The notes under the pieces were generated by a model. The model saw only the letters and a program-made list of their open reading frames with translations. It was not told where the DNA came from and did no database searches. A stretch of 63,976 nucleotides of DNA, the filler included, from Sphacelaria rigidula (taxonomy: Eukaryota): assembly GCA_964200075.2 (NCBI GenBank). It is 3 parts of 3 records of this genome, joined end to end, with 100 filler letters (N's around TTAATTAATTAA, not from the genome) between each part and the next. Parts side by side here need not be neighbours in the genome. Positions count along the whole stretch, not along the records: positions 21,462 to 42,818 come from CAXNAA020000430.1; 2 more parts are not named here. One strand, given 5' to 3'. Within the stretch, counting starts at the first letter, position 1. Each line of letters begins with the position of its first letter. The position numbers were made by a program, and so were the translations under genes. This document shows positions 1 through 63,976 of this stretch, in pieces.

Positions 1-168
1 GGGGGAGGGATGGTTTAATCCCTTGAGACCACGGACTCATCGCGAGGAAGGAGAGGGGTTGACAGTGTGAGAGGAAAAAATAAAATGTACAGGCAGTCAC
101 TTGAAACATCGTGGCTCTGCCGACCTGGGCATACAAAATGCATAGTCTAAAGTAAAACCGCTGTTCTT

Positions 169-729
169 GCCTTGGCTTCTCTGCTGGAACCCTCAGACAC
201 AACAGCTGAAGTTCATGTGTGACCTCGCCCTCTGCAACTCAATACATGAAGGGTACTCGCTGTTGAAAAGCAAATTTGCCCCTTGTGCACAGCCGTACAG
301 AACGAAGCAGCACCTGGTGGCATGCCACAAAGTGAAATGCCGTCACACACTGCTTGCCGCAAGAAAAAAAAACACGCAGCCCAAAACGAAGCTTGTCGAA
401 CGTCGCATAGTTTGCATCTCATTCTTATATTATTAATAGCATATCCAGACAGTTACTCAACACATGACCGCAATCGCCAGCAGGTGTAAGGCAGTGCACA
501 AACTAAAATCGCTCTCGACGCCTTGGCTTCTACACTGGAGCAATGACACGAAGCAGCTGCCAGCTTTTTCTTTCTTCGGTGAACTCTCCCTCTGTAATTC
601 GATACTTGAAAGGATACTCGCCGTTGAAAGGTGAGATTGCCCTTTGTGCACAGCTGCACAAAACAAAGCAGCGCCTGGTGGCACGCACCCAAACTGCATG
701 TTGTCACAACTTGCTTGCGGCAAGAAAAG
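169..729. repeat. Diverged direct duplication (~200-bp unit at 169-369 and 520-729)
   Basis: GCCTTGGCTTCT...TACTCGC(T/C)GTTGAAA...TTGTGCACAGC...AAGCAGC(A/G)CCTGGTGGCA...TGCTTGC(C/G)GCAAGAAAA is present twice. Confidence 0.75.
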
Positions 730-971
730 TATATGCGCACCCATTCATTCTAATGTGCCATCTTCGACCTCGAAAGACGCTACTGATCCTCAATCCAAAA
801 GTCCCAATCGCGCAACACTTACATCTCGGCAACGAAGCGGGGGATTGGACTGCGGTTTCTTGCGTGCGCTTCCCACACACCCAAGCTATGCTGCCTAGTT
901 CTTTTTCGCGTTTGCGCGTGAAACTGACTCGCAAATAACCCAAATATACTAAAATAAGGTGTTTTTTGCTC

Positions 972-1595
972 TAAGGGGGGGGGGGTTACGGGCCGCTGAC
1001 GCGACGCCAGCAAAATGTTAAACCAGGTTCCCTGGATCTTGTGTGTATGCTGGGGGCTATCAAGCGCCGTGGGCCGGCTTGCTTCCTGTGTCGAGAACCA
1101 AGCGATCTCCAGTGTTACAGCTGTCGCATACTAAACCAAGTTAAAAAGTGATGAAGCATGTGTTCTGTTCGTGAGGGTCTCGGCACAGGTCCGACCACCT
1201 ACTGACCTGTTCATGATTCCTCCGCCTTGTTTTTTGTTGTTGTCGATTTGTGGTCATAACGACCTCCATTCCTACCCATAACTCTTGTGGATCGGAATGG
1301 GGGGCCTAACGACCAAAACTCCCCACTACGAAAGAAAAAATATAAAACGAGTAGGAATAATAAACGTCAGTAGGTGGTCGCACCTGTGCCGAGCCCTTCA
1401 CGAACAGGACACAAGCTTCATCAATTATTAACTTGGTTTAGTATGCGACAGTTGTAGCACTTGAGATCGCGTGGTTCTCGACACAGGAAACAAGGCCGCT
1501 CCCGGTACTTCATAGCCCCCCGCATAAACACAACGGCTAGGGAACCTCTTCACACATTTTGCTACAATCGCGACAGCGGGCCGGAAAAGCCCCTT
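972..1595. mobile_element. Foldback MITE with ~250-bp TIRs, PIF/Harbinger-like ends
   Basis: The arms are reverse complements, e.g. CTTCCTGTGTCGAGAACCA...GTCGCATACTAAACCAAGTTAA versus TTAACTTGGTTTAGTATGCGAC...TGGTTCTCGACACAGGAA. Ends read TAA-GGGG...CCCC-TTG. Confidence 0.75.
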
Positions 1596-1596
1596 G

Positions 1597-1760
1597 GTTG
1601 ATTGATTGTCGTACTTTAATCGACCCTCCATGGGTCCAGCCGTGGTCGCATGATGGACGTACCCAAGAAAAGCAAAACTGAAACACTCGCTCAAGAAAAA
1701 AAGGAACGGGAAAAAAATCGAACATAACAACACAGTCGACTAAGACGTAAAAGATGATGA
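1597..1760 (-). repeat. Retroposon 3' end with (CAAT)n tail
   Basis: Same family as the 57864 copy. Confidence 0.7.
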
Positions 1761-1971
1761 TGAAATGAAATAAAATGTAATAAAATGTAAATATAAATAA
1801 TTTGTGAAGTAATAATAATAGTAATGATGATGACAACGAAGAACGTCGACAAAAGCGAACTAAAGTCGAAAATACCTTACTTTTTTTGTATATTTGGGTT
1901 GCTGGCGGCTTAGTATCACGCTCAAAACTGTTCCTTTGATAGGATGTGTGGAAAGCGCAGTGATGTGATAC

Positions 1972-2427
1972 CAAGGTTGTGTTCTGTAGGTTACGGTTGT
2001 CCGTATACCCGGGGTTTTTTCCCGGGTATTTACCGTACTCGACAGTTCTGTGACTTATGTAAAATTTTCATACCGGCACCCGACAGTTCTGTCAACACTG
2101 TAAGACTTTCATACCCTTACCCTCTATAAGTTCTGTAACCCTCCTATATCCTTACCCGACAGTTCTGTGAGTTTTCTACAGAATGCATACCCGTATCCGG
2201 AGCGCGGGTGTGCCCTTGAATAAATACCCGATTGAAGGTACGGTTTTCAATGAGCCTATCATACCCTACTCGACAAGTTCTGTTTTTTCTGCATGTCTTT
2301 CAAACCGGTACCCGACAGTTTTGTCATTTCTGTAAGACTTTCATGCCGGTACCCGACATTTCTTCAAGCTCTGCAAGGAATGGCATACCCTACAGGACAT
2401 ATCCATACTCTACAAAACACAACCTTG
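1972..2427. mobile_element. Non-autonomous hAT-like element (CAAGG termini) with internal ACCCGACAGTTCTGT subrepeats
   Basis: TIRs CAAGGTTGTGTTCTGTAG / CTACAAAACACAACCTTG. A related TIR pair lies at 51597-51902. Confidence 0.7.
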
Positions 2428-4501
2428 CACATGTTATCATCTAGCTCTTGCGTTGAGTGACGGGGACCTTCCCCTACGATGTCTGCGTGTGACTATTCGT
2501 ATGCTAGGGGCCCTCCTCACGACGTCAACGGTAGCTTTGCTGTACTGGAACATGTTCTCTGATCACGAAACAAGGTCAGCATGGTAGCTAGCCTTGACCC
2601 TGTTGTGTTCGATTCTTGCGTAAGACTAAACGTCAAACTCCCTGACGAGATGAAAATAACTCCTTCGTGATATGTTCTAGCGGCACTGGAAAATGAAGAA
2701 GACCCTCAACTCTCTATCGTGGGTCTGAACGTGCCTGTTACATACTATTTGTCGCTTGTGCCGACTGCAACCGAGGTGTATAGCAGCACAGTGCAGAAGG
2801 CGATGGCGTGTGATGTTTGTGAAAGGCATTGCTGGTGTTGTGTTTGCCTTATAAGTGCCTGATCACCAGTGCGGAAGAATGGCCATATGATGACGTGCGT
2901 CGCTGAGCGTAAGCGCGTACCATGAGCATGTGCTAGTTTCGCTGGGTCATTTGAACTTGTTGGTGGGAACACGAGACAACAAAGAAAAAAATTGGCCCGT
3001 GCGAAAAAAATCGGGGCCATCGCGACCTCCAAGGCCGACCGACTCCTATGGCAGGTGATTTGCATGTGGAATGTTACGGTTGACCCGACCGCCCGAACGG
3101 GAGATCAGCTCATCAATCTTGTGGATGGGTAAGGCTAGTTTTTATAGCAGTCACCGATCTCGATGTGTATGCGGTTTGGGGGACCCCAAATCGGGAAGCG
3201 CATATTACGGCCCCCAATATGGGCCAAATCGGGGAAGCTCAAATTGGGATGCCAGGATATGAGAACGGTTTCCCCCCGATTTCTCGCCAAAATCGGAGGA
3301 AAGTTGAGGTTCCCCCGATCTATAGAGAGTGACGTACCTGCAGTGACGCACGGTGATAGGGCAACAGGCGTTTGATATTTTTCAGTAGCCGCAGCAGCAG
3401 ACAGTCCCGTGACAGCGCAGGCTGTGCCTTCCCGCGCCAGCTGCTGGAGCAGCTTCGCACGGGGTTTGACAGGTGGATTGGAAATGTTGACGCCGTACCC
3501 TGCGGCGACGGTGATACCTTATGCTGCACTGCTGTATGTGTAATGAATCACCATAATGGACGGTACTGTACTATCCCACTCTCTGTTGTCGCTGTACTTG
3601 CCGGGTAATGTACGGCACTGCACTACTGAACTCTTCTCGCAGACATATCGCTGTTCTTGCAATACCGACTGTACCATCATATGTTACAACACGGTAATAT
3701 CGTATACGATGATGGAGTGTGCTGCATTGTACTACCCTAGGATACCACGGTACGACACTGTTGTACTCGAAGGATGCTTCACCGCCGGCCTGCTCTTCGC
3801 TTCACTAGTGCACGATACCACACTCATGCAAAAAATTACCGTCCGTGTACATAACTATTTCAAAAATCTGTGAGACTACAAGAGGGTTCTCGCGGATTTG
3901 ACTTTCGCAAATATGAGTCTCCCCGATTTTGCACAGATCGGGGTCTCCACAGAATCTAGATTCATCCCCACAAAAAATAGCCTCATCCACCCGAGCCCTA
4001 ATATCTGAGGATACTGTTTGTTTTCTGTTTCGACAAACTTAAGTAATCTCAGGCTGAGATTACCCCCGAACTCGAATCTCTTACATCTCGAGCAGTGTCG
4101 TTGAAGAGGTGTATGGCGGCTGTATTGGCGGTAACAATATTGACTCTTGTGCCGGCATTGCGGTGTAATTTGGGTGCACAAATCACAGTGCAGTGTACAC
4201 CAAGAAGGAGCCGCAGCTCGCGCAAACCACGTATTGCCAACGTTCAGACCACCTAGTCTCGCCCAAGAGGGCATCTCGGTTGTCGAGTTATGGACACAAA
4301 GTGCGACGCTTCACGTTTACGGCCGCGATCAACACCAGGCGACAGTGGTGCCTTTTTAATTACAGCCCTCATCATTTCTGGGCACAGCTCATGCTTCACC
4401 GGGAGTTGCACAGAGTTTTTGGTATAGATGCAGATGGGAAAGGCCGTTCCAGCCATACTGACTTTCAAAGGTCGTTGGGATAGTGCACAGTACGGGTATT
4501 C

Positions 4502-4821
4502 CCGGGTGTGGGTACTCGGGATACTCTGTAACATCCAGCATCTTCGGCAGTCGGCACTTCGGGTACGGAGTGTCTTACCAAGTCACGGAGTTCGACGCCG
4601 AGTTTGGGGTTTGGGGTTTGGGGTATTCAACGTACTCCAGAGAGCCCAATATTTTCGGCAGTCACTACCAAGGGTACTCCGGAACACCCAGTATCTGAGG
4701 GAGTGGGTACTTCTCGCATTCGGAGTACTAAATATTTCACTAGTTACACTGAATGTGACGCCGAGTATTTGGGTGGGTGGATACTCGCGGTACTCTTGAG
4801 TACTGAGTACCACAAACCCTG
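4502..4821. mobile_element. hAT-like MITE built of GTACTC subrepeats
   Basis: Ends CCGGGTGTGGGTACTC / GAGTACCACAAACCCTG, with many internal GGTACTC/GAGTA motifs. Confidence 0.5.
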
Positions 4822-4847
4822 AGGGATCCTTGACTATCTGCCGAGTC

Positions 4848-5350
4848 CTACTCCACCCTCACGATCTTTGCTGACTTTGGCCCCAGCGTTGTCGTACTTG
4901 TGCTTTCGAGCGGTGCCCAGAGACATAGTATCAGAAGATAAACTTGGTGCAAATTGGACTGTTTTTCTGATGCAACCGTTTTCATACACCGCTGGGGATG
5001 TGCTTCACAACGGCCAACGGGAAGTCGGCCCAGCAGTATCGGAACAGTTTCGCCTCGGTGGTGTATACTAGGGGAGCAGCGCGGTCCGCAGGCGGACAAC
5101 ACAAGTATCATGCCTTCATTTTTCTCGTAGAAATACACATAGAACAGTAACGCATAATGTAGTAGTTTTAGCGGCGTGCTGTTACGGACTCACCTTGAGC
5201 TTAGGACGTGGTTTTCATCTTCCACAACCGTCTTGTTGCGAAAGGCGGCCAGGTAGATCATCAGCGTGCCAGCTGCCCACACACCCGCGGAAGATAGCCA
5301 GTGCATCACCGAATCCGTCACCCAAGGCACACCGAGAGGAGAATCTACAC
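4848..5350 (-). CDS. Possible coding exons of an unidentified or degenerate gene, divergent to the 6240 gene
   Basis: Candidate exon ~5350-5194 (ctcag|...AG|gtgagt) reads VDSPLGVPWVTDSVMHWLSSAGVWAAGTLMIYLAAFRNKTVVEDENHVLSS. It can join in phase 2 to an acceptor near 5068 (cccctag|) that runs to the stop at 4848. No family is recognised, and the upstream exons do not phase cleanly. Confidence 0.25.
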
Positions 5351-5399
5351 TGAGCCGGGTACTTTTGCTGCTATCACTGCTGTCGCTATTGATTTTCCA

Positions 5400-5403
<4 letters not shown>

Positions 5404-5438
<35 letters not shown>
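5404..5438. repeat. (CTG)n microsatellite
   Basis: About 12 consecutive CTG units. Confidence 0.9.
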
Positions 5439-5444
<6 letters not shown>

Positions 5445-6239
5445 GACGCGACGACCTTCAGCATGATTTCGGCCTCGGTTGTTCAAAAACGAAGGAGTCC
5501 CACGGATCCCGCTATGCATACCGTTTGCGGCCAGATTTTTCTCTGATTAACTGTGCTGATGACTTCTCCGGGTGTATGTTGCACTAGTTTATCCTTGAGA
5601 TGCTCCGCGAGTTGGGCTCGTGTTTCTCCTGAAATTACTTCAGAGGATACCCACTACGACAGCTGGACAAAACATGCTAACATAGGTTTCGTTTTAGGCT
5701 ACCACACTTGCTCCGTATCATTTCGTGAGGTTCCGTTGTTCCGTTTCTATTGATTTTCCGGACTGTTGACGACCGAGGCAGTTCACCCGACATCGCACAA
5801 ACAAAATTTTGATTTGCTGCGTACCACCCCCACTCCCCCACTCCCACCCCATATCACTTCGCGTACCCACCGCAACTTCCTTGATCAGGTAAAGACGGTT
5901 GCCCGACCGAATCTCAGTTATTTCAACCTTCAGCGATGGGCTCAGAGAGATTTCCGTCCGATTTGCACCGTCTGCGCAACAAAAGTACACCGCACAATAG
6001 TTCGGAAAGTCGTACCGCTGCACGGTGATAGTCCCTCCATGATTTGAGGCGTACTCTGGGATTTTCAAGTTCCTGCTGACTGTGCTGGATCTATCATTCG
6101 ACAATAGAGCCGGTTTTCTCTATAACCCCCGTATCAGAACAAATCAAAGCCCTTAACATCTATCCACCACCATCCTCCCCGGCTGCGTCGTACAGGAATC
6201 AATAGCGTGCGAGAGGTACCATTCACTCGCGGCCCCATC

Positions 6240-6885
6240 ATGTTTGCGAAATCTTCACGAGCTGTCGCTGCGGCGGCGCGTAGCGTACATCGGGTGTCGA
6301 AGAGTCAATCGCCAGTACTCTCAGCGCTGCAGCAGCGGGGCGCCACAACGACTTCAAGGGTGCCAACGCCCCTACCTGATGCAGTGCCTTTGACAGGAAC
6401 CTGGAATACGGCAGAGCAGGACTCTCTCGTGCAGGTTTGTGAGGATACGCGCCCATGCAGATACTGCTGCGTACTACTACGTGGTGTAGCCCCGACTACC
6501 TGATGCATTCAAAAAAACAAAATGTTGGACGAAGATAGGGACATACATAAATGTTACACCACTATACTGTATGTGCTGCAGTAAAGCATGTTCTGCCCCG
6601 TCATGACCAACAGAGAATAACCAGAATCAAAGGGTGCACCGTGATGATGATCACACAGTGGCTTACGAGGCCTCGTGACTCGTAGCGGGATTGCCATTGA
6701 CAATGCACAAACTTTACGAAGGTGCCCTGCTGGTTTTCATCACGAATCTCTGTTGGTGTCCCCGTCGCTCAGTATCTCTCACGCAAAGCTGCCTGATCCC
6801 TATCTGCGTACCCGGTGACATTCTCTCCCAGATTCCCGCCGCAATTCACGAAAGCAGCGAGACTTGCAAGATGGGGAACACTTGA
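6240..6885 (+). CDS. Small (82 aa) hypothetical protein with mitochondrial-type presequence, 2 exons
   Basis: ATG at 6240 in a CATCATG context. Exon 1 is 6240-6434 (CAG|gtttgt) and exon 2 is 6832-6885 (ttctctcccag|ATT...TGA), joined in phase 0. Protein: MFAKSSRAVAAAARSVHRVSKSQSPVLSALQQRGATTTSRVPTPLPDAVPLTGTWNTAEQDSLVQIPAAIHESSETCKMGNT. The first ~45 aa are R/S/A-rich and have no acidic residues. Confidence 0.6.
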
Positions 6886-8455
6886 TGCCATGCATGGTTC
6901 GAGGATTTTGTCCGTACAGTTACTGTAATTCATACAGTATGTTGTGATCTCATCATATACCGAACATGGTTCATTGTATGCGCTCGCGTGCTCTTACTCG
7001 TAGTGATGAGCAGATAACTCAACAACTGGCTTCTACATGTTTTACAGCATTATAGCTTCCCTTCAACGCTCACACGCATCTACACTCTGGTGCTGTTGTG
7101 CGATGTGTTGGGGGCATGTCCAAGAGAAACGGTGTGGTTGCCTTTTCGTTGCGAAATGACTCTGTACATACTCACACAACTTGCCACAACAGTACAGTCA
7201 GTACAGTGCGTCCGCAAATGGTGTTCGCCCGCTCAAGGGGACACGACAAACCTGCCGCTCATTTTTGCATGTCGAGAACAGAGCGGGCGGGTGGGGCATC
7301 GTTCAGCTTTGCGCGTGTGACCTGACGCGTATTGTCGGAGGACCGTTGAATGCGTGATGCATGATGCGTGGTGCAGCATTTCCACGACCTGTCCGAGGGC
7401 AAAGTTGTATCTCGCATCTCGTACGGCCGACGTCTGTCTCTTGCCTGTGCTGTGTGTACATGAGGTGTTCAGCGTCTTCATATCTTTCGCGCTGCCCCCA
7501 CACAGCGAAAGTAGGTGGGCCATCTGCTTAATCGGGACCAATTTCACTTGAAGAAAGTTTGCATAATCCAGATGGACTACGCTCGCAGTCTAGGGGTTAG
7601 CGGGGCAAGGAAAAAATAAGCGGAAAAAGGAGGGCGGAAAATCCAATACTCACAAAGTGGTGAACTTTACTGGAGCCCAAAACGACTACTTTGGGTCCTA
7701 ATAATAACGAGGAAAAACAAAACGGTTCTCAGAAGAACGGTGGTTCTTTCGGCACTGAATGCAGCCGGGAACAGGTCTGGAAATCTCAACGGGTACGGCA
7801 AAACGTCAAACCCTTTGACTGCGAGAATTGAGTCGGAACAGTTCCATCGACTTGAGTGCTCAGGGATATCCGGGGGTTGTCACAGGGGGCGGGGGTCTGT
7901 TCGAAGAACAGCCGAAAAGTTCACCAAGTTAGCCGCCTGTGTTTGGAAGTTTCCCGTGGAAAACTCTACTGGTATACCAGAAAAGAGGCCCGAGAGGAGT
8001 AGAGTGGCCATTTTGAGAGCTGTGATTGGTCACAATTGTCAGCATGTCACAACCCAGATGGACCACAGTTGGACTACCTCCCAGGCTTTGCCAGGCTAGG
8101 TGTATTTCTCATTTCAGTCATGACCGCTCAACCATCAATAATAAGGGCACAAACAGTGAAACAGGGCATTTTTCTGCTCGTGGTCTCTGCCACCTTCCCA
8201 ACCCCCCCCCCTCTTGTGTACCCAGCATAGCTGCACATTGTCTATATTGTTGTGGTGGAACACTAAGCAGAGATATCAACAGCGTGCAGTAGAATTGTGT
8301 TCAGTGGAGAGCGATAGCGCGCTCACCGCGTCTTGCCGCCGTATCCAGCGAGGATGTACAAAATACATGCTGACTCTGCACGCACTTGGGTGGAGGGTAG
8401 AACCGGTCTGGGGTTCTCTGGTCCTATTTTCTATATCTGAATATTTTCCGCTGCG

Positions 8456-9455
8456 ATCCGGTGGTGTAATGGTCCGACTATCGCCACTAGGGTGGAGAGA
8501 ACGAGGGTTCGACTCCCGATGCGTTGGGTTTTCTCCACACGTCGGACGAGCACGAGTAATAATGTTTACGTGAGATTGAGGGTAGGGGATACGATTGAGA
8601 GTGAAAAGCGGTCATTTAGTGATTGAATCATTTCAGTTCCGAAATACCCCTTCACGACGTCCGATATGCTTTCTGCAGTCATTTGCCACCGAGGATCTTG
8701 ATATCCCTGAGTAGGATATCAACGTGCAGCTATAGGCACACGCTAGTGATAGAGGCAAAGCGGCGGAGAGTATCTCTCGAGTAGTACATTTACATTCACA
8801 TTTAATAGCACTGCCGTTTGATACCCACCGATGAGCAACCCTCCTTCGACGAGTAAAGATGCTGGCCAACCAGCAACGCCCGATGGTGGGGAAAGGTGCC
8901 ACAAACATGTCATTGTGGGGAGTCCGGTCCCAAAGGGGTTTGTACGATTTGTAGTGGTCACAGTATAACCATAATTTACCATTGTTTCACCAGGACTCCA
9001 TGTCTCGCGCCTCACTCGTCCATGACTTGAGTGATTGATGAGTGGTCCTTAGGTTGTCCAGAAAAGATGCAAGCTGCTCGTGATGAGAAAATAGATGACT
9101 CGAGCAAACGTCATACTTCGAAGTATGATGTGAAAAGGTAAATGACTGAAGCAGACGACTTGGTTCCTCGTGGTGTTGTGTGTGTCTGTGTGTTGTCGTC
9201 CCATCTATTCTGGACACCGGTCTACACATTTCGGTATATGTGGGTGCACCAGCCGGGGTCACACAGGAGGAAGGTCAACACAAAGTTTTTCTTCTTTTTT
9301 TCGAAAAAAATATTCGGGCGAGCACTCGAGTCATTGCTCGTTGTGTTTTCAAAAAACATCCACGAGTGCACTCGTTTCGACGAGTAATCACTCGTCCGAC
9401 GTGTGGTTTTTTCGTCGTAATATCTGTTTTCCACCGTGGAAAGCGTGAGAACGTG
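8456..9455 (+). mobile_element. tRNA-derived SINE, family 2, split by an 872-bp TIR element (8535-9406)
   Basis: Head TCCGGTGGTGTAATGG...GGTTCGACTCCC; the body resumes after 9406 (ATATCTGTTTTCCACCGTGGAAAGCGTGAG). An uninterrupted homologue lies at ~58469-58610. The insert has TIRs CCACACGTCGGACGAG / CTCGTCCGACGTGTGG and contains a reverse SINE-1 tail at ~9170-9290. Confidence 0.7.
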
Positions 9456-10395
9456 AGTAAACAAAGTAGTCAACTGAGTTGGTTTGACGTGAGTTGACGC
9501 GGTGCGAGAGTGCTGATAGTCATGACCCAATCCGCGAGACCAAAATGCAAGGCGTGTACCGAGGGAGAGATGGGATGATCGCCTGAGACTTTTGTAGTAG
9601 ATCACGGACCCGTCCCCAGGAAGGGGAAGGGTTCAAAGTGCGACAATATATATATATATATATATATGCCCAATATTTACCTGTTGATGAAACAAGGCCT
9701 TATGCGTAATGAAAGAACAGCTGTTCTGAACCCCGAACGTGGCATATAATAGTCCATCGGAGTCCCTCTGAGGGCGCGGGTTCGCGGTCTACAGGTTGAC
9801 TCATTACGCCTACACAATAACCGGATCCGGGCAAACACGCACAAACCACAGACCACCCACACCCCAAGTGCATCACACCTACCCTAGCTCTTGCTCCTCG
9901 GTACACGGTATTGTTTGTTCTCTCGGCAATCCGTTCGGTATTGGAAAAGGTGCGGGCGTTTGTTCCAGAAAAGATGCTCACGATGGAGCCGTCGACCGTC
10001 TGATTGATCGATCGGTTGTCACACCTTAACTGATCCCTCAGGTAGTCATGACCCAGCGGTGGTCATTATCCACATAATAGATGTACCCGAGATGATGACA
10101 AAATGAAAGCGCTCGCTGAAGAAAAGTGAAGAAACCCGAAAGAAGGTATACAACAGCGTCGACTGAGAAAAGGATGATAAGAAAAGATAAGGAAGACTGG
10201 AAATGGTGGTCCCCGGCAACATAGTTTCGGTGGAAAAAGTCTTGCGCAAAACGCACACTCAACACCTAATTGTGGCCAAACTCGATTAACTGACGGCTTG
10301 AATGTTCTTGCTCACGCCAAAGAAGGCCCAAAAACGCCATTTTTCATACCAAAATCTAGTAGTTTGCCGTTTCACCGCGGCACGACGAGGTTCAT

Positions 10396-10690
10396 CGCAC
10401 ATAGCGAAAAACTTCACGCCATTTTTAGGAAGATCCTGAAATTCTACACAAATGCGCTGCTCGTATGGGTCATTACGCAACTTTGGATGAACGAGTTTTT
10501 TTTCGCCGTCTTCCGGGGGTCCGACCGGGTCGAAGTATCCCCGAAAAAATTGAAAGTCCCGAAGAACGGTGAAGAAAGTCCAAAAGTAAAAGAGCCTCGA
10601 CCTTCGAAAGTTGCGTAACGACCCATAGCACATTTGTGCAAAATTTCATGGTCTAACTCCTTGTAGCGGCGTGAAGTTTTGCCGATGAGT
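10396..10690. repeat. Degenerate inverted repeat (DNA-transposon relic)
   Basis: AAAACTTCACGCC...TGAAATTCTACACAAATGCGCT...TGGGTCATTACGCAACTTT versus AAAGTTGCGTAACGACCCATAGCACATTTGTGCAAAATTTCA...GGCGTGAAGTTTT. Confidence 0.65.
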
Positions 10691-13600
10691 GTGTTTTGGG
10701 TCTTACGCGTGAACTAGCCTGTACTGTTGTATGATTCTCGAGGGCGCTTGACATGTGCATACGCTTTGCTGCTGTTGTACTGTGCACATGCAGCAAGTAC
10801 TACAAACGTGGAGTATAATAGTGTCACACATTTCCGTCTTCATCGGTGGGAGAAGTTCTTCTAGTGGAGCAGCGGTACCACGTTTCTCATCTACTAGTGG
10901 CCTGAGTAAGCATTATTTATTTCAGTATTTTTCATGTTGTGACAGATTTCGAGATCTCATTCTCCGGCCGAACATCTTCGAAAATAGAAGAAAATGAAAG
11001 AGGCGTAATTTCTTAGTAACCTGTTTCTCAGTAGCGGGCGCTTTCTGTACTGTTGTCAAAAGTCTGCCCCTGCACGCCGGGATTTTAGTCAGCAGTCGTT
11101 ACTCGACGCGCTGCTTTCTGGCGTTTTTTCCAGTCTGGAGCACCACTGGTTAACTTGAACCAACAGATCGATCGAGTCCGAAGGTGATGATGTGATGAGA
11201 GGTCGGACACGATTCCCCGATGCACGAGTGGATAGAACAAAACGCAGCTGGTCGCTGGTTGTTGTTGTACTTGCTTGGCCGAAAATTGACAATTAAAAAA
11301 AGTGTCACCGTGCCGGTACGTTTCGGGTGAGTATCGTGGGCGGAAGTTTGTCGGCCTTTTGGTGCGTGGGGCGAAGAGGTGTCTTTGCACGTCTTGATAG
11401 CGGTATACTTGCTTGAAACTAGGGGAACAGGATACGAATATGAAGTGCAGAACACGGCGCTCTCAGTTGACCACCGTCACCGCCTACCGTGTCCGCTGGT
11501 TGTCATCCTTCACCATGACTGCGCCGAATTCGAAATTTTGTACTGTTCAGGTGGTTGGCAGGATGGGGCGACATGAAATCGGGGTAGAGTGTCTTGCAAA
11601 TTCTGTACAATTCAGATAACATCTGCTTTACGGCGATACTGTCTGAAATCGCGTATGTATTTGTGGTCGAATTATGAGGTTGTGAGGTTGATGTTCGTGC
11701 AAAAGCGGTCCGCTGATGGGCAAGGGAATGTATATTACTCTAGTATGTAGTGTTTTTCTAGTTGGGTCTCAGCCTCGAAATCCTATCCGAGACGAGAGAT
11801 TCAGGTGGATTTCTTCATGTCTTCCGGCGCAAAGAAGACAAATAATGTGGTGTCATCGAGCGCCCCCCTCACCCCCCTCGGAGAATCTCGGTGAATGAAT
11901 TAGGAAAAGCTCAAGGTGTTCTTGAAAAATACTTTTGATACAGGAATCACTATCGTCATAATATATGATGTCCGGCGGTACGCCTTCGTTGAAACACGGG
12001 TGCACCCCCTGCCCGTGAGGCCTGGTCAGTGATGGGGCTATATTGATATATCTGAAATCGATGGGCTGGGTACTGACTCCTTGTAAGAGTACGCAATGTC
12101 GACATCACCTACAGTATATGGTCGACACCCTCCCTTGAAAACGGGTGTAACCCTCCGCCTTAGGCTTCGCCCCCAATGGACTCTTCCTACAGCCGAGGAG
12201 GTGGCCCATGGCCTGCGATTGGTAAGGCCCCTTGGGTTTCATGGTTCTTGATTTGCTGATTAGGGGCGATCCCGCTGACGAACCTCGTTGTCCACCTAGC
12301 TTGAGACAATGCCGACGCTACCCCGCACATGCAAGCCGTCAAACACGCCAAAACGTGCTTCAAGAAGGCATTCCTCGACGAAAAGTATTGACCAGCATGT
12401 GCAACACGTCATCCAAACGAAGCGCGCCAACCAAACACCCGCCGTACTCGCTCGCATCATCTTCGTATCCGCAATCCGGAAATGAAACTCCTACCATGCA
12501 ACCAAAGAAGAATACTGTAAAAACAAGTGGATGAAACAGTTCACATAATGTACTGTACTTGACTCCGTAATACGGTCATACGGTAATACGATACCGTCCT
12601 TGTATTGTCCTGCCGACTAATGGGAAGTTAAGTCTGAATGAGTACAACATTCAAGGATTTTCCCGTAACAATCGTTCATCGATGTCCCTTACAGTGAGAG
12701 TGAACATAATCAATAAACGGCGAATTTTACGACCCTCGTGTAAAAAAAACACATCGAACAGGAATGGGTGTGAAGAAGCGGGCAGGAGCACAACGTAGCA
12801 CCCTCGACATGTAGGACGGGAAGAGTGCGGTCCCGGAATGTTTGCAACTTTGGTTTGGCCGCGCTAGTCGGTCCTGGTTCGTGAGAGGCATGAGGAGTGA
12901 GATGAAAGTTGCTTCTCCATCAGGATGTGGGATGTGGCGAACTGTTGTATGAAACTTAGAAAATGAAATACACGCCGATGGACATGAAAACCGGGTCTGA
13001 TGCTAGTTCCAACAAGAAATGATCGTCGAAGATATTGCGCTCAATACGATCTCTACGATGGGGTTTTGAGCCTTGCCGGAAGAGTTTTTTTCTACCGGGC
13101 CCTCACTGTAATTTTCGTATCTATTCAATCGCACCAAGGCATGCTGTCTGCCCCGAAATCCGGATATTTGGTGGGAGGTATGCTCCCAGCGTGCGCAGAA
13201 TGCGTTTTTGTCTACATCGGCGCGCCTGCGGCGCTGATTTGAGGTCTGGCAACGTACACTTTGCCTGGGGAACAATCATCACCCCCCTTGCCCGAGGGTT
13301 CTCCATTTCCCTTTGTTGGCGTGAGAGTTAAGGTAAGGTTAGAGTTTAGAGATATTCGAAATCATGAATAAATTACCCAGAAAATGTGATTCCTACCATG
13401 TAGTAAACGGACCTCCAATCACCTATTTAGTACAGATATCTTGTCGGGTTGAACAAATTTGTCACTCCCAGGAAAAGAGTCGGGTGCTGATGCGCTACAT
13501 GCCTGAGGCACCTGCCCAGAGTTGTGATGTGAGAGGTGGACACTTTGAAGTTATACACGCTTTGTTCTTATGGCGCACACCATCGAATTAACCCCCGTAA

Positions 13601-13979
13601 CTTTGTTTTTTCTACTTGACTCAACCCCAAGAGCGCACTTTAGATTCAAATCGAATTTGTACAGGAGTCAGCGAACACATTGCACGAAACTGGACTTGAT
13701 TCATCGTCGCTCCCGACGAGAATTTTGTGCCAAAAGTTGTGGTGTTGCACTTTCGAGTATGACCATACAAATTTAGTCGAAACATGAATCAACTTGGCAG
13801 CGTGCCGTGTTCGAAAGGTTCCGAAAATAAATATTTATCCAAAAACATGCACGAAACAAACATGTTTTGGTCACACGCGTCGCTAGTTACATTATCACAG
13901 CCGGCCGGAATACCTCCGTTTTTCCGTTGTTTTGTTTGTGCTTGTCAACATTAGCGGCGCGACTTTCAGACGTCTTGTT

Positions 13980-14459
13980 ATAGACTGAAAACGGACTCTC
14001 TGAGGACTGGCTTTTTTGGGCCTTTTATCGCGAGTTGTTGGCGGAATACAGGCCTTGGCGGATGTGGCCTCCTCGGAAAGATTTGCTACGTTTTCACGAG
14101 GATTCTAGCGCACTTTTCTGAATTTTCGTACACTCAGTTTTACTCTTGGCCGGATTCTGGATTTTTTCAGTCGCCGCGAAAATCGTCCCGTTATCGGGAA
14201 AAAGACGTACTCTTCGCCGACAACTCGAAGGTTTTTGGGACGACAGAAAAAATCTAGAATCCGGCCAAGAGTAAAACTTGGCCTACGAAAAATCGGAAAA
14301 GTGCGCTAGAATCCTCGCGAACAACATGGCACATCTTTCCGAGGAGTCCAAATCCGCCAAGGCCTTTATTCCGCCAAAATCTCGCGATGAAAGGATAAAA
14401 AAAAGGGCACTTATCAGAGTCAAACAGGGCCATTATCAGAGAGTCCGTTTTCAGACTAT
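13980..14459. mobile_element. Palindromic foldback MITE (~190-bp arms)
   Basis: Ends ATAGACTGAAAACGGACTCTCTGA / TCAGAGAGTCCGTTTTCAGACTAT; inner arms GTTTTACTCTTGGCCGGATTCT / AGAATCCGGCCAAGAGTAAAAC. Confidence 0.8.
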
Positions 14460-15373
14460 GAGAAGCGGCCTCGATCTCAATACTTTCGCACGTCGCAATT
14501 TAGTTGAGTAGAAAGTGCTTTATCTACCGTGTACTCGGTCCTGCTTTCCGTCTTGTAAGCTGTACACTGGGCTATCAAATAGCGCATGTTGGCCTGTCCG
14601 TTCACTACTGCCACCGACTTGCATGGAGTCGAGCGCCGGTGCTTGCCGACCGTACGGTTTTGTTTGTCGCTGGCACGGACGGTACTAGGGGTCAGTCAGC
14701 TCAACGAGTAATCTGTCAGGTATCCCCCCACGTGCTGTGAGTGCTACAGTACCAGTAGCACCACAGCTCAGAGATCGGCAGAGTGATCTATCTGCCTGTG
14801 CAAGCCGCTGGGTGGTTTTCCCCATGTTCGTGTCTGCTTGTACCAGTTTGCCAGTGCGGAAAGATGACACCGACATGGATTTTGGATTCATGCCCCGCTG
14901 ATCGTAAGTGCGTCCCATGCACTTGTGCTGTTCTAATTGGATTATCTTCAGATGTGGGTTAGGGCATGGTCGAGACTGTCGAAGAAGAAACAAAAGCCCG
15001 GGACGGGAAGAGGAATGTATAAAGAGTAGAACGAACCATCGCGACCTCAACCCGCCTCACCCTGCCGGTGTGTTGTCATATACTCAAGTGCGTGTGCACC
15101 CGCACAGCCGAGGCTTGACTCATGCTAGTCCAGAAAAAAATAACCATTCATCAGAACCGCCGTAATAATTCAAGGCTTGTCAGCCTCGCGTGGCGGAGTA
15201 GGGAAGTATTGGCGAATTACCGATTTTTGTCGAAGCCTGTGGCCTGCCAGAGATGTAGTTAGTCATCCACTTCCCCACATGCGCAACGTGCGCTCTCTTA
15301 TCTGGCGATTTATTATGTTGTGCAAACAGGGCACCCTGATTCCTCAAGCCCAGGTTATTGTCAATGAACCTTA

Positions 15374-15819
15374 CACACGTGGCCATTTGGCTACCTCCAA
15401 AATTCCTCCAGATGGGTAAACTTTTCACACCCTGGACAATATATGATCAAAAGATGCAATACATTAGAAGTGTACTGCATAAAGTATAGGCCTATTGCAA
15501 CTATTGCTGGCCGACAATAGTCGCAATAGGCCTATACTTTATGCAGTACGTTTCTTGTCTAATACAACTTTTGACCATATAGTGTCCAAGGTGTGGATTT
15601 TTTCGAGCCTCCAGAGGGATTAAACGCTCCGGAGGCTTGTTTTTGCCTCTGGAGGGCCGCGCATACCCCCAAATTCTTCCGGAGGAATGCGCGGCCCTCC
15701 GAGTCGGTAGTGTTTGATTTCCTCCAGAGAGATTGAAGGCCTTCGGAGGCTTGTTTTCCCTCCGGACGGCCGCGCATCCCTCCGCAGGCATTTTGGGGTG
15801 TAGCCAATGGCCGCGTGTG
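15374..15819. mobile_element. TA-flanked MITE (Tc1/mariner-like TSD) containing a nested palindromic MITE (15426-15595)
   Basis: Outer element TA|CACACGTGGCCATTTGGCTAC ... GTAGCCAATGGCCGCGTGTG|TA. Inner element CACACCCTGGACA...TGTCCAAGGTGTG is a near-complete palindrome related to the insert at 57099-57246. Confidence 0.75.
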
Positions 15820-17824
15820 TAGAAGTTCAGTCTGAGTCTCTTGCTCACTTGTGTCCTGCTAGCCGGCTGCTAGTGTAGTAACTGACTGCTGCACACTGAA
15901 AACACCGAAACTTAGAGAACGAACCTCCCGCTCCGCTGCCCTCGCCTGCCTACCTGAAGAACCTTCCGGATTTCTTGATGACGCCGGCGCGGTTTTGTCG
16001 AGGCTACTGAAATGACATCGATGGAGTTCCACCACAACATGTTTCTGGGAGGTGGGAGTATCTGAGCACGGACTGAACTGGCAACCCTTGTGCTTGCCCT
16101 GGGACTACGTGCATGCGTCAGATTGCCCGAGTAAAGTGTCCCTCATTTCGACCAAACTGAGCCACTATTCGCTATTCGAAGTATGATTGATATGGTTCAA
16201 GTGTAGACCATCATATTCCAGTGTTGACGGGGCTCGTAGTTTCAAGCACTCACCGAGCGATGCTCGGCGTGTGCAGCACGCGCTTTGGCTCAAATCGCCG
16301 CCTGAAAACACAGCATATTTTGCATCAGGCACTTGATGCATCGCCCTTGTCCGGGGGTTCTCGGTTGGCCTTGAGCTGAGGTTGGGGTTAGCGATATGGT
16401 TTGACGTTTGATGATTGATGGAAACAAAGGATGTCAACCATCGCTTATTTTCACCGAGCCGGAATAGACTGACATCGACTGACCGGGCACAACGTGCACT
16501 CATGGCTATTTTTTGCATCGTTTCCTCCGGCCCCAAAAACAACGACCGACTTTATCCGTCGCTGATGTGTCCGTCGTTCTCCATTTATGGAAACAAACCT
16601 GCGTTGCCCGAACCCAGCACTCGCCACAGGGTAAGAATGAGGGATAGATCTCAGTGTTGAAAAAGTACAAGGCGGTACGAGTAGGTTTTTCCAGTATTAA
16701 TAGCGCCAGTGTTGATCGAAGCATGGAGCTTTGTCGTGAGCGGACAGCTCTCGATTTTTAGTGTAAGGGCACGTGGTGCGCTGGTCCTCGGGCATACAAC
16801 TCGAACGAATGCAATCGAATACAGTAACTTATGACCGCGCGCGCCCGTGATCACTTGTGTCGCCCACGCTGTTCATGTTGTATGTGAAGGTTGTAGGTTG
16901 TATGTAAACATTGATGATATCAACACAGTTGATAAAACCAAGATACACAGATTGAAATTATAGTTTCATGTCGCGTTTCCTGGGGGATGATGCGTCGTAC
17001 AGCCCTTGCAAGCTCAGTAGCGCGCTGACGATTTTTTACCCTCCACGCATGGGCAAGGAGGATATCTCTGCGGTCTCTGGTGAAGGTGTGACGAGAGAAT
17101 ACCTCGCACGTTTTGTGCACGCCATCGTCAGGAAGTACATGGGATTTTTTCAAGTTGTCGAGTTTTCGAAAAAAACAACGACGGCAATCATCCAATGAAA
17201 AACACACGTGAGAGTGGAAGTACACAGTACAAGCCCGAACGCACGGAATGGACACGGCACAGCGTTTCCCGAACATGTCTGAGAGGCATATCTCCGTCAA
17301 CACAGTATCGTGGGCTGCGGAACCAAGTGCTGCGACCCCCCCGACTACGGCACAGTCGGTGTGTCGGTACCAGCGGTTGATGCCTGAAGGACCTTGACAA
17401 TCTGCGCTCCTTTGTGCAGATGGAGTACCTGGTGACTCGAGGTTCACTTCCGTCACCATCTCAGAACAGGGCACTCCTAAATACGACTCCAGCAATGGAC
17501 TCCCTCACCTGACTTCCCATCTGGAAGTTGAGCAACCTGGACTTGAAGCTACCCACCCCCCTCCCTCATTGTAAACCAGGAAAAACTTTGAAGGAAGTGA
17601 GGTGCCGGGAGGCTTGACAAGAGGTGGTCTAGGCAAGCACACGGTTATGGAAACCTTGGCATTTTTGTCGCACACCAAGGAGATATTCAGTACAGAGACG
17701 TATCATTAGAACATGCAAGACATGCAAGTACATGAAGTATGCTGGAGTGTGCGTGGGAAAGCGCAGCGACGACGATTACTCAGATCCTCCGCACTCTCCG
17801 CTTTCGTTCTATCTTCCTCGCCAG

Positions 17825-18837
17825 GACATTCGGAATGAAGGAGACCTCCAAGATCTCTTGTCCTCCACCGATGCGGAGGGACTAGTTGTGGTGAAATTCC
17901 ACGCCACGCTCTGCAGTTCCAGCAAGCAGATCGAGGCTAAGTATGAGGAGACGGCTTCAGAGTTTAGCGACATGGGCGCTGTCCACTTTGCCCAGGTCAA
18001 CTACGACAACAACGCTCAACTGTGCCAAAAGATGGGGATTGAATCGCTTCCCCACGTGCAGGTATGCACTTCGACGTATATTGCAGCCGAGACGTAAGTG
18101 TGATGAGTTTTATCCCTAAAGGCTTAGAGCCAGGGTTCGGGTTGGCGTCAGCTTCATGACCCACGGGATTCCGCCGGCTGCGCACTTCTTGCACAAGCAC
18201 GACGAGAAAAAAATCAAAGAACCACATTTTTTTTCATGGAACTTGCGGTAAACGTGATTCGTGTTGTACGCATATGTGTGCATGGGTATATGCTACTACT
18301 GTACAGTACACAAGAACATGTACAGTATGTATGACGCTGTTCTGCATCACTTTCGATTTGCACTGTGGATGATCGAGGCGCGCCGCCCTAGCCTTTCAAT
18401 CGGGCAGCCTGATCATTTCCTACATCCTAAGTGACGATGGTGCTCCGTCTCGAAATGGAGACGTGATCAATGAAAACAGTGCTCCGTCTTGAATTGGGTG
18501 CGTGATCGATGATCAAATGGCTGAGGCAAGCAACAAATGACTATGCCCAATCCCCCCGCCAAGTGAAAACAGGTCCAGGATTGCAGATTCAGTGTACACT
18601 TATAATATTGCTGTTTTTGTCACGGGGATCGCAACAGCGTACCTTCGCCGATCTCATCGTCTCGTTGAATATTTTTCAAGTTTGATGTCTCGATGTTTTC
18701 GTGCCATCGTTTTTTGTTGAACGCAGATCTTCGCGGGGAAAAAGGGCAAGATTGCAGATTTCAGCATTTCCGATTCCAAGTTCGACACGCTGCCGTCTCT
18801 GCTCGCCGAGCGCCGTGAAGCGGCCGCGGAATCTTGA
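17825..18837 (+). CDS. Thioredoxin-fold protein with atypical monothiol LCSSS site; last two exons, 5' exon(s) not located
   Basis: Exon 17825-18061 (cag|GAC...CAG|gtatg) encodes DIRNEGDLQDLLSSTDAEGLVVVKFHATLCSSSKQIEAKYEETASEFSDMGAVHFAQVNYDNNAQLCQKMGIESLPHVQ. Exon 18727-18837 (cgcag|ATC...TGA) encodes IFAGKKGKIADFSISDSKFDTLPSLLAERREAAAES*. The join is phase 0. The VVVKF-x-A-x-x-C, F-x-x-V-N and GI-x-SLP (cis-Pro) patterns match the Trx fold. Confidence 0.85.
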
Positions 18838-21361
18838 GGGTGATTTCTCTGATGCAGGTCCGTAGTTGTGATAGTTGAACGTTCTCTGGGTAGAGAAGGG
18901 CCTCGGGCTCGTGGCTGTTATTTGAAATTCAGGTGTACCGCGGAAGAGATTTGCCATGCCAGTAACTCTAGAGTTACGGTCACCTTCGAAATTAGCCCTA
19001 CTTGTATGATACCCTAGCCCAACGTTGTACTGTAGTCGAGTTACATTCTTAGCTCTGGAGATACAAATTTCGGTGCCGTTGCAATTTCGATGGGAGCAGG
19101 ATAGATGTGGGGTACGTGGTCGTCAGTTTTAACTCGTGTTACGTACAAGACTACAAGGTGACGAATGTCATGGGGTGTCATGGGTTGGGTGGGCGTTTCG
19201 TTCCACTCGGAGGTGACACCTTTTCACAGGGTAGTGTCCAGCCGGTCGTCGATGGGTACGCGTCCTTTTCACCCAAACCCGGCGAGGTGAACAGTTATGC
19301 GTTTTGCTCGACTTCTCTTGTGGAATCATGTGGGCTCGGCTCCTTGCAAGCCAGTGTCGTATTGTGCTGCAGGTAGTATTGTGGTGTTAGAAAACCGTCA
19401 ACAGAGTGGTGCGTGCATGAAGACTCTTAGCGCCCGAGTAATAGCTGGAAAGAATGGCTCTCTCCGCACGAGTTGAGATAGCTGACGTTTTTTGTTGCAT
19501 TTCCTCGAGTGCACGTTAAACCCCTTCCCAGTCCATCCTCCTGCGTGAGGAAAGGCTGTGAAGGGAATGGCACCAAACTGAAGGGATGAGGGAGTGGGGG
19601 TATTGTGTGGAGAGTCATGGGTGAGCCGGGGGGGGGGGGGATCGGCGTGCAAAGTCGTAAGAAGTCGGCTGTGGCCAGCCCGACAAGCCCTCTTGTTCGT
19701 GTGTATTTTGAGTTATGTGTCTCATTGGACAGTTTTCTCTATTGTGTACGTTCAGGTGAAGGCAAGGAGACGCTGAGCTTGGTGGTTTCAAGCCGCTTCT
19801 GAGTTTTTCGATGTGCTTGGTTACTCCGTTGTGTGACATGTGGGCTGTGGTGTGAGGAAATGCAGTACGTGCTGTGTCACTGGGTTTCTTAGAGTGCATG
19901 CTTGCATGAGGGTAAGGTCAAGGGTGATGTCTGAGCAAACTGTCCTAGAAATTTCCTGGAAACTTGAGCAAAGTGTGTGTGTTGTTTGATTGGTTGTGCC
20001 CGGTGTAATACACAGCAGAGGCTGCTACAAGGAACGAAGCGGGTTCGCGTCTTTGCTCGCTGTGGCCGCCGTATGCTGCGTGTCTATATGCATAATGCTG
20101 GTGCAAAGTTAATGTAACGTTTATAGTGTCTGCAGGTAGTGTAGACGCATCGGATGGAGTGTACTAACGTGCTCAGGAGAGTTCAGAGTACGTATACATA
20201 TTGCCACAGAGGTCACGGAATGATGACGTTATTATTTACAGTGCAAACTTAGATCTTTTGCGTACTACCTGGTATATTTTAATTTTAACGGGAACTAAAT
20301 ATATTGATATATACCCCTCTCAGTAGCCTCATTGAATTTATGGATTTTGTATTTTCTACATCGCATTAAGGTAAGACTTTCGAGGGCATTACTATGATAA
20401 TAAACGAAGTACCCTTGACTGTTGATGGAGCGCAACATAACAAAAGCCAACCTTGAGCAGCGCAGAAGTCTGCAAGGAAAAGATCTGACACTGCCCCAGG
20501 AAGCAAGGGTAGTGCATATGTTTCCCTCCCTTGTTGCCATTTTTGCGTACTGTCACCCCCTCCTCCTCCCGAAATAATTTATCGGGACGAGTGGGATCAA
20601 CCCCTTTCCCCTTTGGTACCTGGTTTGCAGTTAATTAGGATTGTCGAGCATTGTACGGGCCTTCCCGCGGGCCTTCGGCTTCGTCGAATATTTTGATTAG
20701 TTGCGCTCTCCGGCTTTCCACACTTCACGCGAAGGGAAACAGTAAATCCTCACTACTGTTGTCCTGTCGGGATTTGACCTCACTACTGCACATGAACTGG
20801 CTGATGGTGGATGATGTACCGCAGTTGGACCGTAAGGACTCGGGGATGCCCACAAGTAACACGACAGCACTACGCATCAAGTAAGTGACCACGTGATGTT
20901 GTACCGTGACAATAGTTGGCACTGTACAGAGGATGTGATGATGTATGTGAGCATTACCGTACATGAGGTGAGTTCTCAGTAAACCGGACAGGTCTGTACT
21001 CGCAGCTTACCTGACGATGCTGATTACAACATAAAGTCTCAGATGATCAGTGCTACGTGTTTACGCGACAACAAGGGGGGTCGGGGGGGGACAAATATTT
21101 TCATTTTTTTTTGTTCTCTCGGAGAAATTGGATTATTTTCGGACCTCTCCGAAGAAGAAATCGTCAAACGAGAAGATCCGGTGCTAGATTGTCGGAGGAA
21201 ACTGTAGTCCGTGTTGATTTGGTCTAGTGCCTCACCTGGTTGAGAAACCTGCTCTCACACTTCTCAGTCCCCCCCCCCCCCCCCCCCCCCCCCCACACAA
21301 CAAAGACCGCCGTCACGCGCAATTAGTAGCGATGAGGTCTAATTTTACTTTCATATTACTT

Positions 21362-21461
21362 NNNNNNNNNNNNNNNNNNNNNNNNNNNNNNNNNNNNNNN
21401 NNNNNTTAATTAATTAANNNNNNNNNNNNNNNNNNNNNNNNNNNNNNNNNNNNNNNNNNNN
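21362..21461. other. Artificial contig-join spacer (assembly gap)
   Basis: 44 N + TTAATTAATTAA (stop codons in all six frames) + 44 N, exactly 100 bp. Confidence 0.97.
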
Positions 21462-23368
21462 ACCAATATACCGCGCAGATATCGGAACGGTTTTTAATGT
21501 GAAGACAACAACAACAACAATGTAGCAGGGCAGTGTGCGTATCATGGGTGCAGAAGGTTTTCTGCGGTTCTCTTCTGACCGACCGGATGGATCCTTCGCA
21601 TCTCACTGGTTTGCTCGAACGGTTCGTCAGGAATCATCCAGGACATTTCTTGGAAAAAAACTCGAAAAAAGTTCCGTTTATATACATAAGTTTGGGGCCC
21701 CACTAGCAACTGTAACAGTCGCGTGCATCGCAGAGCGTACATGGCAGAGCACGCGGGGTAGCTACGTTGACAAAGATAAGAATATTTTGTACCTTCACAG
21801 AGAACGCATCGGACTGCAACAGTATTAGGAGAACGCCGTGCAACCGATATCGACATAAGAAATCAAGAAATAATCCGAAAACACATCAGCTCCCCTCCCA
21901 AAACAGTGACACCACGCACCCTACGACAGGCACCAGGAGGTGGTTCCAAAAACAAAGGGCGGTTTTCACCACCTTTCCCCGACGACGTTACACCGATATT
22001 CGTTTGCCACAGGAATTAACCGGGCATACAATAACTCATGACCAAAACCGATGCACATCTCTTCTTGTCCTAAATGGATGGTGCAATGAACATTACCTAC
22101 ACAATACCCTCCACCAGGCGCAACATCAACCAGCGCGGCATTCGCCACGCGCTCTCATGCCCCCCCTTCCCACCCGACAAACCACTGAGGCATGTTATCG
22201 TCATATCTACTCCCCGTGCCTCCGAGCACCACACGATTGGCTTTCCCGCTCAACTGGCGTCCCATGCCCCACTCCCTACTCTCCCCCTACCTTGGACCCA
22301 TCCTCTCACTCCCCTCTTCTTTCTACCTTCGGTGTACCATCTCATCTCACGTATAGGTATGGCAACGGTGTAGTACGAGGGCAACGGCACGGGCTGGTGC
22401 AAGTAACGTACAACTATTGAAGCACCAACCACCCTCACGAACCCACGACACGAAAACTTGACCGAACAGCGGCAACATACAAAACTAAACCAAACTAAAC
22501 TAAACGTTCTAAAGTGATGCAGACAGTAGCATGCCACGACTACCACCACCTGTCTCCGACACTTAACTATCGGATCGTGCCGTTTCTATCTTCCGGTTCG
22601 TCCTCGAATAGTAGACCCCGCCTAGCACCCTGCCACAAAACAGACGTTGCTCATACGGGCGGCGAACCCAGGATAAAAAAACATTCACCGAACGGCTGTA
22701 ATCTGTGAAGAAAACAAATACCGTGCGTGCTCGAGCACTGCAACTCGTACCATGCAATCATCATAACCTGCCGCCGACACTTTGGACCGTACTGTTTCCA
22801 TCTTCTATCCAATCCTAAGCATCGCGTCTCGCCCAACCTCCCGCCACATCACAAACGTTGTTCACGTGTGTGGCAAACACAGGACCGGCAAACTTCACCG
22901 AAGACCTACCACTTACAAAAAAATACCAAGTGTACTCGAGTATTGTCGGCAGTAGCACGCTACAGCTATCATCACCTGCATCCGACACTTGACCATCGGA
23001 GCACGTCTTTTCATCTCCCGGCTCATTCTTGAGGGCTACACCTCGTGGAACCCCCCGCGACATCACAGACCTTGCCATTGCGTGCGGCAACACCAGTATT
23101 CCGCTGCGCGTCACGGCATTCGACCGCGCGTCACAATGCGAGTCAAAGTATCCCATACCGGTAGATACTATTTACAGCCCCCCGTCCGTTACTTTCGGTT
23201 GAGATACGTGGTCCAGTTTAGCTCTTGGCAACGCCCCCGTCCCTGCCCATACCCTTCGCCTCTAATTCATTACTTTCAAGTTGGGTTATGGATCCACCTG
23301 CACGCCGTGGCCGATTTGGTCACCACAATTCACCCACGCGCTGTCGCACGCGCGCTCTCTCCACTACC

Positions 23369-26300
23369 TCAAATGCAGACCGGCCCGTCCTCGTCAGAGG
23401 TTCCGTCACCTTCACGTCGAGAGGTATCCTCCGAAGTAACACCCAAACGCCCCCCTGTGTGACTAGGTGCTATGCCGCCACTGCTGCCTGCCCTGATCTC
23501 CCAACCCTCCATCACACCACCCGAATCTGCGCCACGGTGGTCGTGGGTGCCAGTCCCGCCCTCACCACCGCTGCCACCCATCCAGAATGAGTCGCTCATG
23601 AACTCCAAAGATGCCGGAGGATCGCGAGCGGCGCTCCCGCCTTCACTACCACCAAAGTTGTGGCCGCCGCTGGCAGAGACGTCGAGTCCGTACCCCATAA
23701 TCGAGTCCAGGCCCATGGTAGATTGGGCGGCGACAGACCCATGGCCGCTCACAACGGCGTCATCCATCGTCGCGGCTCCTCGGCCGATCGCGAGTTCTGT
23801 GTGTGAACCCAACTGCCCGCGTGACACCTCCGGAAATAGTCCCAGAGGAATCCCTTTCTGCGGCGGTGCACGTTCCGAGTAACTGGTCTCATCCCCATAT
23901 TCCATATCCCCCCCCGCTGCTGAGCCCCTTTGTTGACCCAAGCCATCCCCCCCCCCAAACTGCGGCCCCCACTCGGTGCCACCTGACCCGGACACCGGTG
24001 GCACGGCCGCCGCCATCCCCTTCGACTCGTTCGTTCCGCCGCCCCGGGACAGACGCGCACACGCTGCCGCCGCCGCCGCCGAAGGTTGGCGCTGCTGCGG
24101 TTGAGCTGATTGCAGTGGGTGGGGCGCGATGATACCGTCCTTCGTGCTACCGTTAGCGTTGATGCCGTACTGGGTGTCTGCATAACCAGTTGCCTGTGAC
24201 TGCATAGTTCCGCGACATGGTACCGCCTGCCAACCAGTCCACTCGCTAGTCCACCGCAGGGCAGAACTCCGAATATTCGCGTCCGGATTTGCACCCGACA
24301 GACCTGCCTCGCCCCCGCCGGCGCCGAGTCTGGTGGTGTGGGGCATCCCCAAAAATCCAGTAACAGCGTCCACCCCGCCGTGCGCGGTAGTAGCAGATGG
24401 CGCAAATGTCGGGGCAGGCGCAAAGTCTCTAATCGAAGCAGCGTTTGCAGTGGCGCGTGCGGCCTCAGCGGCGGTAGCCTCTCTCTTGGTTTTCGTCTCA
24501 GAAGGGCCCTGGCATCGCCGGAGCTTCCTGCGTGGTGCGGTGCTACCTTTGCTCTCTGTTGCCGCCGCCGCCGCCACTGTTGCCGCCGCCACTGCCGCCG
24601 CCGCCGCTACCGCCACCGCCGCCGCCGCCGCTGCCTCCGCCTCCGCTACCGTTGCCGGAGGTGATATTTTCGATAACGTGTCGACCTTAGCCGAGATAAG
24701 TGCTGCTGATGCCGAAACACCGCCCGCCGTCGTCGAGTCGTTTCCACAAGTGTCATCCATTTCGTCCACCTTCATCAGCTGCGCCCGCGGGCGCTTCTTC
24801 GTAGCCAATCCGGGGCCCTCTACCCGTACTGCTTCGTCAGCCACCACCTCTCCAGCTGCCGTCGCCGCAGACGGTTGTTTCTCCGCCTCCTTCTCCATTC
24901 TCGTGGAGGCGGGAGTTGCGGCACCCATAGCGAGCGCCTCACGGGATGTTCTCTGTTGTGACAGCTTCGACACGGCCGATCGCTTCTCTTGAGCTTCGCG
25001 ATCCATCGCGCTCGCCTTCGCCTTCGTCTTCGCCCTCGCCACCAGCTCGACCTGCCTCTTGACTCGTTTCTTGCTCGGCGCCTCCGATGATTCCTGCGGC
25101 ACGTCATGTGTCCCCGACGGAGCAGGCGGTAGTTCCGGGGTTGAGCGCTTCACGGGGCGGCCCATAGGGCGGGAACGCGCCGATCCACCGCCCTCCACTA
25201 CAATTGCGGCCACAACGCCCTGCTGCTTGATAGTGGGCTTCGGCAGTAGTCTCCGGAGCGGCCCTTGAGATCGTGTAGAGCTCCGGACTCCCGCGCGTGA
25301 CGGTGGAGCTGATTCCACTGTGCGGGCCAAAGACGATCCTGATGCCGATCCCGACGGGCCAGAAGGGACGGCCGGTGGCTTACCCTCATCGCAGACAGCG
25401 CTGCTGCCGCTCCCTCTCGCACTGTCCTTCACGCTGCCTTTCTTCCTTCCTGGTTTGGCCTTGCCTCCCTTCGCCGGCCTGCCACGCCTCACGCCTCCAG
25501 CTTTAGCTCCTGGACGCCCCACTTTGGCTTTGCCGACGACACCGCCATTCCCTTTCGTCTTTGGACTTACCCCCTTGGGCTTGGTGTCAGGGTAGGAGCC
25601 GCTGCTGTGCATCAGCAAGGTGTTTTTACCTGCAGCCGGGGCCTTATCCTTTCCTGTCGCCTTGGCCTTTCGAACAGTCTCGCGCCCCCTCGCATGCGCC
25701 GCCGCCCCAGTTTTGGGGCAAGCACCAGCGACGGGAGGATCTTTGCCACAGTCAGCCATCCACGACGGTCTGCCCAGCGCATCGCTAACGCTTCGCACCA
25801 ACCCCTCCAGCTCCGCTGTTTTTGGTTTCAGACCAGGAAAACCAGCGGCAAAGCAGGAAACGAGAGGGATGGCGAGGATATGGGGAGTTCAAGAGTCGTA
25901 TCTGGGAAGGAAGGAAAATCGAAATAACAATGAAGAGATCGTACTAACATGCCTCATACAAGTTGGTTCAGGGTGGACGACCGAAATTTACTCCCCAGCG
26001 ATTTCTTACGCTGTTTCTTCTTGTTAGAGCCTGAACGTTTTCACACAGGTGCTCTGGGATATTAAGGGACTCTGTATGAAAGTGTTTTTTTCTACAGGTA
26101 TCCGAGGACCCAGAAGGCGGTTTGTTCTGAACACGCACCGCCTTCTGGGACCCCGAATATCTGGCGGGAAACGAAAAACTCCCATACAGGGTTTCTAGGT
26201 ATCCCAGAGCACTTGTGTGTGCAAAACTTCAGGTTGTAACTTGAAAAACCGGCGAGAAGTCGTTCGTATGTGCGTTGAAGTACACAAATGTACGCGGAAG

Positions 26301-29300
26301 CCCCGTAATGACTCGATTATAGTGTGCTACCGACGTTTTCCCTGTGCGGTTGAGCTCTCATCGATAATTTGGGATCAGCTTCTCGAAGTTACGCGACAAA
26401 ACCATGTGCAAGCGTTCCTCGGACTACCTCGGGGCGAGCTAAATTTGATTTCATGATTTTGAGTCAATCTGTACCGGCTTCTGGCGCTGGGACCTCTGAA
26501 AGTCGGTGAAGAGCGGATAAACTTTGAAACTTTCTTCAACGATTTCATTCCCCATTAGTAGCACCTATAAATACCAAACTGCAAAGTTTGAGGATAATCG
26601 GAGCTAGCTTACGACAGTTGCGCCGGAAAACGTCAACAGGCTTTCTGGGTCTTTAATGCATGTCATCAGTGGAAGTACCACGACGCCAATGACACGTTTT
26701 GGGGTATAACTCGACCCCATTCAAACTGGTTTCATATATGTTCCGTGCGTTAGATTCCCTGGCTGATGGCGGTAACTGAGGTTTGATTCGTGATGGGATT
26801 GGGTACAACTTGTGTCGGAACTGCATTTCATTTTCGAAACAATTTTAAGGCGCCTGATTGGCCGAGAAACAATAACAATTTCCATTCCAGCGTGACAGCA
26901 AACAACGAAAAAAAAGTCCAGTCACTTCACACTGTTCGCTTACTCGTGGGGTTGACTTTGATACGAAATATATATATATATATATCGAATTCGTTTTGCC
27001 CTCTGTGATCTAGTGGGGAATAAATTTTGGGCATCCACCCTGAACAAGCCTGCACCACCTGGGCGAGCCTAAAATCGGAGCTAAGCTCTCAGCAGTATCT
27101 CATCAAACCAGACAAAACTGGGCCGTGATGTGGATATCTTACTAATCGTCTAAACAAGGTAAATATGCACCTACTCGAAGACCTCAGACAATTTTTTCTC
27201 GATGATGAAACGCCAAGTCGAGCAATTCCTGTACCGTACGTACATAGAGGCAACTCTAAAGTCTATATGAAAACCCGAACGATATGTACAGCGGATGATA
27301 ACTTGGTGTGGACGTTCACTGGAGCACGGGGAAACTATCGATACCCTCACCTTCACCTAATTGATCATATATCTAGAAATATGGCCCACACAAGATTCCG
27401 TACTAAGCTCTTCATCACGAGCAGAGGCACTAAATGCACCAAATCTTGATTTCTTGTCTCATTTCCGAGATTTGCGCTTGAAAAATTGGTGAGGAAAATC
27501 GCTAAGGCATAGAGATGATGAAAACCAGCTCCCTGAGATTTTTTTCTTTCAATTATTCCATGTCACACGGCGTGTCTTAGAACATTATTGTTCGATCGAA
27601 TAAGTATGGTGGGAAAGAGAAACTTTTGTCTGATGGATCGCCATTCCAACATGGATGAAGTGGATACAAATGACCGATGAGATCGAAATATTTCCTTTCC
27701 GCCGTACCTTTTCGATCGAAATATCATTCGCCAAGACACGGCCATCGGTTTTGGCCCTATCTCACTTTCTCAGCTCAATTTTCGGAGCTGTAAGTTGAAA
27801 CCAAGTAGGGAGAATCGCAAGGGCATACTGTAAAAAAAAAAAAAAATGCGGGCCTCCCCTTTTGTTGTTGGTTGGTTGACGCTCTCGTGAAAACATGGTG
27901 TGTTCTGTACTAAAAAGTCCTCAACTCACGAGAAAATAAAAATCCTCGTGTCCCAATTTTTCATCATGCCCTACATGGCGTTTTCCAACACAAAATTTCA
28001 GGCACAAGTACCAAAACTGGGCTGGTATTTGGCTTGCATAAATCTGTTCCAAATTTTGACGGGTTCGGGTTCTATATCGCCCAATCTTACCTTCTTATTA
28101 GATTTGGACTTGAACTTTCAAATTTGATGTGGAGAATCAACAGCGCATGATGGAAAAATATCTCTTGGGACGCTGAGCTCTTTCCTCCATGGATTACGGA
28201 CGTCTAACTGAAAACTGGATATTGACTTTTGCCCTTAACTGAGGAATAAAAAGCATCAACGTACCAAGAGATAACTTCAACCCTTTCGATACTGGCAATG
28301 GAGAAGTGCTGATTTCGAGATGCTGTTTTTTCAACAACATGTAGTTGACTGTTTGCAGCTTCCAAGGACCACTACTTTGCCCAAGGCGTGTTTATCAGAC
28401 CCGCGACCGCTTCCAACTGGTGATGAATCGCGTTGATACTATATCGCACCTCAATCCTCCCACGTGTGGCGAGGGGATTTCTGTGTGCTCAGTCATACTA
28501 CTTTATTTCTGTGATGGGGATTAGCACGCTTGTCATGTGTTAGGTGGGTACGACCTCCGGACTGCAGCCCAACAATACTCCGGTGGGGTGCGCCACCTAT
28601 AAAAATGTGTGTCGCAGTGCCACACGGGACTAAATCTTGAGAAAAACAGATGGCGCTGATTTTTGTCATGTGAAATTCAGAGGCCGTGGTACTGGTTTTG
28701 CTGCGTGCACAAAGTTGAACATACTTGACCCGTTGCATCCCCTCATTAGATGAAACTAATCCGATCGCACCGGGGTGACATTTCTGGTGCGAGCATGACG
28801 TACAGTATGTCGGTGGATTCTTCTGTGGTCTTCCGCCGTGAAAATGGTTGCTGTCGGTATTTTCTTTCCCCATCTTTCCTTCTCTGTCGGCGCTTTAAAT
28901 AATGAGGCGTCTGGACCGGGGACGGGAAAAGAGGGTTCCCAAAGGATTAATTTACCCTGTTGATGCTTCATACAAGATTTGAAAGTACAACTCTCAAAAC
29001 TGAGGTGAGAATGGATCTGAAACCTACACATCCGCTCCTAGGCTAGCCCAGCTGGTGCCGGACATGAGAGGTCGATAAAAACCCAACCTAAACGTTGAAA
29101 CAGGAGCAATGCGTACACATGCAAGTTTGAATAACACAATTGTAACAATCACCGGTTGGAAGCCGAACACATTGCCGTTGTCATCATCTGGTACAGCTAA
29201 ATTGAAAGGACAATGATACAATGAAGCACCCACCTTTGCTTCGCAGAAGCGAACTGAGCAAGCAAGTAGAGAACCTAGAACTATGAGTGGAAAGCTCCCT

Positions 29301-32300
29301 TGTCAAAAGGGAAACAGACAATTTTACCAGCTGAGGCCTCTAAAAAATTACCAAGTGGTCAAGGAGGTGAGGAGACTTCAACAACCAGGAGGTTTGCTTA
29401 GGAGCGGCAGTCCATTGAGGAGTATCAAATAGCGCACTTGTCTCGTAATCCAGCGCCAAAAATGGACGGGACTAAGTAATTTGCCGGAGTTGTGAGATAG
29501 TATCACTAGTTTTACATTTCTATCATGCAACGCATCATTTCAAACGGTGAATAAAATTATTTCAACTTACTTCAGTATTTCCATGTAGTTACACAGTCAA
29601 TACATCTAGAGAATTATAGTAGATCTAAGAAAGTACAAGAAGTTTATTTTATCGGTAGGGGAGCAATCTGTCACCGAGTGGAGCGTTAGGTGAGCAGGCG
29701 TGGACGAAACAGGTATGCATCATTTTCCGAGTTTTGGTTCACAATTTACTCTCACCGATGAAGTTATCCTTGATGCGAAGACAAACCCTGTGAAAATAAT
29801 TTTCTCGATGGAATTTTCCAACTTGAACACAATTTTATCAAGAATTGAAGTACATGATTATTCTACTGTGAAAGAACATATTCGGAGATTTTGATCATCA
29901 AATCAAACTGGGGTTGTAGAAGCGTACACACGCTACATCAAGATCAATGATAAAATAGTCGCAACCGCACAAAGCATTTGATTCTTTGACTGCGAACGGT
30001 GGTCCATTTGTGAATGAGCACCACTTCTGCTCCAAGAAGGAATGAAAATGTTGCCGATTCACAAGTAGATTGCCGGTCGCAGTGAAAGAGACTAACAGGC
30101 TCCTGTAACAAACGAAATGATACAAAAATGGAATAAGCATCTTTTTTTAGACATCACTAGATCGAACGATGTAAAAAAATATGATACGAGCTAGTTGACG
30201 CTCATCAGTAAGATTCCACTCATCCGCAAATGTTTACACCGATTCTTGCAGACTCCGAGGATTTGCTCACATGTAATGTACTGTGGAGCATCACGAAACT
30301 TCCAATTGATGGGATTTTTCATTCTTTGTCAGATGATGGGGGTCCCAGGGTTTGTTTGTTTGTTTTTGGGGGGGGGTCTAATTCTTTTCTTTGGGGTGCG
30401 GGGAGCGGTTGGGAAGATCACGTGCCCTTCTGGCACCCCCGATTACTGGCGAAACAATCACAGGGAGACCCCGTTCATGGAATGTTTCGTAATGTTTTAT
30501 AGTATGTGTGCAACGTTTCAGAGTCTTTTTTGTGGGATAAAGCGAGCTTGAAAGGTACTAACTTCGAACTACTTCATAATAATAGTGAAATGTATTTCGA
30601 GGTGGAACGGTCACTCGCTTCATTTTTCTATGCTAGTCAGCACGACGCCATATATGCGGCTATTGCGTAGGTATTACCAGAAGGCATCCGACGATTAGTG
30701 AACTTGGGGTGATGAGCGTGGATCAGCTCGTGGATGCAATTACACTAAAAATTGCAGTATTCACCATTCTAGAAAATGCCACGCTTAAATTTGCACTCCA
30801 CTGTATTCCATATTTGTTTCTCAAGTGCGTCAGTAAACTCATAAACTGAGACTATTCCAATAATTTTTTCCTTGTTTTCCTTCTAAAAAACAATCTTTTT
30901 CCAACACAACTTGTAGAGTTTTCCAAGAAAAGCTACTAATTATTTTTTCCCCTGTTGACACCATGGACAAGTGTACCGTACAGGACACACTAGCCCATCC
31001 TGACAAGATTTTACTAAAATGAGTTGTTTACCCTGCTCGTGAACGAACGATCGATCATCGGCCCAGCACTATACGGGTGGTATATACAATATCGGGACCA
31101 TTACGGTAGTGTCGCCGAGACAGACCGGGTTACATCGATTACCGCGGAACACAAGCAATCATGTCAAAAGGCACGGGCGAAGACAGCGCACAGACCCCCG
31201 AAAATGGGTCGCCATCACGAAGGAGAACATCAATGAGCGGCAGTTCTCTCAATATCACCACGTTCCTGGTACGAAACAGGGATCATATCGCGATGTTACC
31301 GTGTGATATACCTTGCGTATCGAAGCGGAAGCGCCGCTGAAACTCTTCGTGGCAATCGCAAGCGCCTGCGACACACATATGACACTCAGGACATGTCAGG
31401 TTACCGCAGCATCTGGGCCGCGTCTTCACCTTGTTCAGGCATGCCGATGCCCTTTGCTGGCGCTGCTTCTTGTTCTTCACCCTGCACACGAAAAGGCGGA
31501 CGGACGGTGAAAGATTAATGCGTGTGATCGATCAAATCAGCGCAATCAAGAGCATCGCTCTCGTCGTTTCTCGTGCTTTGGGCGCCCGTCATCGAAATCA
31601 ACACCTCTGTCATGATCATTCCCACCACCATCACCATCTCCATCATCCTTACACCACTGGTGACGATACTCGTGTGGTTTTATATAAGTCGCAAAATTTA
31701 CAACGCAAACCTTCCTGGGCAATGATCTCGCATGTGCAACGTTGAGCATCGGATCATAACAAACACGTTCACCACTCCGCAGTCCGTAAGAAATCGTTGC
31801 ATGAATTATTCAACGGTCTCCCTCATATCTTCAAAAAAACGGAAACCATCCATCCGGTCGACTCTACTTTTGGAATTCCGACGCCTTAATCCGACCGAAT
31901 TGGTTTTGATGCACCAGCTTTTATCACCGGCCTGCCGCGGCAATGGCCACAGTACGCTCAATTTGCTCGCCTCGGTGTGGTGTGCACGCCGATCTGGTGC
32001 ACTGTGAGCCCCGGCCGACAACAATTGAAAACAACACAACGCAGGCTGAATTACAGGCCAAGAAAGAAATGCAGACGGGCACTGCAAATGAAGAATGCGT
32101 GGGCTCACAACACACGACTGCTCTTCGACCAGATTGTAAGCCACAGCACGTCACCAGCATATTTGTATCCTATGCCGCGCGTACACCATCAAGAGAGGCA
32201 GCGCGGGTGCCAGATACGCTGCGTCGTGCATACATACCACAACGTCAATAAATACCGTTCACAGCGCATTGCTCCACGGTAAAATCGCCCGCTGCTCCAG

Positions 32301-35300
32301 GCACTCCACGCCATTTCAAAAACGTGTCATGCACACAAATGTTGGACTCATGCAAAGCTACTCACGGATCGCAGGGGAAGTGCCCTTCGTTGGTCAATCC
32401 CACCGATCCCTTTTCGGGTTTCGAGAACGCCAGCTTTCCCTTCGAGTAACACACCAGACACACATTCACGTCTTTGCCTTGCAGCGTCTCGCACCCGTTG
32501 CAGTGCATGTACCCGCTCCACAGTTCACCGCTGCGATACGTCACGTCAACAAACGAAAATGAAGATGTATGCACAAGATGAGGGTAAAACACCCATGCGC
32601 ATACAGACCACACGGTCATCCTGCGACCACAACCACCGAAGCAGAGGCCAACAACAGGCTCTTCAAAGGTGGCACTCTCACTTACTATGCAGTATGCTAA
32701 ACGACGAGATACGGATATAGACGGACGGACACGATCACCGAAAAATAATCGCGGATCACACTTTCCGAAGTACAGGGAGAGAGAAAGATGGCATATCATT
32801 GAAGAATCAATAGTCACACATAACCAAAGATTCTTCAACTGTAAACACGTCACACACACGAGAGCGGAACAAAATACATCCACAATTAGATACTTCCTCT
32901 GTCCCGCAAGGAAACCAGGTTACGTCTACACAGGCCCTTAACCGTGGCAGACGCATGGTTTGTTCATCATTCTGAGATCTTGGGGAGTGTTTTTCGTCGA
33001 ATTTATTCATTGATTTTCGTGAGTGAATCCACCCCTCAAGGTGGCCAAACGGCCTGGAAAGAATAGAGCGGCCCGAAAATGGCCGTTTTTTCGCCACTAC
33101 AGATGGCGCCATCACTCAAAGACTCCGCACGTACAAGAACGTGAACCTTTAAAAGTATATATATATATAAAAATATCGGGAACAGTTGCTCAGTCCGATG
33201 GTACTAATGAGAACAAGCACCCGCAAATGAGGTGTACAACTGCAGCTACTCGTACAAATAAGGACGCGGTTCAAAGACGCGGCGGCGGTTACATCATTGT
33301 CCGCAAATAACCTGCAGCTAGGGGAGAGCCCTAACGCCTAACGTGACCCCTCGTGGATCAAGAAGGTTGGGGATTGCTCCATAGTACCGTGCTAATCTTG
33401 GCCTTGCAGCGCATTATTGATGGTCGGTGTTTCAATCGTGCAGGTAAACTTATCTCTCAAGAATGGCAACGGAAGCTCATGTCGCGTTTGATACGGGAGG
33501 ATCTGTGGCCTTCTGAGGTTTATGGGTGAGGTGCAGTACAGGGCACTCAGTGGGTGAAGTACAGTACAGGACACCCAATAAGCAACAGGCCAATGAGAAA
33601 GCCAGACTGAGGTTTGCTGCAAATTAAAACGGTTCAAGGCTAGCCTTCCCTGCAAGATGAGACCCGTCAACCCCCTACGGCGAAGCCCGGACCCTTAGAT
33701 CAGTCACCCTGTCACATGCTCCTGGCCGTCGCCGTGACCGAAGCATAAAACATTGCTGCTATTCGGCGAACGTTTATTTTTTCCGCTGCCCTGTCGGCGT
33801 ACGATGCGATTTTTTTGGGAAATGTGTATTTTTGCCGTTTCAGAATTCTCAACTTCTTACGGCAAAAAATGAGGTGGTTTCACCCCAGTCGGCCTCCCGA
33901 ATTACCCATGGTTGACATGTCTGAAAAAACGCTAACCTTCACCCAACCCCCAACCCAACGCACACCAAGAACTCTCGAGCAAGGGTGCCGTAGGCAAAAT
34001 ATGCGTTGGCAAACCTCAAATTAGCGCCAGCGGCGTCGCCGATTTGGACAAAAATGCGTTCTGTACACACGAAGAGGACTCGCGACGATCAGCCCCACGA
34101 AAGATCCGAATATTGGTGTTTACACTCAAATCAAGTGGTATCAACCATGGATCATTTGGAGGCGAACCGGGGTAGACTCATCGAAAGATATTTTTTCGAA
34201 GGAAACTCTGGTAACGCTCGGTCACTTCAGAGAAGGCACAGTGGGTGTGCAGGACTTGACGTAGAAGAGTCAATTATAGAAGGCGAAAAACGTACGCATG
34301 CACCCCCATTGACGTCGTGCAGCCAACACAGGCCTTTTCACGCTCATCACCGACATACATCCACACAACAACTCGCGCCGGTTTCTGGAGTAAGACTCTG
34401 AAACTTGCATGTACCTTGGGTCACGAAAGAACTTTCAACGAACGGGGATTTTCTCTTGTCTTATATTGTGCCGAATGTCGAGGGTCTCAGAGCCGTAGCG
34501 TATTTTCGGGGATAACATGCCCTTTAAGGACCCCCGATAACCGGTCAAATAACATAATTCGAATAAAAAAAACGTCCATTTAAATTTCGACGTGACTCGT
34601 ATTTAATAAGATGTGTGCCGGGTCCAAGTCCTACGCCAAAACCCGGCATGAGGTTTTGCGCAGGAGTGCACAGAGGTGTTCTGTGGCCTCACAAACTCCC
34701 AACAAGTTGATTTTAGTAACGCCTTTTTCGGGTATATTTGACGTGAAGACGAGAAAAACCGCACCAACTTTTCGAGCGACGCAACAAAACGTTGTACAAA
34801 TGTTCCTTGACCGACCCCGGGACGCCTACATTCCCCTTGTTTTTTCTCCTCTGCGGCATTCTGTACCGACTTCAGCACGTTTGCACATGGGGACCCCCGG
34901 AAGCCGCTTGAGAGCGAAGGAAGAAAATTTTCAACAGTACACTTTGCCATTCGGAGGACTAGTACCTACCAAACTCTTGCCAAGTGTGAGGGCGGTCGGA
35001 GCTTGTCCACGACAGATATAAGGGAAACTGTCAGGAGGCTCTATGGGTCTGAGGTTCACATCAGTGGAAATTCGACGACGCCGAAACCCCACATCACCCA
35101 AATGCCGCGGTTTGGGGGTATATTTCGATCTCATAGAGACTATTCTCGAATCGTTTTTCTCCGTTCGATTCCCCAGTTGATGGCGGTTACTACGATATGG
35201 AGCATGAGAAGATTGGCTGAAAATTCGGCTAAAAATTTATGATACAAATTTCATGACAATTTGGAGGGCACTGATTGGTCAAGACATATTTTCGCCCTTA

Positions 35301-38300
35301 GCGCCACCGCTTTAGTCGTAAACAATAGTCCGACTATGTCACGTTGTTCATTTTTCGATGGCCCTTGCACGATAAGATGTATGCGACTATTTGGTAGGTA
35401 TCGTGGAAGGCACGAATCGATCGCCTCGGTGGCTCAGTTGGTAGCTTCGAGATCTTCTGACAGTTGGGACGTGGGTTCGAATCTCGGAGCGATCTGGGAT
35501 TTTCTCTCACGCAATACCCAACAGTGGAGAGCGACTATACCGTGGGAACATAAAAGTCGACTTCACGGTTGACGAGGGAAAGAGACTGCTGAACCTCTCT
35601 CGCAGACGTAAATTGGAGGACTAGAGCAAATAGTGAGAAAAAAAAAAACGTGTTGACCTCCCCCCTGTGTGACCCCGGCTGGTGCGCCTACATACACCGA
35701 ACGGTGTATACCGGCGTCCAGAATACATGGGGAGACAGCAACGACAAACAACATTTGCTGCTTGGTAGATATTGGGTAATAAGCGTGAACCAGCCTGAGG
35801 CGCACTTATGCCCTTGACCGCGAGGGTAGGTCATCTGGGCCATGCACGAACTTTCCGAGTGAAATGGCTGCCTATTCAATAGATGACCTATGCTGGCGGT
35901 CAAAAGGGTTAATGAGAAAATGATGAACACATCGGCTTGATTCATGTTCGGCAAAATAAGAATGAGCCAACAGTAAGAAAGAGGCTTACCGAACGGAAAA
36001 AATAACAAACTCAGCCTGGACTTGAATATTCTCTTAAGCGGTGTCATATACTGTACTCGTGGGGTTTTCGCTGCTGTGAAAAGTAAATGCTAGTGCAACA
36101 AAATTGTACGCAAATCTCGGGAATAAGAGCGTTGTCCTGAATGAGGCACTCCATGTAGAAATAAGAACATGCACCCCGCGAATTTAGCGGCAAGTATCTG
36201 GTCGAGGAAGACCCAGGCAAAGGGGGCTCGATTTGGGGCGGCCAATAACCCGCAAGCCTCGTGCGAATAAGTGGTTCTTACGTGGTGGCGTAAATTGTAT
36301 TCCAGGGGCAGAAAAGAGTAACACGGGGGAAAGTCGCAGGGGGCTCGGCGTGCGAAGGTATCAAACTCCTGGGGTTTTCCCCACAAGTTCTCAAACACGC
36401 TCTGCCAAAAATTATGGAGAAAAAATAATAATTGAGAATAATTGAACCCAAACGGTCTTATGAACATCTACAATAAATACATCTCGTTTCTTCTGTTTCT
36501 TCTTCGAGGATATCTAACCCCAATAAAATCAACTTCAGCATCCCTAACCCCGTGCTTGAGGGGGATACGATCAGGCCCACGCAACTTAGTCTACTAACGG
36601 GACAGAGGAAGTATCGTACACAACCGATACACCAGAGTGACAGCGAAATATCAAGGACGTACCCACAGCTGGTGCACGCGAAGCCTTCTTCACCAAAAGG
36701 ATCAATTGCGCGCTCGTGAGGCGGCACCCAGGCATCCACCACGGCCGACCTATCCTTGCTGTCATACACTGCCGACAAATGAATTGACGGAGAAGAGGGA
36801 GAAGAGTGAAAAGAGTGAGAAGAGAGAGGGGGAGGGGGGGGGGGGGGGGATCTGATGTGAGCAGGTTTCGAACTGCTTAATTGATAGATTGTCGCACACA
36901 AACTGACCCCCGAGGGATACAGGCGAGGTCAAGATAGGCGTACCCAAGATGAGCATAACGAAAAACACTCGACCAAGAAAACTCGAGAGGGGGAAAGAAA
37001 AGAACAAGGTTAAATAAACTGGAGAGAGCTGAACGAAAACGGAGCAGAAGAAGATTAAGAGAAAGTGGAAAGGTACGGGAGGAAGGATGGATAACTGACC
37101 CCGATAAAGAAAGATGACGAAGAAAATGACACAAGGGAGGAAAAAAAATTGTAAGCAAGGAACGAACAATCGCTGACCCTGTAGCACGGCTCCCGGCAAA
37201 AAGGCCGTACAACAATTAAAAAAAATTGGGCACCATGTGTAAACTATAGCTCGGAAACATGAGGGAGAGGGGAGAGGACCGGGATCGACGGGCCCCGTGC
37301 TATGTCCGAGACCCGAAAGATGTAGAAGTAGAAATACAACTTAAACCGTACGCTTGAGCGATCCAAGGGATGTTTAATGCAGTCACTGCCCTCCGTTTTA
37401 AAAACGAAATGTCTCGAACTCGAACCAACAAATAATGAGCAAGGAAGCGCACACAGAGCACGTATCGCCTTTAGGCAGTATTTCCAACCCAATGAGAACG
37501 CGACTTGCGCAATAGTCAAGACAACCTTCGAGCGTTTCTTGGGCAACAACTTCAAGACGTGCTCACAACTAACCCATGACGAAGGGACACGATATCTCTG
37601 CACACACAACTTGGTCTGAACAATGGAATAGAGGAGGCGGAGGGGAGGAGGTTCGATTAACGCCCAACTATCCGTGATTCACAACACAGTCCAAGAAGTG
37701 GCAACAGAGTCTGGAAGCGCCTGCTGCCGCACCTTAGCAAGAGGTATGTAGTGAATTAACAATGCTCCTAGAGTTTCAAGAAATTAATGTTGCCACCAGT
37801 AAATGTCCACGCGTTTTTTCTTCACGTTTTCGCCGTTGGAATTCGTATATCTTCAGCGTCAGATCCTCTGTGAGGTGGCGCCCACACTTCTACATGGTCA
37901 AGCGTCAGACCATCTTCTCGGCGACGAATAAGCGTCTATATTCTCCGAAACAGTCGGCGCCCGTCAAAATCAAGTTAGCGGCACGCCGCCGATCACCCGG
38001 TTATCTCTTCGGGGTGCGCGCCGAAATGTCCCAACATCGGCGACGCGCCGATCTGCCGACGCCACCATATTCTGTGGATGCAACCATCGAACATGGAGTA
38101 TGATAATGTAGCAGAAAGTACCCACCAGCAACGACTCCGTACAGTGCATGACTTGCCCGCAAATGGTGGTGTACCCACGGCAACTATGTTCCTACCGCAG
38201 AAACTTGCCGGTCACCCCGGTGGCTCAGTTGGTAACCTCAAAACCCTCTGACGGTTGGGTCGTGGGTTTGAACCTCGGTGCAGTCACATGATTTGGGATT

Positions 38301-41300
38301 TTTCTTCCGCAACGCCCAACAGTGGAGAGCGACTACGCCGTGAGTGAAGAAAATTCGATTTCACGGTCGACGAGGGAAGGGGACTGCTGAAACCCTCTCG
38401 CGATGAAAAATAAGGAAAGAACCGAAAGAGGAAGGTGGAGTACTAAAACAAAAACAAGAAAACTTATGTGATGGCCTTCCTCCTGTGTGACTCTGCTGAT
38501 GCGCCCACGAATACCGAAAGGTGTAGACTGGCGTCTGCAATAGATGGGATGACAAAAGACGCACACAGAAACACCCATGATGACTTTGCTGAGTCAAAAT
38601 ATTATTTCCCTACTCGTACCTACATCTGGCGATACACACACCGATCCAGGGCACAGCGCTATCTCCGCGGTGAATCTTGAGCTCACGGCAAATCGTGCAC
38701 CCTGTAAGACCGATACATGAATCCTGCTGACATTGTGATTCAGGAAGACATCGAGTACATGACGGTGCAATCGCATTTCTTGGGTTCTCATTTTCTTGGT
38801 CACCTTTGTCGAACGTCACTGTCGGATGCACAGGTTGCTTCAAATTCGTGCTTCCAGCAACGAAGGGCCGTGCGTTGATAAACTCCAGCCGCGTCTTCGA
38901 TTTTGTCTTAGCCGCTCTCACCTGTGGCGTACACGGTACGAACAAAACAAATGAAGCGAACGGCAAATCAAAATAATGTGGAACACAACACTGATGCCAA
39001 ACAGCGGTGCAACAAAACTGATGGAAACATGCCCACATTTTGGAGGAGTTATGAGGCGTAATCGCGTGGATGTTGATGGAATATATGACGCGATTGAAGA
39101 ACGCTGAAAATCAGAAAGGCCGAATACACACACAAACAGAACATCGAAAACAGAGGTGGTGGTGGAGATAAAATGACGTACCGCAGAGGCTATCTCCCGC
39201 TTTTGCTTTTTAACCATCTCCTGCAGCAGAGGCGCTAGCGCCACCAGAAGCTCATGCCCCTCCACCCCTGCCACCCGCCATCTGCTCGGGGGTGGCGGTG
39301 GCGGTGGCCGCGGCCGCGGCCGAGGTCCCAGGTTCACCAAAAGGGCGGCGGCTGATGCAAAGCTCTTCATCGCTGTGGTCGCGAAACGTGAGAACGTTCG
39401 TTCGGGAGCGCCCGTGAGAGAAATTGACGCCGACGCCGATGAAGTCTCCTCCTCCCGCAATCTCTGCAACTCGGCGAACGCCGTCTGCACTTGAGATGCC
39501 AGTTCCATCACTGCTATGCGTCCCTCCTCTAGTCGCCCAGCTGCGCCGTTTTCCGACTGCGAGTTTGCCGCCGCCGGGGTGCCTCGGGCAAAACTGGACT
39601 CCGCCCTGTCACTGCTGCCGTCACCGCCGCCACCACCGCCACCATTCACGCTGTCGACGGCGGGAGCGACGTCAGCAGAAGCTCGGATTCCACCGTGATA
39701 TGACGATGACGAAGGCGATGAACCCTCGGTGGTGGCCCCGTTGATCGCAGTCCGAATCCAGCAACCGAGCCCACTGCCGTTGCCGCTGCTTTGGGCCGTC
39801 CACCCTCTTCTTCCCTCCGCCTTCCCGGCCGACGCCGAACCCTTTACGTTCCTCAACACCTCCGACGCACCAGAAGAGACACCGTCAGTCGCAAATGCAG
39901 TGGCCGGTGCACGCGCCGAACGTGCGGTAGGCTGCGCAACCGGCAGCAACACCGGCTGCGGCAACACCTGTGGCGACTCTGCATCCCTCCCCGCAACGCC
40001 AGCCGCAAAACCCACCGTGCGTGCAGTCCCATTGGTCTCGTGATTCGAGTCTGAACCGGCAACCGCGTGGCGTCCGTTGGCAAAGGCGGTAGAAGCGGCA
40101 TCGTTACTTCGCATGAACCCTGTAGATACCACCGTAGGCGCCATGCTCGTCTCCCTCTGGGTCGGTGTGGTAGAAGCGAGTGCAGCTGAAAGCCCCGGAA
40201 GGTCAGGTTGCGGCTGGGATAGCGGCGGCGGCGCGGCAGCCGTCGCCGTCGCCGGTGGTGGTGGTTGAGATGGTGGTGGTGCAGCCCGGGTAGCACGAAC
40301 TTGAGCGAGTGCCGCCCTGGCCGCCTGGAATAGTGGAACAAACCCACCACCGTGCCATGACGGCAAGATACGGACAAAGTACGAGAAACAAAAATAGTTA
40401 CATAAATGGGTGGTGGATGATTCATGTTCAAAGCGTTCCTCTGTTTGAGTGGGTTGGTACCGTACCCCATCACCCGAAAACGGTGGTTTGCACAGCTGCC
40501 GTCTAGTAGCCGAGAGTCCAGTGTTGCGGTTATACTTTCAAGCACGAAACACGTCGCTGTGGCATTGCTAATGGTGGCAAAGCCCCGGTGGATTGTTTTC
40601 AACTTCAAGATTCGAAAGTGGGCACAACACGGGCATCCCGTCGCATTCTTTCTTGACAGCAAGGAAACTGTGGGAATCACCAAGGCACCGGAGGGGGCCT
40701 CCCACAACAGGTGTGTGTGCGTGGGAGGAAGGGGTCCACCAAACTGCCGCCCGAAAACAGGGACATCTGAAAAGGGTACCTGAAATGACCTCGAAATATC
40801 CATCCATCCTCACGTGAAATACCGCTGCCTTGACGCTTTTTTTGGCGGGAATTCACATACGAGAGTGTTTGGTTGTACATTATACCACACCATTCCCTTG
40901 TTTCGGGCCACGTACACTCTCTCTCTCGATCCAGCGTGTGATGGCCCCGGAGAAAAAAGCATGACAAAAATTGATCCTTGTACGATAAAATCACCACTTG
41001 CAGACGTATGCGTGTGGTCACTATGAAAGTTACCCCCCCCCACACACACACTCCTGCTCTCTTCATTCCCATCACCCTCAACACTCATCGCCATACCTGA
41101 ATCAGACAGGTCTTCGTGGGAGCCAGGCCCATCGCACCCATTGCGTGATTGTCCTTGGTACACTCAAGAGCGTATGCCATCTCCCGCCGACACCCTGCCT
41201 CCGTCACTCCCATGAAAATCCAGTCCCAGGCGACTGACACGCAGATCGACGCAGGATCTTCCTGCAAGATTATTTTGGCGACGTACACGTGTACAATAGT

Positions 41301-42327
41301 TTGGTCAAGACGCAATTGTTTTTGAGGACACAATAAAAGTCATCATCGGGGGAACTAAAACATTACTCGGTTTTCCTGCTCCCAGTTAGCCAAGAAGCGA
41401 TCACAAAAGCGCCGGGGATCCGAGAACTCAAATCGGGCACCAAATCGCCATGAAGAAAGGCTGGACTCCCCAGACTTGTGTAGACGCAGATCTGCTGCCA
41501 TTAAAGTCGGTCCGGTTGTGCTTAGCCCCCCTTTTGGCAGCAACAGAGGGGCAGCAGACTCTTGGCTTTGGTCGTCTGATTCTACGACATGCATCGACGT
41601 ATTCGGCTCGCTTCGCTTCCAGAGTTGCACACAAGGTATGCAGAATATCTCGCCAAAAAGACACAGCCCTTCGTCGACACTTTTTATACCAGCGAGAATT
41701 TCCCCCCCTTGTTTGCGCTTTTACCTGTGCTTCATGCATTTCACCCACGCCTGCTCTTCCGTAAATAATAGGCAAGGTCTCGATTTTTTTAATTTAATAA
41801 TGGAGCCGGCGGAGCACGTCCATATTAACAACGGTTGTACCTTGCGTAATGCGTGCAGGCGACCTTCATTGATGTGGACATACTCCCCCGGCTCCAGTGT
41901 AAAAGCTTGGGGCGGCAAAACAAAACAAAAGGAAAGAGAGGGGGCAGCTGTGTCAACGTGGAAACGATTCTTTTCGAGCCATGGGGCCAAAGGTATCCTG
42001 GATGTGGTGATTTCAAGCCGTAACGACTCGTCCCACATTTGGATACTTTTCAATACATCCTTCGAATCAACAAAAAATCTCGCCCATCGGTCACGATAAT
42101 AATCTGCGCCAACACTAGCACAAACACACGTTTTCATTGCAAGGGAGAACGTGTAACGGGGCAATGCATCAACCAATCCATCATCGCAAAATCGACACCA
42201 GAGACTCCGTTGATTCGTCACGTACCCCTGGCAACGGTTGTGCCTTGCGGAAAGCGTGGAGGCGCCCTTTGTTGATGTGAACGTATTCTCCCGGCTCGAG
42301 GGTGAATACGCTGGGGGCGTAGTTCAT
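23369..42327 (-). CDS. JmjC-domain protein (putative histone lysine demethylase, KDM6/UTX-like C-terminal architecture) with Cys-rich Zn domain and long low-complexity tail; 5'-partial
   Basis: Exons on the minus strand, GT-AG with closing phases: 42327-42226, 41261-41097, 40324-39182, 38921-38804, 36768-36663, 32530-32366, 31481-31312, 25815-23369 (TGA); 4416 nt, about 1471 aa. A further small exon near 31910-32001 is possible. Peptides: FTLEPGEYVHINKGRLHAFRK and ICVSVAWDW (last JmjC strands with the distal Fe-binding His); FACTSCGGELWSGYMHCNGC...VCLVCY and CCGNLTCPECHMCVAGACDCHEEF (Zn-binding). The N-terminal JmjC half with the HxD/E motif is not seen and probably lies in or beyond the 42819 gap. 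Confidence 0.85.
26024..26239. mobile_element. Palindromic MITE with TTA/TAA flanks (PIF/Harbinger-like)
   Basis: TTA-GAGCCTGAACGTTTTCACACAGGTGCTCTGGGATA ... TATCCCAGAGCACTTGTGTGTGCAAAACTTCAGGTTG-TAA; inner arms CCCAGAAGGCGGT / ACCGCCTTCTGGG. Confidence 0.75.
35418..35755 (+). mobile_element. tRNA-derived SINE, family 1
   Basis: A box GGTGGCTCAGTTGG and B box GGTTCGAATCT, with the same core and tail as the 53835 copy. Confidence 0.85.
38208..38575 (+). mobile_element. tRNA-derived SINE, family 1
   Basis: Head CCGGTCACCCCGGTGGCTCAGTTGG, with the same core and tail as the other copies. Confidence 0.85.
41841..41905 (-). pseudogene. Diverged duplicate of the JmjC catalytic-His exon (alternative exon or pseudo-exon)
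   Basis: Reads AFTLEPGEYVHINEGRLHALRK versus FTLEPGEYVHINKGRLHAFRK in exon 42327-42226. It has a polypyrimidine tract plus caag acceptor (phase 1) and an AAG|gtacaa donor. Confidence 0.7.
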
Positions 42328-42818
42328 CTACAGGAGAACACGCGTGGGCGAATCGCATCAAGCACAGGGAGAAGCACAAACGAATCCACGCACAGAGTGA
42401 TTAGAAAAGGGGACGGAAAACGAACCGAAACAAATGGTGGAGAGAGGGTAGAGTAGTGCGTGAGACCCTACTAGCTCATAGCAAAAAAAAGCAAGAGAGG
42501 GCCACCGTCTGAACGTAAAAGACGATCCAAAAACAAAAACACTTGAAAAAGTATACGAAGTGTACAAGGAGAAACAAAAGAAGACGGCGAGTGGGGCAAC
42601 ACACACATACACACCACCATTATAGCAAAAACGGGAAGAGAGGCAATAAACCGGTGGAAAAGGGAAAAGGTGAAGGGAGAAGGGGAAAAAATACGAAGGA
42701 AAAGACAGCGAAAAACAAAAGGGAGGGGGGGGGAGAAGTAGGAATCAACAAAAAAAAAAAACCGGGGGGGGGGGCGGTGCGTTAGGGGGCGGGGAAAAAA
42801 GACAGGAGGGAAGCGGCG

Positions 42819-42918
42819 NNNNNNNNNNNNNNNNNNNNNNNNNNNNNNNNNNNNNNNNNNNNTTAATTAATTAANNNNNNNNNNNNNNNNNNNNNNNNNN
42901 NNNNNNNNNNNNNNNNNN
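42819..42918. other. Artificial contig-join spacer (assembly gap)
   Basis: Identical 44 N + TTAATTAATTAA + 44 N construct. Confidence 0.97.
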
Positions 42919-44136
42919 AAGACAGATATGCCACTTCAGCCCCATATTTTGTTTGAACCCCAAAATATAAAATCGGCTGTTATTAGGAGCGTTCATGTGT
43001 CCCCCTGGTTGTTCCAAGGGGGAGAGAGACAACTTCTATGAGCAGAGACACTATAGTCTATGGCAGAAGGGTTTAGAGATCGTGCCCTGCAAGCAGTCGT
43101 CTTTCTCTTGCCTTCGGGCCCGAAAATATTAATGAAAAAAGCAATTCGAAAGAAAAGCAATAAACGGATGGTTTTCTTGGAAAGCAGTCGTGCATTGTAA
43201 CGAGTATAAACCGTTCAAGCAAGGAAATTTCGATTTTGAACAGGGAAACATGTACTACGATACCCCTGAATACTTTTCCAAAGGTTTCATTCCGAGCGAC
43301 GTTCCACAAATACCCCAACAGTTAGGTACGGACACCTAAAATCCCCCAAAAACGGTTTTTCACCAAGGTCCCTGATATTTCGGTTATCGAAATCGAAATT
43401 TTCATGGCGTGTAGTAGTCAATACCTACCAGAAAGTGAAGACATGGAAGCATGCTTCGAAGAGTTGGTGTGGATACGAAGATTTGAACTCTCCGGGTTTT
43501 AATCCCGAATGAAACATTCATCACCAATTTGTAAAATACCGTGTTGAAGCCTTTGGCACCGGAGACGACACCAGCTCCCTCGTGCAACAGTCAGCGGGCT
43601 GACAACCAACGGAAACCAGACTAACCAAAAAGCGTGAGGCTGCGACGCACGGCGCGGCAGCGCCATGTCGAGGTAACAACAGGGCAACATGGATAGCGAC
43701 GTCGTTCGCAGAACAAGCATGGTGGGTAGTCCCCGATGGCGGCCACCCCCGCTCATCATGTGCGAGACACTGAGCTCAACAAGCCACCACTAAAATCTTT
43801 GCAACACTTTTGTTCACTTTGTGCTTGCTGTGGGTTCATCAATGTGGCACTGAGTGATCCCCGCTGTGGCAAGAGCATCGTGCAGAACGCTTGTTACTTC
43901 AGCCCGGGATAGGCTGGCTTTCGCCTTCCAGCAGTATCTTGCGCCGAGAAAGATCTTAGACCACCAGCAGATTCGGTCTTGGCAGGGTGGTAGTATATCC
44001 CATCCACACAGAAGTAGATACCGCTCACCGCAGTGGCCCCGCCAGGGTGGGTCTCATCAGCATAGGGAAGTCGGCAATCTAAACATGTGCCGGGACAGAT
44101 TCTGATTAATCAAGTTAGCGGACGAAATCCGTATCA

Positions 44137-44576
44137 AACACGGGACCTTACAAATTGGGGATGGATCATTTACTGGGGATGAGAAACCCGGAGAATTAAA
44201 ATCTTCGTATCCACATCAAATCTTCGAAATATGTTTCTATTTTTTCACCTACTGATTACTACTGACAACTGCTATATGCCATACAACTTTGGATTTCGAT
44301 CACCGAAATTATGGGGTCCTAGGTCAAAAAACGATTTCGGAACCATTTTGGCGTTCGGACACCCAGAATTCCCCAAAATTGGTTTTTCACGTATGACCCC
44401 AACATTTCGGTGATCGAAATCCAAATCTGGATGGCGTAAAGCAGTGGTCAATAGCCATCAGTAGGTGAAAAAATGGAAACATATTTCGAAGATTTGGTGT
44501 GGATACGAAGATTTTAGTTCTCCGGGTTTCTCATCCCCAATAAATGATCCATCCTCAATTTGTAAGATCCCGTGTT
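44137..44576. mobile_element. Foldback element, ~200-bp arms, 4-bp TSD (ATCA)
   Basis: ATCA|AACACGGGACCTTACAAATTG ... CAATTTGTAAGATCCCGTGTT|ATCA. An older right-arm copy lies at ~43340-43546. Confidence 0.85.
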
Positions 44577-46012
44577 ATCACAAGTCAGATCTCCCACACA
44601 CAAATAAGGTGACCCAATGTGAATTAAAAGAAGCGTGACTATGGCCAAGCGTTCAAAATCGGCACTCGCCCAAAATTTAGGACCCGTCCAAAATTAGGCG
44701 GATGGCGAAAACATGGAACATGTCCTGTTTCACTGTACCGCAGGAAAACACAAACTCACACCTTCTCTCATGTATTCGAAGCTTTAACGGTCTTTACTCT
44801 GGTGTGTTGACGCACTGCGAAGACGAATGGATTGCATGAGCTGCGATATTGTCGTTGTGTTCGTCTCCCCAGAAACAACGCTACTCTGCACGCAGTGCTG
44901 GCTGCACACTGTTGAAAACTTCATCATGTGTTGGCTGGTTCGTCTTTCGTACAACGAACAAGGCGCTGTCCGCTGCTGCGACACTCCTGCTGGTGTTGTA
45001 CGTTGGGGCCGTGTGCTGTACTGTACTGCAACACGTTTTTTGTGAGTGCGGGCGTCATTAGCCGTGAGATTCGACCGCACGAACACTAGATTTAGACTAC
45101 TCCCCTGGCGATTCCCAAGCAAAATGGGGCGATCTGATTGGTAATTACCAAGCAAATATGTCCCGCTCCAAATGCAATTCACCGGGAAATAAGATTAGAC
45201 CAGTCAATCCAATCAGGGCAGGGGACAGTTTACAATCTCCCACGGTACGTTGTGCCAACCAGGACACACCCCACAAGTTAGGGCCCACCGGCATGGGTGA
45301 AACATGTCAGTTTGGTCAGTTCTGTCCGACCGGGGAGCCAGAATACCTGTTCCTACATGCTTTTTCCTCACCATTACTGGCCACATCACCTTGCCCCTCT
45401 CCGATATCAAACCAGCTAGGTTCCCTCCAGGCACGGGGCCGATGTACCCCCTCCCACGGTACGTTTTGCCCACCAATATCTGTCTCACTAGCCTGGGTCC
45501 CATCAGTATGGGGAAAACACGTCAGACCAGCCTGTTGCACTCTGGGTAGGGGGGCAGTATACCCTCTTTCGCAGCATATTCGACCCGCCACCATGAGAAA
45601 AATACGGCACACGAAAGTCACAGTGCGTTATGCTGGTGCAGTCGCCTTAACCTGATTAAAACAGACGGGGCCTCGCGAGCGTATCACAAGTGCAAGCCAG
45701 AGCATAACACGGGCAGATCGCAAGCCGGTACACAGTTTTACGGGCTGGCGGTGTCACACACTCTTTGTGATAAAGAGATAGTCGCCGACTCGGGAAGAAA
45801 ACCAATCGACACAAGGGTACACGGAAAGAGGTCATGTGCTGTACAAACTAGCACATACTGTCATCATCCTCGCAACCAAAAGCGAAGGACTGGTCCTATG
45901 TTCTCCACCACGTGTGCCAGAAAGAAAATGAAAGTTCAATCGAGGACCACAGCACTACACACGACACGAGGGAGAAAACCAGAACGAATTTACGACCAAA
46001 AATGGATTGACT

Positions 46013-49000
46013 CTACACGTCAACAAACTCGTCATCTCGAATGGAGGACGAAGACATCCCCCCAGGCCCACGCGCCGACGACCCCCGCCTCGCCGCCGCT
46101 CTCGACCCCAACAGCGGCGTTTCTAGCGATTGCAAGGCAGATACACTACCAGCATGCCCCGACGACATCGGCGAGCGTTCAACGGACATCGAGTTTGCAT
46201 GAATCCCGGGCCTGAACGGGGGGGAAGGGGATGAAAAACATGATTCAAGAGACAAAGAGTAAAAAAATGAATAAATGAAGGAACATTTTTTGCTTCACGT
46301 ATCATTGCGATTTTTCCCAGGCGTCGAGTGAACTTCGACTTCCAAGTGGCCGTCAGCAACGCAACGGTTTTTCCTTCTGGGATGGCGATGGGGAGGGATG
46401 AAGGCGAAGGGGGACCGTGACCACGGGGCTTCAACGCGGGCAGAAGGGAAAGTTTGATGTTCTCTGATCGGGTAGGAACTATTTCCACCGCACCCCGGCG
46501 GTTGGTGTTACTGGTATACCGACGAGCAGGTGGAGTGAGAAATTGATGGTTCACATCTTGGTAGATACGGTCGTTTTTGTTTTAGCAAAACTGGTATTTG
46601 TCGTCACAAGCGTAAATAAGTGAGCGTCGAAATAAACTTGACTGAAGCCGAGAGGGTTAGAGTGGAGAGTGCTGATGGAATGCATCCCCCATGATATAGG
46701 GCAGGGTTCACTGGCGTAAGAAAAAAATGACGTCAATCCAGACACACGTACAAGTAGCACTCACGAAAAAAATCGAAACGACCCAGTGTACGTACGAATT
46801 GCGGCAAAATCGAGCGTAAAAAAAAGATCGATTTGCGAGTGACGAACAAATGAAATCTACAATTTCCGCTGGGAGAGGCAGGGGTATTTTCCGACACGCG
46901 CCCACGAACATTCAAGTCATTGTTTCCTTCGATACTGCTGAAGGCATCAGACACTAAACCCGACTCGGACCAGAACACAAAGCAAACACAAGGTACACAT
47001 TCATCTGCTGAGATTACTTTCTTATTTCCTGTTGTTTACTCGGCACTTGCTATTTCACTTTGTTGTTCATTCGACACTTGGAAGAATGCCAAAAAAAAAC
47101 GCGCGCACACGAAAAAATATGCAAATTCAACCATCAAAATGGCATACACACCAGGCTCTGGACAACATAATAGTATATTGCAACTGCATTAGTTTGAAAT
47201 CATCGGCTATCGATGGACATTGTATACCGCAACAGATTCTGCGATGTACCCATCGATAGTCATTGTCATCAACAGATTTGGCAAGGCATCTGCTGATATC
47301 CATTGCCGTCATCAACGGATTTGGCAAACAATATATCGATAACCTTTGCCAACAATGGAAATGAGGGTCTATAAATTATTATATATAATTAACTCATTAA
47401 TTGAGTAAGTAATTGGTTGGTTGTTGGTTGGTTGGGTTGGATGGTATGATGAAATTTATTTTTTGGACAAGGGAAAGACAAAATCGAAAGACATTTCCGT
47501 CAACAAGATATCATTGTAGAGGGTATCTATCGATAGCCAATGCCCCCAACGAAAGGTTTGGAATAACAATATTGATATTTACATTGTTCACTTCAATCGT
47601 CTAACGGTATTAACTACATTGATCCCAACGCATACGGTACAAACGCAACTAACTACCTGAGGCGACAGCCGGCAATAGCTTTTGTTGTGAAAGGTATGAA
47701 ACATCCACCGGAAATGTGCCTCAATAGTTATTGATCGACGCCATGCAGCTCCCACTGTGGCCAGCAATAGGTATCGATGGCCATGATTGAAATCGTATTG
47801 TGACGAGCATTAGTCAGTGGCGGTCGCGATTCAGATCCTTTGTGACCAACGTTAGACATCGATGCCCGCGATGCAGATCCTGTTGTGACCAGCGATAGAC
47901 ACTGGTGGACGCAATGCAGAGCCTATTGCAACAAGTATCTCATAGATACACGACTTAGCCACCCCATTTTTACGGAAATGAACCGTTCTGTCCCTTGCTC
48001 CGGATGTATTGTTGCCTACAATAATTATCGATAGACAGTGATGTCAGTCGATGGCGGCTGACAACGGACTTCGAAATTCACAATTCAGGGGCTGCTGTGG
48101 CAGCAACGTTCCATCATAGCCTTTTCTCCAGCGTATGCGCGCATCTTACCCGCACACGAATTACCCTCAGCGCTTTTGTCCATCAGAGGGAGAACTCTGA
48201 GTACCAGCACCACACCAACAAAAAACTCATAAACTTCTGTCCACACGTGTCGTGGATTTTTACCAATAGCATACACACGTTCCGAAGTTCTAGAATCATG
48301 ACGTCGCTTTTTTACGAGTGTCACTAGTATCATCATATATCCACCGCATATTCAACTGCGGCCTCTCTACCGTACTTTAAATAGAGTATATGTTTTATGC
48401 ACAGTATGAAGCACTGTGCGAGTGGAAACAGGCGACAGAGGGTAAACTGTCAATAGGCGTTGTTACCACCGGAACGGATTTTGGTGTTTATCTATCGATC
48501 GACGTTGCGCACCACGATAGATATGGTATGTATCTATCGACAGCCACCAACATATTCTTAACGCAATTTAACAAAAACAATTGACGTCGTCAACATATAT
48601 GGCACAGTCTATCGATACTCATTGCCATCATCAACAGATTTGGAAAGCTATCCATATCGATATATTTGGTCGGCCGCAACAGCTTTGGGTGTAGGGCCAC
48701 AAAAGATTGCTGTCCGGGCAACGGTGTGGGAAAGGGGTCTATCGACAGACATTACCGACGACAATACACAGAGAAACCGATCGGGACGATAATATTAGCA
48801 CCTAGTACAGTAGATGATATTGCTTTTGCAACTTTCATTGTTCCTTGTTCATTGTCCAGCGTGTGATTAGTGTACCAATTGATATTAATGTACCACACTG
48901 CATAACCTCAAACCTCCAAACTTCATAAACAAAGGTACCATCATACCTTAATCTATCGAGCTCGGTCGGATACCAGAGGAGCTCAACGTGGGGATATCTC

Positions 49001-52000
49001 AAACCGGACAAGTTTCGAATCTTACTGTTCCCAACACATACGCCAAACTTCATGGAAGAGGGTGAATCATTTCAACCTTCATCCGGCGCGACAAAATGTC
49101 ATGCGAGCGCTAGCTAGCTGCTGCGTATGTCAACAATGGCAGATGCCAAACCTTGGATCAAAGGCGATGAACGTGACTGCCAGCTGCGCACCCATGATTC
49201 ACATATTTTGCACATTTTCCCGAATTTCCAAATGTTCGAAGACTCGAACTTTCAACACCTTCCACATTTCATGCCAAGACACACGCAAACATATCCACAC
49301 ACACACCTGCAGTCGTCGGGATCGATCGCAGGCGACGTAAGCGCCAGTTGCGCATACATCAACGACTCAAACTCGTCCGGGTTGACCACCCTCTCTTGAA
49401 GCTTGTTGCTCTCGCCGCCGCCGCTGGTCGCCACTGACATGGCCTTGTTGCTTCGCCTATCCACCTTAGCGGCGGTCTCCAGCGATACCCTCTCCGCAGG
49501 CCCAAGATACCTGCACACTCGGGAGGGGGGGGGGGCGTGTACTTGGGATTTTTCCTGCCGTAGGCATAACACCATTGACCTCGCAGCCCCACAAAGCCGG
49601 GACGGAGTATGCCGGGCTTTCGCCGGACAACGTTTTCGCCTGACAAAGTTTTCACATCTGTTTTCGCCTCATCACAATGTACATCTTCTCAAGCAATTAC
49701 AAAAGCACCTGCTGTCTTGTCTTGCCCTGCTGTACATATATACACCAACACACCCGCCAGTGTAGCCGCCATTAATATGATACATTTCAAAAAAGAAAAC
49801 AAAAACAACGGCAAAAAAAAACACACACACACAAAATCGTGAATACAAAGAAATCATGTACACAGCACAACAGAAAAACACACACACACACAACGACCAA
49901 ATGCACTAATAGCGTACGTTCTAGATACCCGCCCCATATGTCGGACCTTTTGTAGCTCCTGTTGCCGTACAGGTACACCATCACAGGAAGGGGCAGCAAG
50001 CAGATACCAGGATAGTAACCCGCCTTGATGAACACGTAGCCCGTCAGGGTCAGCTGGGCCAGGCCTAGCCCGACTAGTACGCGGGGATACACGCTGTGGA
50101 ACATCACCAAAACACATGTACAGACACACGCACCAAAAAATCAGGGCAACCAGGATCAAGAGAAGCAGAAGTAGATAAACGCCAGAGTAAAACAGCATGC
50201 AGTACCAGGTTATGACCCATGATATAACCCAAAAATAAGAGTATGGCTATGATCATCAACATAAGCGGCAGCAGCAGCAGCAGCGAGAGACAAATCATGA
50301 GGTACTACCCTTGGGTGCAAGTGCATTATACCCCCCGCCCGAGCCTGGTCGGGCGAAAACCCGGCGTACTCCGACCCGGCTTTGTGCGGTTGAGAGGTCA
50401 ATGGCCATGTCACTACGGCATGCAAGACCACGGGTACCCCCGTCCCTCCCCCCGATGAACAGCCGCCCCACCGCCCCCCCCTCGATCAACACACTCGAGC
50501 AATGAGCTTCCGGCGATATTTGGCACAACGTCGATATCTACAGTAGTGGGGTAAGTGCGGTACGTAACAAACCACTCCCCTCCTATAAATCCCAACACTA
50601 GGTGATGACTCCTCGAGCTTCAGACAATTAATCATCTAGGGGATGTGTACAGTCACCTGCCACACGCACGGAGCCATGTATTGAATCGCCCCTTGCTCTG
50701 TTTTGTACCAACTTGTCGCCCGTTCTTGTCCTTCCTCACTACAGGCTTACAGCCATACTCAAAGTACACTCATACGCAAACAAATATTACCATGAGCGAA
50801 ACAAAACAGCGCTCCATGACAACAGCTGAACGAGAACACGGCACGCGAAACGGATTGCGCCAAAAGAAAAGAGGGTTGACGGGGGTGCGGTGGGGGGGGG
50901 ACGTGCATCGTTTGTGCACGCATGACCATGCGACACTCTACCAGCATGTCGAAATACACGAAGACTTTACCTGAACCAGAAGACGCCCCCGCTCTCGAAC
51001 TTGGGAACGTACACGTAAAGCACCTGAGCAATTCAATAGAAGCCACGAGACGGGGGAACGGAGGGGACGAACGCATGAGCGAACGTCTATTCCGAGGGTA
51101 GGTCGGGTACGGGAAACCCGATCTTTTGGTGTTTTGAAAAGTGGGGATCCTATTCACGCCCACAGCAACAGTGCTCCTCTCTGTTGAAGGCCATACTACA
51201 AGTAATTGCGACTGACTCAGGCAGGTGATGTACGACTTTTAAAAAACTACAATATCGGGTATACCCTATGCGGGGTGGAATACATCTATTCCACCGTGTA
51301 GGTGTATTTCTTCCTGCGCTTTGCTTTTTTTTCCTCCTCATTCATTTTTTTTTTCACGTCTTAGTCTACCATGTCGTTCTGTTCGACTTTTTCTGTTCCT
51401 TTTTTTTCTTCAGCGAGTGTTCCCATTTTGTCTTGTCTTGGGTACGTCCATCATGTGACCACGGCTGGATCATGACTACCTGGGGGGTCAGTCAAAGCGC
51501 GACAATCAATCAACCAACCAATAGATCACTCAATCGGGTTTCTTCGCATGCGCAGAAAATCCTAGAAAAATTATTCACCCTAGATACAAAAATCTAAAAT
51601 TGTGTTCTGTACGGTATATCTCGGCAAAAATTCGGGTATTTACCCAAGTACAGTGCTGGTAAATACCCTTCTGAACCATATCGGATTCATTTTTTCTTCT
51701 CTATTTGTCGCACTTTGAACCCCTCCCTTCCTCGGGACGAGTCTGTGGTCTCAAGGGATCAATCCATATCTCCCGAATTGTTCGGAATAAGGCTCGATAC
51801 CCTATCGGGTCATCTCGGAAAGTTCGGCACACGCGTCGGTACAGTTTAGTATGCCGACCAAAACTCTCGCACCTCCGAGTATACATTACACAACACAATT
51901 TTCCTAAAAATCGAAGAAAAGGCGCATAATAAAAAGCACGCGGAAGAACCGAGGTACCACCACTGCGGAGGTACCACCGCCTGCAACCCATTATCTTGAC

Positions 52001-52821
52001 GTACGTGACACGATTGGAGTTGGGAGTCTTCCAACGTAGTGCGTTCGACCAGTCAACCTCTTTGGGATCTAGGGCTTCATTCGCCAAAAGTTAGCCTTCT
52101 TGAGCTTTAATGGTGAGGTAAGTGATGTTTATTTTGACAAAAAAAAAAACATTTAATGAAACATCATAACTAGGAAAAGAAAAAAATAATGAAGGTGCTA
52201 TGATTGGCCGGCTATCATGATCCACAAATGAACTGATTTCCATCTTCCGGGTCACTACGAAGATCCCAATACTTGGCCTGACATCGAACAGTTCCACGCT
52301 TTTGATCGAAAACTCAGCGTGAAGAAACTTACATGTTTGCCAGTGTGCGTGAGGAGGTTTCAACACGCTAACATGTGCTCAATATGCATTCCAGGGTAAG
52401 CTGCATCGCCCAAAATAGAAAACACCCTTATCTTTTCTTCCTTCCGTCACTCCTTAATCATGGATGACGATACCTGGTGCTTGTACACGATGTAGGAGAA
52501 GCCGAAAAAGATGGCGCCCGCGGGCATGATGAACGGACTGATCACTGCGTAGATGAAGCACACCACTAGCACCAACAGCAACGTAGGGTACGCCTGTCCA
52601 GAAAAAAATAATCAACAAAAGAGAAGGGCACGTGACCTTTTGACCGCAGTGTCTAAAGAAACCACAGGCAGGGTGCACGGCGTTTTGCTGCACATGCACT
52701 TGTTTATACACATATATGATTGGTTGACTGATTGATTGTCTCACTTTACCTGGTTCCCTAGGTGTGTGGTCATTATCCACATGATATACGCACCCGAGAC
52801 AAAACAAAACGGAAACACTAC

Positions 52822-52856
<35 letters not shown>

Positions 52857-53173
52857 GCCCGCCTGCCAACAGCATTGAGGGTATTTCACTGTGACCACAA
52901 ACAAAACACAACTGTCCCACGCAATGCTCCGCGTGTCAAGGTGCGATGAACAGTCCCATTCCCCCACCCCACCCCCCCCCCGTCCGGCGACAACCCGGCG
53001 TGTTCCGTCCCGGCTTTGTGGAGATGCGAGGTCAATGGTCTGGTGACTATGGCATGCACGATCGTGAGTACACCCCCACCGATACCCCGCTCTATTAGGA
53101 GAAAGAACGTTACTCCGTCTCGGAAGGGATGCGTGGTCAATGGTCAAACGACTAAGGCAAGCAACAAATGAGT

Positions 53174-53232
<59 letters not shown>

Positions 53233-56200
53233 ACCCCCCCCCCCCCCCCCCCCCCCCCCCCGGCGGTCTCATGACTATGGCATGCATGTTCACGAGTACA
53301 CCGCCGGAACCCCGCGAATCCCCGGGACGCCTCCAAGTCTTTACCTCCGAAATATCTACCGACAGTTTCTTCGGCCTCACGGACTGGAATAGCTCTCCCG
53401 CATCGCGTCGTCCTTTCATCAAATACTAGTAATATTGAGCTGCTGACGTCTTCACGCGCTCAACGATGAAAATTCAGATCCAGCTGATTGAAAAAGCCTG
53501 TATCTTTCAATATCCAAACCCTTGTCCCCCCGTCCTCAACTGGCAGATGGCGTACGAGATGGACCACCGAGGCTCGGCAAAATTTAAAACATGCGAAAAA
53601 ATCCGACTAATCTGACTGGCTGAGTGTCCCATGCAGAGCGGGCGACGATAAGCGAAGACGTACGCTGCCCGATCACTAACCACTGAAAGATGAAACAGAC
53701 ACACACACAATTCCTCGTCACAGACGCGCTCAATCTCAATACCCACCCCGTCTTTTTCATCGCTTTATGGGTGCAATCACACACACAAAACACATGAGAA
53801 CATTGGCTGCAGATTTCAGTAAATATGTTACACTCCGGTCGCCCCGGTGGCTCAGTTGGTAACTTCAAAGCCCTCTGACGGTTGAGTCGTGGGTTCAATT
53901 ATCGGAGCGATCTGGGATTTTCTCTCACACTATGCCCAACAGTGGAGAGCGACTGTGTCGTGGGTACACAAAATTCGACTTCACGGTCGACGAGGGAAAG
54001 GGACTGCTGAACCCCTCTCGCGATAAAAAATAAAGGTGAGCACCGCAGAAGGAAGGTGGGGTATTAAAAACAAATAAAAAAGCTTCTGTGCTGACCTTCC
54101 TCCTCTGTGACCCCGATTGGTGCGCCCACATATACCGAGAGGGTGTAGACCGGCGTCCGGAATAGAAGGGACGACAATACACACACAACACTACCTGTAC
54201 TAATCATAATAACCCCAAATGAACCGCACCGACGTGACCAAAACAAGGACAACACGAGACGGAAACACTTGGCACATACACGCGCACACACGTACGATGA
54301 AAAAAACAGGGTAACAACAACAACAAAAATCGACAAACAGCTTTTTTTTTCTCACCCATCCATACAGCAAGGACTGCTCGCCAAACGGCCCGGTCCTGGT
54401 GAAATTCATCCATGTTGTACACCACCGACGCCCACAACCAACAGGGCAACACACAGACAGACAGAGTACACACACACGCACATGAGCACAAACAGTACAA
54501 ACGGCACAAACGAACAGGCACGAAGATGAACAGTCAGGAGGCAGAGACGCACGAAACCCGGAACACGGGACTACATACAGGCACAGTGATACCTTCCGAT
54601 ACAGGGGTTTCGAGCCACTTCATTCATGGAAGAGCAAATTTTATCCTGGTGCTCTTGATACCAAATGTACAACGGTTAGGACAAATCATCACGGGTTCGA
54701 ATCACCAAATCAACGATTTCTTCGGCTTGATTGCCCGAACGGGTGAAAAGAGTTGACCGCTCGTCCAAGGGGTACCCACGCAACTTTTGCACCATTCGAC
54801 GTGTCTGAGCTGCGTGTACCTGGGTTGCAACGCTGATAACAAAGTCTAGGGATTTATTCGTACGATTCGAATCAATTAAACTAAAACCAAGTAATTTTCA
54901 GACGAATCATTGACTTGTCCGACCCTTGAAATGTACACAGGGGGTAGGGTATCCCATCACCACATGCATGAGACGCGCGCTGAACTCCCGGTGTTTCTTC
55001 TAGCCGATAACGTCAACAGCTTACACTCTACATTTTTCGTGCGCCGACCAAGCATGTGGGGGGAGGGCACCAGTTCAATTCAACATCTTGCTTGTTGAGG
55101 CGAGTAGCGGCAACGTCTTCTTCTCCGGCCCGGGGACAAGATGCCGAAAAGTACATACAGTAGTAGAAGCACGACTGATGAATGCTTGAAATAATATTTT
55201 TCGCCATGCGTTCCCCTTCGAAACATGCGCAATGGAGTAATATTTCTTCCTTGTTTTTTTTTCCCCAACTTTTCCGCAATCATCATCACCTGATTTCTCT
55301 CTCCGTGGCGTAGGATTTCTTGTTGAACTTTTGGGACCACAGGACTCGAATCAAAGGCCAACCGCGGAGCAGCTGAATACAATAAACACAAAGCACAGAG
55401 ATGAGGAAAATCGAGGGAGGGGGGGGGGGAAGCATAACACCAAAATGAAGGGGGAATAATGGGCAGGCGTGAGGAGACAGGTTGGGCAAGGCACGGCAAG
55501 GAGCATTCGAGGAGGACGACAGCTTTGCAACAGCCGTCATAATCTAGGCTGGTTCCCTGCTTTCAGCAAACGAGAAATTACCCCCGGATCTGATTGAGCA
55601 AAGCAATTCTCGACATTCCATCAGTGTTCTAGGTCACGAAATAACGTTACGTAGACAAACCAACGGATGTACGCGCGTGTGTATGTATCAAGATGTCATT
55701 CAAAGATGGCCCACAACAACCATTCACACGAGGGACAACTCATGAGTTAACTCAGTAATGCGGTTTGATCCATCCACAGGGAAAAGGTACCGCTGAGTTT
55801 CACCGCATAACTCCAACGCCAATGGAAAATGGTACCGCTCAGCTACACAGCATAACTCAGTCAGAGGAATTGATACCAGGTGCCGCTCAGTCATACCGTA
55901 TAACCCAGCGTCTCAGTTATACGAAAATGAGATGTGTGAGTTGAGATGTCGGACGTGTCCAACCTTCCTCACGAGTCAACCCCGCAGTGCTTACTGCGAT
56001 AACGTGTGTATCTTTAACCATAGGCACTGCTACTAAATATATCTCGAGAGTGAACGCGATCCGGAAGGGTTTTTATATCAATCCCGCGATATCAAAGTGT
56101 CAGGCATGTACCGGGTCAGGGGATCGGTTGATTGCAAGGATGTGTGTTGGGTATGGTAAATACCCGGGTACATACTTCCCCGACTCATCATGTGGCGATG

Positions 56201-59200
56201 GCCCGGTCTCTAAACTCTACCCAAATATTGGGTGAACATAGGTACGACCGCATCACTCTTCCCATTCCCAATAACTGGTTATTGTCGAGTATGATTTTTC
56301 AAAATACCCAATTATAAAAATGCCCTGCCCAACACATATCCTTGGTTGATTGATCCGTTGAGGCTACACAGACTCATCCCACGAGAGAGAGGGAGAAGGG
56401 ACGGGACGGGACGGGACGGGACGAAAATCTTAACCAGAACGAAGAAAAAAAAACACGTACATGCGTCAACTGCTTGAGAATCGGCGGGCAAGACGCCTGT
56501 GAAAACAGCCTACGCACGACATAACGGGTCATCATCCATGCCCCTAGATCACGACCAAGTACACCAGAGTATGCCATATAGGCATGCGGACAGTCGAAAG
56601 GGGAGGGCAGTACACGGTAAAATCTACAACACAAACTACACATGAAAGGTGCCCATCATCATCATCATCATCATCAACAACAACAACAACAACAACAGAG
56701 AAAAAATGCTGGGGGAGAAGACTAGACTGCTGACCTCAAAGGTGAGACCCGCAAACGTCTTCACGATGATCACGTCCAGGAAATACACCGCCACCGCGGG
56801 GAAGGTGCTGCCAAGGATGCGGAAGATCTGGTGCCATCATCCAACACAAAGAGGGTACACGACGACCACGGCAGAACAGGACGGAACAGTCAGTTGCAGC
56901 GGGGTGAATATGCGCAGATAGCGTCATGCTGTACAACGATCGACGCTGAAACATGGTGTCGATTGATTCCGCAACAGTAAGTTTTTTCGCTGTCTCCCTT
57001 GGTTCGAAGCCGGTCGCCCCGGTGGCTCAGTTGGTAAGCTCGCAACCTCCCGACGGTTAGGTCGTGCTCGGTGCAGTCACACGATCTGGAATTATTACCA
57101 CATCCTGGACAGTGACAAAAGATTACATTGCCAAAAAGCGTGCTGTGTACAGTATCGACTACTGAGTATATTGCAACGGGCAATAGATTCCATTCTGTAC
57201 GCAGTACACTTCTTGACAATGCAATCTTCTGTCATTATCCAGTGTGTGATTTTCTCTCACACCATGCCCAACAGTGGAAAGCGACTACATGTTGTGGGTA
57301 CACTGAATTCGACTCCACGGTCGACGACGGAAAGGAACCGCTCAACCTCTCTCACGATGAAAAAAATAAGGTAAGCACTGCAGAAGGTGGGGTATTGAAA
57401 CAAAACAAGAAAGAAAGAAAAAAACGCAATCTTTCTCCCGTGTGACTCCGGTTGATGCGCCCACATGTACCGAAAGGTGTAAACTGGCGTCCAGAATAAA
57501 TGGGACGACAACACACACACTTGTGATGCGACATAAAACCCTGGATGCCCAAACATAAAACATATTGCAGAATTTGATATGCCCAAGTGTGAGAAAAAAA
57601 AAAGACGAAGACAAACAGAGAGACAGAAGGAGAAACGAGTATTATAGGACGATATTTTGGCCAATCTAGCACATTTTCGAACTGTAAACAACCGGCCGTG
57701 CAAGCCTGGGCCAAGCACCAAAACATGGCGTAATCTGACCCAGCTTGCACGAGTATGATTGCGATTGTGGCCATACTCTTGTTATGCGCACACATTACCT
57801 TGATCTGTAGAACCCTGGGTGACAGAGGCAGGCTCGCCTTTCCAGTACCATCATTACTAAACCTTGATTGATTGATTGATTGATCGATTGTCGCACTTTA
57901 ACTGACCCCCTAGGGGTCCAGCCGTGGTGTCATGATAGACGTACCCAACAAAAATGAAACTGAAACACGCTTTGAAGAAAAGAAGGAACAGAAAGAAGAA
58001 AAAAAGTCGAACAGCATGACATAGCAGAGGAAGTCGTAACAAAAAAAAAGTAATAAAAAGTCAACACAAACCTTACCTGAGACATTTCGTATACAATATA
58101 CATTGACAAGACACGTGGTCAAAAGAGTTGCGTTGCTTGTTCATGCTTGCCTTCGTCGACACGATCACATACAAGTGGCAAAGCAAAAACAAAAGCAAAA
58201 GCAAATGAAAACACACACATACACAGACGAGAGAGATCACTAGAATAAACAAAACGTACCGCGTTGTAATCGTCGACGATCGACTGGAGAGCTCCGATGA
58301 TGGACCCCGACGTGACCGACACGTAGATGTTTGCCATCTACCGAACGAAAAATACATGTACAACAACAGCGACGGCGACAGCAACAGCAACAGCAACGGC
58401 ACCAGCAATGGCAGCAGTCACAGCAGATGGCGACAGATATAAGAGAAATTCAAAACTCAACCGCCGTGACCCGGTGTGGTCATGGTCCAACTGATCTCAC
58501 GAGGGTGACAAGACCGCGGGTATGAATCCCGGGAGATGCGCTTGGATATATTTTCAAAGTATCTGGTTTCCGCCGTTGAAAGCGTGAAGACGTACGTGAT
58601 GACGTGCGTAAGTGAAGAAGAGTCCGTTCTACGGTGTTTGTCTGACAAAAGAGTTGACGCGTTGTGGGAGTGCTGATCCCCTTCAGCATGACCAAACCTC
58701 AAGGCGCCTATCGGGGGAGAGGTGGGCTGATTGATCCCCTAGACCAGTAGGCCATGGATTTCGTTCCGAGGAAAGGCAAAGGTTAAAAGTGTGACGAGAG
58801 CGAAGGGGAAAAAAGTAGTCGTGAGAGGGACATGCATCAAGCCTCTTTTCCCGGACTGCACGTACCTCATGTTTCAGAAATGAACGCAAATCTTGTTCAG
58901 AGAGACGAGACGGGTCAGGGGAAGAAAGCCGCAACAACCCCTTTGCCGATATCGGTATCTGATCAATCCCCCAATATTTTTTATTGTATTCATTCGTCGG
59001 AAAGGTTTTCCAGTCTTTTAGTCGACTGGTTCGCCTGGATGACGCTCATGATTATATCCTACTCGGACAGCGAGGATCTACTAGCCACATCTACTAGCCT
59101 ACCCCCCCCCTCTCTTCCTGATTGCACGCGCGTAAAACTTATACCATTCGTGAAGATTTCCTGTACGACTCAATGGCCGACGAGGGAAAGGGACTGCTGA

Positions 59201-62200
59201 ACCCCTCTCGCGATAAAAAATAAAGGCAAGCACCGCACAAGGAAGGTGGGGAAATAAAACAAACAAAAAATGATAAAAACTCCTGTGTTGGCCTTCCTTC
59301 TGTGTAACTCCGGCTGGTGCGCCCACGGGTGTCCGGAATAGATGGGACGACACACACGAACACACACACACACGCGCGCGCGCGCAGGACCGATATTATC
59401 CAATCCTCTACGCTTGTTGAGGCATCGCATGTGGTGACAACGACCCCCTCCAACCTGGGACTCTACAGTTGAGCCGTACGAATAGAGCAAGAAGCGAATC
59501 TCCTGCCAACACGGAGACATACCGAACCTAAGACTACGGGATTCACCACGAGAGGAAACTCACCCCTACTTGTTTGCATGGTTACCTCTATGTCAAGACC
59601 TGCAAAAGGTATGGGTCGTCCAGGTATCATCGTTTCTCCGTGTACCCGGTATCCGATCGAGTACGGGCAGACACCTACAACAGTGGCGAGGTGTATGCAG
59701 GAGGGAGCGTTCCTCCAAGATCGGCGTGTAAGTTCAGCTGCACCCGCCTTGCCGCTGCTATGAGTGTCTGCCCGTAGTCAAACGAATGCCCAGTACACGG
59801 TGAAACGGTGAGGCCTAGAAGACCCGTCTTTTTGGCAGGACTTGACATGGAGTGTAACCACGCATACAAGGAGGGGTAAGTTTCCCGTCATGATGGATCC
59901 CATAGTCTCAGCATTAATATGTCCCTATTGGCAGGAGATACGCTGCTTACCCTGTTGGTACGGCTCAACTGGAGAGTCCCAGCTTGGAGGGGGTCGTTGT
60001 CACCATATGCGATACCTCAACAGACATAGTGGACTGAGTAATCTCATAGTAGCTTTTGGTTTTCAATAGTGAGGGAAAGAAAAACACGGTTGTTGCTTCA
60101 AGAACAAAAAACAGGGGGGAAAAAACTTCCCGCCGGTATTCTTTCAGAACTTCCAAATTCATCCCAAAAAAAAAAAGGGAAAATAGACAACCACCGATCA
60201 AGCAAAGGCAATCGCATTGTCATGGATAATAACCATGAGAAAAAAATGAATGGAGATGAGAGAGCAAAGAAAACACACGCCCGCAGATAAAAAATGGGAG
60301 TCCATGCTTCTTTTGGGAACCAATTATCAACAGCAAGATACATTAATACATGGTTCATTCACAAAGCGATTGTTCGGCTTGTTTTCGTGTGTAGTGTAGA
60401 GATGAAGCACACGAACGAACACATTGAGGAGAGAGAGAAGCCCACCGCAAAAAAATACCCGAAGGAGAGCACAATTGGAAAATGACTGGGGGTATTGTGT
60501 AAACGTCGAACAACTCCGTGAACGAGTATTCAGAAGCGGCACGATGGAGCGGTGGCCGTCAAAAGCCAAATGATGCAGAAGTACCACGAGGCGTCGCTCG
60601 TGCAACAAGCAGGCCATTTCGCGCAAAATGCGACGGGAAGAAGCGCTTCGAACAAGCGACAAATTCACTCACCCTCGCAAGCCATCGAGAGACGCGGGTT
60701 GTACCAAAAAAGTAAAACCTTTTAAGATATGACGTCCGCGCATCCCAGAACGTGTTACCCTTGTTTGGTTTGCAAGTACAAGTGCGAGGATCTCTCACGC
60801 TAACCCCCGACTCCAGCCCCCCGACCAAGATCAGACCGACAGCCCTGCGATTAGGGCAAGGGGGAAGACCCAAGTGTACGCCCGGAAGAGCCTCAGCAAA
60901 ATGCGTGCTCCGCCCGCCGCTGGGCAAGCTCTCGGGACTGTGTGCCCCTAAAAAAAGATCCGAAGTATGAGGTCCAATCTAAATCAAACCACACCTCGAC
61001 CATTCATGTAGCGTAATTGGGCTCGCAACGAACTCTACTGGGGCCCCCTCACTGTACCGGTAGTCGTGCAATCATTTGGTAGTAGTACAGAGGATCGGAC
61101 TTGTGTGATGACAAAAGTGATGTTTAAACCGCACTGTAAAGGGGTCCCCACTGTATAGCAAAAGGGTAGTACGCGTTGTAGCACATGATCCTCCCCTGGG
61201 AGAGATTGGTTACACCGCCACCTGCGGTACTCCGCCAGCCTCTTGAGACTTTTTACGATCAGTGAAACGGGTAAAATTCCTGTGATTTGGGTCGCCTAGT
61301 CTTTTCTCTCCCCGTTGAAATCGCGGGGGCTACTTCTCACCGGTTATCGTGGCGTCTCTCTTCTTATTTTTATTTATTGGCAATGTGTCTTGTAGGGAAC
61401 AGCAGGAAACGGTATCGGAAAGGCGAGCCTACGTCTGTGACCACGGGTTCGCGAGATCGGACTAATGTGCGGAAAGAAGAAGGAGAAGAAGAAGGAGGAG
61501 AAAAAGACAAAAAAGTTGGCGCACACCTGATAGAGGAAGTATCGCTCCAGAACCAGTTGCTGCACTTCACTGTGAGACTTCACGAATTCATACCGGTATG
61601 AAAGCATCTGCAATAGGGGCAAGAGCGGGTGGGGAGGGGACGGGAGGGGACGAGCGTGAGAACATGGTTACGTACTCGAGAGACTACAAAAGAGAAGCAA
61701 AAAACAATCGGAAACTACACGGTACACGCAACGGGCGGCTATCAATCGGCCAGCCACTTCCCATTCAAGGGTTGGCGTTGGTTGGCAGCGACGCTGTAAA
61801 ACATGGCGTTCACTATTCAAGTTAGGCAACCAGGTTCACGTTTTTTTTTTTTCCCCCACCAGTATTTTTGCGGCAACCATGATGGTGGTGGAGTCAGATG
61901 ATACTATGCGGGATGTAGAACCTCAACTCCGCGCAAAGGGGATGACCGAACAACGCGGCTTTCAAATGGTGAGACACCCATGGGGCAGGTTGTAACCCAT
62001 GGCTGCCTCCGGAAGTGATGATACCAGAAAATGACACAACACATTGGAGGCTGTCATCCACGTACAAGATAATCAATACGCTTCGGATCTAATATTCTTA
62101 GTAGGATGCAGCTCACCCCTCACGTGACTCGCCAAACGCACTACGGCGCTTCGCGCTTGGTGATTGATTACAAGTCTGCTCCGGCGAAAGCCCGGCGTGT

Positions 62201-62538
62201 TCCGTCCCGGCTTTTGGGGGGATGCGAGGTCAATGGTCTTATCATCACTATGGCATGCATGATCATGAGTACTCCCCCCGGGGCGCGCGGTTGTTGCGGG
62301 ACACAAACCACAAGTCAAACACTTCTACTTCAATCGCCGTGTTGGGCTTCAACAGCTTGAACTCATCACGCTCGGAATAGCATTGATACTATGAATACTG
62401 TAGATAGTGTACCGCACTGCCGCATGAACGATGGATGCCTGCATGCACGCACTTACCTGGAAAAGGAAGGGCAGGACGAGGAGCAGCAACAGAAGGGCCA
62501 CGACTGGAAGATAACCTGACAGCAGGCTGTACACGATG
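46013..62538 (-). CDS. OSCA/TMEM63/CSC1 (ERD4-like, RSN1_7TM) calcium-permeable stress/mechano-gated channel; 3' part, 11 exons, 5' exons probably beyond the window
   Basis: Exons on the minus strand, all GT-AG with closing phases: 62538-62457 (start least certain), 61607-61527, 58337-58260, 56827-56735, 55372-55290, 54395-54356, 52593-52474, 51023-50971, 50093-49947, 49510-49307, 46211-46013 (TAG). About 392 aa: IVYSLLSGYLPVVALLLLLLVLPFLFQ-MLSYRYEFVKSHSEVQQLVLERYFLYQ-MANIYVSVTSGSII...IFRILGSTFPAVAVYFLDVIIVKTF...AYPTLLLVLVVCFIYAVISPFIMPAGAIFFGFSYIVYKHQ-VLYVYVPKFESGGVFWFSVYPRV. The Y-x-Q-x-LYVY-xxx-ESGG-xx-W motif and the hydrophobic helix pattern are diagnostic of the OSCA/TMEM63 family. Confidence 0.93.
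47195..48760. repeat. AT-rich degenerate repeat region with recurring TATCGATAGNCATTG / CATCAACAGATTTGG motifs
   Basis: For example CATCGATAGTCATTGTCATCAACAGATTTGGCAAGGC (~47251) and CTATCGATACTCATTGCCATCATCAACAGATTTGGAAAGC (~48609); many ATCGAT sites. Confidence 0.55.
51340..51525 (+). repeat. Retroposon 3' end with (CAAT)n tail
   Basis: ...TTGGGTACGTCCATCATGTGACCACGGCTGG...GGGGTCAGTCAAAGCGCGACAATCAATCAACCAACCAAT. Confidence 0.75.
52982..53305 (+). repeat. Cluster of ~100-bp poly-C-flanked repeat copies plus an ~87-nt poly-C run (53175-53261)
   Basis: Unit CCGGCGTGTTCCGTCCCGGCTTTGTGG...GAGGTCAATGG...GACTATGGCATGCA...TGAGTACACCCC. Other copies lie at 49521-49628 (rev), 50350-50450, 62181-62280 and 63888-63976 (rev). 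Confidence 0.75.
53835..54190 (+). mobile_element. tRNA-derived SINE, family 1, full-length copy
   Basis: Head CCGGTCGCCCCGGTGGCTCAGTTGG (Pol III A box) ... GTGGGTTCAATT (B-box-like); conserved core GTCGACGAGGGAAAGGGACTGCTGAACCCCTCTCGCGA; (AC)-rich tail. At least six related copies occur in the window. Confidence 0.85.
55725..55958. mobile_element. Small MITE with three ~46-bp internal tandem units
   Basis: Ends ACACGAGGGACAACTC / GAGATGTCGGACGTGT. Units GGTACCGCT(C/G)AG...GCATAACTC start near 55786, 55831 and 55878. Confidence 0.5.
56135..56344. mobile_element. hAT-type MITE with perfect 8-bp TSD
   Basis: TIRs CAAGGATGTGTGTTGGG / CCCAACACATATCCTTG. GTTGATTG is duplicated at 56127-56134 and 56345-56352. 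Confidence 0.88.
57010..57520 (+). mobile_element. tRNA-derived SINE, family 1, interrupted by a MITE (57099-57246)
   Basis: The head and body of the SINE are separated by a 148-bp inverted-repeat insert that is absent from the other copies. Confidence 0.82.
57864..58040 (-). repeat. Retroposon 3' end with (CAAT)n tail (LINE/SINE-type family)
   Basis: (TTGA)n-TTGTCGCACTTTAACTGACCCCC...CCAGCCGTGG...ACGTACCCAA. Related copies lie at ~1597-1760, 10000-10180, 36880-36990, 51340-51525 (opposite strand), 52718-52815 and 63770-63830. Confidence 0.75.
58469..58610 (+). mobile_element. tRNA-derived SINE family 2, degenerate copy
   Basis: ACCCGGTGTGGTCATGGTCC...GGTATGAATCCCGG...TATCTGGTTTCCGCCGTTGAAAGCGTGAAG is colinear with the split copy at 8456. 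Confidence 0.6.
59178..59392 (+). mobile_element. 5'-truncated SINE family 1 copy
   Basis: Begins at the core CGACGAGGGAAAGGGACTGCTGAACCCC and ends in the (AC)n tail. Confidence 0.8.
59396..60040. mobile_element. Large foldback element (~300-bp arms)
   Basis: TGTTGAGGCATCGCATGTGGTGACAACGACCCCCTCCAACCTGGGACTCT versus AGAGTCCCAGCTTGGAGGGGGTCGTTGTCACCATATGCGATACCTCAACA. The arms pair inward to a short loop near 59700-59738. Confidence 0.8.
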
Positions 62539-63976
62539 CTGTTATTTTCCAAATTGCAAGGCCGATGAACGCGTGAGGGAAGCCAGCAAACGTAACGTGG
62601 GAGGATAATCGGGCGAGGGGGGGAGGGATGGGGGGGTTTGAGCGTCGGGTATAGCATGTACACAGCAAGCTTCGAGGGCGGGGTAGATTCACCACCAACA
62701 AACGGCGCGCGGAAAGAGCGGACGAAGGAGAGCTGTCCATGATGACATCCGCGCCAACGCCCACGGGAAGCTCCAGCAAATGTACGCATCGATCCTTCTC
62801 TTTTTTCTCTTTTCTTTTCTTCGCGAGGCCGGAAATGGATGTTTTCACCTGACCTACGAGCTGGGCCAGCTGACGCTGATTTTCGAATGAAGAACGCGGA
62901 TGCTTTTGGTAGTTCGAAGAGATGGACGCTGAAATTTCGACACGACATTTTCACCATCAACCCGCGCAACATTATTGGGGGTGCAGAGGAAAAAAACAAA
63001 AAAGAGGAAGTTAGAGCGAGTTGAAGTTTCAGCAAAAACTGGATGAGTGTCATGACTCCGTGAAAAAATAATAAATACGGCTGCACCCCCAACAATGTTG
63101 GGGGCACTCGCGTCCAGGATATCTTGGGAACGTTTCGGCCAGAAATATATCAAATTGGGCGCCGCATCGCACTTTTCGTGTGACACGGCCACGCCCCTTT
63201 GTTCCAAGTAATACAAGAGACTCTAGTTATGGATGGAGGTCATAAGTTCGAATCCCGAAATATCATCTTTTTTTTCGTTCCTTCGTTAAGGTTATATATT
63301 ATGCAGTACATTTTCGTTCGTTTTCTTTCTCATTCAGCGATCGTGCCTTGTGTTACCAGGTGGTCTGCAGGTCAGCAATATGCTGAAGTCGCGCTGATTT
63401 GGAAAACTAGAGAGGTTATGATGTGGAAAGCGAATGTGGGATTTACTACTGGCCCAGCTCGTATTCGAATCGCTTTATTTTGCTGATTCGTTGTTGTGTA
63501 TCCCGTGAACTTTTACCTTCCTTCTTCATATTTTCCCATTTCTCGAGCTTCCTTCAGCGAGTGTTCCCGATAATGTACCTTGGATACGCCCCACTAGAGG
63601 TGAGCGTATCTCCGAAGTTCTACGACGGACAAGGGTGCTGGGAACTTGATGCAGCGCAGTCGAGAGTACCCATGTAGCTGCTGCTAGTGCCAACTGCATT
63701 CCGTATTTTTGAGGATGAAAGAACCTCCTGTGAACGTATTTTTTATTTTTATTTTTCAAGGCATAAACTGATGCCCGACGGACCCAGTCGTGGTCATCAT
63801 CCAAAACATGGACGTACCCGAGGTAAAAAAAGGAAATCCTTCCTCAAGAAGATTGAAGGAGGGCGGGCGCGGGCGCGCGGGCGCGCAGGGGGTGTACTCA
63901 TGATCATGCATGCCATAGTCATCAGACCATCGACCTCGCATCCCTACAAAGCCGGGACGGAGCACGCCGGGTTTTC

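Follow-up and report, generated by a model that had tools for sequence, protein, structure and literature searches.

KDM6 enzymes (UTX/KDM6A, UTY and JMJD3/KDM6B) are H3K27me2/3 demethylases, and the outline of such a protein in the genome of Sphacelaria rigidula (GenBank assembly GCA_964200075.2) raises the question of whether the gene is a KDM6 at all and, if so, on what it could act. An earlier note on this DNA had proposed a KDM6-like JmjC architecture in a lineage reported to lack both PRC2 and H3K27me3. For the model brown alga Ectocarpus that premise agrees with passages of the published account (PMC7784034), which report no H3K27me3, no PRC2 and, in their stead, broad H3K79me2 domains. 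The window considered here is the whole stretch of DNA that was analysed (63,976 nt).

Gene structure and expression

The peptides quoted in the earlier note are genuine: the minus strand codes for each of them, exactly at the coordinates given or close by, and their exons are united in spliced RNA contigs of all three RNA-like runs (X6, X7 and X8); the exon-exon joints are absent from the single DNA run (X1). Once cut ambiguities were resolved, all six introns between the seven exons running from 42226-42327 to 31312-31481 were found to be GT..AG, and the joined frame of 656 codons is open (Table 1). The length given for the low-complexity exon was exact (381 codons, 1143 nt); RNA pieces span it at 39180-40323 with no other letters, a Pfam scan gave no family above noise, and its end is a helical segment that aligns to the pre-zinc helix of homologues. 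The exon set itself was incomplete, a 118-nt exon having been overlooked, whose joints (36768->38804 and 38919->39180) are present in X6, X7 and X8 but not in X1; it determines in which frame the following exon is read, and leaving it out closes the joined reading frame. Likewise, the exon ending in ...RFRFDTQ is 170 nt long and not only a short Cys stretch, and the AELEGLV continuation falls outside the range 31312-42327 first assigned to the gene, lying at 25815 and downward. There, an ORF of 815 codons reaches a stop codon at about 23371, and the predicted C-terminal tail contains four GRP (AT-hook-like) motifs. The junction to 25815 is a prediction based on splice consensus, homologue alignment and the extra letters of the RNA contigs, which run 1831-1863 letters further past 31312.

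At the other end, RNA contig pieces from X7 and X8 span the His exon at 42225-42329, and X6, X7 and X8 all show the joint 41260->42225. The gene is cut off there by an artificial contig spacer, and about 1.4 kb of 5' mRNA lies outside the window. A second, identical spacer occurs at 21362-21461. A tblastn search with all homologues found no 5' catalytic exon with HxD anywhere in the window, the proximal HxD/E ligands of the gene being out of view because the 5' exons lie beyond it. At least 1471 codons are within the window, making up the 3' two-thirds of a nuclear minus-strand gene that is expressed and spliced.

An intron of this gene also harbours a duplicated His exon, which has diverged from the first copy (81% identity over 75 nt) and lies 403 nt downstream of it. 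Twelve of the 14 differences are at third codon positions, the invariant Lys is changed, and the joint 41260->42225 leaves the duplicate out in all three RNA contigs.

Table 1. Features of the locus, in positions along the window
Feature	Position	Strand	Evidence or remark
Artificial contig spacer, 44 N + TTAATTAATTAA + 44 N	42819..42918	.	cuts off the gene's 5' side
Exon, distal Fe(II)-ligand His motif (..FTLEPGEYVHINKGRLHAFRKAQPLPG)	42226..42327	-	gene's first exon within the window
Diverged duplicate His exon (FTLEPGEYVHINEGRLHALRKVQPL)	41829..41914	-	intronic; local alignment and repeat finder agree
Exon, last JmjC strands (..ICVSVAWDW..) and first post-JmjC helix	41097..41261	-	RNA joints on both sides
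Exon, 381 codons, mostly low-complexity (Ala/Gly/Ser/Pro)	39182..40324	-	RNA pieces
118-nt exon (VRAAKTKSK...TFDK)	38804..38921	-	RNA joints
Exon ending ..DPFGEEGFACTSCG, start of ZZ-like zinc module	36663..36768	-	RNA joints; tblastn with homologues, E 1.6e-4
Exon GELWSGYMHCNGCETLQGKDVNVCLVCYSKGK..., remainder of ZZ-like cross-brace	32366..32530	-	RNA joints; tblastn, E 6.6e-7
Exon, second Cys cluster (..CPECHMCVAGACDCH) and start of closing helix (EEFQRRFRFDTQ)	31312..31481	-	RNA pieces 31312-31480
Predicted last exon, AELEGLV.. and low-complexity tail of ~800 codons	23369..25815	-	ORF, acceptor, homologue alignment

The diatom and brown-algal family

When the 55-aa exon at 41097-41261 was used as a query against 1.84 billion proteins, 58 matches were obtained at E ≤ 0.001, of which two were repeat proteins judged false and 56 are credible. 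The window protein, spliced in silico, matched 55 retrieved proteins by phmmer (E down to 3e-35), a sequence match to the family that is well beyond chance. Members come from diatoms (Ditylum, Nitzschia, Seminavis, Pseudo-nitzschia, Thalassiosira, Skeletonema and others), where paralogues are many, and from brown algae (Cladosiphon and Choristocarpus), whose clade has one copy. Closest to the window protein is Cladosiphon okamuranus g9742.t1 (EukProt), with 68% identity over 100 residues of the JmjC C-terminal part and 33% in the C-terminal module. It has in common with the window gene a ..QPLPGEDP.. linker, a long disordered insertion and the Cys module, and to judge from these sequences is probably its orthologue. 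The two differ at one near-invariant Cys of the last cluster, which is Gly in the window gene (the RNA contigs agree), a change that may affect one zinc site. A tree clusters the window sequence with Cladosiphon, Choristocarpus and a further member, P0002 (support 99/91), and over 136 columns it lies outside the other three (98/84), which points either to a separate lineage or to a copy that evolves fast. Since the family search retrieved no Ectocarpus orthologue, the link between the window and the PRC2-less lineage is plausible only.

All 32 aligned full-domain members have the distal His as well as the His and Asp of HxD, the family motif being H-Q/E-D with its Asp constant in 32 of 32, and HxD is kept in the Cladosiphon protein. 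Within its part, the window protein retains all 13 invariant positions, 11 of the 15 near-invariant ones and, when the C-terminal part is aligned, 27 of 34; the His exon at 42226-42327 keeps six of six family-invariant residues. Those visible include the distal His together with the adjacent Lys and Arg, in a motif (H-A-F-R-K) whose F, R and K are invariant or near-invariant across the family.

Pfam JmjC (PF02373) had no match in 10 members at E ≤ 0.01; the same model, KDM6_C-hel and KDM6_GATAL were unlisted for four long members at E ≤ 1 and absent among the 25 of 55 matched Pfam families listed for 32 members at E ≤ 10. The Cladosiphon orthologue matched no Pfam family at E ≤ 1, and two family profiles matched no solved JmjC chain by sequence at E ≤ 10. 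Some members carry the UniRef name 'JmjC domain-containing' despite the silence of Pfam JmjC. Among the same 25 of 55 matched families listed for the 32 members, Myb was found in six, HMG box in four, Tudor_5 in two, and Tudor_3, PTM_DIR17_Tudor, CXXC, PHD and BED in one each, while TPR, zf-4CXXC_R1, JmjN, ARID and zf-C5HC2 were found in none. The Cys/His spacing of the zinc module is ZZ-like by eye, and ZZ_ADA2 appeared in 15 of the 32 members, where even the best match (E 1.2e-4) stayed under the 27.5-bit cut-off; the window exon at 32366-32530 gave a weak, sub-threshold match (E 0.028). The second Cys cluster, in exon 31312-31481, aligns with that of the family.

Fold of a homologue and its place among JmjC demethylases

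Evidence on the fold comes from homologues 33-45% identical to the window protein, rather than from a model of the window protein itself. The AlphaFold2 model of a compact homologue (P0015, residues 1-642; pLDDT 90.8, pTM 0.90) displays a predicted double-stranded beta-helix of JmjC type. In each of three structure searches, the best 50 matches listed are all JmjC/2OG oxygenases or their modules, and JmjC demethylases are the best matches to this model (Z 15-23 in VIA-align and a wide search). Look-alikes in the ESM Atlas are likewise all JmjC clusters, among which clades are not separated (a Basidiomycota JmjC cluster at 0.95, a UTY-like one at 0.90 and one with JmjC, zf-4CXXC_R1 and ZZ at 0.90).

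Taken whole, the model resembles KDM6 most. The earlier note had proposed an AlphaFold and Foldseek comparison, which was made with P0015: KDM6 occupies Foldseek ranks 1-28 (E 5e-17 to 9e-15; next family 1e-12). In VIA-align, UTY, UTX and JMJD3 reach Z 22-23 with an rmsd of 3.3-3.6 over 385-401 of ~440 residues (top match Z 23.1, rmsd 3.4, 397 aligned), at 12-16% identity. These alignments cover model residues 1-620 and, as some 390-400 of the ~440 KDM6 residues align, the helical and zinc parts are covered. KDM6 also came first (Z 20.8) in the wide search without Foldseek pre-selection. Full fragments of JMJ14 and KDM5 score 5-6 units lower against the whole model (Z 16.7-17.9, rmsd 4.1-4.5).

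However, the parts rank differently. For the JmjC core alone, KDM3B (Z 19.7) is tied with JMJD3 (18.6), and in the wide search with KDM6 (18.4 vs 18.6); for KDM3B and JMJD1C, the core alignments span 249-262 residues at Z 18.6-19.7. The C-terminal helical and zinc module on its own fits JMJ14 (Z 12.8, rmsd 2.8, 165 aligned), KDM5A (11.7), KDM5B (9.9) and JMJ13 (8.2) better than KDM6B (6.9, rmsd 5.1), and its top Foldseek rows are JMJ14 and KDM5 (E 1e-3 to 6e-3). The KDM6-like architecture that had been claimed is thus supported in part, by the JmjC fold, the presence of a C-terminal helical/zinc module and the best whole match; the core favours neither KDM6 nor KDM3B, and a KDM6-like C-terminus shows in the whole-model alignment but not in the module by itself. 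The family probably consists of real JmjC-fold Fe(II)/2-oxoglutarate oxygenases that form a distinct stramenopile clade, nearest to KDM6 in architecture yet better regarded as a clade of its own than as a KDM6 orthologue. The domain of the window gene, seen through its modelled homologue, looks most like a member of this little-known stramenopile JmjC family, KDM6-like in overall shape.

PRC2 is present in diatoms, and the family could be a true, highly diverged KDM6 orthologue, an ancestral H3K27me2/3 demethylase that diatoms kept and that has another substrate in PRC2-less brown algae; we regard this as unlikely. It would fit the first place of KDM6 chains as whole-model match in all three structure searches, the order of parts common to both (JmjC, helices, zinc module, closing helix) and the situation in Ectocarpus (PMC7784034, in the passages cited above). 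The sequence traits of KDM6 are split: passages of Iyer et al. (2010; PMC2938197) give as such an HxxxN motif that has lost its Asn, as is the case in the distal His motif of the family, and HxE in strand 2, whereas the family has HxD. The same passages do not list KDM6 in stramenopiles. The core tie with KDM3B and the preference of the C-terminal module for JMJ14/KDM5A also weigh against orthology, as do the absence of KDM6_C-hel, KDM6_GATAL and TPR among the Pfam families listed. Moreover, the zinc module is a larger, multi-zinc assembly (a ZZ-like cross-brace and a Cys cluster) instead of the C2C2 treble clef (GATA-like) of KDM6, and the linker of the window gene, unlike that of KDM6, holds the 381-codon insertion.

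KDM3/JMJD1 enzymes are of HxD type and ZZ-associated, and those of the KDM4/5/JMJ14 group have a helical and C5HC2 zinc module; descent from one or the other, with convergence on a KDM6-like overall look, is slightly more doubtful still. The family shares HxD with KDM3B and JMJD1C, whose core fit equals that of JMJD3, ZZ fingers are fused to Hairless/JMJD1 in passages of Iyer et al. (PMC2938197), and an Atlas cluster combines ZZ with JmjC and zf-4CXXC_R1. However, the ZZ-like finger of the family sits C-terminally and not N-terminally as in KDM3/JMJD1, and solved KDM3 fragments cover only model residues 1-382, leaving the post-JmjC helical and zinc module without counterpart. This module is closest to that of KDM5 and JMJ14/JMJ13 (JmjN-JmjC-helical-C5HC2), but JmjN, ARID and zf-C5HC2, like the zf-4CXXC_R1 mentioned above, are absent among the Pfam families listed, PHD occurs in one of 32 members, and JMJ14/KDM5 fall behind KDM6 on the whole model. 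The missing HxxxN Asn and the lack of any sequence-level match of the two family profiles to either group argue in the same direction.

That the window protein is no active demethylase, but serves as scaffold or reader or hydroxylates some target other than histones, is the least probable reading of all, for although its proximal ligands fall outside the window, one near-invariant Cys has become Gly, its disordered insertions are very long and hydroxylases are numerous among JmjC proteins (general knowledge, and passages of Iyer et al., PMC2938197), every window-visible invariant residue is kept, distal His, Lys and Arg included, the nearest orthologue retains HxD and the RNA contigs show transcription with correct splicing.

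A possible chromatin enzyme in stramenopiles

The window gene probably encodes a large chromatin-type protein whose enzyme part comes from this family of JmjC-fold oxygenases. In the family, a double-stranded beta-helix core with an HxD...H triad is followed by a helical linker and a multi-zinc module, in which a ZZ-like cross-brace is combined with a CxC-rich cluster and a closing helix packs back; in the window gene, the linker accommodates the disordered insertion of 381 codons, and a predicted tail of ~800 codons with AT-hook-like motifs completes the protein. We infer for the family a catalytic activity, demethylase chemistry and a role in chromatin: methyl groups would be oxidatively removed from a histone lysine or from a lysine in some other protein of chromatin, and targeting might be achieved by the zinc module and lineage-specific reader domains.

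A bolder proposal, which we hold to be improbable, is that the family is an unrecognised stramenopile counterpart of KDM6 missed by Pfam catalogues, serving as the H3K27 demethylase of diatoms and re-tasked in PRC2-less brown algae. Were it so, brown-algal targets might include H3K27me1/2 laid down by another enzyme, H3K79 or H4K20 methylation, or non-histone proteins, and the duplicate His exon might give a regulated, catalytically dead isoform.

Catalogues of diatom and brown-algal histone demethylases have been built largely on Pfam or BLAST matches. Passages of Maumus et al. (2011; PMC3145265), which cover Ectocarpus and two diatoms, record no enzyme of KDM6 type for any of them. The family is likely to be a blind spot in these catalogues, because the Pfam JmjC model misses it; the brown-algal clade has one copy, and diatoms have numerous paralogues in which Myb, HMG, Tudor, CXXC and PHD modules are fused to it. 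Compact diatom members model at high confidence and should therefore be tractable targets for biochemistry and, if active, the family would represent another eraser in lineages with unusual chromatin marks.

Gene structure and expression

The gene under study lies on the minus strand of the middle contig, its 5' side running into one of the two identical 100-bp artificial spacers in the window (44 N, TTAATTAATTAA and 44 N). These spacers show the window to be a string of three contigs, and neighbourhood cannot be assumed across them. Three runs (X6, X7 and X8), none of them recorded as RNA, were taken to be RNA by guess and spliced contigs were then found in them, parts without coverage being given no reading. 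Each run yielded one long contig (5253, 3236 and 5195 letters, respectively), from which six stretches of the region are absent; the DNA run X1 (depth ~25-30) is continuous across all six. The introns so defined are GT..AG in all six cases, and joining the exons leaves an open frame of 656 codons. The peptides and the 381-codon exon described in the earlier note are therefore right and its observation is confirmed, with corrections, since its exon set overlooked the 118-nt exon, whose omission puts the next exon out of frame.

Features of the gene under study and spacers of the window
Feature	Position	Strand	Basis or remark
Exon (His exon)	42226-42327	-	RNA contig joints, cut ambiguities resolved
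Exon	41097-41261	-	RNA contig joints, cut ambiguities resolved
Exon	39182-40324	-	RNA contig joints, cut ambiguities resolved; 381 codons
Exon	38804-38921	-	RNA contig joints, cut ambiguities resolved; 118 nt
Exon	36663-36768	-	RNA contig joints, cut ambiguities resolved
Exon	32366-32530	-	RNA contig joints, cut ambiguities resolved
Exon	31312-31481	-	RNA contig joints, cut ambiguities resolved
Predicted last exon	25815 to ~23371	-	AELEGLV continuation, opens 815-codon ORF
Diverged His-exon copy	41829-41914	-	75-88 nt; intronic, 403 nt downstream of His exon, 81% identity
Spacer	21362-21461		Identical to other spacer
Spacer	42819-42918		Identical to other spacer; adjoins 5' side of gene

The junction from 31312 to the AELEGLV exon, which lies outside the stretch compared with the RNA contigs, is predicted from splice consensus, homologue alignment and the 1831-1863 further letters of these contigs. 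The GC maximum of the window (0.56-0.63, at 22001-26000) coincides with this long low-complexity exon. At the other end, the RNA contigs hold 1383-1419 letters upstream of 42329 that have no place on 30000-42818. The orthologue in Cladosiphon okamuranus has 421 residues ahead of the point equivalent to the window's first exon, so that the absent 5' exons would be expected to encode the entire N-terminal half of the enzyme domain. A tblastn search of the whole window with all fetched homologues returned only the known exons and a duplicate of the His exon, which carries the distal Fe(II)-ligand His, and inspection by eye of minus-strand ORFs in 42919-50000 found no 5' exon.

Third codon positions hold 12 of the 14 differences between this duplicate and the His exon (P = 8e-5 under equal positions), and the differing codons comprise 11 synonymous and 3 non-synonymous changes. 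This pattern suggests that both copies were once under coding constraint. Of the three replacements, however, two alter residues that never vary in the family, the Lys and the Phe. A role as a mutually exclusive alternative exon was rejected for now, since neither of the two candidate acceptors found is in phase with the exon in use and the copy is left out of all three RNA contigs.

Elsewhere in the introns, high-copy repeats occupy 35136-35991 and 38132-38559, with DNA word depths of up to ~29,800 and ~110,100 versus ~25-30 in the flanks; their abundance extends to the RNA-like runs. The third contig carries a CSC1/OSCA-type channel exon at 52450-52611 (-) (Pfam RSN1_7TM, E 6.6e-12) and two minus-strand ORFs, 49362-49688 and 63759-63974, with a similar peptide in common (..KPG-V/I-LRPGFVG..RG..W..), which may represent a repeated element and had no match in a Pfam scan.

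A family shared by diatoms and brown algae

Single exons revealed little of the family: Pfam returned only sub-threshold Cupin_2 and ZZ_ADA2 for the seven exon ORFs, phmmer found no JmjC at E <= 10 among solved chains for three of them, and a word-index search with the 55-residue exon (41097-41261) gave no match among proteins of 98-2000 aa. With the same exon, exhaustive phmmer retrieved 58 proteins at E <= 0.001, two of which were discounted as repeat proteins. When the spliced window protein was compared with the fetched proteins, 55 matched, with E down to 3e-35, in two separate modules. Named members come from the diatoms Ditylum, Nitzschia, Seminavis, Pseudo-nitzschia, Thalassiosira, Skeletonema, Chaetoceros, Amphora and Epithemia, and from the brown algae Cladosiphon okamuranus (g9742.t1) and Choristocarpus tenellus (a fragment). 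The Cladosiphon protein is 68% identical to the window protein across 100 residues and has the linker and Cys module in common with it; it was the only named brown-algal or Ectocarpus orthologue of 877-2793 aa among the matches listed, which is not proof of absence. In a tree built on 136 columns, the window sequence, Cladosiphon, Choristocarpus and the homologue P0002 form one clade (support 99/91), in which the window sequence falls outside the other three (98/84), and a separate clade of 37 rows includes all named diatom sequences (99/95). This placement makes a brown alga, or a close relative of one, the probable source of the window.

Three residues are the same in all 32 full-domain members: in an H-Q/E-D motif the His and the Asp, and in ..H-I-N-K-G-R-L-H-A-F-R-K.. 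the distal His. Within its part of the domain, the window protein keeps 13/13 invariant and 11/15 near-invariant positions, as well as 27 of 34 in the C-terminal alignment. One near-invariant Cys, in the ..CPECHMCVAGACDCH cluster of 31312-31481 (-), is Gly in the window protein; the RNA contigs have no other letter there, and Cladosiphon has Cys.

Relationship to KDM6

The earlier note had seen in this gene a KDM6/UTX-like demethylase, an interpretation that is partly supported. According to the accessible text of Iyer et al. (2010; PMC2938197), KDM6 is characterized by HxE, loss of the Asn of HxxxN, a strand-1 Lys and a C2C2 treble-clef C-terminal domain, and is tabulated for animals, choanoflagellates, fungi and ciliates, not for stramenopiles. 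The family likewise lacks the Asn but, unlike KDM6 as described there, has HxD; its C-terminal module is a larger ZZ-like unit with a Cys cluster. Scans of 10 members at E <= 0.01 and of four long members at E <= 1 listed neither Pfam JmjC nor the two KDM6 C-terminal models, and all three were absent from the best 25 of 55 families for 32 members at E <= 10; ZZ_ADA2 was found below threshold in 15 of the 32. At E <= 10, two family profiles matched no JmjC chain among the sequences of solved chains; what they returned was low-complexity noise and one weak match, to the ZZ of RSC8. Judged by sequence, the family stands alone.

In modelled structure, its JmjC character is clear. The compact homologue P0015, modelled with AlphaFold2 (residues 1-642; pLDDT 90.8, pTM 0.90), retrieved KDM6 chains (UTY, JMJD3 and UTX) as Foldseek rows 1-28 (E 5e-17 to 9e-15), followed by JMJ13/14 (~1e-12) and KDM5 (~1e-11 to 1e-10). 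VIA-align gave Z scores of 23.1 for UTY (rmsd 3.4, 397 aligned), 22.8 for UTX and 22.4 for JMJD3, and a search independent of Foldseek gave 20.8 for KDM6B, 18.6 for the JMJD3 core, 18.4 for JMJD1B, 17.8 for JMJ14 and 17.3 for DPY-21. ESM Atlas look-alikes were JmjC clusters throughout, which did not tell the clades apart. In the core alone, KDM3B (Z 19.7, 262 aligned) and a core-only JMJD3 chain (Z 18.6, 246 aligned) were tied under VIA-align's own rule. The post-JmjC module, folded on its own from the whole homologue P0037 (pLDDT 84.3), best matched JMJ14 (Z 12.8, rmsd 2.8, 165 aligned), followed by KDM5A (Z 11.7), KDM5B (Z 9.9) and JMJ13 (Z 8.2), with only Z 6.9 and rmsd 5.1 for KDM6B; for this module by itself, nothing in Foldseek reached E <= 0.001. 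As modelled, the module points away from KDM6. We read the family as a distinct clade among the JmjC enzymes, on their histone-demethylase branch, with an overall architecture nearest to that of KDM6.

Proposed chromatin function and the loss of PRC2

Among the Pfam families listed for 32 members, accessory domains include Myb (in six), HMG box (in four), Tudor-type, CXXC, PHD and BED, which point to chromatin; the tail of the window protein has four GRP motifs. The gene product is a putative Fe(II)/2OG-dependent methyl-lysine demethylase that would act on chromatin. Ectocarpus is described, in the accessible text of PMC7784034, as being without PRC1, PRC2 and H3K27me3, PRC2 having been lost after the split from pelagophytes, and diatoms are shown with polycomb components in the legend to its Figure 8. 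Since the family occurs both in diatoms and in the brown-algal clade, its retention after PRC2 loss is compatible with the earlier note's idea of a KDM6-like enzyme that may act on a different substrate, but nothing ties the family to H3K27.

In the accessible text of Maumus et al. (2011; PMC3145265), no KDM6-type enzyme is listed for two diatoms or Ectocarpus, and 'JMJ-CHROMO' and 'JMJ-MBT' proteins are listed with target unknown. No description of a KDM6-like family in stramenopiles was found in the titles and abstracts of the literature searched, and the main text of bioRxiv 10.1101/2021.11.30.470311, as far as accessible, makes no mention of KDM6, UTX or JmjC. No Pfam family reaches E <= 1 in the Cladosiphon orthologue (P0085, 1596 aa), which histone-demethylase catalogues built on domain matches would overlook.
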